Below, one piece after another: positions 1 through 64,000 of a DNA stretch of 64,000 bases. Position 1 is the first letter of the stretch. Every line of letters begins with the position of its first letter. The DNA is from a bacterium. Its GTDB lineage: Bacteria > UBP6 > JAFGXH01. The notes below the pieces were generated by a model that was not told the DNA's origin, did not search any database, and was given only the letters and a program-made list of their open reading frames with translations. The stretch covers positions 5,040 to 69,039 of the forward strand of contig JAMOQH010000126.1 of the NCBI GenBank assembly GCA_027064085.1, written 5' to 3'. The position numbers and the translations under genes are program-made.

Positions 1-1123
1 ATGGAAAGGTGGTTGTAGCAGACATCTCTTTATCTAAATACAATGCCAATAAACCAAAAATCGCAATTATTGAAGAATATAAAAACACATATTTTCCGTA
101 AGTTAATCCTGATAATAATGCACCAACAAGCCCTCCTAATCCATAAGAAATACCTGATAAAAACAGCATAGCAATCTTTCGAGCATCTTTGTAAATATTG
201 TATAAATATAAAATTGTAGCAGAATAATAAAGGGCAAAGCTAATTGCATGAAGTGCTTGAGAAAAAAATGAAACATAGATATTTGAAGGAAATATAAATA
301 ATAAAAACCATCTTAGTACAGTTATTGATATAGAAAATTTTATAATTTTAACTAATCCGATTTTTAAAATAAAATCCTGAAAATATAAGATTATTACTTC
401 ACATATAACAGAAAATGACCATAAATAGCTTACCATATTCATGTTTATTCCGTGTTTTGTTTCGTATATAGTGAAAAAATTATAATATGCTCCAAAACTA
501 ATTTGAATTAAAAATACTGAAAGCCAAAAGCCCTTATGTTTTAATAAAGAGAGAGTTGCAGGAGCAGTTTTTACTTTATTTATTGAATTATCTCCATTAT
601 TATTACTACGATTTTTATCAAAAAGCATAGTTATTGAAATTAATACAAAAATTAAAGTTGCAAAAATATAAACAAGCAGTATCAATTTGTAATCTTCAGA
701 GAAATTAGATGCAATTAAAGATATAAAAATAAAACCTAAAGAGCCATAAAGCCTTGATTTACCATATTTTTCTTTTAAAATGTTCATGGTTATTAGCTCT
801 GTATAAGGATAAATAATAGTCATACCTATACCCGCTAAAAAATTGCTAAGTAAAAGCCAATAATAATGATTAATGGTAATTAGTAATAGTATAGAACTAG
901 CCAAAGAAGTAAATAAAGCAAAGGCAAATACTTTATCCGTTAATTTAAACTTTTTTAAAAAAACAAATGGTATTGAAAATCTAATTAGGGGAATTGTTGC
1001 AAATATGATTCCAATTTGCATAGATGAATATTTGAAATTATCTAATATTTTAGGAAGATAAATCATATATATTCCAATGGTGATATAAAAAAAGAAATAA
1101 AACGATGACAACTTTAAAAACAT
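1..1123 (-). CDS. MFS-type membrane transporter; start codon at 1123-1121, 3' end runs off the left edge of the window
   Basis: Hand translation of the minus strand from ATG (1123) gives MFLKLSSFYFFFYITIGIYMIYLPKILDNF... and continues as a ~370-aa hydrophobic protein with 10-12 predicted TM segments. Upstream in frame hits a stop at 1172-1174 with no earlier ATG. Absent from the ORF track because it is open at the window edge. Confidence 0.5.
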   Translation of the reverse strand, partial: MFLKLSSFYFFFYITIGIYMIYLPKILDNFKYSSMQIGIIFATIPLIRFSIPFVFLKKFKLTDKVFAFALFTSLASSILLLITINHYYWLLLSNFLAGIGMTIIYPYTELITMNILKEKYGKSRLYGSLGFIFISLIASNFSEDYKLILLVYIFATLIFVLISITMLFDKNRSNNNGDNSINKVKTAPATLSLLKHKGFWLSVFLIQISFGAYYNFFTIYETKHGINMNMVSYLWSFSVICEVIILYFQDFILKIGLVKIIKFSISITVLRWFLLFIFPSNIYVSFFSQALHAISFALYYSATILYLYNIYKDARKIAMLFLSGISYGLGGLVGALLSGLTYGKYVFLYSSIIAIFGLLALYLDKEMSATTTFP

Positions 1124-1328
1124 TTTTCTCCCGAAGAGTAAAAGAGAGAGTATATAGATTATTTAAAAAATATCAAATGTTTTTTGGGGATTTTTATTAT
1201 TAGAGTAGTGGTAGTAATTTTGTTTTCTAATAATTACTGAATTAGAACAATTTTACTCTCTCACCAAAGTAAAAAATTAATAATTACTACAAAATGAAAC
1301 CAGCAATCTTAAACTTTGCTTTAAGCAA

Positions 1329-4300
1329 TTAACGAAGTAGGCTCATTAAACCTTGACTTTGTTGATTAGCTTGAGCCAACATAGAAGTAGAAGCCTGAGA
1401 TAAAATCTGAGACTTAGACAACTTAGTTGTTTCTTGTGCAATATTAAGATCTCTGATTCTTGATTCTGCAGCTGTTTGGTTTTCAGATTGAACATCTAAA
1501 TTAGCCATAGTATGTTCAAGCCTATTAACCCATGCACCAATCTTAGCTCTTTCAGATGAAATTTTTTCTATCGCTTTATCAACTTGAGTTATAGCACTTT
1601 TTGCTTCATCAGCATCAGTTACTTGAACTTTGTCAATTTTTAGTGAGTGAGCATCAGATTGCATTATATTAACATTTAGAGTTTGACCTTGGTTTGCACC
1701 AATTTGAAAATCAGTTGAATTATTAACAATTTTCATCGTTTCTATTTTAGAACCATATTCACTTTTAAATACGAAATTTTTAGCTTTTGTATCATAAGAA
1801 GCTTGTAAGTCATAAGATTGGTCAACCTCTATTTCAACACCATCAACAATATTATGTATAATGTTATCACTAACGGTATCTGTTCCTACAACAGTACCAG
1901 ATAAACTATCTTTTACTGTTACATCTAGTTCATTTTCTGTAGCATTTTGAGTTTCAGATAATCCTAATGCAGTTTTTAATTGCTCACTACCTGATACAAA
2001 AATTCTACCATTTGCTCCAGATACTGCAGACCTAATAACGATAGAACCTTGTTGTGATTCTATAGAACCTGCTGTTGATTCTGTTACAAAACTAACAATA
2101 TTTTGGTCTAGTGCACTACTGCCTGTAGAAATGCCAAGTCCTCCATCCTCAACACCACTAGTAATTGCATTTCTTAATTTATCTACAACATCATTTAATG
2201 AATCTCCACCATCAATATAAACATCAGCTTTGTCACCATAAGCATTATATATTGAAAAAGTTTCTCCATTTTCGCCTAAAATAAATTGTCCATCTGCATT
2301 ATAAAATCTATCTATATCCTTAAGTGTTGTTGATGCCTGAACATCTCCTCCACCATTTTCTGTTGCTGTAAATGAAGCAGAACCATCAGTTGGTAAAGTA
2401 CCTGTATCATTTAATGAAAACTTTGCATCAACAGAGCCTAAACTAACATGACCATTTTCTTGATCCATATAAGCAACGCCTAAAGTAGTCATTTTCTCAT
2501 CTAAAGCACCATTATTGTGAGAGGTAACAACACCCATTTGATATTCACCTGATTTTGGGTCAAAAGCATCAATTCTTGTTAAATCCCCCTCTGTATTATG
2601 ATACCTTCTTGTAACAGTTGTATCAGCTGTTGTAATATTTCCGCCCACTTCTGAATGAGTCATAGTAAAATCATCACTTAAAGCAGAAAAATCTAATTGA
2701 TGATTTGTACTATCATAAACAACAGAAACAGCATTAGATAATTTGGTTCCGTCTGAACCAACAACTGAATTGAATTTTGTTATAAAATCTGTTGCAATCT
2801 CAGCTTCTGTTTTAGTTGCTGCATCTAAATCCACATCAAAATTGAATATTTCTCCAGCTACATCAATCTGCATAGAGATATTGCTATCTGCACCACTATC
2901 GGTAATATCAAGACTGTAATTATTGTAAACAATTCCACCTGCACTAGGATCAGCATTAGCATTATCATTCATTGCAATTAGAATTCTATCTCCTGCTTGG
3001 AAATTACCTGGAATACCATCATTAGTGAAAGCATTATTAAAATCCAAAGAATAATAACCATCAGTTGCGGTTTTGTCACTACCACTTCCATCCCAAATAT
3101 CCTCAACATAAGTCCAGCTATTTCCACCATCAAAACTAACCTTTGCATCAAGGCCTGCATCTCCAATACTACCATCTGTTGTAAATTCAACTAAAGCTGT
3201 TGTTCCATGGTGTGAGTTTGAAGAAGTTGTAAATGCTGCATCAGCTGTACTTCCAAGTTTTCCCATTCCAGTTACGAATTGTGCATCCCATATATCATCT
3301 GTATTAGTCATACCAAAAACAGTATCATTAGCTGCATCAACACCATCAACTTGAACTTTATAATCCAATGCTTTGTTTTCATTTATTGCATAAAATTTAA
3401 GCTCTAAACCGTCTGCTTCTGCTCTAATACTTTCATTTAGCCTATTATCTGCATTAAATGAATCTGCAAGAGCAGTAACTCCAGCTGCTGTCACTGCGGC
3501 AACACTACCAGTAAAGGTAATGGTATTATTTGGGTCTCCATCAAGATTAAAATCTAAACTAACTGCTCCAGTATTAGCAATAGTTAAATCTAAATCTAAT
3601 TTTGCTTCAGTAAAACCTGTTGAACCAGCTTTTAAACTACTTCCCATAATATGATAAATATCATCTTGATATGTTGTTGTAACATCCTGACCGCTAACCG
3701 TTTCAAGTCTATCGAGTATCATAGACCCATCACCTTTCTCATCAACAATTAAGTTATAGTTTGAATCTGAAGTTGGGGATGTTGTAAGATTATTAAGATT
3801 AGTAAACTCTGCAACTCCTGATTTAGAAGTACGATGTTGTACATCAAAAGTACCTTTTTGGTCAGCATTAAGATTTGTAATATTACCAGTGTTACCACCA
3901 GTTGCAGTTTCATCAATTTCTAATGTAAAATCTTTTGATGAATCTTTCATTGTAAAAATTGCTGTTTCTCCACTAATTGTTAAAGTCATTTTACTAGATA
4001 AACCTGCATCGGCACCAGCCCCACCTGCTGCTAAAAAAGCAGTTTGTAAATTACTCATTGAAGTGGTTAAGTCATCCTCATCAGCAACAGAATTAACTAG
4101 ATAATTTACTCCATCAACTTTAAAATCTAAATTAAGAGTTGTTGTATCTCCATTACCACCTGCTCCTAAATTTAAGCTTAATTTATGTTCAGCTGCAGAA
4201 GCATTTAAATCTTTACTTTCTACAGATTGAACACCATCTTTAACTCTAAAAATAGAAGATGCTTGAACTTGGTTTGTTCCTGCTTTGGCATTAATTTCTA

Positions 4301-4814
4301 GTTGGTATTCTCCATCAGAAACCTTACCGTCAGTAAAAACTGCACTCATTTTAGATGTAGAAAAAGATGCAAATCCTGTTGCGTCACCTGTTAATAATTT
4401 TTTGGTATTAAATTCTGTTCTTGTTGAAATACCATCAACTTCATCCTTTAAAGCATCAACTTCTTTTTGAACTTCTATTCTATCATTAGAAGTAAGTGTA
4501 CCATTAGAAGCTTGAACAGCTAATTCTCTCATTCTTTGAAGAATTGAATGTGTTTCGTTTAATGCACCTTCAGCTGTTTGAAGCATTGAAATACCATTCT
4601 GAGCATTTTCATTAGCTTTATTAAGACCTCTTATTTGAGTTCTCATTTTTTCACTAATTGCTAAACCTGAAGCATCATCACTAGCTTGATTAATTCTTAA
4701 ACCAGTTGATAATCTTTTAATTGAAGATGTTTGTGCTTTTGTTGCACCTTGTAAATTTGTTTTAGCAGTTAAAGCTGCCATATTGTTTAAAACTGATAAC
4801 ATAATTTCCTCCAT
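1329..4814 (-). CDS. Giant flagellin paralogue 1 (1161 aa): canonical flagellin N-terminal D0/D1 and C-terminal D1/D0 flanking a ~800-aa central insert
   Basis: N-terminus has LSTGLRINQASDDASGLAISEKMRTQIRGL...ILQRMRELAVQA...TEFNTKKLLTG. C-terminus has IGAWVNRLEHTMANL...ESRIRDLNIAQETTKLSKSQILSQASTSMLAQANQQSQGLMSLLR. GGAGG Shine-Dalgarno 7 nt before the ATG. Confidence 0.85.
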   Translation of the reverse strand: MEEIMLSVLNNMAALTAKTNLQGATKAQTSSIKRLSTGLRINQASDDASGLAISEKMRTQIRGLNKANENAQNGISMLQTAEGALNETHSILQRMRELAVQASNGTLTSNDRIEVQKEVDALKDEVDGISTRTEFNTKKLLTGDATGFASFSTSKMSAVFTDGKVSDGEYQLEINAKAGTNQVQASSIFRVKDGVQSVESKDLNASAAEHKLSLNLGAGGNGDTTTLNLDFKVDGVNYLVNSVADEDDLTTSMSNLQTAFLAAGGAGADAGLSSKMTLTISGETAIFTMKDSSKDFTLEIDETATGGNTGNITNLNADQKGTFDVQHRTSKSGVAEFTNLNNLTTSPTSDSNYNLIVDEKGDGSMILDRLETVSGQDVTTTYQDDIYHIMGSSLKAGSTGFTEAKLDLDLTIANTGAVSLDFNLDGDPNNTITFTGSVAAVTAAGVTALADSFNADNRLNESIRAEADGLELKFYAINENKALDYKVQVDGVDAANDTVFGMTNTDDIWDAQFVTGMGKLGSTADAAFTTSSNSHHGTTALVEFTTDGSIGDAGLDAKVSFDGGNSWTYVEDIWDGSGSDKTATDGYYSLDFNNAFTNDGIPGNFQAGDRILIAMNDNANADPSAGGIVYNNYSLDITDSGADSNISMQIDVAGEIFNFDVDLDAATKTEAEIATDFITKFNSVVGSDGTKLSNAVSVVYDSTNHQLDFSALSDDFTMTHSEVGGNITTADTTVTRRYHNTEGDLTRIDAFDPKSGEYQMGVVTSHNNGALDEKMTTLGVAYMDQENGHVSLGSVDAKFSLNDTGTLPTDGSASFTATENGGGDVQASTTLKDIDRFYNADGQFILGENGETFSIYNAYGDKADVYIDGGDSLNDVVDKLRNAITSGVEDGGLGISTGSSALDQNIVSFVTESTAGSIESQQGSIVIRSAVSGANGRIFVSGSEQLKTALGLSETQNATENELDVTVKDSLSGTVVGTDTVSDNIIHNIVDGVEIEVDQSYDLQASYDTKAKNFVFKSEYGSKIETMKIVNNSTDFQIGANQGQTLNVNIMQSDAHSLKIDKVQVTDADEAKSAITQVDKAIEKISSERAKIGAWVNRLEHTMANLDVQSENQTAAESRIRDLNIAQETTKLSKSQILSQASTSMLAQANQQSQGLMSLLR

Positions 4815-4997
4815 GAAATCATTATTAATAAAATAGCCAAATCCTTTTGACTCTGCTTATTGTAATTAAAATCTAGTTTTTAGATTCTCATTACACATAA
4901 TAAACTAAATAGTTTCATAAGTTCTCCTAAATTAATAATTAATAAAATTAAATATACTCTTGTTTCCTCCTTATATCACTTCTTATAATTTTTTATT

Positions 4998-7900
4998 TTA
5001 TCTCAATAAAGCCATAAGTCCTTGTGCTTGTTGGTTAGCTTGAGCAAGCATAGAAGTTGATGATTGAGCCAATATTTGAGACTTAGATAATTTAGTTGTC
5101 TCTTGTGCAATATTTAAATCTCTAATTCTTGATTCTGCTGCTGTTTGATTTTCTTCTTGTGCTCCAAGGTTATTGATTGTATGTTCTAATCTATTAACCC
5201 AGGCACCTATTTTTGCTCTAGCTGAAGAAACTTTAATAATGGCATTATCAACTTGAGTAATTGCTTCTTTTGCTTCATCTTGATCTGTAACTTGTACTCT
5301 ATCTACTTTAAGAGCATGAGCATCAGCTTGCATAATATTTGTATTTAGTGTTTGGCCTTGATTGGCACCAATTTGAAAGTCTGTTGAATTATCAACAACT
5401 CTCATTGTTTCTATATGTCTTCCTAAGTCACTTTCAAATACGAAAGATTTACTAGATTCATCAAAAGTTGCTTTAATATCATAATTTTGGTCTATTTCAA
5501 TATCAACACCTTTAACTATATTGTGCAGTATGTTATCACTTGTAACATCTCTTCCTACAAATTCACCGGTTAATGCATCATTAACAGTAATTTCTAATTC
5601 GTTTTCTTCTGCTTTATCTACATTAGAAATTCCTAGAGCTGTTTTTAATGCTTCACTTCCAGAAATAAATAATCTACCATTTGCTCCACTTTTAGGAGAA
5701 CGAATAACAATTGAGCCTTGTTGAGATTCTGTAGAATTTGGAATAGATTCTTTAACAAAACTAACTATATTTTCATCTAATTCAGAATTGCCGGTACTCA
5801 TTCCTAGTCCACCATCTACAACATCATTTGTAATTACATCTTTTAATTTATTTACTACATCTCTTAATGAATCACCTCCATCAATATAAACATCAGACTT
5901 ATCTCCATAAGCGTTGTATATAGAAAATGTTTCTCCATTTTGTCCAAGTATAAATTGTCCATCTGCATTATAAAATCTATCAATATCTCTTAGTTTTGTA
6001 GCTGCCTGGACATCTCCTCCGCCATTTTTATTAGCAGTAAAGCTAACTGTACCATCTGTTGGCAAAGTACCTGTTTCAGCTAAAGAAAATTTAGCATCAA
6101 CAGAACCTAAACTTGCTTGTCCACTAGTTTCATCAAAATAAGATACTTTTAAAGTTGTATTACTGTCATCAAGACTATTATTAGGATGGCTTGTTACTAC
6201 TCCCATTTCAAATTGTCCTGTTGTTGGATCAAATGCATCAACTCTTGTTAAATCACCATCTGTAGCTTGAAATCTTTTTGTAACAGAGCCATCTGCTGTT
6301 GTTATATTTCCACCTGTTTCAGAATGTGTCATAGTAAAATCGTCTTTTAAGGCAGTAAAGTTCATTTTATGTGTTCCTGAATCATAAGAAATACTCATAA
6401 CATCAGATAATTTTGTTCCATTACTACCAATTTGTGAATTAAAGTTAGAAATTAAATCACTTGCCATTTGGGCTTCTGTTTTGCTTGCTCCTTCTAGGTT
6501 TGTATTAAAATTGAATACTTCTCCTGCTACATCAATTTTTAATGATAAATTACTATCTGTAGCACTATCTGTAATATCTAAGCTTGTAGTATTATATGTT
6601 GTTGTATCTGGTATAGTATTTGCATTATCATTCATTGCTATCATAACTCTATCACCTGCTTTAAAACTACCAAGTAGCCCGTCATTTGTAAAGGCATTAT
6701 TGAAATCTAATGAATAATAACCATCTGTTGCTGTCTTATCTGTACCACTTCCATCCCAAATATTTTCTACATAAGTCCAACTACTTCCACCATCAAAGCT
6801 TACTTTTGCATCAAGTCCAGCACTACCAATGCTTCCATCTGTTGCAAATTCAATCAATGCACTAGTTCCACTATGGGAATTTGAATTTGCAGTAAATGCG
6901 GTATCCGCTGTAGCTCCCAATTTTCCTAAACCTGTTACAAATTGTGCATCATCAACTTCTCCTGCTGCAATTTGAGTAAAAAGAGCTGCATTTGCTCCAT
7001 CATCTCCAACCATTTGCATTTTATAATCAAGAGCTTTGTGTTGATCAAGAGCATAAAATTTAACTTCTCCTGTCGTTGTACTAGCCTCTGCTTTAATAAA
7101 CTGATTTAATCTATTATCTGCATTTATTGCATTTGCTAAAGTTACTGCATCAGTATTAGCATCAGCACCACCAAGAGCAACCTGAAAGTTAACTATATTA
7201 CTAGGGTTGCCATCTAAACTAAAGTTAATTTCAGCATTTCCAGCTCCACCAGCACCAGATAATGTCATAGGATAATCTAAATAAGCTTCTCTTAAACCTG
7301 TTGATCCTGCTTGTAGAGTAGTACCAATAATGTGATATATATCATCATCATAAGTTACACCACCATTTGCATCTTGGCCACTTACTGTTTCTAGGTTATC
7401 TAAAACCATACTTCCGTCACCCTTTTCATCAACTACAACTTTATAAGAGGCATCACTAGTAGGGCTATCAATTAAATTGTTTAAATTGGTAAATTCAGAT
7501 ATACCGTTTGCAGAACTTCTGTGAGTAACATTAAATAAGCCTTCTTCTCCAACAGCAAGGTTGTTACCCGCACCTGTTTCGTCAACTTTAAAAGTAAAGT
7601 CAACATTAGCATCTTTTGCTGTAAAAAGAACAGTATTGCCGTTAATAGTTAAATTCATTTTACTTGATAAACCTGCATCGGCTCCAGCTCCACCTGCTGC
7701 AAAAAATGCTGTTTGTAAATTACTTTGAGTTGTTGCTAAGTCAGTACCATCTATATTAGATGTAAAGCCATAGTCAACTCCATCTATTTTTATATTATAA
7801 TTACCTGTTGTAGTATTTGCTCCGTCAAGAGTAAAACTCATTTTATGTCGAGCTGGAGATGCGTTTAAGTCCTGAGATTCAACAGATTGAACTCCATCTT

Positions 7901-8474
7901 TAACTCTAAACATTGAAGTAGTTTGAACTTCTCCCTTTCCTGCAATAGCATTAACCTCTAATTGATATTCACCGTCTTTAACATGAGGTCCATAAAAATT
8001 AGCTTTCATTTGGCTTGTAGAAAAAGATGCAAATCCTGTTGCATCACCGGTTAGTAATTTTTTTGTATTAAATTCCGTTCTAGTTGAAATACCATCAATT
8101 TCATCTTTTAAAGCATCAACTTCTTTCTGAACTTCTATTCTATCATTTGAAGTAAGAGTACCATTAGAAGCTTGCACTGCCAATTCTCTCATTCTTTGTA
8201 ATATTGATTGAGTTTCGTTTAATGCACCTTCAGCGGTTTGAAGCATTGATATACCATTCTGAGAGTTTTCACTAGCTTTTTTAAGCCCTCTTATTTGAGT
8301 TCTCATTTTTTCACTAATTGCTAAACCACTAGCATCATCACTAGCATGGTTAATCCTCAGCCCTGTTGAAAGTCTTTGTATTGATTTGGTTTGTGCATTC
8401 GTTGCACCTTGTAAATTTGTTCTAGCCGTTAATGCAGCTAGATTTGTGTTGAATGATAACATAATTTCCTCCAT
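4998..8474 (-). CDS. Giant flagellin paralogue 2 (1158 aa), tandem to paralogue 1
   Basis: Same conserved N/C flagellin domains. The 20-nt leader and start (atttcatggaggaaattatg) are identical to paralogue 1. The terminal ~500 nt at each gene end are ~85-90% identical to paralogue 1 by eye, while the central region is diverged. Confidence 0.85.
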   Translation of the reverse strand: MEEIMLSFNTNLAALTARTNLQGATNAQTKSIQRLSTGLRINHASDDASGLAISEKMRTQIRGLKKASENSQNGISMLQTAEGALNETQSILQRMRELAVQASNGTLTSNDRIEVQKEVDALKDEIDGISTRTEFNTKKLLTGDATGFASFSTSQMKANFYGPHVKDGEYQLEVNAIAGKGEVQTTSMFRVKDGVQSVESQDLNASPARHKMSFTLDGANTTTGNYNIKIDGVDYGFTSNIDGTDLATTQSNLQTAFFAAGGAGADAGLSSKMNLTINGNTVLFTAKDANVDFTFKVDETGAGNNLAVGEEGLFNVTHRSSANGISEFTNLNNLIDSPTSDASYKVVVDEKGDGSMVLDNLETVSGQDANGGVTYDDDIYHIIGTTLQAGSTGLREAYLDYPMTLSGAGGAGNAEINFSLDGNPSNIVNFQVALGGADANTDAVTLANAINADNRLNQFIKAEASTTTGEVKFYALDQHKALDYKMQMVGDDGANAALFTQIAAGEVDDAQFVTGLGKLGATADTAFTANSNSHSGTSALIEFATDGSIGSAGLDAKVSFDGGSSWTYVENIWDGSGTDKTATDGYYSLDFNNAFTNDGLLGSFKAGDRVMIAMNDNANTIPDTTTYNTTSLDITDSATDSNLSLKIDVAGEVFNFNTNLEGASKTEAQMASDLISNFNSQIGSNGTKLSDVMSISYDSGTHKMNFTALKDDFTMTHSETGGNITTADGSVTKRFQATDGDLTRVDAFDPTTGQFEMGVVTSHPNNSLDDSNTTLKVSYFDETSGQASLGSVDAKFSLAETGTLPTDGTVSFTANKNGGGDVQAATKLRDIDRFYNADGQFILGQNGETFSIYNAYGDKSDVYIDGGDSLRDVVNKLKDVITNDVVDGGLGMSTGNSELDENIVSFVKESIPNSTESQQGSIVIRSPKSGANGRLFISGSEALKTALGISNVDKAEENELEITVNDALTGEFVGRDVTSDNILHNIVKGVDIEIDQNYDIKATFDESSKSFVFESDLGRHIETMRVVDNSTDFQIGANQGQTLNTNIMQADAHALKVDRVQVTDQDEAKEAITQVDNAIIKVSSARAKIGAWVNRLEHTINNLGAQEENQTAAESRIRDLNIAQETTKLSKSQILAQSSTSMLAQANQQAQGLMALLR

Positions 8475-8532
8475 GAAATATTTGTGAAACCGAGTCCGTT
8501 CGGTTTAGGAGAATCCTTTCTCCATATTTTGC

Positions 8533-8559
8533 TTATCGACCATTGTTTTTAAAACTAAA
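8533..8559 (-). promoter_or_regulatory. Sigma28 (FliA)-type promoter for flagellin paralogue 2
   Basis: The minus strand reads TTTAGTTT-N11-GTCGATAA, versus the consensus TAAAGTTT-N11-GCCGATAA (6/8 and 7/8 matches, correct spacing). It lies ~60 nt upstream of the ATG at 8474. Confidence 0.5.
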
Positions 8560-8592
8560 ATATTTTTTTTATTTTTTTTATTTTTTTATTTT

Positions 8593-8629
8593 TTGTGTAG
8601 AGACAAGGCAATGCCTTGTCTCTACACAA
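8593..8629. promoter_or_regulatory. Perfect 37-bp palindrome (18+1+18): ttgtgtagagacaaggca-a-tgccttgtctctacacaa
   Basis: Arms 8593-8610 and 8612-8629 are exact reverse complements. It sits in the divergent flagellin-2/flgI intergenic region just beyond a run of phased T8/T8/T7/T6 tracts. Confidence 0.6.
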
Positions 8630-8644
8630 TTTTAATATAATAAT

Positions 8645-8660
8645 AGGAAAATAGATTGCA
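8645..8660 (+). promoter_or_regulatory. Candidate sigma54 (-24/-12) promoter for flgI-flgJ
   Basis: aGGaaa-ataga-TTGCAt: GG(8646-8647)-N10-GC(8658-8659) with a TTGCA -12 element. It resembles the AT-rich TGGAAC-N5-TTGCTT variant. A 12-bp palindrome ctatccggatag (8662-8673) follows at the predicted start site. Confidence 0.3.
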
Positions 8661-8732
8661 TCTATCCGGATAGTATTACTAAATTTATATGTAATACCTT
8701 ATTTATGTAAACATTTTTTTGACGAGGTCAAT

Positions 8733-9821
8733 ATGTTGAAATATATTTTAATAATGATTATTTTTAGTTCTATTGCTTTTGGTTCAAGAATAAAAGATAT
8801 TTCTTATGTTAAAGGAGTTAGAAATAATAGTTTAATTGGTTATGGAATTATTGTCGGCCTTGATGGTACAGGTGATGATGATAAAGCTAAATTTACGATT
8901 AAATCTTTAGTAAATATGCTTGAAAAAATGGGAGTAAAATTTGATTCGAGGTCTTTAAAGGTAAAAAATGTAGCAGCTGTTATGGTAACTGCTAAGTTAC
9001 CACCATTTTCAAGAGTTGGTAATAAAATAGATATTGAAGTGTCATCAATTGGTAATGCCAAGTCATTAAGGGGTGGAGTTTTGATTATGACACCATTAAA
9101 AGGAGCTGATGGTAAAGTTTATGCTATTGCTCAAGGTAATCTGTCTGTTAATGGTTATTCTGTTAAAAGTGGGAAAACAAAATCTAAGGCAGTTAAAAAT
9201 CATTTAACTGTAGGCAGAATTCCTAATGGGGGTACTATAGAGAGAGAGTTAAAAAATTCTATTTTAAATAAATCATATTTAGATTTAATTTTAAAAAATC
9301 CAGATTTTACAACTGCATATAGATTAAAAAAAACAATTAATGAACAATTTGGTGAAAATTTGGCAAAAGCAATAGATAGTAATACCATAAGGGTAGTTCT
9401 TCCTGTTAGTTTAAAGGAAAATCCTATAAAATTTATTGCAATAGTTGAAAATTTAGATGTAAAAGTTGATACTCCTGCGAAAATTGTAATAAATGAAAGA
9501 ACTGGTACAATTATTATAGGTAAAAATGTAACAATTTCTTCTGTAGCTATTTCACATGGTAATTTAAATATTATTGTTGAAGAAAATGAAACCCTTAGTC
9601 AGCCTTCGGCTCTTAGTTTTGGAACAACTGCTAAAACTAAATCAACTAAAATAAAAGTAAAGGAAGATAATGCTGATTTTAGTTTATTACAAGATAAAGT
9701 TACTTTAGAAGATTTAGTTAAAGCTTTAAACTCTCTTGGTGTTTCAACTAGAGATATGATTTCTATTATTCAAGCCATAAAAGCTAGTGGAGCATTACAG
9801 GCTGAGTTGGAGATTATATGA
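8733..9821 (+). CDS. flgI: Flagellar P-ring protein FlgI
   Basis: Signal peptide, then [30 protein letters not shown]. Full-length similarity to the FlgI family, 362 aa. Confidence 0.85.
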   Translation: [362 protein letters not shown]

Positions 9822-10552
9822 TAAGTAAGAATATGTTGACAGAGCTTATTGGTAAGGATAAGACGATGTCCTATTCTACTACGAAGGCAACAGTTCATTC
9901 AGAGATAGGAAAACATAAGTCTTCTGCTAAAGATGAAAAAATTAAAAAAGTAGCAAAAGATTTTGAATCTTTATTAATAGGTGAAATATTTAAAGTAATG
10001 AGGAAATCTATTCATAAAACAGAACTAACTAAAGGTGGGTTTGGTGAAGATATATTTGAGTCTATGCTTGATGGAGAAATGTCTAAAAATTTAGCACAAA
10101 GAGATATGCTTGGTATATCAAAAATGCTTGAAAAGGAATTGCTTGGAAAAGCAAATAATACTATTCAAAAAAGTAGAAATTCAATATTACCAGCAATAGG
10201 TAGAATAACTTCTAAATTTGGAATGAGAGAGCATCCTATTACACATAAATTAAGCCATCATGATGGTGTTGATATCGCCTTAAAGGAAGGTACTCCAATA
10301 AAAGCTAGTTTAGGTGGCAAAGTTGTATTCTCTGGTAAACAAAATGGATATGGAAATGTTATTATTGTTAAAAATGGTGAATATGAAATGGTTTATGCTC
10401 ATTGTTCAAAATTATTGTTTAATAAGGGAGATAATGTAAAAAAAGGAGAAAAAATAGCTCTTTCTGGAAATACAGGTCGTTCAACAGGCCCTCATTTACA
10501 CTTTGAAGTAAGGCATAAAGGTAAAGCTATAGATCCATTTTCTCTATTTTAA
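9818..10552 (+). CDS. flgJ: FlgJ-like protein: N-terminal rod-binding domain fused to a C-terminal M23 (LytM) peptidase domain
   Basis: AKDFESLLIGEIFKVMRKS matches the FlgJ rod-binding motif. C-terminus has HHDGVDIA...GNTGRSTGPHLHFEV (M23 zinc-peptidase signature). The start ATGA overlaps the flgI stop. Confidence 0.7.
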   Translation: MISKNMLTELIGKDKTMSYSTTKATVHSEIGKHKSSAKDEKIKKVAKDFESLLIGEIFKVMRKSIHKTELTKGGFGEDIFESMLDGEMSKNLAQRDMLGISKMLEKELLGKANNTIQKSRNSILPAIGRITSKFGMREHPITHKLSHHDGVDIALKEGTPIKASLGGKVVFSGKQNGYGNVIIVKNGEYEMVYAHCSKLLFNKGDNVKKGEKIALSGNTGRSTGPHLHFEVRHKGKAIDPFSLF

Positions 10553-10582
10553 AAAAAAAGGGGCGAAAAGCCCCTTTTTTTT
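10551..10582. terminator. Bidirectional Rho-independent terminator between convergent flgJ and ppdK
   Basis: A9-GGGGC-gaaaa-GCCCC-T8: a perfect 5-bp GC stem flanked by an A-run on one side and a T-run on the other. Confidence 0.8.
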
Positions 10583-10607
10583 AGTCATACAATCTTATTA
10601 CATATTA

Positions 10608-13445
10608 CTATTTCTTCTTAAAAAAACCTTTTACTGCATCTACCGCTTTATTTGCAACTTCGCTTGCTTTATCAGCAACATCAGATGCAACATTACTAGC
10701 TAGCTCAAGAGCAGATTTGTCTTCTATCTTAGCTTGTGCAGATGCTAATCTAGCAATAGGCACTCTAAAAGGAGAACAGCTAACATAATTTAATCCTGTT
10801 TTATAGCAGAACTTAACACTTGATGGTTCTCCACCATGTTCACCACAAATACCAACTTTTAAATTAGGCTTACTACTTCTACCTTTATCTGTAGCCATTT
10901 CAACTAATTGACCAACACCAGTTTGGTCTAAAACTTGGAAAGGATCATTTTTATAAATACCTTTTTTTGAGTATTCAGAAATTAATGCAGCAGTATCATC
11001 TCTTGATAAACCAAATGACATTTGAGTTAGATCATTAGTTCCAAATGAGAAAAATTCAGCATGTTCTGCGATTGCATCAGCAGTTAGTGCTGCTCTTGGA
11101 ATTTCTATCATTGTTCCAACCATGTAATCAATTTTATTGTTTCTTTCCTCAAAAACTTTTTCTGCAGTTTCTCTAATTATTTTTTCTTGAGCTTTAAATT
11201 CTTTTACTTCACCTACAAAAGGAATCATTATTTCTGGTTTTGCTGTAATTCCTTTTTCTTTTAAATTTAATGCAGCTTCTATAATAGCTCTTGTTTGCAT
11301 TTCTGTAATTTCAGGATATGTATTTCCTAATCTACAACCTCTATGGCCTAACATTGGATTAAATTCTGCTAATGAATCAACTTTTTCTTTGATATATTCA
11401 ATAGATTTACCCATTTCATCAGCCATTTCTTTTTGGTTTGCTTCTTCATGAGGAACAAATTCATGCAAAGGTGGATCAAGTAATCTAACTGTTACAGGTA
11501 AGTCATGCATAGCAGTGAAAATACCTTCAAAGTCTTCTCGCTGAATAGGAAGTAATTTAGCTAACGCAACTTTTCTACCTTCTAAGTTTTCAGCAAGTAT
11601 CATTTCTCTGATAGCTTTAATTTTATCACCACCAAAAAACATATGTTCTGTTCTACATAAACCGATACCTTGTGCTCCAAAAGCTCTAGCAACTTTACTA
11701 TCTTCAGGCGTATCAGCATTTGTTCTTACTAACATTGTTGCATATTTATCTGTTAGTTTCATCAGTTTGCCAAAATCTCCACCTACTTCAGGGTTAACTG
11801 TAGCCACTTTACCATCGTAAATTTCACCAGTAGAACCATTTAATGAGATGAAATCACCTTCTTTATATGTTTTATCTCCCATTGTTAAAGTTCTTTCTTT
11901 ATAGTCAATTTTTATTTCACCAGCACCAGAAACACAACATTTTCCCATTCCTCTAGCAACAACGGCTGCATGACTAGTCATGCCACCTCTTGCTGTAAGA
12001 ATACCTTGTGCTAAATTCATTCCTTTTAAATCTTCTGGAGATGTTTCAATTCTAACTAATATAATATCTTCTTTTTTATCTTCAACCCAAGCTTCTGCTT
12101 CATCTGAAAAGAAAATAATTTTACCTGTTGCTGCACCTGGGCTTGCAGGAAGGCCCTTACCCATAACACTAGCTGAGCTTAAAGCTTCTTTAGCAAATAC
12201 AGGGTGAAGTAATTCATCTAATTTATTAGGTTCAACCCTCAGAATGGCTGTTTTTTCATCAATCATACCTTCATCAAGCATGTCCATAGCCATTTTAACC
12301 ATTGCGGCACCAGTTCTTTTACCGGTTCGAGTTTGTAAGAACCATAATTTACCATCTTGAATAGTAAATTCTAAGTCTTGCATATCAGAATAATGGTTTT
12401 CTAGTTTAGTTTCTAATGAAGATAATTCTGCATAAGCCTCTGGCATTGCTTCTTCTAGAGAAGGGTAGTTTTCTTTTCTATCTTCTTCTGTAACGCCTGC
12501 TAATTTAGCCCATCTTTTTGAACCTTCAAGAGTAATTTGTTGAGGTGTTCTGATTCCGGCAACAACATCTTCACCTTGAGCATTAATTAAATATTCTCCG
12601 TTAAAAATATCTTCACCGGTAGCAGCATCTCTTGTAAAAGCAACGCCTGTTGCACTATCTTCGCCCATATTTCCATAAACCATAGCTTGAACATTTACTG
12701 CTGTTCCCCATTCTTCAGGAATTTTATTCATTTGACGGTAGTATATAGCTCTATCTGTGTTCCAAGAATCAAAAACAGCCATTACTGCACCCCAAAGTTG
12801 ATCCCATGGATCTTCTGGGAAATCATGTCCAGTAAACTTTTTAACCACATCTTTAAAATCTAAAACGAGTTGCTTTAGGTCGTCAACTGATAATTCATTA
12901 TCATTTTTAACGCCTGCTTTTTTCTTAGCTTTTTCTAAAACAAGTTCAAATGGGTCTTTATCATCCATACCTTCTGGTTCAACACCTAAAACAACATCAC
13001 CATACATTTGAACAAATCTTCTGTATGAATCCCAAGCAAATTCAGGATTACCTGATTTAGTAGCAAGCCCTTCAACAGCATCATCATTTAAACCAAGGTT
13101 TAATACTGTGTCCATCATTCCAGGCATAGATACTCTTGCTCCACTACGAACTGATACTAAACATGGATTTTCTTGAGAACCGAATTTCGTTCCCATTAAA
13201 TCTTCTATATTTTTAATTCCTGCTTTAACATCTTCCATAAGTGCTTTAACAACAGCATCTTTTCCATGCTTATTATATTCTGTACAAACTTCGGTTGTAA
13301 TTGTAAAACCCGGAGGAACAGGAACTCCAACTAAGTTCATTTCAGCTAAATTAGCACCTTTTCCACCAAGCAAATTTTTCATCTCTGTTTTACCTTCGGC
13401 AAGACCATTACCAAAAGTATAAACTCTTTTTCTGTTTTTCAACAT
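10608..13445 (-). CDS. ppdK: Pyruvate, phosphate dikinase
   Basis: 945 aa. N-terminus is FGNGLAEGKTEMKNLLGGKGANLAEM. Contains the GGMTSHAAVVARGMGKCCV phosphohistidine region and a PEP-utilising C-terminal domain. Confidence 0.9.
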   Translation of the reverse strand: MLKNRKRVYTFGNGLAEGKTEMKNLLGGKGANLAEMNLVGVPVPPGFTITTEVCTEYNKHGKDAVVKALMEDVKAGIKNIEDLMGTKFGSQENPCLVSVRSGARVSMPGMMDTVLNLGLNDDAVEGLATKSGNPEFAWDSYRRFVQMYGDVVLGVEPEGMDDKDPFELVLEKAKKKAGVKNDNELSVDDLKQLVLDFKDVVKKFTGHDFPEDPWDQLWGAVMAVFDSWNTDRAIYYRQMNKIPEEWGTAVNVQAMVYGNMGEDSATGVAFTRDAATGEDIFNGEYLINAQGEDVVAGIRTPQQITLEGSKRWAKLAGVTEEDRKENYPSLEEAMPEAYAELSSLETKLENHYSDMQDLEFTIQDGKLWFLQTRTGKRTGAAMVKMAMDMLDEGMIDEKTAILRVEPNKLDELLHPVFAKEALSSASVMGKGLPASPGAATGKIIFFSDEAEAWVEDKKEDIILVRIETSPEDLKGMNLAQGILTARGGMTSHAAVVARGMGKCCVSGAGEIKIDYKERTLTMGDKTYKEGDFISLNGSTGEIYDGKVATVNPEVGGDFGKLMKLTDKYATMLVRTNADTPEDSKVARAFGAQGIGLCRTEHMFFGGDKIKAIREMILAENLEGRKVALAKLLPIQREDFEGIFTAMHDLPVTVRLLDPPLHEFVPHEEANQKEMADEMGKSIEYIKEKVDSLAEFNPMLGHRGCRLGNTYPEITEMQTRAIIEAALNLKEKGITAKPEIMIPFVGEVKEFKAQEKIIRETAEKVFEERNNKIDYMVGTMIEIPRAALTADAIAEHAEFFSFGTNDLTQMSFGLSRDDTAALISEYSKKGIYKNDPFQVLDQTGVGQLVEMATDKGRSSKPNLKVGICGEHGGEPSSVKFCYKTGLNYVSCSPFRVPIARLASAQAKIEDKSALELASNVASDVADKASEVANKAVDAVKGFFKKK

Positions 13446-13592
13446 AATTTCTCCTAAAAAAACAAAACAAAAATTACGGTATTAATATAACAGAAATGAG
13501 TAATAAACTCAATGTTTATTTGATTTATTTGTGAATTATCTCCGGTTATCTTACTACTAGTTTACTAATAATGCTTATTTATTTAACATATT

Positions 13593-14312
13593 TTAGGATA
13601 ACTCAAACCAACTGACTTTTCCTATAATCTTAAAGTTAAGTTTTTGAGTAAGGGATAATGAATTTTTATTTTTGATAATAACATATACAAATGGTATTTT
13701 TTTATTTTCAATAAGTTTATTTATTAAATATTTAGTAATTTTTTCACCATAACCTTTGCGTCTGTAGCTTTTTAATGTATGAAAAAATCCCATTGCTCCA
13801 TCATCTTGGGTTATAATCCAGGAGATTAGCTTGTCTCCAATAAAATAACCAACTGATTCTCCATCTTTTATGCGAGTTTTTACATAGTCTAAAGAATATT
13901 CTGATTTATAAGGCCAAAAATCATTAACTATATTTGTATTTGAAATAGTTAAAGGAGGATATTTTTTTATAGTAAAAGCTTTATTTTCTAGATAAGCAAG
14001 TTTATAACAATTTTCTTGCCATATTATTTTTTTGTTGTTTGCAATTATATTTACAAATTCAGTATTTGTAGCAGCAAAATATTTTTCATTTTTAATAAAG
14101 GGTATAAAATCTTTTAATTCATTAATGTCATTAGCAGACAAGTGTACCCAACCCTCTGAGCGATTTTGTTTTATTGCTACACAATTTTTGTAAATTTCAA
14201 TTTCAGAAATTTTATTATCATTTAGTAAATTAATCATTGCACAATTTAATATTTTATCTTTATATAATATTTTAAGAGCTTTTTCTTTTAGTTTAGAATT
14301 TATTATTTGCAT
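13593..14312 (-). CDS. GNAT-family N-acetyltransferase
   Basis: The C-terminal GFFHTLKSYRRKGYGEKITKYLINKL matches the acetyl-CoA-binding motif. Confidence 0.55.
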   Translation of the reverse strand: MQIINSKLKEKALKILYKDKILNCAMINLLNDNKISEIEIYKNCVAIKQNRSEGWVHLSANDINELKDFIPFIKNEKYFAATNTEFVNIIANNKKIIWQENCYKLAYLENKAFTIKKYPPLTISNTNIVNDFWPYKSEYSLDYVKTRIKDGESVGYFIGDKLISWIITQDDGAMGFFHTLKSYRRKGYGEKITKYLINKLIENKKIPFVYVIIKNKNSLSLTQKLNFKIIGKVSWFELS

Positions 14313-14336
14313 TTTAATTCCTAAATCATAAATATT

Positions 14337-17300
14337 TTAATAAACTCGGTTTCTATATGCTTCAATAAAGTTTATTATTTTGGTGTTATTAGATTCTAAA
14401 GCATAGGTAAAAGCATTTTTACCTTTTTTATCTTTTATATTTGGATTTGCTTTGTTTCTTAGTAGTGTTTTGACTGCATCTACATTTTGAATTTTTATTG
14501 CTGAAATTAATGGAGTCGAGCCGTCGGTTAATTGATTATTTATATCTAGTTTTAATGTTATTGTAAAATCTAAAATCCAAGGATTTTTTGAAAAGACAGC
14601 TAGATTAATTGAATTTGAGTTCATACTATTTTTTTGACTAATATTACAATGCTTTTTTACCAGTAATTTTAATATTTTTAAATTATTACCATAAGATGCT
14701 TCAAGAAAAGCAGAGCTATTGGTTTGGGTTGTTAAATTTAAATCAGCTTTATTTTCAATGAGAAACTTAGCTATTTTAAAGTAATTATTATATATTGCAA
14801 TCATTAGAGGAGTGTAACCTATTTTAGTTTGTAAATTAATTGTTTTAGTTGTTGTTAATAATTTTACAATGTTAAAATATCCATTAAATGAAGCAATATA
14901 TAAAGGAGATTCCCCTTGGCTATTAGAAATTGTAATATCTGCACCCGCTTTAATTAGTTTTCTAACAAAATCTTCTCTTCCAAAATAAGTGGATAGAGCT
15001 AATGCTGTATAACCCATAATATTTTTACTGTTTAATATCGTTTTGTTTCTTATAAATATATTGAAATACTTATTATTATTTGTATAAATTGTTTGTAGTA
15101 AAGGTGTGATACCATTTTTATTAACGATATTAGTATCTGCACCTTTTTTAATAAGATAATCTATAATTTTATTGGATTTTGTTGTAAATGAATACAGTAA
15201 TGGACTACCTAAATTAAAATCTTTTTTATTTATATTAGCTCCTTTATTTAATAAAAACTTTACAAAGTCTAATTTTGTATTGTTGCTTAGAGCTGCAATT
15301 AAAGGTGTTATTCCTGTTGTTAAATCTTGGTCGTTAACATTGGCACCTAAGTTTATTAACTTTTTAGCTATATCCCATTGTCCATCATATATAGCAAGTA
15401 CTAAAATAGGGGTTCCATTATTACTTCTTATAGAAAAATCTACTTTGTAATCTAATAAATAATCTATAATGTTCCAATATTTATTAGTTAGAGCTGTTAG
15501 TAGTGGAGAGTATCTATATTTATCTAGTATTTTAGGAGATGCCCCATGTTTGATTAAAGCTTTTATTGCATCTATGTTATTCATTGTAATCGCTTTTAAT
15601 AGATAAGTCATTCCATTTGATAATTTTCTATTTAAGTCTTCTTTACCATTTTTTAGATATAAATTTAATATTTTATTATTATTATACGAAAGAGCAATAT
15701 AAATTGGGGTTTCATTATTTAAGTCTAGTCCATTAAACATAAAATCCTTTTTTATAAAAAAATTTATGAAATCTATGTTTCCTATTTCTGTGAGCCATGA
15801 ATATATTTGTACTTCATATTTTTTATCATCTGGGTTTATCTCTTTATTATATATAATTTTTAAAAGATCTTTTTTGTTAATATCTTCTATCCTTTTAGAA
15901 ACTTTATTTTCTACTATCACTTTAAATAATTCAAAATTACCTTTCCTTAGAGGAATTTGTGTAGTTGTGATATTATTAACATTATAACTATCTAATATTG
16001 CTCCATTTTTAATTAACCATTTAACCATTTTTGAGTTATTTTTTAATAATGCCAACATTACTGCAGAGGTATTTAAATTATTTGCTTCATTAATATCAAT
16101 GCCTTTCTTAAGTAAATATTTAGCAAATTCAATATTTCCTTTCATTGCAGTTAAATTTAGTAGTGTGTTACCATCCATGTCTTTTTCTGAAACATTTGCT
16201 CCATTATCAATTAATAATTTAGCTATTTCCCACTCTCTATTTTTTATTGCAATAAGTATTGGTTTAATTTTATCTTTTCCTACTTTATCAGGTGAAACTC
16301 CGTTTTTTAATAAAACTTTAACTATTTTGGGGTTATAGCTTTTTATTGCTTGAGTTAAGTAGGTTTCATGTTCGTTATTGATTAAGTTTAAATTAATTCT
16401 ATTTGAAGATATTAGCTCTAAAGCAGATTGTATACTGTTATAAGAAATTGCATGGGATAATGCGGTATTTCCACTTTTATCTTTTAAATTTAAATTTGCA
16501 TTGTTTTCAATAAAAAATTTTACGATATTATAATTATTTTTAGATGCAGCAATCATTAATGCTGTTTTATTATTGAATTTCTTATCAATAAAAATACCAT
16601 GGTTTATTAGATATTTTACAATATCTAGATTTCCTCCTTCAGAGGCATAAGTTAAAATATCTATGTCTAAATCTTTTGAATCTCTAAAAATTGCACCTTT
16701 TTTTATCAGTAATTTAAATATATCATAGTTTCCATATTTTGCAGCAATATGTAATGGAGTTTCTTTTAATTTATTTTTTAAATAAAAATTATATGATTTG
16801 TTTTTCAATAAGTAAGAAACGAGTTCTGTATTTCCACTTCCTATCGCGTACACTAAGCATGAATTACCATTTTTATCTAAGTTGTATAAATCAAGATTTA
16901 ATGACTCTAAATATCTAAATATATTTATTTTACCTGATATTGAGGCCATAAAAAGAGCATTTTGAAGTTTAGTATTTTTTACAAAAATATTTGCCTTATG
17001 TTTTATTAATAATTTTAGTGTTTCTAGATTAGAATAATATGATGCAAGCAAAAATGGAGTATTTCCTTGATTATCAATTGCTTCTAAATTTTTATCATAT
17101 TCTAATACTTTTTCTATAATTTTTATATTTGAACCTTTTACTGCAAAGTGCAAAAGAGTATTATTATCTTTATCTCTTAAGTATGGGTTTGCCCCTTTTT
17201 TTAACAATACTTCAAAACTGTTATAATCTCCACTTTCAGCGGCTTTCATTAGTAATGTTTGTTGATTTATATCAAGGTGATTTACATTATTTTTATTTAT

Positions 17301-17435
17301 GCTTTCTAGATTTTTATAATAGGAGCTTTTTAATATATTATTTCTATATTTAGAGCTTTTTAAGTTGTGGTTTCCACAGCTTAAAAAGAAAATTAACATA
17401 GAAAATAAAACAACTAATCTCTTTTTTAATTTCAT
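14337..17435 (-). CDS. Giant ankyrin-repeat lipoprotein (1032 aa, ~28 ANK repeats)
   Basis: Lipobox LSCGN after the signal peptide. Reiterated TPLH/TALM...G...VK.LL..GA.N motifs throughout. Confidence 0.85.
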   Translation of the reverse strand: MKLKKRLVVLFSMLIFFLSCGNHNLKSSKYRNNILKSSYYKNLESINKNNVNHLDINQQTLLMKAAESGDYNSFEVLLKKGANPYLRDKDNNTLLHFAVKGSNIKIIEKVLEYDKNLEAIDNQGNTPFLLASYYSNLETLKLLIKHKANIFVKNTKLQNALFMASISGKINIFRYLESLNLDLYNLDKNGNSCLVYAIGSGNTELVSYLLKNKSYNFYLKNKLKETPLHIAAKYGNYDIFKLLIKKGAIFRDSKDLDIDILTYASEGGNLDIVKYLINHGIFIDKKFNNKTALMIAASKNNYNIVKFFIENNANLNLKDKSGNTALSHAISYNSIQSALELISSNRINLNLINNEHETYLTQAIKSYNPKIVKVLLKNGVSPDKVGKDKIKPILIAIKNREWEIAKLLIDNGANVSEKDMDGNTLLNLTAMKGNIEFAKYLLKKGIDINEANNLNTSAVMLALLKNNSKMVKWLIKNGAILDSYNVNNITTTQIPLRKGNFELFKVIVENKVSKRIEDINKKDLLKIIYNKEINPDDKKYEVQIYSWLTEIGNIDFINFFIKKDFMFNGLDLNNETPIYIALSYNNNKILNLYLKNGKEDLNRKLSNGMTYLLKAITMNNIDAIKALIKHGASPKILDKYRYSPLLTALTNKYWNIIDYLLDYKVDFSIRSNNGTPILVLAIYDGQWDIAKKLINLGANVNDQDLTTGITPLIAALSNNTKLDFVKFLLNKGANINKKDFNLGSPLLYSFTTKSNKIIDYLIKKGADTNIVNKNGITPLLQTIYTNNNKYFNIFIRNKTILNSKNIMGYTALALSTYFGREDFVRKLIKAGADITISNSQGESPLYIASFNGYFNIVKLLTTTKTINLQTKIGYTPLMIAIYNNYFKIAKFLIENKADLNLTTQTNSSAFLEASYGNNLKILKLLVKKHCNISQKNSMNSNSINLAVFSKNPWILDFTITLKLDINNQLTDGSTPLISAIKIQNVDAVKTLLRNKANPNIKDKKGKNAFTYALESNNTKIINFIEAYRNRVY

Positions 17436-17465
17436 GTTTTTCCTTATTAAAAGTTTTAAGTAATC

Positions 17466-18626
17466 TTAGAATACAAATTTTTTACTATCATAAAAATCTT
17501 GCCAAAGTTTTTCTTTTTTTCCTCTCTTTTTAACAATAGCATTAAAATAATTTTTTAAAACAGATATATCATCATAATTGTCCTTTATTAAACTTCCAGA
17601 TATATTTCTTGCAATGTGTAGAGGAGAAATATTTCCTTTATCGTAATAATGAGCATCAAGTGCTGCTAAATAGAAAACAGAAACTGCTTCAGCTGTAGAT
17701 ATAGTGGAGTTCATTTTCTCTAGCTTTTCACCATTTTTACCTACGCCATTTCTAAGTTCACTAAATGTTATTGCAAGCATTTCTACTAAGTTATTATTTA
17801 TTTCTATGTTTATATCGTTATAGGATAATAATTTCTTACTTTCTTTTTTTATGATTTCTGTTTCAAGCTTCAAGTTGTCAATGGGTTTAACTGTTTCAAA
17901 GTTAAATCTTCTTTTAAGTGCAGAGCTCATTTCATTAACTCCTCTATCTCTAGAGTTTGCTGTTGCAATAATATTGAAACCTTTTTGTGCAAATAATGTA
18001 GAATCTGTTTCTGGGATATTTAAAACTTTATCACTCATAATGCTTATTAGTGTATCTTGTATTTCAGATGGAACTCTTGTGATTTCTTCAAATCTTGTAA
18101 TAACACCTTTTTCCATGCCTACATAAATAGGGGAGGGAATTAATGCTTCTGGTATTGGCCCTTTTGACAGTAAAAGGGAATAGTTCCAACTATATTTAAT
18201 ACTATTTTCTGTAATACCTGCTGTTCCTTGGATAGTATTTTTACTGTTTCCTGAAATTGCAGCAGTAAGTAGTTCACTTAACATTGTTTTGGCTGTTCCA
18301 GGTTCACCTATTAGCATTAAGCCTCTATTACCAGTAAGAGTTATAATTGCTCTTTCTATAAGTGAGTCATTACCAAAATATTTTTGTTCAATAATAATTT
18401 CCTTTTCTTTTTTATCAACTTTATATTTTAATTTTTTTCCATTACTTCCTAGTATGAATGTTCTTACCATTTTAGGGGATAGTTTAAAAAAGCTTGGTTT
18501 AGGATAATTATCGTTTTGAGCTAATGCTTCGAGCTCATCTTTATAAATAAGCTCCATTGGAGGCTTTATTATATGTAGGTCTTTTTCCATTTTATCCTTT
18601 AATTTTTTTATAATATTTTTTAGCAA
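17466..18626 (-). CDS. AAA+ ATPase, AAA_5/MoxR-CbbQ-like, with an uncharacterised ~160-aa N-terminal region
   Basis: Walker A is LIGEPGTAKT. Walker B/sensor region is ITRFEEITRVPSEIQDTLISIM...FNIIATANSRDRG...SALKRRF. Confidence 0.5.
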   Translation of the reverse strand: MLKNIIKKLKDKMEKDLHIIKPPMELIYKDELEALAQNDNYPKPSFFKLSPKMVRTFILGSNGKKLKYKVDKKEKEIIIEQKYFGNDSLIERAIITLTGNRGLMLIGEPGTAKTMLSELLTAAISGNSKNTIQGTAGITENSIKYSWNYSLLLSKGPIPEALIPSPIYVGMEKGVITRFEEITRVPSEIQDTLISIMSDKVLNIPETDSTLFAQKGFNIIATANSRDRGVNEMSSALKRRFNFETVKPIDNLKLETEIIKKESKKLLSYNDINIEINNNLVEMLAITFSELRNGVGKNGEKLEKMNSTISTAEAVSVFYLAALDAHYYDKGNISPLHIARNISGSLIKDNYDDISVLKNYFNAIVKKRGKKEKLWQDFYDSKKFVF

Positions 18627-19272
18627 AAGTTAATACTTTTTTTATTTTTGCAACGGTAATCTTATAATGTTTTGCAACATTTATTATTGCTGAATTTAAT
18701 GAAATATGTTTGTTCCTTTTAAATTCTTGTGATATTTGTGCTAAAATTTGATAATCATATTGAAGCAAATAGTGTTTTATACCTTTTTTTTGTAGATTTT
18801 TTTTAGACAGATAATCATTAAATTTAACATTTAACTTAACTGATTTGTCTTTTAGTATTGCTTCGTAGTTAGCAACTACCCCTGAAAATCTTTCAACATA
18901 CATATGTTTGATATCTACAACTATATGTTTTCTTTTTTTCATATATTTATTGGTAAATTCTTCAAGAAATGCTTTTAATTCTTTAGCTCTTAAGTTATAT
19001 GGAATAGATATTTCATAATAAATATAATTATCACCTGTTTTTTTTATTTTTTTATTTTTATTTATTCTAAAATTTAAACCTAGTAACGACTCACCTTCTG
19101 CTGACTTATGATTATTAAAATCATCTGCAAATTTTATTGTTTTATCCATTAATATGTCAAGATTTGCAGGGTCTCTATAATCTTCTATGATACAAGATGT
19201 CATTAATATTGAAATTATAATAAATATGAAATAATTATTTTTTATTGTTTTCTTGTCGTTTAACAAATTCAT
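18592..19272 (-). CDS. Hypothetical lipoprotein, overlaps both neighbours (same operon)
   Basis: Signal/lipobox ILMTSC. No recognisable domain. 35-nt and 38-nt overlaps with the flanking genes. Confidence 0.4.
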   Translation of the reverse strand: MNLLNDKKTIKNNYFIFIIISILMTSCIIEDYRDPANLDILMDKTIKFADDFNNHKSAEGESLLGLNFRINKNKKIKKTGDNYIYYEISIPYNLRAKELKAFLEEFTNKYMKKRKHIVVDIKHMYVERFSGVVANYEAILKDKSVKLNVKFNDYLSKKNLQKKGIKHYLLQYDYQILAQISQEFKRNKHISLNSAIINVAKHYKITVAKIKKVLTFAKKYYKKIKG

Positions 19273-19564
19273 TTATTATTACTTTATCCTCATTACTTAT
19301 GTTCGTGAATTTTATACCCATTTGACCATTGTTTACCCATGCAATAATTCCTTCAGCATAAGCAACCTTATTATTTAGTTCCGGAAAATGTAAGTCTACA
19401 TATACTTCTGTTCCTACTTTTTCAAGTTGTGTTGCTATTATTTTAACTCCACCAACACTTACATCAATTATTTTCTGAAACATTAAAACTTCATTTCCTG
19501 TATAATCAATATATGCTTCACCGGATATTCGAACATGTTGTCTCTTTTGATTGTTTTCTGTCAT
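19235..19564 (-). CDS. PilZ-domain protein (c-di-GMP receptor-like)
   Basis: RQHVR (RxxxR) and DVSVGG (DxSxGG) PilZ signature motifs. Confidence 0.6.
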   Translation of the reverse strand: MTENNQKRQHVRISGEAYIDYTGNEVLMFQKIIDVSVGGVKIIATQLEKVGTEVYVDLHFPELNNKVAYAEGIIAWVNNGQMGIKFTNISNEDKVIINEFVKRQENNKK

Positions 19565-19567
19565 TTT

Positions 19568-20383
19568 TTAGTCTCCACATAGATAGAAAGGGTCATATCT
19601 TTTTATTTTTTTACAAAATTTATTTGCTTCTTTTTTATTTCCTATTAATGAATAAGTGTTTTCTATTTTTATTAATAATGAAATATTTTTATTGTTCTTT
19701 TTGTATAGACCTAGGAATACTTTAATAGCTTTATTGTAATGTTTTCTTTTTAGTAATCTTATAGCTTTCATATTTAATGCATTTTCTTCTGATGTGAAAC
19801 CTAAAGATATCTTAATCTTTCTAAGTTCTTTATTTCCAGCATCTCCTAATCCTGCAGGTAAAATAAAACTTGGTTCATTGTTTTGTGCAACATCTGAATC
19901 TTGATTATTATCTTCTGACTGAGGCATTGACTCAGGATGTCTAGGACGAGGCACCACCTCATCCTTACGAGCGAGAGCATTCTTTTTTAGATAGATGATT
20001 TCTACTTTTTCATTAGAGGCAAGATTTTGCTGTTTTATTTTTTTTACTCTTGTATAAATTTTATCATCAATCTTCAAAGAGTTGATGTTATCTTTTTTAA
20101 AGGTTACATCTCTTAAGTACTCAAATTTATCTAATTTATCCTCTTTAACAAATAATTTTAATTTTTTACCATTTATATTTCCTTTCATTAAATGATATAA
20201 AATGTATTGTTCACCTTCAAATTCTTGTTTAATTATTCTGAAAACAGATATCTCATTTTTATTTTGTGAAATAGTTGCTTTATTGCCCGATCCCATTGTA
20301 TTTACTTTCCAGTCACCAATATAAGAGTTTGAAAGTAAGATTGTTGTCAATGAGAAAAAAATTACCATTATCAAGTATTTCAT
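19568..20383 (-). CDS. Secreted hypothetical protein with a possible C-terminal TPR-like region
   Basis: N-terminal signal peptide. Acidic/Gln-rich linker. C-terminal helical repeat-like sequence. Confidence 0.35.
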   Translation of the reverse strand: MKYLIMVIFFSLTTILLSNSYIGDWKVNTMGSGNKATISQNKNEISVFRIIKQEFEGEQYILYHLMKGNINGKKLKLFVKEDKLDKFEYLRDVTFKKDNINSLKIDDKIYTRVKKIKQQNLASNEKVEIIYLKKNALARKDEVVPRPRHPESMPQSEDNNQDSDVAQNNEPSFILPAGLGDAGNKELRKIKISLGFTSEENALNMKAIRLLKRKHYNKAIKVFLGLYKKNNKNISLLIKIENTYSLIGNKKEANKFCKKIKRYDPFYLCGD

Positions 20384-20488
20384 TGCTCACTCCAAAGATA
20401 TATACCCTAATGATATCGTAATAGCTATAGAAAAATCAAATAAATTATCACAAAATGTTAAATATTGTCATTTTAAAGAAATAACTTA

Positions 20489-21223
20489 CTATTTTATAGA
20501 GTATAAAATAGTTTTTAGTTGCTTTTTAGGGATTCGAGAACCTAAAAAAGAAGCTGTGCCATTTTTGTTTTTCCATATAGCAACAGAAAAACCTTTTTTA
20601 TTTTGTATAAAATATGTTCTATTTTTAATTTTTAGTTTTTCAAATTTGGAAATGGAATCTAATTTATTTATATTTTTATATAATAACTTGTGACCTCTAT
20701 AGTGGTAATAAAGTAAGGGCTTTTTTTTATTAAAGGCCAAACCTAATGGGGTTATCTTTATTTTATTTTTATCAAATTGCAATAATTTAAATTTTTTATA
20801 GTTATGATACTTTATCCATTTTGATAGTTTTGTTTCATTATTTGACGCTATTTTTATGTCTTTTTTCAAATCTAATTTATAATCATTTGATAATGTAGAG
20901 TAGCCCATAGAAATTTTTGATATAAAAATAACTGATATAAATAGGGCTGCTATACTTGCCATTCCTTTTGTTGTAAAAAAATTGTAATTAATTGAAAATT
21001 GTTTTTTATTATTAAGAATTCTTTCTCTTAACTCAGAAGGTGCTTTTGGCATTGTTTTTTTTACTTCTGATTTTAAAAATTTATGAAATTCTGATTCATA
21101 ATTATATAAATTTCTACAAGTAACACAAGATTTTAGATGTTCTTCAACTTCCAAATACTCTTGTTCTGTAAGTTCATTATCTAGATAATTATATAGAAAC
21201 ATTTCAACCGTTTTACAATTCAT
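20489..21223 (-). CDS. Putative anti-sigma factor (zf-HC2-like N-terminus, single TM)
   Basis: N-terminal CxxC...H...C (HLKSCVTCRN) typical of ECF anti-sigma factors. Immediately downstream of the ECF sigma gene, with a 1-nt intergenic gap. Confidence 0.45.
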   Translation of the reverse strand: MNCKTVEMFLYNYLDNELTEQEYLEVEEHLKSCVTCRNLYNYESEFHKFLKSEVKKTMPKAPSELRERILNNKKQFSINYNFFTTKGMASIAALFISVIFISKISMGYSTLSNDYKLDLKKDIKIASNNETKLSKWIKYHNYKKFKLLQFDKNKIKITPLGLAFNKKKPLLYYHYRGHKLLYKNINKLDSISKFEKLKIKNRTYFIQNKKGFSVAIWKNKNGTASFLGSRIPKKQLKTILYSIK

Positions 21224-21224
21224 A

Positions 21225-21878
21225 TTATCCTACCAATTTTATAATTTTGTTGATATTTTTATTTGTTTTCTTATCTTCTTTTAATATACCCATTTCTTGA
21301 GCTCTTGCATATAATTTACTTTGAAGTTTTTTTCTTGCTCTAAATAATTGACTCATTACTGTTCCCATTGGAGCATCTATTATTTCTGAGATTTCTTTAT
21401 AGGAAAACTCATATACATCTGCATATAAAATCATCATTTTAAAGTTATCGGGAAGAGAGTCTAGTTCCTTATAAATATCTTCACCTAATTTTTTGAAAAA
21501 ATATTTATTTTCAGGAGAGCGATTTTCCTTTTTTACGCTATCTTCAAGCCAATTATAGTAAACACTTTCATTGTCGTTAAAATCCATAATTAAATTTTCT
21601 CTTCGTTTTTTTCTGTAATCATTTATAAATGTATTTGTTAGGATTCTAAACAACCATGCTTTTAGGTTTGTATCTTCTTTAAATTTTTTATAGTAGCGAA
21701 ATGCTTTTAGATATGTCTCTTGGACCAAATCAGAGGCTTTTGATTCATCTCTTGTAAATTTAAGAGCCAAGTAATATAAATTGTCCATATATCTTATCGC
21801 TTCTGTTTCAAACTTCTTTCTTTTATTATTAAACAAAATAATACCTCCTTCTATAATCAATATAAAATCAATTATCAT
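21225..21878 (-). CDS. ECF-family RNA polymerase sigma factor (sigma-70 region 2/4)
   Basis: LVQETYLKAFRYYKKF...LKAWLFRILTNTFINDYRK region-2 motif and a C-terminal region 4. The true start is probably internal (MDNLYY...). Confidence 0.7.
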   Translation of the reverse strand: MIIDFILIIEGGIILFNNKRKKFETEAIRYMDNLYYLALKFTRDESKASDLVQETYLKAFRYYKKFKEDTNLKAWLFRILTNTFINDYRKKRRENLIMDFNDNESVYYNWLEDSVKKENRSPENKYFFKKLGEDIYKELDSLPDNFKMMILYADVYEFSYKEISEIIDAPMGTVMSQLFRARKKLQSKLYARAQEMGILKEDKKTNKNINKIIKLVG

Positions 21879-21989
21879 ATAGTAAACAAAGTATGACGAT
21901 TTTTATTTCATACTCATTTATATATTAACAATAAAAAAAAAATTTGCAAGATTCTTGATTGAATGGTAAAAAGAATGTTTTAGAGTTTC

Positions 21990-22958
21990 ATGCTTAGATA
22001 TTTTTATATTTTAGTTTTTAGTTTATATTTATCTCCAAATTTATGTTTTAGTAATTTAACAGATAATAATGACCCAAAAAACATAGTCAAGAAAAAAGAT
22101 AATATCTTTATTTTAAGTAGTAGTAGAAATACAATTAATAATTTATTTAAATATTCAATACAAGGAATGGATTATTTATTTTCATTTGGTTATGGTTATA
22201 ATTCAGATAAAACTTCTTATATAGATTTTAAAATAGGTCCATTATTTGAAAAGTATAGTGATGAAATTTATAATTGGGATATCAATGCGAATATAATACT
22301 ACCAAATACAGAAAAAAGATTTCACTTGTTTATGAATAATCTGGAAACAAAATCTGATAATACGAGTTATTCTAAGTCTAAGGATATGGAAAAAAAACAA
22401 ACATTTATTTTAGGTTTACAATTTACTAAAACTTTTTTTAGTTATTTTACTCCGGGTATTTCACTTGGAGCAAAATTTAATTCATTTTATCCTGACCCTT
22501 TTTTAAGATCTTCTTTAAGAATAAAAATAAATCCAAGTAAAAGTTGGAGTATTAAATTAGGCGATTCTTTATATTATTTTTACTTTTATAAAATAGAAAA
22601 TAAAGCTTATTTAAATTTAACTTACTCAATTAACAAGAGAACTGAAATTATAAATTACAATAATTATCGTTATCGGGAGTATTTTAAATTACATGAAATA
22701 AAAAATGGACTAGGAATTTATCATATAATTTCTAGAACAATGATGCTAAATTATGAAATGGAAGTTTTAAGAAAAAAAGATAGGTTATTTTCTCTTGATA
22801 TCTCATACTATTATATAGGTTCAACATTTAAGCATATTTTTTATAGTGATTGGTTATATTATGAACTGAAGCCGGGATTTTATTTCAAGACAGAAAATAA
22901 TTTTAATATTAGTCCAAGAATTTTACTATATTTTGGTATTATTTTCAGGAGTGAATAA
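21990..22958 (+). CDS. Hypothetical outer-membrane beta-barrel-like protein (Tyr/Asn-rich)
   Basis: Signal peptide. Alternating hydrophobic pattern and aromatic-rich strands. Confidence 0.35.
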   Translation: MLRYFYILVFSLYLSPNLCFSNLTDNNDPKNIVKKKDNIFILSSSRNTINNLFKYSIQGMDYLFSFGYGYNSDKTSYIDFKIGPLFEKYSDEIYNWDINANIILPNTEKRFHLFMNNLETKSDNTSYSKSKDMEKKQTFILGLQFTKTFFSYFTPGISLGAKFNSFYPDPFLRSSLRIKINPSKSWSIKLGDSLYYFYFYKIENKAYLNLTYSINKRTEIINYNNYRYREYFKLHEIKNGLGIYHIISRTMMLNYEMEVLRKKDRLFSLDISYYYIGSTFKHIFYSDWLYYELKPGFYFKTENNFNISPRILLYFGIIFRSE

Positions 22959-23019
22959 AAATATTGAATTAATTGTTAAGAAATACTATATTCAACTATA
23001 GTTTTTTATTGGAGTATTT

Positions 23020-23256
23020 ATGGAGAAGAAAGAGATTTTCAACAAAGTTAAAGAGATTTTTAAAATTGAATTTACTGATTATAATAAGGAGATAACAATG
23101 AATACAACTTTTGATGATATAAAGGGGTATGAATTAAATAAAAAAGAATTCCTTTTACAAGTAGAGGAGTTTTTTGAAATTAAAATTGCTCCTAGAAATT
23201 TAGTTAAAATTAATATGATAAAAGATTTAGTTGAACATTTATATAGAATTGTTTAA
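23020..23256 (+). CDS. Small acyl-carrier-protein-like protein lacking the conserved phosphopantetheine-attachment Ser
   Basis: 78 aa. Helix pattern ...FDDIKGYELNKKEFLLQVEEFFEIKI parallels the ACP ...[24 protein letters not shown], but with no DSL serine. Confidence 0.3.
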   Translation: MEKKEIFNKVKEIFKIEFTDYNKEITMNTTFDDIKGYELNKKEFLLQVEEFFEIKIAPRNLVKINMIKDLVEHLYRIV

Positions 23257-23257
23257 T

Positions 23258-24136
23258 TTACTCTTCTTTACTTTCTAAATCTTCTTTTTTTCTAAATTTT
23301 TCAAGTAATATAACAAGAAAGATACTAAATAAATAAAGAATTATTAATGGTGCTGCCATTAACACTTGAGACATTATATCGGGTGGCGTTAATACTGCTG
23401 CTGTTAAAAAAATTAAAACTAATGCAAATTTAAAAAACTTAATTAACCCTCTTGATGAAATGATTCTCAAAAAAGCTAACATTAATAAAACAAGTGGTAA
23501 TTCAAAAATAATACCAAAACCGAGAAGCATTTTTGAAAATATTTTAAAGTATGCATCCATGGTTAATATTGGTGTTAAACCTGTTTTTGCAAAGCTTAAC
23601 GCAAAATCAATTATAAATGGAAAAACCAAGAAATAACCACTTAATGCTCCTCCAACAAATAAGATTGTTGCAAATATTACTATAGGTATAATAAAATGAG
23701 ATTCACTTTCTTTAAAAGCAGGAGCAAAAAAACGCCACATAAAATAGAATATAAATGGAAACGATATGAATAATCCTGTCAATAGTGCAACTTTTAAATA
23801 TATTAAAAATGGTTCAAATGGACCTTGGTAATACAAAGGGGATTTCTCAACAACAGAACCTAAATGTAATTGTATGGTATGAGCAATATTTGTTAATTCT
23901 GCTTTAGGTAAACTAGGAGAAATTTTATGTAGTAATGATACTAAATCAATTTCTGTTAAAGGCTTTGTGTTTAATTGAGGGAAATGTGCATCAATAGGCT
24001 TTCTTAATATATTGAATATATCCTCAGCCCAACTCCACGATATTAAAAATCCTACTAATAACGATAGAGATGAATACTTTAATGCCTTTCTTAAATCTTT
24101 GAGATGTTCTGTAAATGTGAGCTCTTGATCTCTCAA
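23258..24136 (-). CDS. tatC: Twin-arginine translocase subunit TatC
   Basis: TFTEHLKDLRKAL N-terminal motif and six TM segments. Confidence 0.8.
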   Translation of the reverse strand: MRDQELTFTEHLKDLRKALKYSSLSLLVGFLISWSWAEDIFNILRKPIDAHFPQLNTKPLTEIDLVSLLHKISPSLPKAELTNIAHTIQLHLGSVVEKSPLYYQGPFEPFLIYLKVALLTGLFISFPFIFYFMWRFFAPAFKESESHFIIPIVIFATILFVGGALSGYFLVFPFIIDFALSFAKTGLTPILTMDAYFKIFSKMLLGFGIIFELPLVLLMLAFLRIISSRGLIKFFKFALVLIFLTAAVLTPPDIMSQVLMAAPLIILYLFSIFLVILLEKFRKKEDLESKEE

Positions 24137-24137
24137 C

Positions 24138-24407
24138 TTACTTTCTTATACCTAAATCCTTGATTAACTTTTGGTATCTTTCATTAGATTTACCTTTTAA
24201 ATAAGTAAGAAGTTTTTTTCTTTTTGCAATCATTTTAAACAAACCTTGACGAGAATGATAATCGTGCTTATGTAATTTAAAATGTTCTGTTAATATTTTT
24301 ATCTTAGTTGTTAATATAGCAACTTGAACTTCTGGTGAACCTGTATCACCTTCATGTTGTTTAAAGTGATTAATGATAATTTCTTTTTCTTCTCTTAACA
24401 ATGCCAT
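24138..24407 (-). CDS. rpsO: 30S ribosomal protein S15
   Basis: 89 aa. [37 protein letters not shown]. Confidence 0.9.
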
Positions 24408-24442
24408 TTGTACTCTCCATATATTCTACAAACAAGACCCGT

Positions 24443-24471
24443 AATATAATCTATTTGTATTAAATTGTCAA
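24443..24471 (-). promoter_or_regulatory. Sigma70-type promoter for rpsO (TTGACA-N17-TATATT)
   Basis: On the minus strand: -35 TTGACA (24471-24466), a 17-nt spacer, -10 TATATT (24448-24443). ~35 nt upstream of the ATG. Confidence 0.45.
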
Positions 24472-24678
24472 GAGTAATTATACAAAAGTTAAACAAATTT
24501 TAAGTTTCAGTTACAAATATCAAACAAGTGATATACTAAAAACCAGTAAAACGCTGTAATTTGCTTAACTTTTCAAGTGAAAATGCGATAAGAGAGAGTA
24601 TATGTATTCACTTTGGTGAGCAGTTGAACGACAGTATAAAAGACAAATTTATTTGGCTTTTATACTCAAACACTATCC

Positions 24679-25320
24679 TTAATCCATATATAAAATATAT
24701 TTATAAAGTAACATAAATTGAGCCAAACTACCTAGTAATACAAAAATATGCCATAATTCATGAAAACCAAAATATTTAAAATCAGGTTTTTTAATTGTAT
24801 AAATTATTGCTCCAATAGAATAAAATGCTCCTTCTATTAAAAGCCAATCTAATGCACCGCTTGAAATGGACTTAGATAAAGGGTAAATCGCAATAAGTAC
24901 AAGCCAACCCATAAATAAGTAAAGCCCAACATATAACTTTCTAGGCATATCTAGCCAAAATAATTTTAAAAATAATCCTATAATTGTGATTCCCCACGCT
25001 ACACCAAATAAGCTCCATCCCCAAGCTCCTTTTAAGCCAATTAAGGTGATAGGAGTATAACTTCCTGCTATCATTACAAAAATCATAATGTGATCAATTT
25101 TTCTTAAAGTTTTTAATGTTTTAGCACCTACACTTGCCCAATGATAAACTGTACTAGATGTGTAAAGCATAATCATACTTGCTGAAAATATAGAAAATGA
25201 TACAACATGTAAGGTTTTCCCCATTTTTACAGCAGGAACTACTAATATAGGCAAAGAGGCTATCGCAAACAGTATTCCAATAAAATGTGTTGCTCCATTC
25301 ATCGGCTCTCTTAACTTCAT
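24679..25320 (-). CDS. Hemolysin III / PAQR-family channel protein
   Basis: 213 aa, 7 TM segments. Conserved HW...H motifs (YHWASVG, HELWHIFVL). Confidence 0.7.
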   Translation of the reverse strand: MKLREPMNGATHFIGILFAIASLPILVVPAVKMGKTLHVVSFSIFSASMIMLYTSSTVYHWASVGAKTLKTLRKIDHIMIFVMIAGSYTPITLIGLKGAWGWSLFGVAWGITIIGLFLKLFWLDMPRKLYVGLYLFMGWLVLIAIYPLSKSISSGALDWLLIEGAFYSIGAIIYTIKKPDFKYFGFHELWHIFVLLGSLAQFMLLYKYILYMD

Positions 25321-25518
25321 AAATATCTCTCAAAATAAATAAACAATACCATTAAAATTATATTAATACTATTTAACAATATGTCAATAAAAAAGATTGA
25401 TTTATTCAATAAAACTTCCCTAAAACTCAGGATTTATACTTTTCTTATAGATTATTGTAAAAAAAGATTGATTTATTATATAAAATTTTATATAATAACG
25501 AGTTTTAATGGAGGGATA

Positions 25519-25806
25519 ATGGCAAGAGTAACTGTAGAAGACTGCCTAGTGAAAATACCAAATAGATTTGCATTAGTAATTCTTGCAACACAAAGAACAA
25601 GAATGTTGCTTAGAGGAGCTGATCCAAAAATTGAAAGTGATAATAAATTTCCTGTTATTGCTCTTAGAGAAATCGCAGCAGGTTATGTAAGATTTACAAG
25701 AGATGTAGAAGAAGAATTAAAAGAAACATTTGATGAATTTAAAATCTCTTATTACTACCCAAAAGAAAAGAATACCGATGAAGTTTCAGGATTAACTCTT
25801 ATTTAG
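25519..25806 (+). CDS. rpoZ: DNA-directed RNA polymerase omega subunit
   Basis: [30 protein letters not shown]. Preceded by a GGAGGG Shine-Dalgarno. The track ORF start at 25381 adds 46 low-complexity residues and is probably not the real start. Confidence 0.75.
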
Positions 25807-26758
25807 TATTTTCTATTTTTATTTTTAAATAATTTGCAATTTCAGTATTATTTTCGTCTATAGCAATTTCAAAACTATTTTTTCCATTATTATTTTCTTG
25901 TGTAATATCAGCACCAGATTCAACAAGTACTTTTACTATTTCAAGGTTTTTGCTCATTACTGCACTCATTAAAGCGGTCCAGTTGAAGTTCGTTTTAGTG
26001 TTTACATTTGCTCCATAACCTAGAATAAGCATTACTGCATCGAGTTTTCCTGATTTAGCAGCACTCATTAATGTAGTCCAACCATCTCTATTTTGGGAGT
26101 TCATTTTTATACCTATAGAGTCTAAAAATGTCATCATTTCAATATTTCCTTTTTCTGAAGCAATTATCATTAAATTTGATTTGTTTTTATTTTTTCTCCA
26201 AAATTTAGGCATTTTAGTTTTAATATATTTAAGTATCTCTAAATTACCTCCTAACACAGCAAATTGAATTATTGTATAACCTTCATATAATCCTTCTTCT
26301 ATTTTAAATTTGATATGAACTTTATAGGTTTCTATTAATTTTTTGAAATTTTTATAATCCCCATTTTCTGTAACTATTGAAATTAAATTTCTACCATTAA
26401 AGTTAAATTTATTAAGTTTTGCTTTATTTTTTAATAATTCATTAAAAACTTTATATCTTTTATTTAAATAAGCAATTATTATTGGTGTATTATCTAAAGA
26501 ATCAGGTTCATTAATATCATTTATTTTATTTTTTATTAACCATATAGAAATATCATCGTAACCTTTTCTTATGGAATATATTAAAAAACTATCTGTTTTA
26601 TTTATTTTTTTATTTAACTTATAACCTTTTTGGTGAAATTCTTTTAAATCTTGTAAACGCCCTCTTTCTATTGCTTCAAGAGGTGTTTTAGCTTTACAAG
26701 ATGATAATATAATTAATAATATTATTAAAAATATATATAAGATTCTTTTAATTTTCAT
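25799..26758 (-). CDS. Ankyrin-repeat lipoprotein (319 aa)
   Basis: Lipobox ILSSCKA followed by 6-7 ANK repeats. Confidence 0.75.
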
Positions 26759-26765
26759 AACAACC

Positions 26766-27308
26766 TTAAAAATAAGTTCCTATACCTATATAATAATTAA
26801 GGTACAAACTAGTTGTATTTTTACCATTTATTAAGAAACTAGTAAAGTTATTATATGTATAAAGCCTTAATAAATTAAATAAAGAGAATTCTATACCTAT
26901 AGAGATAGATATTCCTAAGTCAAAATATGGATAAAGAGCTGTTTTTAACTCTAGCTTTGTATATAAAATTTCATATAATCTAAGCTTGTATCCCATTTCT
27001 ATTGTTGTTAAGGAGTTTATAATGTTATAGTTTACTTGCCCCGTTAATCCATTATAAAATAAGAAGTATTTATCAATTCCTATAGAAATTTTATCTACAT
27101 TAAATGAGAATTTACTATTATTTAAGTTGTTCCAAACCCAAATGCTTCCTCCTAGAGATGTATTTATTTGAATTCTATTTGTTAAGTCACTGATTTTAAG
27201 TGTGTTAAATTTTCTTATTTCTGGTTTAGGTATTTTATTTTCAGTGTATTTAGATAATAAGGGAGAGGAAAATATAAGAAATATAAAAAATATAAAAAAT
27301 TTATTCAT
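26766..27308 (-). CDS. Small outer-membrane-like beta-barrel protein (hypothetical), first of a tandem pair
   Basis: Signal peptide. Tyr/Asn/Gly-rich amphipathic strands. C-terminal aromatic residue. Confidence 0.35.
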   Translation of the reverse strand: MNKFFIFFIFLIFSSPLLSKYTENKIPKPEIRKFNTLKISDLTNRIQINTSLGGSIWVWNNLNNSKFSFNVDKISIGIDKYFLFYNGLTGQVNYNIINSLTTIEMGYKLRLYEILYTKLELKTALYPYFDLGISISIGIEFSLFNLLRLYTYNNFTSFLINGKNTTSLYLNYYIGIGTYF

Positions 27309-27796
27309 TAAAATTCTATCCTTATAAAAAAAACTCCACTTATTGACACTGCAATATATTTATTGGTTCCAATAAATGTATAAACAGAAGCTTCAGTACC
27401 AATTTTTAGTCTTTTCCATATATTGTAGGCATGAAATAGTGCTCCTCCATAAGCTCTAAAATAAATCAAATGATTTAAATTGTTATCATTTAGCATATAA
27501 TAACCTCCTCCATAACCAATAAAAGGATGAATATCAAAAAAATAAAATTCATACATCCAAGATAGTTCTAGTTGTATCTTTGATAATTTATTAAATTCAA
27601 AATTAGTAGAAATATTACTCTTAATATATAAGTTTTTACCTATATCAAAATTAAAAATTAATCCATTATGTATATTTTTGTAATCTTCAGTTTTTAGAGT
27701 CCTTATGTATGTCATTTCTGAATCAAAAGAAACCCAGTTTTTTGAAAAGATATTTATTGTAGCTGTAAATATAATTAAATATATAAATATTTTCAT
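27308..27796 (-). CDS. Small outer-membrane-like beta-barrel protein (hypothetical), second of a tandem pair
   Basis: Signal peptide. Tyr/Gly-rich, ends in F. Confidence 0.35.
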   Translation of the reverse strand: MKIFIYLIIFTATINIFSKNWVSFDSEMTYIRTLKTEDYKNIHNGLIFNFDIGKNLYIKSNISTNFEFNKLSKIQLELSWMYEFYFFDIHPFIGYGGGYYMLNDNNLNHLIYFRAYGGALFHAYNIWKRLKIGTEASVYTFIGTNKYIAVSISGVFFIRIEF

Positions 27797-28878
27797 TTAT
27801 CTATGTATTCTAGAACTTTTTTTAAAATTATTTCTTCTGTTTTTTGTTTAGGTAGTAAATCAAAGCTAGATTTCATTTCAGAATATTTTTCAGGAGAATT
27901 TTTTAATTCCATGATTTTACTGATTAGAATATCAGGAGTTAAATCTTTTTCTTCTATCATAATAGCTGAATTACTATCCACTAATTCTCGTGCATTTAAA
28001 ACTTGATGATTATCCGTAGCTTGTGGAAACGGTATTAAAATAGATGGTTTTTTAACTAGTTTTAATTCAGAAAGAGTAGTCGCTCCAGCTCTGCATATAA
28101 TTAAGTCTGCATTATTATAAGCAGTTGACATATCCTCTATAAATGTTGTTAATTCGATGTTTTCGGCTTTAGGATTAAATTTAGAGTATAATTCTCTAGT
28201 TTTGTCATAGGTGTATTTACCTGTTTGGTGAATGATATTAAAATCTTTTAAGTTAGGAGATGCTTCTGCAATAATTTCATTTATTTTTCTAGCTCCTTGA
28301 CTTCCACCAAATATTAAAATATTTTTGATTTCACTGTTACTTTTTTTTATTTCTATTTCTCTGATTGCTTTTCTTACTGGATTTCCACTAAATACAATTT
28401 TTTCTTTTTTAAAAAATTTATGTGAATATTCAAATGTTGTAAAAATATTATTTACAAACTTACTTAATATTTTGTTGGTAATACCTGGAACGGAGTTTTG
28501 TTCAAAGATAAATGTAGGATATTTCTCCATCCATGCAGATATTAATGCTGGCCCCGATGCATAACCTCCTAAACCAATAACAGCATCAGGAACAAAATTA
28601 TTTATTATTTCTTTGGATTTAAATATAGAACTTGGGATTTTAAATAAATTTTTTATAGTATTTTTTTTACTTGTACCTTTTATTCCGCCAATATCAATTA
28701 ACTCTAATTTAAAATTTGTTGCAGGAACTTTTTCCACTTCAATACCTTTTTTAGTTCCTATGAATAAAATATCTACATTTGTTAGGTTTTCTTTGAGATA
28801 GTTGGCAAATGCCAAGCCTGGAAATAGGTGGCCACCTGTTCCTCCTCCTGCAAAAATGAATCTATAATTTTTTTTCAT
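27793..28878 (-). CDS. murG: UDP-N-acetylglucosamine--N-acetylmuramyl-(pentapeptide) pyrophosphoryl-undecaprenol N-acetylglucosamine transferase
   Basis: FAGGGTGGHLFPGLAFANYL N-terminal G-loop plus a GT28 C-terminal domain. Confidence 0.85.
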   Translation of the reverse strand: MKKNYRFIFAGGGTGGHLFPGLAFANYLKENLTNVDILFIGTKKGIEVEKVPATNFKLELIDIGGIKGTSKKNTIKNLFKIPSSIFKSKEIINNFVPDAVIGLGGYASGPALISAWMEKYPTFIFEQNSVPGITNKILSKFVNNIFTTFEYSHKFFKKEKIVFSGNPVRKAIREIEIKKSNSEIKNILIFGGSQGARKINEIIAEASPNLKDFNIIHQTGKYTYDKTRELYSKFNPKAENIELTTFIEDMSTAYNNADLIICRAGATTLSELKLVKKPSILIPFPQATDNHQVLNARELVDSNSAIMIEEKDLTPDILISKIMELKNSPEKYSEMKSSFDLLPKQKTEEIILKKVLEYIDK

Positions 28879-29636
28879 ATCTCTATTGTTTCTCCCATTT
28901 TAGCAAATCTAATTCTATGATCTTTTATCTGTTTTACTTCCTCTATAACGGTATTCGTTACAGAAGGCTTAATATGGTATAAGTAGATAGGAACATCTTT
29001 TTTAATCTTTTTTAAATCTATAGCAAGTGTTGCAGGAGAATAATGTTTTGATGCATCTGCAACATCTTGAAGAGCATTAGAAAATGAAATTTCCATAAAA
29101 ATAGCCTTTAGGTTTTTCTTTCTATTTGCTGTTTTCCAAATTTGATCAGTATTGCTTGTATCTGATGAATAAATAAAACTTGATTTACCATCATCAATAA
29201 CAAATGCAGTTGATAAAACAGTGTGATTAACTTCAACAGAAGTTATTTTATATCCACCCATAGAAAACTTACTGTTAGGTTCGGTTCCTTTAAATTTAAA
29301 TACTGGATTTTCCTTTGTTGGAATAGATGTAAAATCTGGCCAAATTAACCAATTGAATATATTGTTTTTAACTACTTCTAAAGTTTTATGTGCTCCTCTA
29401 ACATTAATTGGAGGTCTTTGTCCAAAAATTAAATCACCCCATAAAGGCAGATCTTTTATGTGATCCATATGTGAATGGCTTAATAATAAGTTGTCAATTT
29501 TAAGCAATGATTCCATATCCATTGAATGCAATAAACCACCTGCATCAATTAATAATTTATCATCAATTAAATAACTTATGCTATGATTTTCAACTCCTAG
29601 TTCTCCACCACTTACGCCTAGCATTGATATTTTCAT
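28875..29636 (-). CDS. MBL-fold hydrolase resembling class II 3',5'-cyclic-nucleotide phosphodiesterase
   Basis: SHSHMDHIKDL fits the HxHLDH class-II PDE / metallo-beta-lactamase motif. Overlaps murG by 4 nt. Confidence 0.45.
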   Translation of the reverse strand: MKISMLGVSGGELGVENHSISYLIDDKLLIDAGGLLHSMDMESLLKIDNLLLSHSHMDHIKDLPLWGDLIFGQRPPINVRGAHKTLEVVKNNIFNWLIWPDFTSIPTKENPVFKFKGTEPNSKFSMGGYKITSVEVNHTVLSTAFVIDDGKSSFIYSSDTSNTDQIWKTANRKKNLKAIFMEISFSNALQDVADASKHYSPATLAIDLKKIKKDVPIYLYHIKPSVTNTVIEEVKQIKDHRIRFAKMGETIEI

Positions 29637-29644
29637 ATATTCTC

Positions 29645-30301
29645 CTAATTAAACTCTTTAAATCTTTCTTTTTTAGTTAAGTAATCAAAAAATTCACTAA
29701 ATACTTTAAAGTCAGGAATTTTAAAAATTGGACCATTTATTTGAATTAATAGCTCATTTCTAACTAATTTTGCCAAAACTTTTTTTATTATAATTGAGTC
29801 TATCATAATTGAAGATGCTATATCTGAAACAATTATAGTTAACTCTACTTCATTTTCTTCTTCTTTCATCACTTCAATGCCTTTCTCTCTTAAATAGTGA
29901 ACAACTCGGCTTTCTGGTGTTCTTAGAAGTAAGTTTTCTATTTGTAAGTCTGCTTGAGCAAGCCTAGTTGCGAGTTTTTGTAGCATTTTTATTGCAATAT
30001 CAGCATTTCCTCTTATCATTGCCTCAAAAGTAGACGGATTTATTACTAATATTTTTGAATCAACAGAAACTCTTATTGTTGCAGTTCTTGGTTTTCCATT
30101 AAGTATTGCCATTTCTCCAAAGAATTCTCCTTTTTGTAATGTTGCTAGTACTTTTTCTTGGCCACCTATTTTTTTTAAAACTTCAACTTCTCCTTCTTGA
30201 ATTACAAACATCTCATTACCCTTATCGTTATCATGAAAAAGGTATTCTCCTTGTTTAAAAGACTTTCCGTATTTATTAAATAATTGTTCTTCTGCACTCA
30301 T
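29645..30301 (-). CDS. Crp/Fnr-like cyclic-nucleotide-binding protein
   Basis: GEFFGEMAILNGKPRTATIRVSVDSKILVI cNMP-binding beta-roll. C-terminal helical segment PESRVVHYL. Confidence 0.55.
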   Translation of the reverse strand: MSAEEQLFNKYGKSFKQGEYLFHDNDKGNEMFVIQEGEVEVLKKIGGQEKVLATLQKGEFFGEMAILNGKPRTATIRVSVDSKILVINPSTFEAMIRGNADIAIKMLQKLATRLAQADLQIENLLLRTPESRVVHYLREKGIEVMKEEENEVELTIIVSDIASSIMIDSIIIKKVLAKLVRNELLIQINGPIFKIPDFKVFSEFFDYLTKKERFKEFN

Positions 30302-30310
30302 CTAATCTCC

Positions 30311-33292
30311 TTATTTAGTGGTCATTTTAAAGCTACCGTCCCAATTAGCGTCAGGAGGAGTTTCTTTAAAATGATTACATCTATCTATGTATTTTTCTGA
30401 AAGATAATCATTAGGCTTTATTTCTAATATTTTATTAAAAATAGCTATTGATTTATCCCAATTTCTATCCCAATAATATTGTATTCCTTGATTTGTTAAA
30501 TCGCAAATTCTTAATAATTCTGTATTATGTTTATGTTTGGATAATAATTCATAAATGATAACAGGCTCATTTTTACCTTTAACTTTAACTGCGTCTAGTT
30601 TTCTACAGAGCAGGGAATCTTTAACTAATTCGTATGTATATTCACTTATAATAATATTAGTTTTATATTGTTTATTGATACCTTCTAAACGAGAACCTAA
30701 ATTAACATGATCTCCCATTACGGTATAATCAAATCTTTGTTTTGATCCCATGTTTCCAACAGACATGTCTCCAGAATTAACTCCTATACCTATATCAATA
30801 ATAGGTAAGTTTCTTGCTTTAAATTCTTCTCCAAGAATTTTTAGTTCTTCCATCATTTTTAATGCAGTTAAGCAAGCTCTCATTGCATGGTCATCTTGTT
30901 TAATAGGGGCTCCAAAAAATGCCATAATAGCATCGCCCATATATTTATCTAGTGTTCCTTCATAATCAAAAACACATTGAGTCATTGGAGTAAGATAATC
31001 ATTCATAACGACTGATAATTGATCAGGTGTTAATCCCTCTGAAATAGTTGTAAATCCTCTAATATCACTAAATAACACAGAAATATTTTTTTTAACTCCA
31101 CCAAGTGCTAATTTAGAAGGGTCTTTTAGTACTTCGTCAACGACAGATTGGCTTAGGTAGTATTTAAAAGTTTTCTTAACCATTTGTTTTTCTTTTTCTT
31201 CACTAAAGTATCTAAATATTGTTATTGATAAAAACATTATAGATGGAGTAAGTAGGTGTATTAAAATATAGAGTAAATAGCCTTGGCTAAAGAAAAATTT
31301 TACATCAATTAGAAAGATTATATATGTTGCAAGAATTGTTATAATAACATTTATATAAATTTTTAAATATGAAAATAAAATACCTAGAAAGATTACAATA
31401 AATACTAAAAAGATAAGCTCTAAAGGTAAAAAATAGTATGGTCTTTTAAAATAACTACCGTCTAGAATATTTTCTATAAAAGTAGCATGAACTTCAACTC
31501 CAGGGTATGCTTGTGAGGGGTTATATGGAGATGATCTTAAATCAAGAAGGCCTGTTGCTGTTGTTCCAAATAAGATTATCTTTCCATTAATATATTTTTC
31601 TATTTCTTTATGAGATAACTTATCAGTTAAGATAGTTTTCATTGAGATATATTTGAATGTTTCTCTCGGACCATAATAATTTAATACTAAATATGGAGTG
31701 TCAGATTCTAGTTTTAGTTTTTTCTTACCTGAAAAATCAAAATAATAGCCTAACTCCGGTAATCCATTTACTTCATACCTAAGTGCAAAAGTATCTTCTT
31801 TTTTATTTTTATCTTGATAAAATACTTTTAATGCAGATAATCCAAGAGAATATAAAACATGCCTTTTCTTTTGTTCATCTTCTATAGTATATGCAGGATA
31901 ATAGTTTCTTGCAATTCCATCAACATCAGCAATTAGGTTAAATGATCCAAAGTTGTCAGTAGCAAGAACTCCCTCTGCTCTATCTAGCATATCCATTAAT
32001 TCTTCAGGGATTTCATCTTCAGCATTATCTATTTTTTTATTGATTTCATCTACTAGTTTTTTGGGAAGTGGTTTTTCTGCCCAAACGATATCTTTATATG
32101 GAGAATTTAATGCTTCAAACTCTGCAAAAGAAACATTTTTGTTCAAATTTCCTTCGATAAGCTTTACTTCTGCCCTTGATATTATGGAATTAAAGTTTTC
32201 TCTTTTTCTTTTTTCTGAAATATTAGCATCTTGAGAACCAAAAGAGTAACCTACATAACCTAGTATAACATTTCCTGCTTTTTTTATTGCTTTTGCAAAA
32301 ATTTTATCTGGTGATATTTCATTTGATTTTTTATTTAGAAAATCAAGATATTCTTTATTTTTACTTTTCAGGTCATTAAAGCTTATTCTGTATTGTTTTA
32401 TATTTTCTTCTATCGTTGCTATTATTTTTTTAGTTTGATAAATATTATTTTTTAATTGCTTTAATAGCTTTGTTTCTTTTATTGTTTTTGTTTGTATTTT
32501 TTTAGAAAGTTTTTTTCTATTTTTTTCTATTTTTTTAAGTGTTATTTGGGATTTATATAATCTTTTCTTTATTTTTTTTAATTCTAACTCCTTTTGTTTA
32601 ATTAATTCATTTAATTTTTTTATAATTTCACCATTTGAAGTTAGAGATATCTTTTGAAATTTATTATATAATTCTTTAGATGTTTTAATTGATTCATTAT
32701 TACTTGGATCAGCAAAAACCATATCAAATGCAACTGCTTTTGCTCCCATCTTTTTTAATTTTAAAACAATATTTGAAAGTTTTCTTCTATCTATAGGCCA
32801 ACCATATTTATCTAAAGTGGCATCATCCATATCAATAATAGTAACAGAATTAGAAACTTTTTTGATTCCTCTTGTGTTATATTTAAATTTTTCAATAGAG
32901 CGTTCTAAATAACCAAATACTCCAGAGTAAACATTATTATTAACCGTAAAATAATCTAATGTTACAACTAGTATAACTAAATACATTACAACAGCAAATG
33001 CTGATTTTGATGGATTTATCCTTGTTCTAGCTTTTTTATCAGTAGCTAACAAGGGAATTATTGGAGTCAGAATAAAAGATGATAAAAATAATAATATTAT
33101 TTTCTTTTTACTGTATTTTTGCTTTATAAGATAATAAAGCCAATATAAGAATATCGATGATACTCCAACAGCTATAGAAATATCTGTTCTTAATATTGAA
33201 AATAATGATAATAAAAATAGTACAAAGTTAATATATAACAATAGCACTAAGGGGTTTGTTTTGGGATTAATTATATTTATTAAAGCTTTCAT
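30311..33292 (-). CDS. CHASE2-sensor membrane adenylate/guanylate cyclase (class III) with a Lys-rich coiled-coil insertion
   Basis: N-terminal TM + CHASE2 (IIDMDDATLDKYGWPIDRR...AVAFDMVFADPS), a TM bundle, then a cyclase domain (VLFSDIRGFTTISE...YMGDAIMAFFGAP). Residues ~215-330 are KK/EL-rich heptad-like repeats. Confidence 0.75.
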   Translation of the reverse strand: MKALINIINPKTNPLVLLLYINFVLFLLSLFSILRTDISIAVGVSSIFLYWLYYLIKQKYSKKKIILLFLSSFILTPIIPLLATDKKARTRINPSKSAFAVVMYLVILVVTLDYFTVNNNVYSGVFGYLERSIEKFKYNTRGIKKVSNSVTIIDMDDATLDKYGWPIDRRKLSNIVLKLKKMGAKAVAFDMVFADPSNNESIKTSKELYNKFQKISLTSNGEIIKKLNELIKQKELELKKIKKRLYKSQITLKKIEKNRKKLSKKIQTKTIKETKLLKQLKNNIYQTKKIIATIEENIKQYRISFNDLKSKNKEYLDFLNKKSNEISPDKIFAKAIKKAGNVILGYVGYSFGSQDANISEKRKRENFNSIISRAEVKLIEGNLNKNVSFAEFEALNSPYKDIVWAEKPLPKKLVDEINKKIDNAEDEIPEELMDMLDRAEGVLATDNFGSFNLIADVDGIARNYYPAYTIEDEQKKRHVLYSLGLSALKVFYQDKNKKEDTFALRYEVNGLPELGYYFDFSGKKKLKLESDTPYLVLNYYGPRETFKYISMKTILTDKLSHKEIEKYINGKIILFGTTATGLLDLRSSPYNPSQAYPGVEVHATFIENILDGSYFKRPYYFLPLELIFLVFIVIFLGILFSYLKIYINVIITILATYIIFLIDVKFFFSQGYLLYILIHLLTPSIMFLSITIFRYFSEEKEKQMVKKTFKYYLSQSVVDEVLKDPSKLALGGVKKNISVLFSDIRGFTTISEGLTPDQLSVVMNDYLTPMTQCVFDYEGTLDKYMGDAIMAFFGAPIKQDDHAMRACLTALKMMEELKILGEEFKARNLPIIDIGIGVNSGDMSVGNMGSKQRFDYTVMGDHVNLGSRLEGINKQYKTNIIISEYTYELVKDSLLCRKLDAVKVKGKNEPVIIYELLSKHKHNTELLRICDLTNQGIQYYWDRNWDKSIAIFNKILEIKPNDYLSEKYIDRCNHFKETPPDANWDGSFKMTTK

Positions 33293-33419
33293 AAACCTAC
33301 ATTTAAAACTTAGTTAGACATTTTAAGATTAATATATTGAAATGTCAATTTTTTTTTATTATTTATCTATTGAAAGGGGGAGGCCCCTAAAAAAGTAAAC
33401 TCTTCTAGGGGATTTTTTA

Positions 33420-36410
33420 TTATCTTAATAAGCTCATTAAACCTTGAGCTTGCTGATTTGCTTGAGCCAGCATCGCTGTTGATGTTTGAGAAAGAATTTG
33501 TGATTTTGATAATTGAGTTGTTTCTCTTGCAACATCTAAATCTCTAATTGCTGATTCTGCGGCCGTAGTATTTTCTCTTTGGGCAGCTAAATTAGCCATA
33601 GTATATTCTAATCTATTTGCATAAGCTCCAATTCTTGCTCTTTCTGATGAAACCATATCAATAGCTTCATCAAGAGTTCTTATGGATTCTTGAGCTGGTT
33701 CAGGATCTGTTAATAACACCCTTGTTATTCCTAATGCTTGTGCATCCATTTGAGAAATAAATGCATTCATCATTTGCCCTTCGTTTGCTCCAATTTGAAA
33801 ATCCATAGAGTTATCTACTATGTTAATTGTTTCAGTTGATGTTTCATCTGTTGAAGTAAAATCAAAAGCTCTAGTTGCAGTATTCCAATTAACATTTAAG
33901 TTATAATTTGCATCAAATTCTATATCAATTCCATCTATAACACCTTGAAGCCTATTGTCACTAACGGTATCTTGCCCTACAAATTCGCCTGTAATTGCAT
34001 CTCTAACTGTAATGTCCATTTCATTGTTTTTTGCCTCTTGAATAGTAGAAACTCCTAGTGCATTTAATAAGTCTTCATTTGCTGCTAAATATAATCTACC
34101 ATCTTTATCTGTTTTAGGAGATCTAATAACAATAGAGCCTTGCTGATTTTCAAAAGTACCACTTGTTGGAGTATCTATATAATCGGCAACATGCTTATCT
34201 ACAACTACATCACCTGAAGACATTCCCAATCCTCCATCACTTTTATCACCAATTATCGCATTCTCTATTTTCTCAGATAAAACATCTAGTGTGTCTAAAC
34301 CATCGATTAGCACTGTTGAGCTATCTCCAACTCCATTATATACTGTAAGATATTGACCATGATCTCCAAGTATAAAATTTCCATCTGGGTCATAAAATCT
34401 ATCTAAATCAATTAATCTACTATGGCCACTACTATCACCACCGCCATTCATTACATTAAATGTTACTATACCATCACTTACAGGAACACCGGTAACAGAT
34501 TCATTAAAGCTTGTTGCCATAGTTCCAAATTCTATATGTCCTGTTTCTGTATTAATCCAACCTGCTTGTAATTCTGTTGATGCATTGTCTAAGGTGTTAT
34601 CAATATGACTAAATACTGCACCTTGCTGAGGTAAATTATTTGAAGGGTCAAATGCATCTACTCTTGTTAAATCCCTATTGGGAGTATTGTCATTATCATT
34701 AAGGGCAATCAGCATTCTATCTCCAATTTGATAGTTAGCTCCATTACCATTATTTGTAAAAGCTCTATTAAACTCTAATGTCTGTATTCCATCAGTTACA
34801 AGAGTATCAGTTGCTCCATTCCAAATATCATCAGCACTGTACCATGTATCTCCCTGATTAAATGACACTCTTGCATCTAGGCCAGCTGCCCCTAAGCTTC
34901 CATCTGATGTAAATTCAATAATCGCATAACCACCAGTTGCAGAATTACTATTAGTTGTGAATGCATCTGCTGCAGTAGTACCTAAATTACCTAAATTATT
35001 CGTAAATGCATGAAGTCCCTGATCTGCTACTTCAACTGTTGGATCCGCTCCTACAGTTAATGAATAATTGTTGCTTTGACTTGGGTCATCAACAGTAATT
35101 GTTACATTACCCGCACCATCATCATGGGCAGTAATATATTGATTTAAGTCTGTATTTGCATTAATTGCGTCTGCAATTTCAGTTCCATTACCTGCAACTG
35201 TACCTGTTGTTGTGTTTATTACAACAGGAATATCATCTCCACCTAAATTAAATGTTAAATTTACAGCTCCATTAACTGCTGTTGCTGTAATGTCTCCAGA
35301 CATTTGTGAGCTATTTAAACCATTTGAACCATCTTGTAAATATTGTCCAACCATTCCATATATATCATTGGCACCAACTTGTAAGTTTCCATCTGCTCCT
35401 TCGTCAATATTTATTTTATAGTTTGTTGTAGTTGATGGAATTAAACCAACAGTGTTTGAAACACCTGAGATACCCGCTTGAGATTCATTACCTCCTGAGA
35501 AAATATGTATTCCTTGGTCTAATGGGTCAACTCCAGAGCCACTAATCGTAGCTTGAAATCCATTGCCGGCAACACCAGTTTCTCTTGATGTGATTAAAAC
35601 ATCTCCTGTTGGAGTATAATTCGCAATAATACTATCATTTAATCTAGTATCATTATTTATTTGATCAACAATTTCTTGTGCATTATCTAAAATGGTTGCA
35701 CCAGTTGTTGTATAGTTAAAATCTATATCACCATTTCCAAAGTTAAAAATAACATCTACATTTCCTGCAATTGCTGTTGGAGTAATATTTCCTTGCATTG
35801 CTGCTTGTTGTCCAAATAGTGTTATGTCTCTAACGCCTTTGACACCATCTTTAATTCTAAAAACAGATGTTTGTAATACTTGAGGAACGCCTGGGTCTGC
35901 ATGTATTTCTAAGCTATAGGAACCGTCATCAACTTGACCTCTTACAAAAGCATTGATATCTCCTGTTGAAGCAGACCATAATGCACTTGATTCACCAGTT
36001 AAAAGTCTTTTTGTATTAAATTCAGTTCTTTTTGCTGTAGCATCGATTTCTTTAATAAGGGATTCAACTTCATGTTGAACTTCAAGTCTATCATCTGAAG
36101 TTAATGTACCATTAGATGCTTGAATTGCTAATTCTCTCATTCTATGTAGCATTCCATGAACTTCATTTAGAGCTCCTTCTGCTGTTTGAATAAGTGAAGT
36201 TGCTGATTGAGCGTTTTCTTCAGCTCTTGATAAACCTCTTATTTGTGTTCTCATTCTTTCAGATATTGATAAGCCTGATGGATCATCTGCTGCCGAGTTA
36301 ATTCTTAGACCACTTGAAAGTCTTGAGATGGACTTTGTAACCATACTGTTTGCAGTATTTAAGTCATTTTGAGCTGATAAAGCAGCTAAGTTATTATTAA
36401 TTGATAACAT
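33420..36410 (-). CDS. Giant flagellin paralogue 3 (996 aa)
   Basis: N-terminus has LSSGLRINSAADDPSGLSISERMRTQIRGL...TEFNTKRLLTG. C-terminus has RIGAYANRLEYTMANL...LSKSQILSQTSTAMLAQANQQAQGLMSLLR. The central region shares blocks with paralogues 1 and 2. Confidence 0.85.
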   Translation of the reverse strand: MLSINNNLAALSAQNDLNTANSMVTKSISRLSSGLRINSAADDPSGLSISERMRTQIRGLSRAEENAQSATSLIQTAEGALNEVHGMLHRMRELAIQASNGTLTSDDRLEVQHEVESLIKEIDATAKRTEFNTKRLLTGESSALWSASTGDINAFVRGQVDDGSYSLEIHADPGVPQVLQTSVFRIKDGVKGVRDITLFGQQAAMQGNITPTAIAGNVDVIFNFGNGDIDFNYTTTGATILDNAQEIVDQINNDTRLNDSIIANYTPTGDVLITSRETGVAGNGFQATISGSGVDPLDQGIHIFSGGNESQAGISGVSNTVGLIPSTTTNYKINIDEGADGNLQVGANDIYGMVGQYLQDGSNGLNSSQMSGDITATAVNGAVNLTFNLGGDDIPVVINTTTGTVAGNGTEIADAINANTDLNQYITAHDDGAGNVTITVDDPSQSNNYSLTVGADPTVEVADQGLHAFTNNLGNLGTTAADAFTTNSNSATGGYAIIEFTSDGSLGAAGLDARVSFNQGDTWYSADDIWNGATDTLVTDGIQTLEFNRAFTNNGNGANYQIGDRMLIALNDNDNTPNRDLTRVDAFDPSNNLPQQGAVFSHIDNTLDNASTELQAGWINTETGHIEFGTMATSFNESVTGVPVSDGIVTFNVMNGGGDSSGHSRLIDLDRFYDPDGNFILGDHGQYLTVYNGVGDSSTVLIDGLDTLDVLSEKIENAIIGDKSDGGLGMSSGDVVVDKHVADYIDTPTSGTFENQQGSIVIRSPKTDKDGRLYLAANEDLLNALGVSTIQEAKNNEMDITVRDAITGEFVGQDTVSDNRLQGVIDGIDIEFDANYNLNVNWNTATRAFDFTSTDETSTETINIVDNSMDFQIGANEGQMMNAFISQMDAQALGITRVLLTDPEPAQESIRTLDEAIDMVSSERARIGAYANRLEYTMANLAAQRENTTAAESAIRDLDVARETTQLSKSQILSQTSTAMLAQANQQAQGLMSLLR

Positions 36411-36680
36411 GGTAACCTCCCTGTACTAGCTTAATATTGAACCCTCTAAGCTAAAAAAATTATTGCTTTTAGTGGTCTTTCATTCGCTGACAATTTAAAC
36501 ATCGTCAACAAGGTGAAATACTAAAATTTTTTATCCTCTTTTCCTAAAGCAATGAACTTTCCTAAAATATTATTAATTTTAAAATTTAGTAAATACAGTA
36601 GGTTAGCTTTTGTTATTTAAGGTGAATTAAAATTTAATAGTTGTCAATATATTGTCATTATTTTGTAAGTGGCAAGTTTT

Positions 36681-37286
36681 TTATATAAAGTTTATGATTT
36701 TTTTAAGGTTATAGTTTAATTTAATTATTTCTTCAAAAAAAATCAAATCATTTTTATTTAAATAACAAATTGCTTCAATATAGCTTGATAGAAGAAGTTC
36801 TTTTCCTTTGCTATTTCCTGTTTCAAGATATGAGTGTGCCAAGTATAGTTTAATAAATATACTATTTTTTATGTTCTTTTCCTTTTTATAATTTTTTAAC
36901 AAATATGGGATGGCTCTATTGTAATTTTTTGAGATATAAAAAGATAACATTTTATTGATTTCTCTGTTTGGATTTTCATATATAATTAATTTATCAAAAA
37001 CTTTATATATTTTTGACTTTTTAATTTCATCTGATTTTATAAATCTGTATGAGGCTTCTTTGTATAGTCCATTTTTATAATAATAATTTGCTAGAACTTC
37101 ATAGTAAGTTAAATAAACTCCAGTTGCTAGTACTAAAAAATAAAAAATTGCCATTAGAATACTTATAATTGAACGAAATTTTATTCCATGATATCGTCTG
37201 TATATAATAACTCCAATAAAAAATATTGTTGAGCTTAAGATAAATAATAATACAGAATCATTTTTAAAATAATTAAAATCAAACAT
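36681..37286 (-). CDS. Hypothetical membrane protein
   Basis: Two predicted N-terminal TM helices, then a Tyr/Lys-rich helical region. Confidence 0.3.
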   Translation of the reverse strand: MFDFNYFKNDSVLLFILSSTIFFIGVIIYRRYHGIKFRSIISILMAIFYFLVLATGVYLTYYEVLANYYYKNGLYKEASYRFIKSDEIKKSKIYKVFDKLIIYENPNREINKMLSFYISKNYNRAIPYLLKNYKKEKNIKNSIFIKLYLAHSYLETGNSKGKELLLSSYIEAICYLNKNDLIFFEEIIKLNYNLKKIINFI

Positions 37287-37288
37287 TT

Positions 37289-38650
37289 TTATATGTTATT
37301 CCTTAAAGAATAAAGTACCTCATTCAAATTTCCCGCACCAACAGAAAATATAGTATAATTATCTTTAAATATAGATGTTACAAGGTTTCTAGCTTCAGTA
37401 TGGTTGTTAGCAAATTTTAAAAAATTATAGTCATTTTTATTTAACTTCTCAAATAAGTCACTTGCACTTGCTCCTTTAATTATTTCTTCACTTGCGGCAT
37501 ATTCTTTTAAGAGGACCAGGTTTTTAGGCATTTTTAATACTCTTACTATTTCATCAAAACTATCTCGTGTACGAGTATAACGATGTGGTTGATATAAAAT
37601 TATAATATTTTCTTTTCTTAAAATATTTTTAAATAATGCTTCCATTTCAATGGGATGATGAGCGTAATCATCGAATAGGGATATATTTTTTTCTTTATTT
37701 TTGTATATTAATTCACTGCGTCTTTTTACCCCTTTAAAATCAGAAAAGTCTAAATCTAATATATTAATATCGTCAAGCTGGTCAATGGAAGCAATAGCTG
37801 CAACGGTATTTAAAACATTGTATTTGCCGGTTAAAGGTAATTCATATTTTTTTATCTTTTTATTGTTTTTATATAAATCAAAATATGTGGTAAATCCTTT
37901 TTCTTCTATGTTTTTTGGGGTATAAACAGCATTGTCAGAAAATCCAAATGTTATTCCTACTGAAAATATTGATTTTAAATTTTTATCATCAGTGTTCCAA
38001 ATAGTAATTTTACTTTGTTTTGAAAAATTTAAAAAAGCTTTTTTTAGATTTTCAAAATTTCCATAATGGTCTAGATGTTCTGGATCTAAATTATTTAATA
38101 GGGTAATATTAGGAAGTAAATTTAAAAAAGAACCATCACTTTCATCTGCTTCTGTAACAAAAATACCCTTTTCTTTTATTTCTGAATTAGTGTTAAAGTT
38201 AGATAGTATTCCCCCAACATTGAATGAGATATCATTTCTTAAATTTTTTAAGGCATAAGTTATTAAAGCACTAGTTGTAGTCTTTCCATGACTTCCCGCT
38301 ACAGCAATAAGATTATATTCATTTGAAATTAAAGATAGAAATTCACCTCTAATTAAAATAGGGATATTTAATTTTTTTGCTTTAATCGTTTCTTCATTTT
38401 CTTTTACTGCAGATGTTTTTACTATTAATTCTACATTAGGGGTAATATTTGAGGCGACTTGAGAATAAAACACTTTAATTCCTTCATTTTCGAGGTTTTT
38501 AGTTAACTCTGAAGATTTTAAATCAGAACCAGTTACAGTATAATTTTTGGCTTTCATAATTCGAGCTAAAGCACTTACTCCAATTCCACCAATTCCAATA
38601 AAGTGAATCGTTTTTATATTCTTTAAGTTATCAATAGTAAAATTAATCAT
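37289..38650 (-). CDS. murC: UDP-N-acetylmuramate--L-alanine ligase
   Basis: GIGGIGVSALARIM...GSDL N-terminal motif. Mur-ligase central motif AVAGSHGKTTT. Confidence 0.85.
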   Translation of the reverse strand: MINFTIDNLKNIKTIHFIGIGGIGVSALARIMKAKNYTVTGSDLKSSELTKNLENEGIKVFYSQVASNITPNVELIVKTSAVKENEETIKAKKLNIPILIRGEFLSLISNEYNLIAVAGSHGKTTTSALITYALKNLRNDISFNVGGILSNFNTNSEIKEKGIFVTEADESDGSFLNLLPNITLLNNLDPEHLDHYGNFENLKKAFLNFSKQSKITIWNTDDKNLKSIFSVGITFGFSDNAVYTPKNIEEKGFTTYFDLYKNNKKIKKYELPLTGKYNVLNTVAAIASIDQLDDINILDLDFSDFKGVKRRSELIYKNKEKNISLFDDYAHHPIEMEALFKNILRKENIIILYQPHRYTRTRDSFDEIVRVLKMPKNLVLLKEYAASEEIIKGASASDLFEKLNKNDYNFLKFANNHTEARNLVTSIFKDNYTIFSVGAGNLNEVLYSLRNNI

Positions 38651-38715
38651 AATTACCTCAAAAAAGCAAGATACTATAGCATAATTTTAAAAAAAAATCT
38701 TGTAGAAATTGAACT

Positions 38716-40107
38716 TTAAATTATGATTTCTTCTAAGAATAGTAGGGGCTTTGTGTAAATTGTCTGCCCGAATTTTTTATTTGTTGTTGAATATGTTAAA
38801 AATAAATTTTCTTTTGCTCTTGTAATTCCAACATAAAAAAGCCTTCTTTCTTCTTCAATATTAGTATCTTTTCTTAAAAATATTTCTTCTCCCAAATAAG
38901 GAAGAAAAACAGTATTAAATTCTAGTCCTTTTGCACTATGATATGTAATAACTCTAATTCCATTTCCTCTATTATCAAGCTCTAGTTCTATTTTTTCCTC
39001 ATCGCTTAAAGATGTGGTAAACTCTATGTTATTATTTTGTAAGTATGGTATTAATTTTTTAATTTGCGAGTTATATCTCAATAAAATGGCGATAGAGTTG
39101 GAGTTTTTACCCATATTTATAAAAGATTTTAATTTTTCTATAATAAAATAATTTTCTTGATCTTGCTCTAAAAATACTTTTTTCTCTATTATCCCTATAT
39201 CTAAATTTGTATTATCAAGTGTTTTTTTATATCTAAATTTATTGTTTTTTATTAAAGAATTAGCTATTTTTACGATTTTTTTACTTGAACGATAGTTTAT
39301 TAATAATTTTGTTACTTTTGTGCCTTTAAACTGTTCCTCAAAGCGTAATATATTTTCAATTTTAGCATCTCTAAAACCATATATAGATTGGTCATCATCG
39401 CCAACGGCAAAAAGGTTTATTTTATTGTTTAATTTTATAATTTCTTGTATTAAGTTTAGCTGTAGAAGTGATGTATCTTGGTATTCGTCTATTAATATAT
39501 GGGAAAATTTATTTTTAAAAACTTCTCTGAATTTTTTATTGTTTTTTATGTTTTTTATTAAAACTAAGAGCATATTTTCATAATCAATCCTTTTTTGCTT
39601 AATTAATGCTGCTTCATATAATTCATAAGCTTTTTTTAAGAAAACTTCCATAGTATTATTTTTATTGACAACGAGTTCAGTATAAAATAAGCCATTTCTT
39701 TTTAGCTTTTCAATTTGAGCCATAAATGGGTCAATATAAGAACTTTTCAATTGTAATCTCTTAATACTCTCTTCAAAAAACTCTCTTTTTTCTTCTCCTT
39801 GTAAAATTATTGGAGAATAATTAAGCAAATTATATTCATTTATTAGTTTTAATGAAAAAGAGTGAAATGTACCAATATATTTTAAATAAACTCCTATCTT
39901 TTCTATTCTTTCTTCCATTTCAAGTGCTGCTTTATTTGAAAATGTTAATAATGCAATTTTTTTAGGCTCAATTGAGTTTTCTATTGTTAATTTCAATATT
40001 CTATTAATAATAACAGTGGTTTTTCCTGTACCTGCTCCTGCAATTACTAAATTAAATTGACTTTTTGAATTAACTGCTTTTTCTTGTTTTTTATTTAAGT
40101 TTATCAT
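38716..40107 (-). CDS. Short (463 aa) UvrD/PcrA-like superfamily-1 helicase
   Basis: Walker A is AGAGTGKTTVIINRIL. DExx region is ILIDEYQDT. C-terminal motif VGITRAKENLFL. Much shorter than canonical UvrD. Confidence 0.55.
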   Translation of the reverse strand: MINLNKKQEKAVNSKSQFNLVIAGAGTGKTTVIINRILKLTIENSIEPKKIALLTFSNKAALEMEERIEKIGVYLKYIGTFHSFSLKLINEYNLLNYSPIILQGEEKREFFEESIKRLQLKSSYIDPFMAQIEKLKRNGLFYTELVVNKNNTMEVFLKKAYELYEAALIKQKRIDYENMLLVLIKNIKNNKKFREVFKNKFSHILIDEYQDTSLLQLNLIQEIIKLNNKINLFAVGDDDQSIYGFRDAKIENILRFEEQFKGTKVTKLLINYRSSKKIVKIANSLIKNNKFRYKKTLDNTNLDIGIIEKKVFLEQDQENYFIIEKLKSFINMGKNSNSIAILLRYNSQIKKLIPYLQNNNIEFTTSLSDEEKIELELDNRGNGIRVITYHSAKGLEFNTVFLPYLGEEIFLRKDTNIEEERRLFYVGITRAKENLFLTYSTTNKKFGQTIYTKPLLFLEEIII

Positions 40108-41503
40108 TATCTATATCTAGTCTTTTTACCATTTCTACAAATGTCGTTCTTTTAAGCTTTAAAAATTCAGAAGCCTTTTTTTTATTCCAATTAAACTTTT
40201 TTAAAGAATATAGAATAATCTCTTTTTGATAAGATTCCATCATTTTTTTAAAATCAAATTGTTCATTGCTATTAGTATAAAATAATGAATTATAATTGTT
40301 TTCTGAAGATTTATTTATATCTTGAACTATTTTTTTGGGTAAATCTTTAACTTCAACATAACCTTCATCTTTTATAACAGAAATTCTCTCTATCATATTT
40401 TGTAGTTCTCTAACATTACCTGGCCATGAATAATTTATAAAGTAATCTAATGCTTCATGTGTTATTCCTTGAATATTAGTCTCGTATTCTTTGTTGTTTT
40501 CTTCTATGAAAAATGAAACGAGGGCAGGTATGTCAATTTTTCTTTCTCTGAGAGGAGGTAAATTGATTGGGATTACATTTATTCTATAAAATAAATCCTC
40601 TCTAAATTTTTTATCTTTAATTGCTTCTTCAATATTTATATTTGTTGCACTAACAAGCCTGAAATCTATATTTTTAGAGTATTTGCCTCCAACAGGTGTA
40701 ATATTCTTTTCTTGTAAAACTCTTAAGAATTTTACTTGCATATCTAAAGATAATTCGCCTATTTCATCTAAAAAGAGTACTCCCTTATGAGACATTTCTA
40801 TCCTTCCTATTTTATCACTTATTGCTCCAGTAAAAGAGCCTTTTGCGTGTCCAAATAATTCTGATTCTATTAACTCTCTTGGAATCGCTCCACAGTTTAT
40901 TGGAACAAATGGAGCTTCTTTTCTTTTTGATAAACGATGAATCGCTTTGGCAACTAATTCTTTACCAGTACCACTTTCCCCATAAATAAATACTGAAACT
41001 TTTTTATTTGCAATTAGTTCAATAAATTTTATAATTTCAATTATTGGTGATTTTTTACTCATAACCATTTCGGCTTTTTTTATATATTTTACTTTATTAT
41101 TTACTATTGGTTTATTATCATTTTGATTTAATATTAGATTATCATAGCTTTCAAGTCTTTTTAATTCTGTTTCTAATTCATTAAAGGATATAGGTTTTTC
41201 TAAAAAAGCATCAACTTTCCCTTTAATTGCTTTTAAAGTTAATTCAATAGTTATAAATCCAGTAATTAACATAACTTTTATATTAGGATATTTTTTTTTG
41301 GTGTAATTTAATAATTCAATACCATCACTTTCAGGCATAACTATATCACTTACAATAGTATTTATATTATATTTATCTAGAATCTTTTTAGCATCTTTAA
41401 CATTTGAGGCAATAGAAACATTATATCCTATTTTTGATAAAAATTTAGATAAATTTATGCAAATTGTTTGTTCATCATCAACAATTAATATATTTTTTCC
41501 CAT
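40091..41503 (-). CDS. Sigma54-dependent response regulator (NtrC/FlgR-like: receiver + AAA+ sigma54-interaction + Fis-type HTH)
   Basis: Receiver domain with the Asp in IVSDIVMP. GESGTGKELVAKAIH Walker A. GSFTGA (GAFTGA variant). C-terminal ASEFLKLKRTTFVEMVKRL helix-turn-helix. Confidence 0.8.
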   Translation of the reverse strand: MGKNILIVDDEQTICINLSKFLSKIGYNVSIASNVKDAKKILDKYNINTIVSDIVMPESDGIELLNYTKKKYPNIKVMLITGFITIELTLKAIKGKVDAFLEKPISFNELETELKRLESYDNLILNQNDNKPIVNNKVKYIKKAEMVMSKKSPIIEIIKFIELIANKKVSVFIYGESGTGKELVAKAIHRLSKRKEAPFVPINCGAIPRELIESELFGHAKGSFTGAISDKIGRIEMSHKGVLFLDEIGELSLDMQVKFLRVLQEKNITPVGGKYSKNIDFRLVSATNINIEEAIKDKKFREDLFYRINVIPINLPPLRERKIDIPALVSFFIEENNKEYETNIQGITHEALDYFINYSWPGNVRELQNMIERISVIKDEGYVEVKDLPKKIVQDINKSSENNYNSLFYTNSNEQFDFKKMMESYQKEIILYSLKKFNWNKKKASEFLKLKRTTFVEMVKRLDIDNDKLK

Positions 41504-41549
41504 TTCCCCTCCAAAATCATTAAGTGTGTCGGATTTTTGTCAAAAAATA

Positions 41550-42629
41550 TTAATTTTTTTGTTTAAGTTCTAGAACTTCACCATGTTTATGAAAAGCATA
41601 TCCTTTTGTTAAAATTTTGTTCAAAAAGTCATATAATTGTTTTTTTGTTAATTTAGCATCAAAATATCTATTTTTTAGTATAAAATTATATTTTTTTATT
41701 TCTTTTTTAAGATTTTTATAATCTTTATCAAGTATATGTATTTTAGTTTTGCCTTCTATAATTGCTTTTATAAAAGGTTTAACTGAATTCATTCCTTTTA
41801 TTTTTATTTTATCTCCGTTTTTTTTAGCAATATAGGAGTTTCCATTAGTATTATATATCCATACATTTTCTTTTTTTAAAAAAACACTGTATTCAACTGG
41901 TAACTTTTTATTTTTAAAATTCCAACCTGTTAATTTAATTGATATATTGAGATTTTTAAATTTCTTTTCACCTAAATCACCTGATGCAACCAAAGAACCT
42001 TCAATTTTATTTGGTAACTGACTCTCTACTTTATAGAATTCTCTCACTATTGTTTGTTTGTTTGGTAAAGTTTTACCCTTATATGAATAAACTTTATTTA
42101 TCCAGTTTTTATCTAAGTAGAGATATGAAATACTAATATTATTTTTATATGTATCATTATGTATATTTTGAATGAGTGCTTTTAAAGGGTAGCTTCTAGT
42201 TTTACCTGGATAAATAACTGTTTTTAGCTTATGGACTTCTGGAACGGCATGTTCTTTTCTACCAGCTAATTTTTTATTGGAGTAATATTTCATATTAAAT
42301 CTTTTACCTTTCCTAAATTGATGTTTTAAAGCTTTTAAGTATGTTGTCCCTCTATAGTATCTTGTTGTCGTTGGATCGGCAATTTGTATTGCAATAACAG
42401 TAATAGGATATAAGCCCCTATTAGTTATTTGAACTTTAATATCAGTAAGGGTACCTTGAGCTATCGTTTGAGGATATATTAATTTAGCAACAAGGGGATT
42501 ATTTGTATCAATTTTTTCTTTATGCATACAACTTGTTATATTAAATATTAAAAGTATAAAAATAAAGAAAAAATTAAAGTTCTTTTTCAATTTCGATCCT
42601 TTTAATTTGTAGGTATTTTGTTTTTGCAT
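41550..42629 (-). CDS. Hypothetical lipoprotein
   Basis: Lipobox NITSCMH. No recognisable domain. Confidence 0.35.
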   Translation of the reverse strand: MQKQNTYKLKGSKLKKNFNFFFIFILLIFNITSCMHKEKIDTNNPLVAKLIYPQTIAQGTLTDIKVQITNRGLYPITVIAIQIADPTTTRYYRGTTYLKALKHQFRKGKRFNMKYYSNKKLAGRKEHAVPEVHKLKTVIYPGKTRSYPLKALIQNIHNDTYKNNISISYLYLDKNWINKVYSYKGKTLPNKQTIVREFYKVESQLPNKIEGSLVASGDLGEKKFKNLNISIKLTGWNFKNKKLPVEYSVFLKKENVWIYNTNGNSYIAKKNGDKIKIKGMNSVKPFIKAIIEGKTKIHILDKDYKNLKKEIKKYNFILKNRYFDAKLTKKQLYDFLNKILTKGYAFHKHGEVLELKQKN

Positions 42630-43674
42630 TTTCTAACCTCTTTAAAGTTTTTTTAATCCAAAGATTATTCTCTGATAATCTTTCTGACATTGCAATATTT
42701 TCTTCAAATATTGCAATTGCTTTTTTTAATAAGTTTTGTATTCTTATTTTTAATTCTTCTTTATATACAATTTTTTCTTCAAATGTTAATTTTACATTTA
42801 TTTTTGCTTTAACTATTTGATTATAAAATATATCATACATCTCACCTATTCTATAGCCACTTGCTGTTGCCCAGTATTTATCTTTAAAATTCATACTATT
42901 CATATAATAATTTTGTGCTCTTAAAACTAATTCAGACTTTTTATCTAAAATTTTAGTCATTTTTTTCACAGTTCCAATAATTTTTATTTCCTTAAATCTT
43001 TTATGAGTTATTTCGCCTACAAAAAAATACCCCATACTTAAGAAATATCTTTGCTCTCTTGATAAATAGGAAAATATTTTTCTATGTTTCTTAAATTTCC
43101 TATAAGCTTTTAAACTTGTAAATTCAGCATCATCAAATCTATTTTTATGATATAAAGCAACTTCATAGCGAATAGATAATTCAATATAATCCCATTTATT
43201 ATCTATAAAATTAAATTTTTTATAATATTTATCTAGTAATTCATTTATTTTAGTCCATTTTTTGTTTTTTCCATATATTTCTGTGATATTTATTATAATA
43301 TCTATTAAAAATTGCTTATCTATATTTTTGTTTTTTAATAAATTTAGGTAAATTTCCAAAGATTTATCAAATTTGTTCATTTTGTAATATGTTACTGCAA
43401 TATTATAGTTTAATAATGGTTTATCTTCTTTAGAAATTATAGTTTTTAACTTATTATAAGTTAAAAGTGCATTTTTGTAGTCATTTGATAATACAAAGTC
43501 ATTAGCTTTTTTAAATAGTTCAGATAGTGAAAGTATTTTATCTTTTTTTACAATGAGTGGTTCCATCTCAATTATTTCTTCTTGAACAGTTGAATCAAGG
43601 TGTTTTTTTTTAATAGTTTTATGGTTACAAGAAGATAATATAAAAATTAAGAATAAAATTATTAGCTTATTCAT
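42574..43674 (-). CDS. TPR-repeat lipoprotein
   Basis: Lipobox ILSSCNH. Multiple TPR-like helical pairs (ALLTYNKLK..., LEIYLNLLK...). Confidence 0.45.
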   Translation of the reverse strand: MNKLIILFLIFILSSCNHKTIKKKHLDSTVQEEIIEMEPLIVKKDKILSLSELFKKANDFVLSNDYKNALLTYNKLKTIISKEDKPLLNYNIAVTYYKMNKFDKSLEIYLNLLKNKNIDKQFLIDIIINITEIYGKNKKWTKINELLDKYYKKFNFIDNKWDYIELSIRYEVALYHKNRFDDAEFTSLKAYRKFKKHRKIFSYLSREQRYFLSMGYFFVGEITHKRFKEIKIIGTVKKMTKILDKKSELVLRAQNYYMNSMNFKDKYWATASGYRIGEMYDIFYNQIVKAKINVKLTFEEKIVYKEELKIRIQNLLKKAIAIFEENIAMSERLSENNLWIKKTLKRLENAKTKYLQIKRIEIEKEL

Positions 43675-43706
43675 ATAGTTAATACTCTCAATGAATAATT
43701 TTAAAA

Positions 43707-43781
43707 TGCCCTAGGCAGGGATTGAACCTGCGGCAGACGCGGTTTAGGAAACCACCGCTCTATCCACTGAGCTACTAGGGC
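43707..43781 (-). tRNA. tRNA-Arg (anticodon CCU)
   Basis: The minus strand folds as acceptor stem GCCCTAG/CTAGGGC, D-arm GCTC-AGTGGATA-GAGC, anticodon stem GTGGT/ACCGC with loop TTCCTAA, and T-arm GCAGG-TTCAATC-CCTGC. The block is GC-rich within an AT-rich background. CCA is not encoded. Confidence 0.7.
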
Positions 43782-43785
43782 TAAT

Positions 43786-45702
43786 ATGAGGATAATACAA
43801 AATCTTGATATAAGTGTCAAGATTTTTAATTATTATTTGACAAGTGAGGCAGATTCATATTATCATAGCTCGTATATAAAATTAGGAGGCCAAATAATGG
43901 TATATGAAGGAATTTATAAGAACTTAAATGAAATGTTTCAAAAAAGGGTTGAAAAGAACCCATCTGGTACCGCTTTAATGAATAAAGTGGACGGTAAATG
44001 GGAACATACAAGCTGGGCTGAATATTATGAAGCATCAAAAAATATTGGTATGGCTTTAAGAGAGTTGGGATTTAAGAAAGGTGAAAAGGTGGCTCTTCTT
44101 TCTAACTCTAGAATAGAATGGGTTATGGCTGATATGGGAATTGTTGGAGTTGGAGGTGCAACTGTTGCTATATATCAATCTAATACATCAGAAGAATGTG
44201 AGTATATTTTAGATAATAGTGATAGTTCTTTTGTATTTTTAGAAGATTTATCTCAATTAGAAAAAATGAAAGAAATTAAGGGGAATTTACCACTTTTAAG
44301 AAAAGCGATACTGTTTTCTGGTAAAAATAGTGATAATTTAGATTGGGTAATGACTCTTGATGAATTAATTGAAATTGGCCAGAAGCATGATTTGGAAGAA
44401 TTTAAGAAAATTGGTTTAGAGATTCAAGATACTGATGCGGCTGGTTTTATTTATACATCTGGAACAACAGGAAATCCTAAAGGTGCAATAATTACACACA
44501 AATCTTTACTTGCAGATGCAGAAGGTATAGTAAATGTAATTACCAAAAACAATGAAATCAAAGAGGGGGATGATACATTAATGTTCTTGCCTTTAGCACA
44601 TGTTTTTGCTAAAATTATTCATATTTTAACTATTTATCATGGAGTAAGAACTTCATTTGCTGAAAGTATTCCCAAATTAGTTGATAATATTGGAGAAACT
44701 AGGCCTCACTTAATGGGTAGTGTTCCTAGAATTTATGAAAAGGTTTATGCTAAAATTATTGGTGATGTAGAAACTGCTGGTGGTCTTAAAAAGAAAATCT
44801 TTTATTGGAGTTTAGGTGTTGGCCGAGAAGTTTCTCAAGCTATTCAAGCCAACAAGTCACTATCTCCTATTTTGAATGCAAAATATAAAATAGCTCAAAA
44901 GTTGGTTTTTAATAAACTAAAAGATAAATTTGGAGGAAGATTAAAATTCTTTGTTTCAAGTGGTGCTCCATTAGCAAAAGAAATAGCAGAATTTTTTCAT
45001 GCTGCGGGTATATTGATTCTAGAAGCTTATGGCTTAACTGAAGTTTCAGGAGCAATGACTCTTAACTTACCGGATCATTTTAAATTTGGAACAGTTGGGC
45101 CGGCAATGACTACGGTAGATGTTAAAATTGCTAGTGATGGAGAAGTTCTCTGTAAAGGCCCCATCGTAATGGACGGCTATTTTAAAAGACCGGAAGCAAC
45201 AGCTGAAGCTATTGATAAAGATGGATGGTTTCATACTGGGGATATTGGAGAACTAGATAGTGATGGTTTTTTAAAAATTACAGATAGAAAAAAAGATATT
45301 ATTGTTACTGCTGCAGGTAAAAATATTGCGCCTCAAAATCTTGAGAATTATATGAAAGGCGATAGACATATTAGTCAAATAATTGTTTTAGGTGATAAAA
45401 AGAAATATTTGGTTGCATTATTAAATATAAACAATGAAGAAGTTGCTAAGTTTGCAAATAAAAATAATATTCCATATAAAAACAACGAAGAGTTAGCTGC
45501 ACACCCTAAAGTTGTAGAATTCATAGAAGGAATTATAAATGAGAAGAATAAAGAACTTCCTAGTTATAATACTATTAAATATTTTAGAATTGTTGCACAA
45601 GAATTTAGTGTTGAAACAGGAGAATTAACTCCTACTCTTAAAGTTAAAAGAAAGTATTGTACCCAAAAATATAATGACTTAATTGAGGCTATGTACCAAT
45701 AG
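43786..45702 (+). CDS. AMP-dependent synthetase/ligase (long-chain-fatty-acid--CoA ligase-like)
   Basis: IYTSGTTGNPKGA AMP-binding P-loop. 638 aa. C-terminal FACS-type domain. Confidence 0.8.
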   Translation: MRIIQNLDISVKIFNYYLTSEADSYYHSSYIKLGGQIMVYEGIYKNLNEMFQKRVEKNPSGTALMNKVDGKWEHTSWAEYYEASKNIGMALRELGFKKGEKVALLSNSRIEWVMADMGIVGVGGATVAIYQSNTSEECEYILDNSDSSFVFLEDLSQLEKMKEIKGNLPLLRKAILFSGKNSDNLDWVMTLDELIEIGQKHDLEEFKKIGLEIQDTDAAGFIYTSGTTGNPKGAIITHKSLLADAEGIVNVITKNNEIKEGDDTLMFLPLAHVFAKIIHILTIYHGVRTSFAESIPKLVDNIGETRPHLMGSVPRIYEKVYAKIIGDVETAGGLKKKIFYWSLGVGREVSQAIQANKSLSPILNAKYKIAQKLVFNKLKDKFGGRLKFFVSSGAPLAKEIAEFFHAAGILILEAYGLTEVSGAMTLNLPDHFKFGTVGPAMTTVDVKIASDGEVLCKGPIVMDGYFKRPEATAEAIDKDGWFHTGDIGELDSDGFLKITDRKKDIIVTAAGKNIAPQNLENYMKGDRHISQIIVLGDKKKYLVALLNINNEEVAKFANKNNIPYKNNEELAAHPKVVEFIEGIINEKNKELPSYNTIKYFRIVAQEFSVETGELTPTLKVKRKYCTQKYNDLIEAMYQ

Positions 45703-45819
45703 GCAAAGCTAAGTTACTGTAAAAATAAATTTATGTCTAATAATTACTGAGCTTTATTGTTATCATTTGCAATTTAATTTAATTTAATATAAAATGTATT
45801 GTTACTTTTAGGAGGCCTA

Positions 45820-46113
45820 ATGAAGTCTTTTCTTTTTCTTTTAGTATTTATTCTTTTTGCATCATTTTTATCTTCATGTACTTCAAAAGAAGATAGATGT
45901 GAACAAATTGCTTTTGCAATGATGAAACAAAATGCAATAACTGCATCAAAATATCGTTCTCAGGCTGTACAAAGGCAATGTGTAAAACATTATGATGACA
46001 GAGGATATGGTGATTGGCGTTCATGTATGCTTAGTGCAGAAGACTCCTTAAAAGAGATGCAAGAATGTAAAATTCCGCCATTTATAAGTATGGCACTTTT
46101 AAATGATATATAA
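45820..46113 (+). CDS. Small Cys-containing lipoprotein (97 aa)
   Basis: AGGAGG Shine-Dalgarno 8 nt before the ATG at 45820 (the track ORF begins at an upstream TTG). Lipobox FLSSCTS. Confidence 0.4.
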   Translation: MKSFLFLLVFILFASFLSSCTSKEDRCEQIAFAMMKQNAITASKYRSQAVQRQCVKHYDDRGYGDWRSCMLSAEDSLKEMQECKIPPFISMALLNDI

Positions 46114-46125
46114 AAAAGGAGGAGT

Positions 46126-48480
46126 ATGAAAATAGTTATATTGGTATTAATAAGTATATTTTCGGTATTTTTATCTAGTTGTGGAGGAGATAATACTTCT
46201 AAAACTGAAAAAAAATGTGAGCCTGCGTGTCAGGAATGGAAAGCTTGTAATAATGGTCACTGTGAGTTAAGGCTTGATAGATGTGATACCAATAAGGATT
46301 GTGAGGATAGAAATGATAATAAAATCAGTTGTAATACTGAACTACATGAATGTGTTAAAGAAAATGATACACCTATATGTACTGCAAATGAAAAAAGATG
46401 TAATGAAAATAAGCTAGAAACCTGTAATTTAGAGGGAACTGCATGGGATTTAACAGAAGATTGTGTTCAAGATAATAAAACTTGTGATATTGAAACTTTT
46501 ACTTGTAAAGTAAAGCAAGATACTTGTATAGGTATGTCATTTGATACAATTGAGGTGAAGCGATATAAAAATGAGCTTATTGGTATTAATGGAGAGTATC
46601 AGTTAACAATAGGTTTTTATGATGCAGATTCTCCTGTTGGTGTATATGATTTAGGAGAAAGTAATAATAAAAACTATTCTACATGTAATCAGTGTACTAC
46701 GGTTAGTAAATTTAATGGGGAAGAACTTGATAAAACATTTTTTCAAGTGTCTGGTTCTTTAGAAATAACTGAAGGTGATGGGAAAACCGGGGAATCAGTT
46801 GGAGAGATAACAAATATAAAATTAACAGAAGTTACTATAGAAGACGGAACATTTATTTCAACTTCCGTAGAAAATGGGGAATGTATTGAAATTGAGACAG
46901 GAGCACAATGGAAATGGAATACATTATGTACTCAAGGAAATAAAAGGTGTAATTCAGACGATAATACAATTGAAGTTTGCCAAGCAGACCATTCATGGGC
47001 AGTTGAAACGGCTTGTTTAGAAACCGAAGAATGTACCATAGATGTTGATAATGGAATTTATTGTAAAGCTTCTTATTGTGTTGTTGGTGATAAAAGATGT
47101 AATGATAATGGTAATGTTCAAATATGCAAAGAAGACAATAATGGTAATTTTTGGGATATATTTGAGAACTGTACAAATGGAACAGTTTGTGAAGATGTTG
47201 GTTTTACATGTGTTGAACCTCCTTGTACAAATGGGGATAAAAAATGTAATGCTGATAATACAGGAGTAAAAACTTGTATAAATAATTCATGGGAAGAAGA
47301 ATTATGTGCTATTGATAGTGGTGAAATATGTATGGGAACAGGAAGTTTGGTAACATGTGGGATACCATCATCAGATGCAAATTGGGTGAAAGTTAGTGCA
47401 AATAGTGTTCAGTCATGTGGGATAAAAAGTGTTGCTGGAGTGAACAAATTATATTGCTGGGGAACAGGAAGTTTTGGAAGACTCGGAAATGGAACTGATG
47501 AAAATAAATTAACTCCAACAGAAGTAAATATTACTGAAAATAGTGGCTGGACAGATGTTTCTGTTGGTGGATATCATGCCTGCGGATTAAAAAACGGCAA
47601 AATTTATTGCTGGGGTAAAAATGATAAAGGACAACTAGGAACGGGTAATTATACTGATTCAAATATTCCTGTTGAAATTAGTGGAGATAATACCGGATAT
47701 CTTGATGTAGAAAGTGGGGGATACCATAGTTGTGGTATTAAGGCAAATGGAAAATTATACTGTTGGGGTAGAAATGACAACGGGCAGATTGGCAATGATT
47801 CTCTTGATAATGTTACAACTCCTATTGAAATACCTGGAAATTGGATAAATGTTTCTTTAGGGGATAAGCATAGTTGTGGGATACAAGATATTAATGGAGT
47901 AAATACGCTTTATTGTTGGGGGTATAATTCTTATGGAAGGCTAGGTATAGATAGTGATAGTGTAATAGAATTTAAAATACCACAGAAAGTTTATGGAACT
48001 AATGGTGATACACTAAATAAAGATTGGACTAGTGTTTATGTGGGGCATGATAGTAGTTGTGCAATTAAAACAACAGGTAAAATGTATTGTTGGGGGCATG
48101 GAAATAATCATAAATTAGGAACAGGAAATACTGATAATCAGCAAATACCAACTGAAATTACTGGAGAAAACTGGGTTAGTGCGGGGATAGGTTACAGTCA
48201 TATTTGTGGGATTAAAAATCTTAGTGGTGTTAAAACTGCTTTTTGCTGGGGTAAAGCTACAAATGGAAGGCTAGGGCTTAATAGTGAAACTGAAATGAAT
48301 ACTCCTACTCAATTAACTTTAACTGGTTGGACTGAAATAACAGCAGGATTAAGCCATACTTGTGGGATAAAAGAAGAAAATGGTGGTAAAATGCAATTAT
48401 ACTGTTGGGGAAAAGCTTCAAGTGGAAGATTAGGAACAGGTAATGAAGATGATAAATGGATTCCTGCTTTAATTCCTTAG
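46126..48480 (+). CDS. Secreted RCC1/BLIP-II beta-propeller lipoprotein with four N-terminal Cys-rich ~45-aa repeats
   Basis: Lipobox LSSCGG. Repeats of the form [N/G][E/D]K[R/K]CN..N......C.......W....E.C......C. Seven RCC1 blades (YCWG.N..GQLG..). Confidence 0.7.
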   Translation: MKIVILVLISIFSVFLSSCGGDNTSKTEKKCEPACQEWKACNNGHCELRLDRCDTNKDCEDRNDNKISCNTELHECVKENDTPICTANEKRCNENKLETCNLEGTAWDLTEDCVQDNKTCDIETFTCKVKQDTCIGMSFDTIEVKRYKNELIGINGEYQLTIGFYDADSPVGVYDLGESNNKNYSTCNQCTTVSKFNGEELDKTFFQVSGSLEITEGDGKTGESVGEITNIKLTEVTIEDGTFISTSVENGECIEIETGAQWKWNTLCTQGNKRCNSDDNTIEVCQADHSWAVETACLETEECTIDVDNGIYCKASYCVVGDKRCNDNGNVQICKEDNNGNFWDIFENCTNGTVCEDVGFTCVEPPCTNGDKKCNADNTGVKTCINNSWEEELCAIDSGEICMGTGSLVTCGIPSSDANWVKVSANSVQSCGIKSVAGVNKLYCWGTGSFGRLGNGTDENKLTPTEVNITENSGWTDVSVGGYHACGLKNGKIYCWGKNDKGQLGTGNYTDSNIPVEISGDNTGYLDVESGGYHSCGIKANGKLYCWGRNDNGQIGNDSLDNVTTPIEIPGNWINVSLGDKHSCGIQDINGVNTLYCWGYNSYGRLGIDSDSVIEFKIPQKVYGTNGDTLNKDWTSVYVGHDSSCAIKTTGKMYCWGHGNNHKLGTGNTDNQQIPTEITGENWVSAGIGYSHICGIKNLSGVKTAFCWGKATNGRLGLNSETEMNTPTQLTLTGWTEITAGLSHTCGIKEENGGKMQLYCWGKASSGRLGTGNEDDKWIPALIP

Positions 48481-48549
48481 TTTTTATGGCATTTCAAAGC
48501 CTTAAAAGTCTTTTCCATGCAAAAAAGTAACTAGCAAAGCTATTTCTTT

Positions 48550-49110
48550 TTAATTTATAATTTTTTTCAATGATTTATAGACATTTTCATAGTTTTGGGC
48601 ATCACTATCAGAATCTAATATAACTCTTAAAAAGTCATCATTTAGAAATTTAACATAAAATGATTTAATGTATGGATAAGAATAAGATTTATTAATATAT
48701 GGATAGATGTATTTTTTACTTGGTGTTAGTTGCATGAAAATATATAAAGAAAATGTTATTAATATTATAACTTCAGGAATAATTAAAATTAATTTTACAC
48801 TTTTTTTAACTCGTTTATTTTCTATATATTTTTTGCCAAATTTAGAAATTAATTTTCTTAAAGAAAATAATATTAATAAATTAAATAAAAATCCAATTAT
48901 TATTGTTGTTGTATGAGTATCAGGTTTTATTATATATAGTTTTTGTAAAAATAACCCTATTTTGTTAGAAAACCTTGCACTTGTACTTAATATTATAAAA
49001 ATTTGAACATAATCTAGTAATCTTGTGTGAATTTCTTTTTTATAGCTGTAAATAATCAGGTATATTGTTATAATTAAAAAAAATATATCTATGATAAAAT
49101 AGAATTTCAA
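48550..49110 (-). CDS. Hypothetical integral membrane protein
   Basis: 186 aa with 4-5 predicted TM helices. Confidence 0.3.
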   Translation of the reverse strand: MKFYFIIDIFFLIITIYLIIYSYKKEIHTRLLDYVQIFIILSTSARFSNKIGLFLQKLYIIKPDTHTTTIIIGFLFNLLILFSLRKLISKFGKKYIENKRVKKSVKLILIIPEVIILITFSLYIFMQLTPSKKYIYPYINKSYSYPYIKSFYVKFLNDDFLRVILDSDSDAQNYENVYKSLKKIIN

Positions 49111-49250
49111 TTAGCCTCACTCAAGAAAGATACTATACTAACATAAATTAATGTAAAATATCAAAAAAGAAACAGTTTACTGGTTATTTTTTTAATAGTG
49201 AAGATATAGAAGTAAGGCTAGTACTTACATCTATAGCTAAACGATATAAA

Positions 49251-50963
49251 TCAAGACTTTTCAAGGCTTGATTTACCCAATTCTATAAATTTAATTAATC
49301 CTTCTATTGCTATCCAAAGAATAATTACAATTATAATTGAATTAATTACTGTTAAAAAGTATTTTTGTCCATTTAAAAAGTTGATTTCATTATCTATAGC
49401 CGCCCAAACGGTTACTATAGTCATAAAAATTGCAGGAAGCCCCGCTACTAACCATTTTTTACCTCCTTTATCTCTTAAATAAAGAGTGATAATTATTAAA
49501 GCTAGTGCAGATAAAGTTTGATTTACTGCCCCAAATAATGGCCACATAGATAAAGCACCTTTACCATCTGCTCCAGTAATAAATGCTAATAGAGCTGCTG
49601 TAATTACTGCAAATGCTGTTGCAACAAAACGGTTTTTAAATATATTCATTTTTAAGCCAACAAAAAGCTCTGTAACTATATATCTTTGTATTCTAGTTGC
49701 TGAATCAAGAGTAGTTGATGCAAATGAAGCTACAAAAACTCCCATAATTGTCAGAGCAATAAATTGAGGTATTCCTAATGTTGTAATCATATTACTGCTA
49801 CCCATTACAAATGCACCTATTTTTGAACCTAAACCTTTTGCTGCATTCCAAGATTCATAATGATGTTGCCATGCTTCTATGCCATGAAGACCATGAAAGC
49901 CCAAGCCTATTCCACCTGCAACAGCAATTAAAACTAAAATTGCAAGTACTCCTTCCATTAGCATAGATCCATAACCTACAAATAAAGCATCTTTTTCACT
50001 AATCACTTGTTTTGAGCTTGTTCCTGATGAAACCAGTGAATGGAAACCACTGATTGCTCCACATGCTATAGTAATAAATAAAAATGGTAATAAAGGAGGT
50101 GCATCTTTAGGGGCATAATCAAATGCAGGAGCAACAATAGTCATGTCTTTCATGAACACAGCCCCAAAAACACCTAAAATTAGTAAAGTCATTGCTACTA
50201 TTAATTGATAAGCATTAATATAGTCTCTTGGTTGAAGTAAAATTGTAACAGGTAATACAGATGCAATAAATGCATAAATTAATAAAATAATAGTCCAAAT
50301 CCCTGTTGGGGGAATACCAAATATAGATGGCATTTCAAATTTTAAATAATATCCAATAGCAACAGTTGAATACATTGCAATTAAAGCTAAAACAGACCAA
50401 ATAGTAATATTTTTTCCTTTTTTATAAACAAAGAAACCTAGAGTCATAGCTATAGGTATTTGAGCCCAAACAGGAAAAACGGAAGAAGGATAGATTTTAA
50501 AAATAATTGCAATCACTAATCCGAAAATAGCTATAACTATCCATAACTCTAAAAAAACAACAGCAAAAAATAATAATTTCGTTCTATTATTTAAATATTT
50601 TGCAGTATATTCAGAAATACTTTTACCTTCATTTCTCATAGAAATAACAAGAGAGCCTAAATCATGAACAGCTCCCATTACTACAGAGCCTAAAAATATC
50701 CATATAATTGCAGGAAGCCAACCCCATATAACAGCAATTGCAGGCCCTACAATAGGTCCCGTTCCTGCTATAGAGGTATAGTGATGTCCAAATATAATCT
50801 CTTTTTTGGTTGGAACATAATCAACTCCGTCTTCCATAGAAATAGAAGGGGCGATGTTTGATTCAGATAAATTAAATATTTTTTTACTTAAAAATTTACC
50901 ATAAAATCGGTACATGATAACATAGCCTACAAATGGTAAAAGCATTAATAATAAAATATCCAT
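49251..50963 (-). CDS. cstA: Carbon starvation protein A (peptide/pyruvate transporter family)
   Basis: 570 aa polytopic membrane protein. N-terminal LLMLLPFVGYVIMYRFYGKFLSKKIF... matches the CstA family. Confidence 0.75.
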   Translation of the reverse strand: MDILLLMLLPFVGYVIMYRFYGKFLSKKIFNLSESNIAPSISMEDGVDYVPTKKEIIFGHHYTSIAGTGPIVGPAIAVIWGWLPAIIWIFLGSVVMGAVHDLGSLVISMRNEGKSISEYTAKYLNNRTKLLFFAVVFLELWIVIAIFGLVIAIIFKIYPSSVFPVWAQIPIAMTLGFFVYKKGKNITIWSVLALIAMYSTVAIGYYLKFEMPSIFGIPPTGIWTIILLIYAFIASVLPVTILLQPRDYINAYQLIVAMTLLILGVFGAVFMKDMTIVAPAFDYAPKDAPPLLPFLFITIACGAISGFHSLVSSGTSSKQVISEKDALFVGYGSMLMEGVLAILVLIAVAGGIGLGFHGLHGIEAWQHHYESWNAAKGLGSKIGAFVMGSSNMITTLGIPQFIALTIMGVFVASFASTTLDSATRIQRYIVTELFVGLKMNIFKNRFVATAFAVITAALLAFITGADGKGALSMWPLFGAVNQTLSALALIIITLYLRDKGGKKWLVAGLPAIFMTIVTVWAAIDNEINFLNGQKYFLTVINSIIIVIILWIAIEGLIKFIELGKSSLEKS

Positions 50964-50972
50964 AGTTTCTCC

Positions 50973-52130
50973 TTATTTAGCTTTTTTTACTTTTTTTACT
51001 TTTTGCCAGTATTTTTTTACTGCTTTTAGGTGGTCTGCATAATTTGTTGTAAATGTATGAGTGCCATCGTTATTTGATACAAAATACAGATATTTTGTTT
51101 TTACAGGTTTTACAGCGGCTTCTATTGACTTATAGTTTGGATTTCCAATAGGTCCAGGTGGAAGCCCTTTATAAATGTAAGTGTTATAAGGATTTGTTGG
51201 GTCTTCAAGCATTTTTTTGGTAATTCCTGCATGATATTTTGTTGATTTTCTACCTGTTACCTGATATATTACCGTCGGGTCTGTTTGAAGAAGCATGTTT
51301 ATTTTTAGTCTATTGTGAAAAACAGATGAGACTTTAAATCTTTCACTATCAGTTGTTGTTTCTTTACCGATAATTGATGCAATTGTCACAAGCTGATGAG
51401 TGCTCCAGCCTAGTTTTTTTCTTTCTTTGTCGTAATTTTTTATTCTAGTTTTCATACTTTTTACTAATCTATCTAAAACTATTTCAGGTTTTGTCCAGTG
51501 TTTAAATTTATATGTTTCTGGATACAAGTATCCTTCTAATGTTGGTTTATAGTTTTCTCTGTCTTTTGGTATAACATAATCTATGTTATACTTCTTTAAC
51601 ATTTTTTTTGATTCACATAATTTAATAAAAGCTTGTGCCTTTGTAACTTCAGCTTTTTCTAAAAGCAGGGCAATTTCTTGATAAGTGAGATTTTCAGGAA
51701 GAGTTACTTGATATTGTGCTTCTTTTCCTTCTATTAATACCTTTAAAACATCATTAGGTAGTAAATCTGTATAAAATTCAAATTCACCGTTTTTAATTTT
51801 TTTATCCATTGCTTTTAGTCTTACAAATATTACAAAAGACTTAACATCAGTAATAACTTTTTTCTTTTTAAGTAATTTTGCAATTTGCTTTACAGATGTT
51901 TTAGGTATAACAATATTTATTTTTGTATGTTTTGCAGATGGTTTTTTATTTATATATTTAAAAAAATCGCTAGAGCTATATTTTTTTATAAAGAGTAACT
52001 TTAGTACATATTTTAAGTTAGCTCCTTTATTTTCGTTTGAAAATTTACTATATTCTAAGCCAATGTAAGTACTAATTCCTCCAGCAATTAATAAAATTGT
52101 AACTAAGATAATAATTATAATCTTTTTCAT
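50973..52130 (-). CDS. mltG: Endolytic murein transglycosylase MltG (YceG-like)
   Basis: Single N-terminal TM. C-terminal YceG domain (YLYFVSNNDGTHTFTTNYADHLKAVKKY). Confidence 0.7.
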   Translation of the reverse strand: MKKIIIIILVTILLIAGGISTYIGLEYSKFSNENKGANLKYVLKLLFIKKYSSSDFFKYINKKPSAKHTKINIVIPKTSVKQIAKLLKKKKVITDVKSFVIFVRLKAMDKKIKNGEFEFYTDLLPNDVLKVLIEGKEAQYQVTLPENLTYQEIALLLEKAEVTKAQAFIKLCESKKMLKKYNIDYVIPKDRENYKPTLEGYLYPETYKFKHWTKPEIVLDRLVKSMKTRIKNYDKERKKLGWSTHQLVTIASIIGKETTTDSERFKVSSVFHNRLKINMLLQTDPTVIYQVTGRKSTKYHAGITKKMLEDPTNPYNTYIYKGLPPGPIGNPNYKSIEAAVKPVKTKYLYFVSNNDGTHTFTTNYADHLKAVKKYWQKVKKVKKAK

Positions 52131-52546
52131 TTATTCCTCTTTAAATAATCTAAATAATTTTGTAAAAATATTGTTGCAGCTATTCTATCTACATTTTCTT
52201 TTCTTGTCCTTTTAGAAACCTTTCCTATAGTTAGTATTTTTTCTGCAGAAACAGAAGAAAGTCTTTCATCCCAGTAAACAATTTCTATATTAAATTTTTC
52301 TTCTAATAATGAACCAAATTCTCTTACATATTTTGCAAAATGTTCTTCTCTACCTGTTAAAGTTAAAGGAAGTCCAAGTAGTATTTTGCCTATTTGATTT
52401 TCTTTTATTAAGTTTTTTATTATATCAAAATCATTTTCATTATTAGTTCTATGTATGGTTGTTAAGGGAGTGGCTACAGAAATAATAGTATTTGCTTTTG
52501 CAACACCAATTCGTTTAGTTCCTATGTCGAGTGCTAAAATTCTCAA
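52127..52546 (-). CDS. ruvX: Putative pre-16S rRNA nuclease / Holliday-junction resolvase-like YqgF
   Basis: MRILALDIGTKRIGVAKAN RNase H-fold N-terminus. Conserved ruvX-mltG gene neighbourhood. Confidence 0.8.
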   Translation of the reverse strand: MRILALDIGTKRIGVAKANTIISVATPLTTIHRTNNENDFDIIKNLIKENQIGKILLGLPLTLTGREEHFAKYVREFGSLLEEKFNIEIVYWDERLSSVSAEKILTIGKVSKRTRKENVDRIAATIFLQNYLDYLKRNK

Positions 52547-53253
52547 AATATAAATATTACTCCTAATTTAAATCTTAAAAACATATTAAAATCACCATTA
52601 TTTATTTCTTTACCAATTTGAAAATCTTGAGATTCTTCAAAAGCAAAATTATTTGATATAAAGAATTTAAAACCAACTCCCATTGCCAGAGTTGATGGTA
52701 TATAGATAGCATCACTTGTGAAATAAGGATTTAATACTAGTCCTAATTTAATAAATGGTTTCATAAAACGAGTTAATCTAGGTAAATTATATTTTGCACC
52801 ACCTTCAAGATGTAATAAAAAATATTTATCAATTGCGCCTGCTCCAATATTGGCATAAATTGCTAGAGTATTGTAAATCAACCCCGTATTGTATTCAAAA
52901 TCAGAGCTTATAGTAAAAAAGCTGTCTGTTATACCTGAGAATACCGAATTAAAGTTAATTGTTGGAATGATAAAAACTCTACCCATATCTTCGGCTTTGG
53001 GCATGATGAAGTCTTCTTTTTTAACGGGTTCTAACTCATTTTCATTAGGTGAATCATTGTTTTCTTTGGTAGAGGGTTGTTGAGCTTCTTTTTTTTCTTC
53101 TTTAGTTGTAACAACAATATTCTTTTTCTTGTTAGTAGTAGCTTCTTTATTATTTTTTTTGACAGTAGGGACGCTTTTTACTGTATTATCTTCTATCTTT
53201 AAACCAAATATTGTTGTTGAAATTGTGATTATCAAAATAATTAAGTATTTCAT
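52543..53253 (-). CDS. Outer-membrane beta-barrel protein with a Lys/Glu-rich N-terminal linker
   Basis: Signal peptide, low-complexity KKEEKKEAQQ linker, C-terminal beta-barrel strands ending ...LGVIFIF. Confidence 0.4.
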   Translation of the reverse strand: MKYLIILIITISTTIFGLKIEDNTVKSVPTVKKNNKEATTNKKKNIVVTTKEEKKEAQQPSTKENNDSPNENELEPVKKEDFIMPKAEDMGRVFIIPTINFNSVFSGITDSFFTISSDFEYNTGLIYNTLAIYANIGAGAIDKYFLLHLEGGAKYNLPRLTRFMKPFIKLGLVLNPYFTSDAIYIPSTLAMGVGFKFFISNNFAFEESQDFQIGKEINNGDFNMFLRFKLGVIFIF

Positions 53254-53266
53254 ATATCCCTCAAAA

Positions 53267-54301
53267 TTACTGTTGACTTATTTTATAACCTTTTTTTCTT
53301 AAAAGTTCAATTATTCCCTCTTTTCCTATTAAATGTCCGCCTCCAACTACCACAAAATAGCTATTTTTATCTGTTTTTAACATTTTATCCAGTTTTTTAG
53401 CCATATTTATGTTTCTATCAATTAAAAGTTTTTTGTAGTAAATTTTTAATTCAGGATACTTATTGGCATATTTATAGGAAAGGTTTGTAAGAGTTTTGGT
53501 TTTTCCTATTTTCCATTCATTAAACATTTTATCAAGAAGTCCTTGATATTTGTCCCAATCTTTGAGCATTAATTTAATATTTAATATATTTAATTCTTTA
53601 CTAAAACCTGCTAATAAGTCTAATTGGAATTCTCCTGTTTCAAGTTCAAGAATATTTTTATTATCTTTTTTAGCCAATGTTAAAAAGTGTAAGTCAATAC
53701 CTGATTGCGGGTCATAACCTAGTTTTTTCATTTGAAATATTGTTAAACTTAAACTTGCAAGCCAAGGCTTCATTTTATTTATGGCAAGCATAGGCAAACC
53801 TATTTCTGTTGCTCTTTTAGAAAATTCAGCATATAAACTAGATGGTAATACATCTTTTAGTGTTTTATTTTTAAACATTCCTACTTGCATTGTTTTCATT
53901 TGTAAGGATATTTGATCTTTTTGAACATCTACTTCAACAACTAAATTTTTACTATTTTTATATGCATTTGTGATTTTAGAATTTAATGGGTAAAGAGATG
54001 GCTTTGCAACATGTATAGAACCTAATAAGTACATGTTAGATTTACCATTTTCAACTTTCCACATAAAGGTTTTAGTATTTTGCTTTTCTGCTTTCTGCTT
54101 AGAGGCAATCTTTAAATCAACTTTTATATCTTTATTATTATTATTTGTAGTTTTAGTAACTGTAGTTTTTTGTATTTCTTTCTTTGTGTTTAAGTCTTGA
54201 GCAAGGCTTTTTTTGTTACAAGATATAGCTATAAAGGTCAATAATATTAATAGTAGTAATTTTTTCATGTTATCTCCAAATAATTTAACCACTTTTAACA
54301 T
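53267..54301 (-). CDS. TraB/GumN-family protein
   Basis: NMYLLGSIHVAKPSLYPLNSKI...VVEVD and the later GGGHLIG motif are typical of TraB/GumN. Confidence 0.6.
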   Translation of the reverse strand: MLKVVKLFGDNMKKLLLLILLTFIAISCNKKSLAQDLNTKKEIQKTTVTKTTNNNNKDIKVDLKIASKQKAEKQNTKTFMWKVENGKSNMYLLGSIHVAKPSLYPLNSKITNAYKNSKNLVVEVDVQKDQISLQMKTMQVGMFKNKTLKDVLPSSLYAEFSKRATEIGLPMLAINKMKPWLASLSLTIFQMKKLGYDPQSGIDLHFLTLAKKDNKNILELETGEFQLDLLAGFSKELNILNIKLMLKDWDKYQGLLDKMFNEWKIGKTKTLTNLSYKYANKYPELKIYYKKLLIDRNINMAKKLDKMLKTDKNSYFVVVGGGHLIGKEGIIELLRKKGYKISQQ

Positions 54302-54586
54302 ATAATAGATAAAAATGCAAAATTAATAAGAGTCTGCTTTTAAAAGATGTAGCACTTTTACTTGATTTATTATCCTACCCTTATAATTTCCAAAATCTTA
54401 TTGTTTTATGCAATATTACTTAAATTTTAATATTTCCCCTTATTTTTCCTTGGAAAATGCCATAAGAATAAGGCTACAATCTAAGTTTTTCTTAATTTAT
54501 ATCTGTAGTTGCACATTAGTTATATTGCTAATTTTAATTATGAAACAGTAAAATAGCAAATATTGTCAATCAATAGCCCCTAAATC

Positions 54587-54615
54587 TTGACTTTAATAAC
54601 AAATCACAATATACT
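54587..54615 (+). promoter_or_regulatory. Sigma70-type promoter (TTGACT-N17-TATACT) for the giant surface protein
   Basis: -35 at 54587-54592, a 17-nt spacer, -10 at 54610-54615. AGGTG Shine-Dalgarno at 54629-54633. ATG at 54640. Confidence 0.45.
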
Positions 54616-54639
54616 TTTATTATCTTTTTAGGTGTTGTT

Positions 54640-57600
54640 ATGTTGAAATTATTAAATAAATTATATTTTTTTATACTATTACTAACTTTATTTTCTGTCA
54701 ATATTTTTGCTATAGTTGAAGGGACTTATCCCGATAGTACAAATTTGAAAAAATATTCAGTATTTGGTTCTGTTGTAACAACAGGAAATACCATGATGGC
54801 TACAACTCCTCCAGGTAATGTAAATGACATATTACTTTCAGAAAGTAGTGGAGATTTAAAAAATATGCCTTTTGATGCTGAAATTGTATCTGCACATATT
54901 TTTTGGTCTGGATCTCTTGGGCCAAGTTTGTTTGTACCAGATGACAATATAACACTTTTAACTAAAGATAATGATATTCATAATATTCAAGCTGATAGTT
55001 GTAAAGTTGTTACAAATATGGAAGGCTTTTATTATTGTTCTGCAGATATAACTACAACTATTGTTAATCAAAATATTGTAAATTACAATGGTCGTTATAC
55101 TGTTAGTAATTTAAAGGGAGATGTTGGAGATTGCGAAACGAATCCATATATTTGCCAAGCAAAATATGCTGCATGGAGTATGGTTGTTGTTTATAAGTCT
55201 AAGAGTGCAAAGGTAAAAAGGGAAATCTTACTTTATGATAGTTTTTTACATTTAGATGAAAGAGAAGATAGTATAGGTATAACTCATTTTGATATTACAA
55301 ATTTAACAGTAAATAGCCCTGCAAGAGGAGAATTTACTTATTTTGGCCTCGAAGGAGACAGGTTTTTAGGTGTTCCTCCTCAAGATGCTCCTGAAAATCA
55401 ATATCCATGTGACACTTGTTATGATTTTATATCATTAAACAATGTAAAATTATACGATGATTTAAATCCTCCTAACAATATATGGAACTCATCTATTGCA
55501 ACTGCTGTAGATATAGATACTTTTAAAATTGGAAATCAAGGTTTAAATATTTTAAGAAGTGGAACCAATAAGACTATACATGTGAAACTTGGAAGTGGTG
55601 ATGGAATTATTCCGAATGAACACCCTGAAGCAGGTGGAGGAGAATCTGTATTTTTAGGTTATGTGTTGCTTGCTCTTGATACAATTTCGCCTAATTTTAG
55701 AACAACTAATACAAATTTGATTGTTGATAGAACGGTTGCGTCTCAAGGAGATGAATTAACTTATATTTTAACAGTTACTAATGATGGTTCTAAAATTGCT
55801 CATAATGTAATTGTTTCTAATCTTATTCCTCCTGAAACAACTTATGTGGATAATTCAACTTATATAGATGGAGTACTTGCAAGTAACGATATTGCTACTC
55901 CAATGGGATTAAATATTGGCACTATAGATTTTAGAGGCACAAATAATAAAAAAATTATTACTTTTAGAGTAAAAATAAAGTCTACTGCTATTGATGGAAC
56001 TTATGTTTATAATAAAGCAAAAATTATAAGTGATGAAACAATCAATGACCCAAGTTTAACAAATCAAGTTAAAACATTAATAAATGCTCCAGTATTACAA
56101 ACTCCAATATTAACAGTTAGAGACGAAAATGGAGGAAGTTATTTACCTGGAGAATGGGTAGAGTATAGTGTTAAAATTTTAAATAATAGCAATAATCCTA
56201 TATCAAATTTAGTTTATGAAAATACTTTAGGTCTTGATTTTACTCAAATAATGCTTAGCTCTATTCCTTTTAATGCAAGCGATAACTCAAATTTAGCAAA
56301 CAAAAAAATAAGTATTTCATCAATTCAAGTTCCTGCAAGAAGTGCTATTTTTATTAAATATAGAGCTAAAATTAAAACAATACAAGAATATATTGATTCT
56401 GGTACGCCAGAAGATCAAATAAACAATAAAAGTATCTCTAATCAAGGAGAACTATCTATTTCAACAAGGCCAGAACTTATACTTACAGATAATGACAATG
56501 GTGGAAATGAGCATGATCCAACGGTATTTACTATAAAAAAAGAAGTAAATGCGAATTTTTCTGATTCAACTATGACAGTTGAAAATACTAATGGAAGTAG
56601 TGAATTTCATCCTGGAGATAGAGTTAAATATACTATAAAAGTTAAAAATTCAGCAACAGCAACAGTTAATGCTATAAATGTATTAAATGACATAGATGAA
56701 AATTATTTTGAGGAAATTACCGTTAATAATGGTTTTTATGATGGGGATAAATTAACATGGCTCATAGCTTCCTTAGCTCCAAGTGCAGAAACAACATTAA
56801 TTTTTACTGCAAAAATTAAAAAGCCACAAGCTAATGGACTTGTTATTCAAAATCAAGCAAGTATTTTTGTTGCAGGACGCTCAGATTTAACAGATGATCC
56901 AACAACTACCATTTTAGATGATCCAACTAAGTTTACAATTACAGCAAGTTCATCAAATTTTATATTTTCAACTAAAGAAGTAATAGATGAAAATGGAGGA
57001 ACTTATTTTCAACAAGGAGATTATGTTACTTATGTTATAAAAATTAAGAATACAGGCGAAGCCGTAGGGGGAAATTTAACCGTAGAAGATTCAATTAATA
57101 GTAATCTTGTCGATATAGAGGTATTTAATAATGGAGTTTATAATAATAATAAAATAACTTGGAATTATATCAATACCCCAGAATTAGTAAATGTATCAGG
57201 CGAAGTTACTCTTAAATTTAGAGCAAAAATCAAAAGTACAGTAGCAAATGGTACTGTAATATCAAATCAAGCTTTTATTAGTTCTACAGACAGTCCTAGA
57301 ACATATTTAACAGACGATCCAACAACTTCTAGTGTAAGTGATAGTACAAATTTTACTGTTAACTCAGCTGCAGAATTAACAGAATCATATAAAACCTACG
57401 AAGATTTAAATGGTGGTGATATAGAGCCAGGCGATGAGATAAAATATACTATTCAGTTAAGAAATACAGGTAACTTAGAAGTTACAAATATCTCTGTTAT
57501 TGATAATGTAGATACAAATAATCTTGAAAATATTATAGTGGAAGATAATGGAATTTATAGTAATGGCAACATAAATTGGGCAGGTATTACTAGTCTTGCT

Positions 57601-60600
57601 CCACATACAAATTTAGAACTACATTTTACGGCTAAAATAAAAGAAAACACTACTCATAATACAAAGATATCAAATCAAGCTATAATTATGAGTACAGAAA
57701 TACCATTTGCATTCACTGATGATCCAAATACAGCAGAAAAAGACGATGCAACTAGCTTTTTAGTTATGGCAATTCCTGATTTGTCTTTTACTAAAACAGT
57801 TGTAAATACAAATGGAACTACAGAATTTAAAATAGGTGATAGAGTAAAATATACCATTAATATAGTAAATAATTCTTCTTCTGAAACTGGAAATATAACA
57901 ATTACAGATTTAATACCTCGTGATTTAGAAAATGTAACTCTTTCAAGTGGAGGAATACTAAATGGTAATCAAGCATATTTTTATTTACAACCTATAACTT
58001 CTCCTATAGCTTTAACTATAGAAGGTGATATTAAAGCTAGTGGTGAAATATGTAATCAAGCAAGCCTTGAAGATGTGAATTTTAATTATACTATTAACTC
58101 TGACGATCCTAATACCTTAAGTGAAAATGACAGTACTTGTTTTAATGTTATACAAGTTATAAAAGTTGAAAATTTCAAAAAAACATTTACAGATATCAAT
58201 GGTGGTAATATAGAACCTAATGATATTATTGAATATGAATTAAGTTTTGACAATAATAGTGATGTAAGTTTGAACAATTTGGTTATTACAGATAATATTG
58301 ACACTAATTTAACAGATATAAACTTAATAGATGGTGGATATTTTAACGGAAATATTATTACATTTAATTCTTTAAATACTCCTAAATTAGCAAATATTGC
58401 TCCAAACACTAGTGTTATTATTAAATTTAGGGCAAAAATTAAAACTCCACTTGCAAATAATACTGTTATTTCAAATCAAGCAGAATTAAACATTGAAGAT
58501 ATTAACTTAGTTTCTGATAATCCTAATACTCCTATTGAAAATGATGCTACAGAGTTTAATATTGTTTCTTCTCCTAAAATAAAATTTACTAAAGTTGTTA
58601 AAAATGTAAATAACTCAACAGAATATAAACCAAATGATAATGTCATGTATACTATAACTGCTTTAAATACAGGTACAGAAATAGCAAATAACATACTAAT
58701 AAAAGATATATTAAGTAATGATTTAACTAATTTATCAGCATCTCAAGGTAGTTTCAATAATAACGAATTTACATTAAATTTACCTCAATTAAATGTAAAT
58801 CAACCTATAACTATAACAATTAATGCAAAAATCAAAGATAGCGTTAGTAATAATACAGTAATTTCAAATCAAGCTTCTTTAGATAGTGATAATACTAATC
58901 AAATACTTTCTGACGATTCTGATACCCCTATTGCTAATGACCAAACTAAATTTACTGTAACTAGAGAAACTTTGCCTACAAATTTAAAAGCTTATAAAAC
59001 TAGTGATAAAAAAATATATTTTAATAATGATATAGTAACTTATACCATAGAGCTTAAAAATGAAGGGCAAACTACCGTAAATAATATTATTTTAACTGAT
59101 GAATTAAATAGTAACTTAGAATTTATTTCTGCAACAAATAATGCAGTATTTACTAATGGAGTAATAAAATGGGATTACAATACTAGCCCTGATTTGCTGT
59201 CTATTATGCCTAATAACTCGGTAAATATTACTATAAAAGCAAAAGTAAAAAATACTGTTAGTGATTCTACTATTATAGAAAATCAAGCAAGCTTTACATT
59301 TAACAATGAGCCTGAAATTCACCTTACTGACGACCCTAGTACTCCACAATTCGATACAACTAAAATTACTGTTGCTAGTTATGATGTTTCTGATTCAACA
59401 AAAGAGGTTTTTGATTCTAATAATGATGGTGCATTTGTTCCAAATGAGGAGTTAACATATAAAATTACTATTAAAAATAGCTCCAGTATTACAACAATTA
59501 GAGATATAAATGTAGTTGACTATTTTCCATTTTCAAAACTAGATTTATTGGATACTACCGGTTTAATTATCAATGAAACAAGTAAAACTATTACTTTTAC
59601 TCCAGAAAATTTTCCTGAATTACTAGAATTAGCTCCTAATACTAGTGTAGAACTTATATTAAGGGCAAAAATTAAAGATTTAGCCACAAATGGAACTACA
59701 ATAAGTAATCAAGCATTTATTTCATTTAATGGAGAAAATCAAAATATTCCAACAGATGATCCTAAAACTACTGATATAGATGATGCAACTAATTTTAAAC
59801 TTTCTGCAAAAGCAGATTTATCAGATTTTACTAAAACAGTAGCATCAGATAATGGATATTTTCCTAATGAAGAAATCAGATATACCATTAAAGTTAAAAA
59901 TAAAGGAACCGCAAAAGCTAAAAACTTAATAATTACCGATTCTATAGATGATAATCTTGAAATTATAGATGCTCAAGAAGGTGAAATAACAGCTAATAAA
60001 ATATTGTTTCACTATAATAACATTGATACATTAAAAGAGTTAAAGTCAAATGAAGAAGTGTCATTTGTTATCAAAGCAAAGATAAAAGATGGAGTAAATA
60101 ACAATAAAATAATATCTAATCAAGCTATACTTAATTCTGAATCAATTCCTAATTCAGAGCTTAGCGATGACCCAACTACTACCCAAGAAAATGATGCTAC
60201 TATATTTAAAGTAATTAATTCCTCTAAATTATATGCAGAAAAGATAGCAATAGATTTAAATGCGGGTAAAATAGAAATTGGCGATATAATAAGATATCAA
60301 ATAAAAGTATATAATAAAGGTTACAAAACATCTTTTGATACCAAATTATACGATGAAATTCCTTCTTATACTCAATATATAGAAAATTCAACAAAATTAA
60401 ATGATGAAACTGTAGCTGACAATAACGGTGTTGCCCCTTTTATAGATGGAATGGATTTAGGAGATATAGATATTTATGATAATACAGATAATACCGTTAA
60501 AATAATTACTTTTGAAGTTAAAATACTTGATACTGCCCCTGATGGAGCTAAAATAGAAAATCAAGCAAGTATAGAAAATGCAGATGGAGAGAAAGCTGTT

Positions 60601-63600
60601 ACTGATGATCCAAATACTAGTCAAGAAAATGATGCTACTGTAATTTATTTAGATGATAGCTCTTCTATTTTTAATAAATTTGATAAAACCGCAATACTTG
60701 AAGATACAAATAATAATGGTAAAGCAGATATAGGGGAGCTTATAAAATATCAAATAGAATTAGATATTAAAGATTTGCCAGAAACTATTACTATAGAAGA
60801 TGCAATACCACAAAATACTAACTATGTTTTTGGTAGTTTACAAGTAAATAGAATACATCAAACAGATGAACAAGATACTGATATGGCATATTTTGAAAAC
60901 AATAAAGCTTATTTTAAAATTTATCCTTTTGAAGATACTAATACTAAAGCTAGTCTTTCTTTTAAAGTAGAAATAAAAGAAGGAAATAAAGTTGTAAATC
61001 AAGCAAAAACATTTTTTGATAATAAAACTTATTTAAGCGATGACCCTAATACTCCTATCAAAAACGATGCAACTATAACTTACATAGGAGATACACAAGA
61101 AGCTAATTTATCTATAAAAAAAGAAGTAAAAGATATTAATGGGGGCATTACTTTAGCAAACGACGAATTAGAATATAAAATTACTGTCCAAAATACTGGT
61201 AATAAAGAGGCTGAAAATAGTGAAATTATAGATGATTTACCTGAAAGTTTGGAGTATATTTCTAATAGTGAAGAACTTTCTGATGTTTCTGCTCATTATA
61301 TTTATAATCCTAATATAGGCAATGGACAAATCAAAATTTATGGATTGAATATAGACAAAGCTGGTAAATTTATTGTAAAATTTAGAGTTAAGATAAAAGA
61401 TACTGTTCAAAAAGCTGATAAAATTACAAATATTGCAACTTTAAATAATGAAAAACAGAGTAGTGCTTCTGTAGTTATAGGAGCTAGTGCTGGAACAGCA
61501 TCTATTTACGGAGATTTATCATATTTTAATGAAAATAATGAAAAAATAGCTCTAAAAAACTATAAAATTGAAATAACAGAAATCAAAAAAGCAGAAAATC
61601 TAAAAGTTTATACTACTACAACAGATGAAGATGGTTTATTTAGAATTGATAATATCAAACCTGCAGAATATTTATTAAAATATTATAATTCAAATGGTAC
61701 TTTCTTTGGAGAGAAAAAATTAAATTATTTAAGTTCTGAAAACGATAACAAGCTCAATCTTGTTTTTATTCCTACTGGTTTTATTTATAACTCTAAAACA
61801 AAATCCAAAATAGATAATGCAAGAATTTATTTATATAATAAAACAGCAAATGACAACATAATTCATTCAAATTGTTTTGATTTAGACTTAGTTACTCTTC
61901 CTACAAATCAACAAGGTCAATTACTAGAAAGCAATGGTTTATATAAATTTACTGTTAAAGATACTAACTATGATAAGCTAGGTATATGTGTGATGGGATA
62001 TCCAAAATATACTTTCCCTTCTAGCCTTAAAAAACCTTCTTTTGGTGAAGTTGAAAATGAAAATGGACATATTTCTAATAATAAATATTATCTTGAATTT
62101 ACTCCAACTGATAATTTAGACATTCTTAATAATAATAATATAGCTCTTGACCCAATTGAAAACTCAATTAAAATCACAAAGTCAGTTGACCAAAAAACTT
62201 CTACAGCAAATTCTATTATTACATATAGAATTAAAGCTCAAAATAAATCTAGCTATTCTTTTGAAGGAACAAATGGTGTTTTTATATATGATTTACTACC
62301 TAAAAACTTTAAGTTAATCAATAAATCATACAAAGCAATAATAACTAGCTTAGATGGAAGTCAAAAAGTAATAAAAGATATAGCTATTAATTTATCATCT
62401 CAAAATTTAACATTTGGTCCTATAGATTTTAAAGAAGGTGATGAGATAGAAATATCATATAGAGTTGCAATAGGTTCCAATGTTAAATTAGGTAAATATA
62501 AAAATATTGCCTATGTATTAGATAGTAATTTAGAAAAATTATCTTTTGAAGCTAGTGCTGTTATACAAATTAAATATGATTTTGATTTTGATATGGGAGC
62601 GGTAATAGGTAAAGTCTATTGTGATGACAATAAAAACTCATATCAGGATATAGGAGAAATAGGTTTAAAGAATGTTGATATTTATAATGATGAAGGCTTT
62701 GTTTCTAAAACTGATGAATATGGAAGATACCACTTTACAGTATTAAAACCAGGGGCTCATTTAATAAAATTAGATAAAAATACTTTATTATCAGGAATAA
62801 AACCTATTGAAGAAAAAAGAACTATAAGGATAACAAAAGGTTTATTATCAAAAGTAAATTTCCCCGTTGATTGTAAAGAAGTAAATAAAGATAAAAAGTT
62901 TTTAGCTATAAATAAGAAAAAAGCTAAACTTAGCCCTATCAAGGATTTAATAACATTAAGGGGCAATTTAAATAAAAGAATCTTTTTGGGTAATAAAGAA
63001 ATAACTGTAAAAAATTATATATTAAAACAAAATAAAAAATTAGTCACAGAAGATGAAGAAAATACTTATTTTATTAAAGATTTAAATGATAAAGTTTTAG
63101 TAAATTATTATATTTATAAATTTGATAAAGAATTATTTAGCAACAAAACTAAATTAACAGATTTATATAGATTTATACAACAACGGGGTAAATTAAAGAT
63201 AAAATTACCTGCAAATCAGTATCTTGTTTTTGCTGAAATAGTAAAAAATAATAAAATTTACAGAACTGCTCCTATAATTTCTATGTCTCAAAGAATACCA
63301 AATGAAAAGGGAGAAGGGTTAATAAGTTTTAAAAAGCTAAAATTTGAGTTTAATCCACAATTATTTATTAATGGAAGGCTAATAAATAGCTCAAAATCAG
63401 GTAATCTATTTCATGTTTTTCATAAAGATAATCTAAAAAATGCCTCAATACTCTATAAAGCTCCTAATGGTATATCTGTAAATGAACTAATGGCTTTAGC
63501 TGTTAGTTCTAGTAAGAGTGTTGCTTCTCGTAATCATGTTAGTATTGATGGTATTGGTGCTAGTGTTATTGAAAATACTGAAGTCGGTGCTAGTGCTAGT

Positions 63601-64000
63601 TCAGCTTCAGCTGTTAGTGCTGGTAATAGTGTTAGTTCTGGTGCTAGCAATAGAGTTAGTGTTGGTGATAACAGTAATAGTATTAGTGATAGTAGTGGTT
63701 ATTTGGATAAATTTTTATCTAAAAAAGATAAAAATGATATAAAAACTCAATATGATTCTTTTGGTGAAGATAGAATTACAAAAGAATTTGCTTCACAAAT
63801 TAAAAAAGAACAGTACATTAAAAATTTTTATGGATTGAGGCTAGCTCTTCCTGTTGAGGGTGCAATTATTCATTCTGATTCTATAAATATACATGGATTT
63901 CAACCTGAAAATTATGAAATTACTATAAATAATAATAAAGTTATAGCAAATGCAGATGGCTATTTCGATTTAGAATTAAAATTGAGTAATAAAACTAAAC
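54640..64000 (+). CDS. Giant surface protein/adhesin with DUF11 repeats, >3120 aa and 3'-truncated by the window edge: signal peptide, ~390-aa N-terminal domain, ~16 DUF11 'conserved repeat' modules, CnaB/SdrD-B-like domains, and a Ser-rich low-complexity segment
   Basis: Frame 1 is open from the ATG at 54640 to the end of the window. It is not in the ORF track because no stop occurs in-window. Repeats follow the pattern ...GD.V.YTI.V.N.G...A.N..I.D.L.......NG.......I.W.......P......F.AKIK....NGT.ISNQA......TDDPNT...DD.T.F.V. Later sequence includes YTTTTDEDGLFRIDNIKPAEY (CnaB-like) and GKVYCDDNKNSYQDIGEIGLKNVDIYNDEGFVSKTDEYGRYHF (SdrD-B-like). Confidence 0.8.
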   Translation, partial: MLKLLNKLYFFILLLTLFSVNIFAIVEGTYPDSTNLKKYSVFGSVVTTGNTMMATTPPGNVNDILLSESSGDLKNMPFDAEIVSAHIFWSGSLGPSLFVPDDNITLLTKDNDIHNIQADSCKVVTNMEGFYYCSADITTTIVNQNIVNYNGRYTVSNLKGDVGDCETNPYICQAKYAAWSMVVVYKSKSAKVKREILLYDSFLHLDEREDSIGITHFDITNLTVNSPARGEFTYFGLEGDRFLGVPPQDAPENQYPCDTCYDFISLNNVKLYDDLNPPNNIWNSSIATAVDIDTFKIGNQGLNILRSGTNKTIHVKLGSGDGIIPNEHPEAGGGESVFLGYVLLALDTISPNFRTTNTNLIVDRTVASQGDELTYILTVTNDGSKIAHNVIVSNLIPPETTYVDNSTYIDGVLASNDIATPMGLNIGTIDFRGTNNKKIITFRVKIKSTAIDGTYVYNKAKIISDETINDPSLTNQVKTLINAPVLQTPILTVRDENGGSYLPGEWVEYSVKILNNSNNPISNLVYENTLGLDFTQIMLSSIPFNASDNSNLANKKISISSIQVPARSAIFIKYRAKIKTIQEYIDSGTPEDQINNKSISNQGELSISTRPELILTDNDNGGNEHDPTVFTIKKEVNANFSDSTMTVENTNGSSEFHPGDRVKYTIKVKNSATATVNAINVLNDIDENYFEEITVNNGFYDGDKLTWLIASLAPSAETTLIFTAKIKKPQANGLVIQNQASIFVAGRSDLTDDPTTTILDDPTKFTITASSSNFIFSTKEVIDENGGTYFQQGDYVTYVIKIKNTGEAVGGNLTVEDSINSNLVDIEVFNNGVYNNNKITWNYINTPELVNVSGEVTLKFRAKIKSTVANGTVISNQAFISSTDSPRTYLTDDPTTSSVSDSTNFTVNSAAELTESYKTYEDLNGGDIEPGDEIKYTIQLRNTGNLEVTNISVIDNVDTNNLENIIVEDNGIYSNGNINWAGITSLAPHTNLELHFTAKIKENTTHNTKISNQAIIMSTEIPFAFTDDPNTAEKDDATSFLVMAIPDLSFTKTVVNTNGTTEFKIGDRVKYTINIVNNSSSETGNITITDLIPRDLENVTLSSGGILNGNQAYFYLQPITSPIALTIEGDIKASGEICNQASLEDVNFNYTINSDDPNTLSENDSTCFNVIQVIKVENFKKTFTDINGGNIEPNDIIEYELSFDNNSDVSLNNLVITDNIDTNLTDINLIDGGYFNGNIITFNSLNTPKLANIAPNTSVIIKFRAKIKTPLANNTVISNQAELNIEDINLVSDNPNTPIENDATEFNIVSSPKIKFTKVVKNVNNSTEYKPNDNVMYTITALNTGTEIANNILIKDILSNDLTNLSASQGSFNNNEFTLNLPQLNVNQPITITINAKIKDSVSNNTVISNQASLDSDNTNQILSDDSDTPIANDQTKFTVTRETLPTNLKAYKTSDKKIYFNNDIVTYTIELKNEGQTTVNNIILTDELNSNLEFISATNNAVFTNGVIKWDYNTSPDLLSIMPNNSVNITIKAKVKNTVSDSTIIENQASFTFNNEPEIHLTDDPSTPQFDTTKITVASYDVSDSTKEVFDSNNDGAFVPNEELTYKITIKNSSSITTIRDINVVDYFPFSKLDLLDTTGLIINETSKTITFTPENFPELLELAPNTSVELILRAKIKDLATNGTTISNQAFISFNGENQNIPTDDPKTTDIDDATNFKLSAKADLSDFTKTVASDNGYFPNEEIRYTIKVKNKGTAKAKNLIITDSIDDNLEIIDAQEGEITANKILFHYNNIDTLKELKSNEEVSFVIKAKIKDGVNNNKIISNQAILNSESIPNSELSDDPTTTQENDATIFKVINSSKLYAEKIAIDLNAGKIEIGDIIRYQIKVYNKGYKTSFDTKLYDEIPSYTQYIENSTKLNDETVADNNGVAPFIDGMDLGDIDIYDNTDNTVKIITFEVKILDTAPDGAKIENQASIENADGEKAVTDDPNTSQENDATVIYLDDSSSIFNKFDKTAILEDTNNNGKADIGELIKYQIELDIKDLPETITIEDAIPQNTNYVFGSLQVNRIHQTDEQDTDMAYFENNKAYFKIYPFEDTNTKASLSFKVEIKEGNKVVNQAKTFFDNKTYLSDDPNTPIKNDATITYIGDTQEANLSIKKEVKDINGGITLANDELEYKITVQNTGNKEAENSEIIDDLPESLEYISNSEELSDVSAHYIYNPNIGNGQIKIYGLNIDKAGKFIVKFRVKIKDTVQKADKITNIATLNNEKQSSASVVIGASAGTASIYGDLSYFNENNEKIALKNYKIEITEIKKAENLKVYTTTTDEDGLFRIDNIKPAEYLLKYYNSNGTFFGEKKLNYLSSENDNKLNLVFIPTGFIYNSKTKSKIDNARIYLYNKTANDNIIHSNCFDLDLVTLPTNQQGQLLESNGLYKFTVKDTNYDKLGICVMGYPKYTFPSSLKKPSFGEVENENGHISNNKYYLEFTPTDNLDILNNNNIALDPIENSIKITKSVDQKTSTANSIITYRIKAQNKSSYSFEGTNGVFIYDLLPKNFKLINKSYKAIITSLDGSQKVIKDIAINLSSQNLTFGPIDFKEGDEIEISYRVAIGSNVKLGKYKNIAYVLDSNLEKLSFEASAVIQIKYDFDFDMGAVIGKVYCDDNKNSYQDIGEIGLKNVDIYNDEGFVSKTDEYGRYHFTVLKPGAHLIKLDKNTLLSGIKPIEEKRTIRITKGLLSKVNFPVDCKEVNKDKKFLAINKKKAKLSPIKDLITLRGNLNKRIFLGNKEITVKNYILKQNKKLVTEDEENTYFIKDLNDKVLVNYYIYKFDKELFSNKTKLTDLYRFIQQRGKLKIKLPANQYLVFAEIVKNNKIYRTAPIISMSQRIPNEKGEGLISFKKLKFEFNPQLFINGRLINSSKSGNLFHVFHKDNLKNASILYKAPNGISVNELMALAVSSSKSVASRNHVSIDGIGASVIENTEVGASASSASAVSAGNSVSSGASNRVSVGDNSNSISDSSGYLDKFLSKKDKNDIKTQYDSFGEDRITKEFASQIKKEQYIKNFYGLRLALPVEGAIIHSDSINIHGFQPENYEITINNNKVIANADGYFDLELKLSNKTK
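55830..61480 (+). repeat. Tandem array of ~16 DUF11-type ~120-aa coding repeats inside the giant surface protein gene
   Basis: Periodic recurrence of AKIK...ISNQA...TDDP(N/T)T motifs every ~360-380 nt in frame 1. Bounds are approximate. Confidence 0.6.

Follow-up and report, generated by a model that had tools for sequence, protein, structure and literature searches.

A reading frame open to the edge of the window

The window analyzed here, a stretch of 64,000 nucleotides of bacterial DNA, ends inside a giant gene. Frame 1 of the forward strand is open from 54640 to 64000, which amounts to 3,120 codons with no stop and a frame still running at the window edge; an earlier note on this DNA had described just such a single ORF of more than 3,100 residues, and the description holds. 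The probability of 3,120 open codons arising by chance, computed with the base composition of the window, is ~1e-111, and the longest ORF in the other frames across the same region is 107 aa. The closest in-frame stop upstream lies at 54574, and the only start candidates downstream of it are ATG 54640 and the TTG that follows as the next codon at 54643. The ATG is served by a ribosome-binding site, AGGTG at 54630–54634 (together 54630–54642, + strand), and comparison with an orthologous locus (L001) places the orthologue start at the equivalent ATG. A candidate sigma-70-like promoter, TTGACT-N17-TATACT (54587–54615, + strand), matches the consensus at 10 of 12 positions, in agreement with the promoter proposed earlier, and its function is putative. 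The L001 orthologue is preceded by the same two hexamers and by a spacer that is for the most part identical; farther upstream, the two sequences are unrelated.

Two full-length relatives were found. P0028, a 4,048-aa orthologue, is 72% identical to the window protein and colinear with it over aa 1–3119 of the latter, the alignment extending as far as P0028 residue 3113. The second, P0029, is 41% identical and also colinear. Overall dN/dS between the window protein and P0028 is 0.20. Because a colinear, 72%-identical orthologue exists and dN/dS is this low, the gene is, on comparative grounds, real and under selection. Judged by these relatives, it continues past the window edge, with ~23% of the gene beyond 64000; the full protein is predicted to have ~4,050 residues, and the window holds the first 3,120. 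Further searches returned little. A scan of GTDB representatives with the last 400 aa of the window protein found no relative, a metagenome scan returned solely the P0028 organism again (locus L004), and a word-based protein search with aa 2281–3120 gave one partial match (P0001), over the stretch of stalk module 15. The record label "Anaeromyxobacter dehalogenans" attached to another locus (L003) was dropped as a taxonomic guide because the GC content of that locus is 28.5%.

Domain organization of the window protein

By inspection, aa 1–24 (MLKLLNKLYFFILLLTLFSVNIFA, followed by IVEG; 54640–54711, + strand) form a putative Sec-type signal peptide, with a Lys-containing n-region, a hydrophobic core of 13 residues, and I-F-A preceding the predicted cut; inspection found no lipobox Cys in it. 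The mature start, A-x-V-x-G-T, is kept in homologues of the domain that follows. This domain, aa 25–344 (54712–55671, + strand), is an all-beta N-terminal head of 320 aa with six Cys and a distant relative of DUF3344. A conserved head domain at the N-terminus had not been mentioned in the earlier note. The head gives no Pfam match at E ≤ 1, including none to DUF3344. Its homologues, 35–46% identical, come mostly from Myxococcota metagenome-assembled genomes (MAGs), several with DUF11 repeats following the head; this head-plus-DUF11 architecture recurs among Myxococcota MAGs and extends to Dokdonella. A distant homologue found by the head profile (P0022, E 3e-18) passes Pfam DUF3344 with 29.3 against a cut-off of 27.2. 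By these profile comparisons, the head is related to DUF3344 transitively yet is no member by the Pfam criterion, and it belongs to a distinct subfamily whose members come for the most part from Myxococcota MAGs and from the low-GC lineage of the window. DUF3344 is among the clusters of N-terminal domains named for predicted fibrillar adhesins (PMC9210967). A distant head homologue is also fused to a PilX-like minor-pilin N-terminus within a type IV pilus operon.

An AF2 model of the head (pLDDT 82, pTM 0.83) contains ~20 strands. Foldseek comparison of this model with the PDB and BFVD gave top-ranked TM-scores of at most 0.26 and a maximum anywhere in the lists of 0.30, so no close structural relative is evident. 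The matches, which include PNGase F, GH86, and jelly-roll capsids, are too weak to assign function at TM ≤ 0.26. No long region is more conserved between the window protein and P0028 than the head, with 87.5% identity and dN/dS of 0.098.

The head is followed by a long stalk. Pfam recognizes DUF11 in 11 stretches (E 1e-97; 322.7 bits, cut-off 24.6), together with the sister families DUF7619, DUF7507, and DUF7927, and NCBIfam reports B_ant_repeat ten times, the TIGR04226 isopeptide domain four times, and TIGR01451 at 276 bits. A self-built module HMM resolves 14 contiguous modules (aa 345–2278) and one set apart (aa 2490–2637). The tandem DUF11 array described previously is thus borne out, with 15 modules in place of the ~16 claimed. 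The DDP(N/T)T sequences described as linkers between modules are likewise present, with 10 exact matches to DD[PS]xT, but the motif forms the C-terminal end of each module and there are no separate linkers. Variation in repeat copy number, which had been raised as something to look for in long reads, is unlikely: the modules are 17–42% identical to a reference module, DNA repeats in the gene are at most 67 nt long with 60–80% identity, and P0028 likewise has 15 modules. On these repeat lengths and identities, together with a TRF run that detected no ~420-nt array in the gene, we reject a recent expansion of the repeats or an unstable copy number.

DUF11 has been described as CLIPPER, a CnaA-like isopeptide domain from which Gram-negative fibrillar adhesins build their stalks and which has a K715/D748/N806 triad in PDB 9IFR, the only structure for which the isopeptide chemistry of CLIPPER domains is demonstrated in the literature (PMC12617251). 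The earlier note did not mention this isopeptide nature. Searched against the PDB, the 15-module profile matches 9IFR (E 1.9e-5) with the catalytic Asp aligned; this alignment stops short of the Lys and Asn columns, and their equivalence rests on spacing, with K-to-D/D-to-N distances of 38/59 in the window modules versus 33/58 in 9IFR. Relative to 9IFR, each window module carries a 4–5-residue insertion (D-x-N-G loop) after the Lys. The best PDB match of the profile is GhpA (9flp, E 3.8e-11), and EbpB and Spb1 are matched weakly. A phmmer search of the PDB with one module gave nothing useful, 9IFR and GhpA being reached by the profile only.

In the module alignment, the Lys/Asp/Asn triad is present in 11 or 12 of the 15 modules. 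Modules 1–3 (aa 345–756; 55672–56907, + strand) lack the isopeptide Lys and Asp, with Asn, Leu, or Met in the Lys column and Asn in the Asp column; the residues of P0028 are identical at these positions, and modules 1–3 of P0029 likewise have no complete triad. Modules 4–14 (aa 757–2278; 56908–61473, + strand), matched by DUF11, DUF7507, DUF7619, and TIGR04226, make up the triad-bearing stalk, and the diverged module 15 (aa 2490–2637; 62107–62550, + strand) also carries K/D/N. The three residues fall in the aligned columns in modules 4–12, 14, and 15, and the Lys of module 13 is displaced by two residues. The triad pattern across the modules of P0028 is that of the window protein. These residues suggest that 11 or 12 stalk domains probably form Lys–Asn isopeptide bonds and are thus self-crosslinking; we infer bond formation in modules 4–15 from their residues.

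Module 15 is separated from the contiguous array by ~210 aa (aa 2279–2489; 61474–62106, + strand) with transthyretin/prealbumin-type (CnaB-clan) Pfam matches below threshold. These include CarboxypepD_reg (26.8 vs 32.3) and fn3_3, both sub-threshold, at aa 2308–2352. The P0029 counterpart of this stretch passes Pfam SpaA prealbumin-like (25.4 vs 23.1), and Pfam finds no Cna_B match in the window protein. The CnaB-type domains reported earlier are therefore supported at the level of the sub-threshold CarboxypepD_reg match and the SpaA match in P0029, but not by a match to Cna_B. The SdrD-B-type domain reported with them stands: aa 2638–2725 (62551–62814, + strand) contain a Pfam SdrD_B match of 36.0 bits (cut-off 29.7) at aa 2658–2713. 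Its loop CDDNKNSYQDIGE reads as the D-x-N-x-N...D type, as in calcium-binding SdrD, and the domain probably binds calcium. It is the most conserved region relative to P0028, with 88.6% identity and dN/dS of 0.075.

The next region, a conserved beta-rich spacer (aa 2726–2940; 62815–63459, + strand), shares 75% identity with P0028 at a dN/dS of 0.13. It has no match in Pfam or among PDB sequences, and among 1.84 billion representatives it is matched by P0028 and P0029 only. The spacer gives way to a hypervariable, low-complexity linker (aa 2941–3020; 63460–63699, + strand) composed of 29% Ser, 14% Ala, 12% Val, and 10% Gly, which contains a 24-nt repeat in 2.1 copies at 63617–63667. Here, at 63446–63699, the DNA alignment with L001 is interrupted. 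The Ser/Ala/Val/Gly tract had been seen as adhesin-stalk-like. The tract itself is present, but it is no conserved stalk, as it cannot be aligned to the P0028 protein and is replaced in P0029 by a far longer low-complexity insert. The last 100 residues (aa 3021–3120; 63700–63999, + strand) form a truncated Ig-like (Glucodextran_B-type) domain at the start of a conserved C-terminal module; they are 58% identical to P0028 and match the Glucodextran_B repeats of P0030.

The C-terminal module and the cell envelope of the host

Beyond the position equivalent to the window end, P0028 has 935 aa more and P0029 has 924 aa. From just before this position to the C-terminus (~1,030 aa), the two relatives are 44.5% identical. 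Of the eight weak Pfam matches in their last 376 aa, seven are to outer-membrane beta-barrel families, and the eighth is to the uncharacterized DUF7840. DUF481 scores 24.3 bits in P0028 only (cut-off 21.1); the remaining barrel matches in the tails (DUF2490, 3/3; OMP_b-brl, 3/3; FadL-type, 2/3; Opacity; BBP2_2; and Phage_OMP) fall below curated cut-offs. The relatives end in ...FFVRASGSF and ...FFIRVSGVW, that is, in Phe and Trp, and their tail is free of Cys, contains 0.9% Pro, and shows no hydrophobic helix. The C-terminal barrel appears large, at ~600 aa.

Other approaches to the tail were less informative. An AF2 model from the two-sequence alignment (pLDDT 28) was discarded. Scans for alternating hydrophobicity did not distinguish the tail from the soluble stalk, a strict conserved-pattern scan returned 6 segments only, and both were left out as evidence. 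Tail profiles searched against the PDB gave noise and two weak matches to designed transmembrane barrels, and the tail has no match in NCBIfam. Neither P0028 nor P0029, whole or as tails, has a Pfam match to autotransporter, Omp85, or POTRA families even at E ≤ 10, and neither has a Pfam match to a T9SS signal. LPXTG is absent from the window protein and from P0028; the one LPITG of P0029, at aa 1455, is internal and lies a long way from the C-terminus. An all-against-all comparison of the ORFs in the window and in L001–L004 found no conserved partner gene. Because no neighboring gene is conserved among the four loci, no dedicated partner is evident.

The flagellar P-ring, FlgI, is a feature of diderm bacteria. 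The window encodes FlgI and an FlgJ-like protein, which indicates that the organism has an outer membrane. The resemblance to cell-wall-anchored adhesins suggested in the earlier note is contradicted by FlgI in the window, by the lack of LPXTG, and by the barrel-like module in which the relatives end. Read from P0028 and P0029, the anchor of the window protein would be an outer-membrane barrel module encoded beyond 64000.

The host is a low-GC (28%), flagellated bacterium, and one relative is classed in candidate phylum UBP6. In a study of methanogenic bioreactors, UBP6 members were described as anaerobes that degrade amino acids and may be syntrophs (PMC7382037). Three giant flagellins are encoded in the window, at 1329–4814, 4998–8474, and 33420–36410; the 993-aa ORF at 30311–33292 is a CHASE2-cyclase. 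The picture of large surface filaments produced alongside giant flagellins is thus kept for an apparently exported, repeat-built filament protein, with the flagellins limited to three. Eukaryote-like repeat proteins are encoded in the window as well: two ankyrin proteins, one of them with 1,032 aa, and an RCC1 protein. A TraB-like protein is encoded near the giant gene.

A putative outer-membrane-anchored fiber and its counterparts

We consider it likely that the gene encodes an outer-membrane-anchored, fibrillar-adhesin-like surface protein with autotransporter-like topology in an uncultured diderm host. Transcription would start from the conserved sigma-70-like promoter, and the product would be exported by Sec with cleavage of the signal peptide after Ala24. 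The C-terminal module, comprising ~300 conserved residues and a barrel ending in Phe or Trp in the 72%- and 41%-identical relatives, would insert in the outer membrane, the barrel assignment in this step resting on weak family matches. The 3,000-residue N-terminal part would then be displayed outside the cell, as in autotransporters. Its stalk of 15 CLIPPER Ig-like domains would be locked by 11 or 12 autocatalytic Lys–Asn bonds, formed with the help of a neighboring Asp as the aligned triads suggest, and such bonds would confer tensile, thermal, and protease resistance. The transthyretin-type stretch and the probably calcium-binding SdrD_B domain would lengthen the stalk base, while the hypervariable Ser-rich linker is probably a flexible hinge close to the membrane. 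At the distal end, the disulfide-containing, DUF3344-like head of 320 residues is probably the working end and would bind a target.

Among the elements of a fibrillar-adhesin architecture, the signal peptide (by inspection) and the tandem-repeat stalk lie in the window, and the anchor is seen in P0028 and P0029 only. As to a recognized adhesive domain, the head has no Pfam match, its link to DUF3344 is transitive, and its best fold match has a TM-score of at most 0.26. The protein could instead be a non-adhesive surface structure, such as a spacer, a protective fibril coat, or an S-layer-like element on a porin-like barrel, that fends off cells, phages, or particles. This is in keeping with a head in which no adhesive domain family was detected, with a barrel whose ~600 aa exceed the needs of a minimal anchor, and with the occurrence of DUF11 proteins in archaeal porin and S-layer contexts and as stalk-only "periscope"-type proteins (PMC12617251; PMC9210967). 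We regard it as unlikely, however, as the strong constraint on the head is more easily reconciled with a specific function than with a passive cap, and the same head domain is borne by a pilin-like protein encoded within a type IV pilus operon.

A somewhat less probable use of the fiber is capture of prey or a host in predation, epibiosis, or host association, in a role like that of the Aureispira grappling hooks formed by GhpA, the best PDB match of the module profile (bioRxiv 10.1101/2024.01.29.577165). The two ankyrin proteins, the RCC1 protein, and the three giant flagellins in the window would suit such a lifestyle, as would the closest relatives of the head being in Myxococcota. The likeness to GhpA is, however, limited to generic CLIPPER-like Ig domains, and no GhpA head, T9SS signal, or T6SS was seen in the window. 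The description of UBP6 members as amino-acid degraders and possible syntrophs (PMC7382037) also speaks against capture, which would in any case be a special case of adhesion and no true alternative. It is very improbable that the head is an enzyme acting on glycans, for instance a PNGase F-like amidase or a glycosidase accessory fold, that the stalk holds off the cell. Foldseek does give PNGase F (E 3e-5, probability 0.98) and the beta-sandwich portion of GH86 agarases as the best PDB matches of the head model, but the TM-scores are 0.21–0.26 with rmsd >12 Å and ~10% sequence identity, the remaining matches are generic jelly-roll proteins including viral capsids, and the head sequence matches no catalytic family. 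Finally, truncation by the window edge and the frequency of misassembly in repeat-rich genes could hint at a chance open frame, a repeat assembly chimera, or a pseudogene, an explanation rendered negligible by the ~1e-111 probability of a chance frame, the colinear orthologue with its 15 modules, the dN/dS of 0.20, and DNA repeats too short and diverged (≤67 nt, 60–80% identical) for repeat collapse to be likely.

For the anchored fiber that we favor, the C-terminal ~935 aa raise a further possibility, less likely than not: they could be an undescribed translocator that anchors and exports itself, a new type V-like class for an isopeptide-locked passenger of more than 3,000 residues. Its parts would be an Ig-like domain, ~300 conserved residues, and a large beta-barrel, belonging to no Pfam, NCBIfam, or PDB family. 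Such a translocator, if it exists, has to date been seen solely in a rare low-GC uncultured lineage (UBP6 and relatives), where its passenger is capped by a head also occurring on type IV pilus proteins. If the barrel does export its own passenger, the repertoire of type V-like secretion would be widened. More generally, CLIPPER/DUF11 stalks were identified as isopeptide-locked Gram-negative fibers only in 2025, and the characterized example has an OmpA-like anchor (PMC12617251). Here, the known stalk is joined to two uncharacterized ends, a conserved head and a large barrel-like C-terminal module. The protein offers a first entry point to the cell surface in a candidate phylum without cultured members; as a naturally very long, apparently covalently stabilized rod, it is of possible interest for protein engineering; and for annotation, it is not a Gram-positive-style wall-anchored adhesin.

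Several known systems share parts of this organization. The Gram-positive MSCRAMM- and pilin-type proteins SdrD, Cna, RrgB, EbpB, and Spb1 have in common with the window protein SdrD_B, isopeptide-type Ig domains, and a Ser-rich tract. They differ in their LPXTG/sortase signal and monoderm host, whereas here there is no such signal, the host is an FlgI-bearing diderm, Cna_B is not matched, and even the 72%-identical orthologue does not preserve the Ser-rich tract. GhpA is, like the window protein, a giant (5,898 aa) Gram-negative surface fiber with CLIPPER-like Ig domains, but the likeness is confined to the Ig modules (stretches of 2–14 bits), its head is another one, and no evidence of predation was found here. 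The DUF3344 (PF11824) N-terminal domains (Monzon et al. 2022, PMC9210967, cluster 23) resemble the window head as large all-beta domains placed before a repeat stalk; the head differs in belonging to a distinct subfamily with no DUF3344 match at E ≤ 1.

Type Va autotransporters share the topology, combining in one polypeptide a Sec signal at the N-terminus, a surface passenger of great length, and an outer-membrane barrel at the C-terminus, with no conserved partner gene. Their 12-strand Autotransporter barrel family has no match in P0028 or P0029, Ig-like domains in a row take the place of their beta-helical passenger, and their C-terminal module has ~300 aa versus ~935 aa in the relatives of the window protein. 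Acinetobacter silvestris B9T28_05395 (PDB 9IFR; Costa et al. 2025, PMC12617251) is, like the window protein, a Gram-negative protein with a signal peptide, an N-terminal head, and a triad-bearing tandem DUF11/CLIPPER stalk. The head is CshA-like in B9T28_05395 and DUF3344-like in the window protein, and the anchor is an OmpA-like peptidoglycan-binding domain in the former as opposed to an integral barrel module of ~935 aa in the relatives of the latter. With ~4,050 aa predicted versus 2,129 aa, the window protein would be about twice as long.

The open reading frame, its promoter and its relatives

From ATG 54640 to the window edge at 64000, frame 1 of the forward strand translates as 3,120 codons with zero stops, as the earlier note had claimed. 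At 28% G+C a random frame in the window would meet a stop about every 13 codons; because the probability of 3,120 codons remaining open by chance is ~1e-111 at the window base composition, we take the ORF to be real. The longest ORF in the other frames over this region has 107 aa. The closest upstream in-frame stop is at 54574, and the only start candidates thereafter are ATG 54640, with AGGTG 5 nt 5' of it, and the adjacent TTG 54643.

The sigma70 promoter proposed for this gene corresponds to a promoter-like site, TTGACT-N17-TATACT, at 54587-54615 (+), the best match within the intergenic region. Sites of this type are frequent in AT-rich DNA (7 observed versus 3.7 expected). This one is credible because its two hexamers and most of its spacer recur unchanged ahead of the orthologue on L001, while the sequence farther upstream is unrelated.

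HMMER, run exhaustively with aa 2715-3120, returned only three proteins among 1.84 billion representatives, two of them full-length family members. P0028 (4,048 aa, ENA metagenome contig L001, 27% G+C) is colinear with the window protein, shares the same 15 modules and is 72% identical over window aa 1-3119 (P0028 residues 1-3113). P0029 (4,452 aa; MBN2693584.1, 'DUF11 domain-containing protein [bacterium]') shares 41% identity and carries 16 modules. A third, truncated copy on L003 (DYRY01000043.1) has a tail 45% identical to that of P0028; the record is labelled Anaeromyxobacter dehalogenans, which is incompatible with the 28.5% G+C of the contig and almost certainly wrong.

Codon-level comparison with P0028 gives dN/dS = 0.20 overall, with 0.098 in the head (87.5% aa identity), 0.075 in the SdrD_B domain (88.6%) and 0.13-0.34 in single modules (62-83%). 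We conclude from these alignments that the giant gene is real and conserved. The repeat copy-number variation that the earlier note had in mind finds no counterpart: a ~420-nt tandem array is absent, and DNA repeats among the modules reach at most 67 nt at 60-80% identity. Judged by this divergence, module DNA is too dissimilar for easy recombination and module number is stable.

With the flanks compared (window 54302-54586; L001 1-1909 and 14190-24115), the giant gene is the only part common to the window and L001. It is flanked in the window by genes for a TraB/PrgY-like protein, RuvX, MltG/YceG and CstA, and on L001 by an AAA-ATPase/PDDEXK gene, with a 1,308-aa hybrid sensor kinase/AraC regulator and beta-helix (pectate-lyase-like) proteins downstream. 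No neighbour genes are conserved among the window and the other family loci (L001/L004, L002 and L003), nor is a dedicated partner (usher, TpsB-like transporter or sortase) evident there. By these comparisons, the gene retains its own promoter and not its neighbourhood.

P0029 comes from the MAG ZodW_Metabat.349 (JAFGXH), which was assigned to a novel class of GTDB candidate phylum UBP6 (PMC9040765, supplementary file 3) and was recovered from the sulfidic Zodletone spring (28.9% G+C, ~3.6 Mb; PMC9040765). The window probably belongs to the same broad lineage because 28% G+C and a very rare gene family are shared. To our knowledge, UBP6 has no cultured members. In methanogenic bioreactors, UBP6 bacteria have been described as degrading amino acids anaerobically and possibly living as syntrophs (PMC7382037).

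Head domain and isopeptide-type stalk

By eye, aa 1-24 resemble a Sec-type signal peptide: they contain Lys residues and a hydrophobic core of 13 residues, I-F-A precedes the predicted cut, and a lipobox Cys is absent. The head that follows (aa 25-344) has zero Pfam matches even at E<=1. Its AlphaFold2 model, built from 20 sequences, is of good confidence (pLDDT 82, pTM 0.83) and shows an all-beta fold of ~20 strands. Foldseek found no close structural neighbour of this model, the top PDB hits being PNGase F and GH86 beta-sandwiches and then jelly-roll capsid proteins, all at TM-score <=0.26. Six of the 12 cysteines in the protein lie in the head (121, 133, 165, 172, 257 and 260), consistent with disulfides formed outside the cytoplasm.

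Head homologues, 35-46% identical, occur mostly in Myxococcota MAGs, and several then carry DUF11 repeats. Among more distant profile matches are proteins of ~780 aa that begin with a PilX-like pilin segment, and a 'DUF11 domain-containing protein' from Dokdonella. The N-terminal domain of the latter scores above the Pfam threshold for DUF3344 (29.3 vs 27.2 bits), an N-terminal domain cluster of ambiguous function among predicted fibrillar adhesins (PMC9210967). The distant homologue P0020 (767 aa, PilX-like N-terminus; L005 8001-10304, NCBI GCA_030603275.1, JAUVYB010000006.1) is encoded in an operon for type IV pili, among genes for PilB-, PilC-, PilM- and PilT-like proteins, pseudopilins and a prepilin peptidase. 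The head-type domain thus seems to occur on a pilus-associated protein in addition to the giant fibre. Two observations speak for the head as the functional end of the fibre: it is under strong constraint, and the domain is reused on this pilin-like protein. In P0004 (L006 8001-9674, ENA ERZ650344 NODE_968), the domain is terminal in a short Cys-rich protein, after a MopE/Stig1-like region and with no stalk, and therefore the head can presumably function outside the giant-fibre setting; the P0004 gene adjoins a caspase-like Peptidase_C14 gene.

An HMM built from the window protein's own repeats places 14 contiguous modules of 128-146 aa at aa 345-2278 and a diverged module 15 at aa 2490-2637. 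These match DUF11 (E 1e-97, 11 stretches) or its sister families DUF7507, DUF7619 and DUF7927 in Pfam; in NCBIfam they match B_ant_repeat and, in four cases, TIGR04226, an isopeptide domain of the RrgB type. The proposed DUF11 identity therefore stands, while the number, put at ~16 in tandem, becomes 14 contiguous plus one separate. The DDP(N/T)T motifs described as linkers are present (10 exact DD[PS]xT) but form the conserved C-terminal end of the modules.

A 2025 study renamed DUF11 'CLIPPER' and reported that its isopeptide bond raises the melting temperature from ~45 to ~80 degrees C and confers protection from proteinase K, and that the Lys/Asp/Asn triad is missing in some DUF11 domains (PMC12617251). 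All 15 aligned modules share the Asn of the 'NQA' motif. Modules 4-12, 14 and 15 carry Lys and Asp in the aligned columns, and module 13 places its Lys two residues earlier. Modules 1-3 (55672-56907) have neither Lys nor Asp of the triad. Residues at the triad positions are identical module by module in P0028, triad-less modules 1-3 included, and the complete triad is likewise absent from modules 1-3 of P0029. The module profile matches the CLIPPER structure 9IFR at E 1.9e-5 with the Asp aligned; spacings of 38 (K-to-D) and 59 (D-to-N), versus 33 and 58 in 9IFR, differ because of a short D-x-N-G insertion in the modules. The profile also matches the pilins EbpB and Spb1 and, over weak scattered Ig-domain stretches, GhpA, the grappling-hook protein of Aureispira (E 3.8e-11). 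Isopeptide bonds are probably formed by 11-12 of the 15 modules, and the conserved exception suggests that modules 1-3 are a deliberately non-crosslinked, perhaps more compliant neck beneath the head.

From the stalk to the predicted membrane anchor

Between modules 14 and 15, aa 2279-2489 give only sub-threshold matches in the transthyretin clan (CarboxypepD_reg, 26.8 vs 32.3), and the equivalent region of P0029 passes the SpaA prealbumin-like model. The window protein has zero Cna_B matches, so the CnaB-type label given previously is correct for the fold clan at best. The SdrD-B-type domain is borne out by SdrD_B at aa 2658-2713 (36.0 bits vs cut-off 29.7); its D-x-N-x-N...D loop is of the calcium-binding type, from which we infer calcium binding. 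A conserved stretch outside known families (aa 2726-2940) precedes the Ser/Ala/Val/Gly tract (aa 2941-3020, 65% S, A, V or G). This tract, compared earlier to an adhesin-type stalk, exists as described, but it is the sole break in the window-L001 DNA alignment (63446-63699), cannot be aligned between the proteins and is replaced in P0029 by a several-hundred-residue low-complexity insert. Its alignment behaviour is that of a hypervariable linker, not a conserved stalk. An Ig-like domain matching Glucodextran_B-type repeats (aa 3021-3120) ends at the window edge.

The C-terminus could be read in the relatives, which continue past the equivalent of the window end for 935 (P0028) and 924 (P0029) residues. 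From just upstream of this point to the C-terminus (~1,030 aa), the two are 44.5% identical, and the region as a whole has no Pfam, NCBIfam or PDB match. Pfam gives eight weak matches within the C-terminal 376 residues of the three available sequences, and seven of them point to families of outer-membrane beta-barrels: DUF2490 and OMP_b-brl (3/3 each), FadL/Toluene_X (2/3), Opacity porin, BBP2_2, Phage_OMP and DUF481, the last at 24.3 bits versus a cut-off of 21.1 in P0028 only. The eighth is the uncharacterised DUF7840. Ribosomal entries aside, the best two hits in the PDB are designed transmembrane barrels (E 0.2-0.5). The tail has 0 Cys, 0.9% Pro, 13.5% Phe+Tyr and zero hydrophobic helices, appears by eye as a series of ~10-residue amphipathic strands with short turns, and ends in ...GGGFFVRASGSF, ...GGFFIRVSGVW or ...GGFFIRVSGTW, with alternating hydrophobics and a terminal aromatic. 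Amphipathicity scans of the tail did not discriminate, and an AF2 model of the C-terminal module reached pLDDT 28 only. That the relatives end in an outer-membrane beta-barrel is a well-motivated reading of these features.

The window encodes FlgI, the P-ring protein (8733-9821, +), followed by a FlgJ-like protein (9818-10552, +) with a rod-binding domain and an M23 peptidase in place of the muramidase. A P-ring marks an organism with an outer membrane, and we therefore read a diderm envelope from these two genes. Neither the window protein nor P0028 contains LPXTG, and the single such motif in P0029, LPITG at aa 1455, is internal; T9SS and autotransporter families gave no match. With FlgI in the window and relatives that end barrel-like, the likeness to cell-wall-anchored adhesins drawn in the earlier note is not sustained.

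Three giant flagellins are also encoded in the window (1329-4814, 1,161 aa; 4998-8474, 1,158 aa; 33420-36410, 996 aa; all -), each with normal Flagellin_N and Flagellin_C ends around a ~800-900-aa insert. A 993-aa ORF adjoining a flagellin gene (30311-33292, -) encodes no flagellin but a fusion of a CHASE2 sensor with an adenylate/guanylate cyclase. Next come a cNMP-binding protein (29645-30301, -) and a metallo-beta-lactamase-fold/class-II phosphodiesterase-like protein (28875-29636, -), and the three look like a compact cyclic-nucleotide signalling cassette. Two ankyrin proteins (14337-17435, -, 1,032 aa, nearly all ankyrin repeats; 25799-26758, -, 319 aa) and a protein with seven RCC1 repeats (46126-48480, +, 784 aa) are also encoded. 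All three are eukaryote-like repeat proteins, which are typical of host-associated or cell-interacting bacteria.

Function of the fibre and comparison with known systems

The architecture matches the fibrillar adhesin class. One polypeptide would comprise a signal peptide, a distal head, a long isopeptide-type Ig stalk, calcium-type and transthyretin-type domains, a hinge and a membrane anchor. Taking 4-5 nm per Ig-like domain, the fibre would reach roughly 70-100 nm. We also considered a prey or host capture device, for which the GhpA analogy and the ankyrin and RCC1 proteins speak; an enzyme on a stalk, to which the weak PNGase F resemblance of the head points; and a non-adhesive spacer or coat. 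An artefact is effectively excluded.

Giant surface proteins with DUF11 domains are common. That their stalks are of isopeptide type and serve in Gram-negative fibrillar adhesins has already been published (PMC12617251). What is new in the fibrillar adhesin proposed here is the combination of a distinct head subfamily linked only transitively to DUF3344, conserved triad-less modules beside the head, and an uncharacterised ~935-aa C-terminal module with beta-barrel signatures, known to date from just four genomes or contigs, which belong to a rare uncultured lineage. We consider it possible, if rather unlikely, that this module represents a new self-exporting translocator class. The protein resembles an autotransporter in its topology of N-terminal passenger and predicted C-terminal barrel; unlike one, it matches no known translocator family, and for this reason we refrain from counting it among type V systems.
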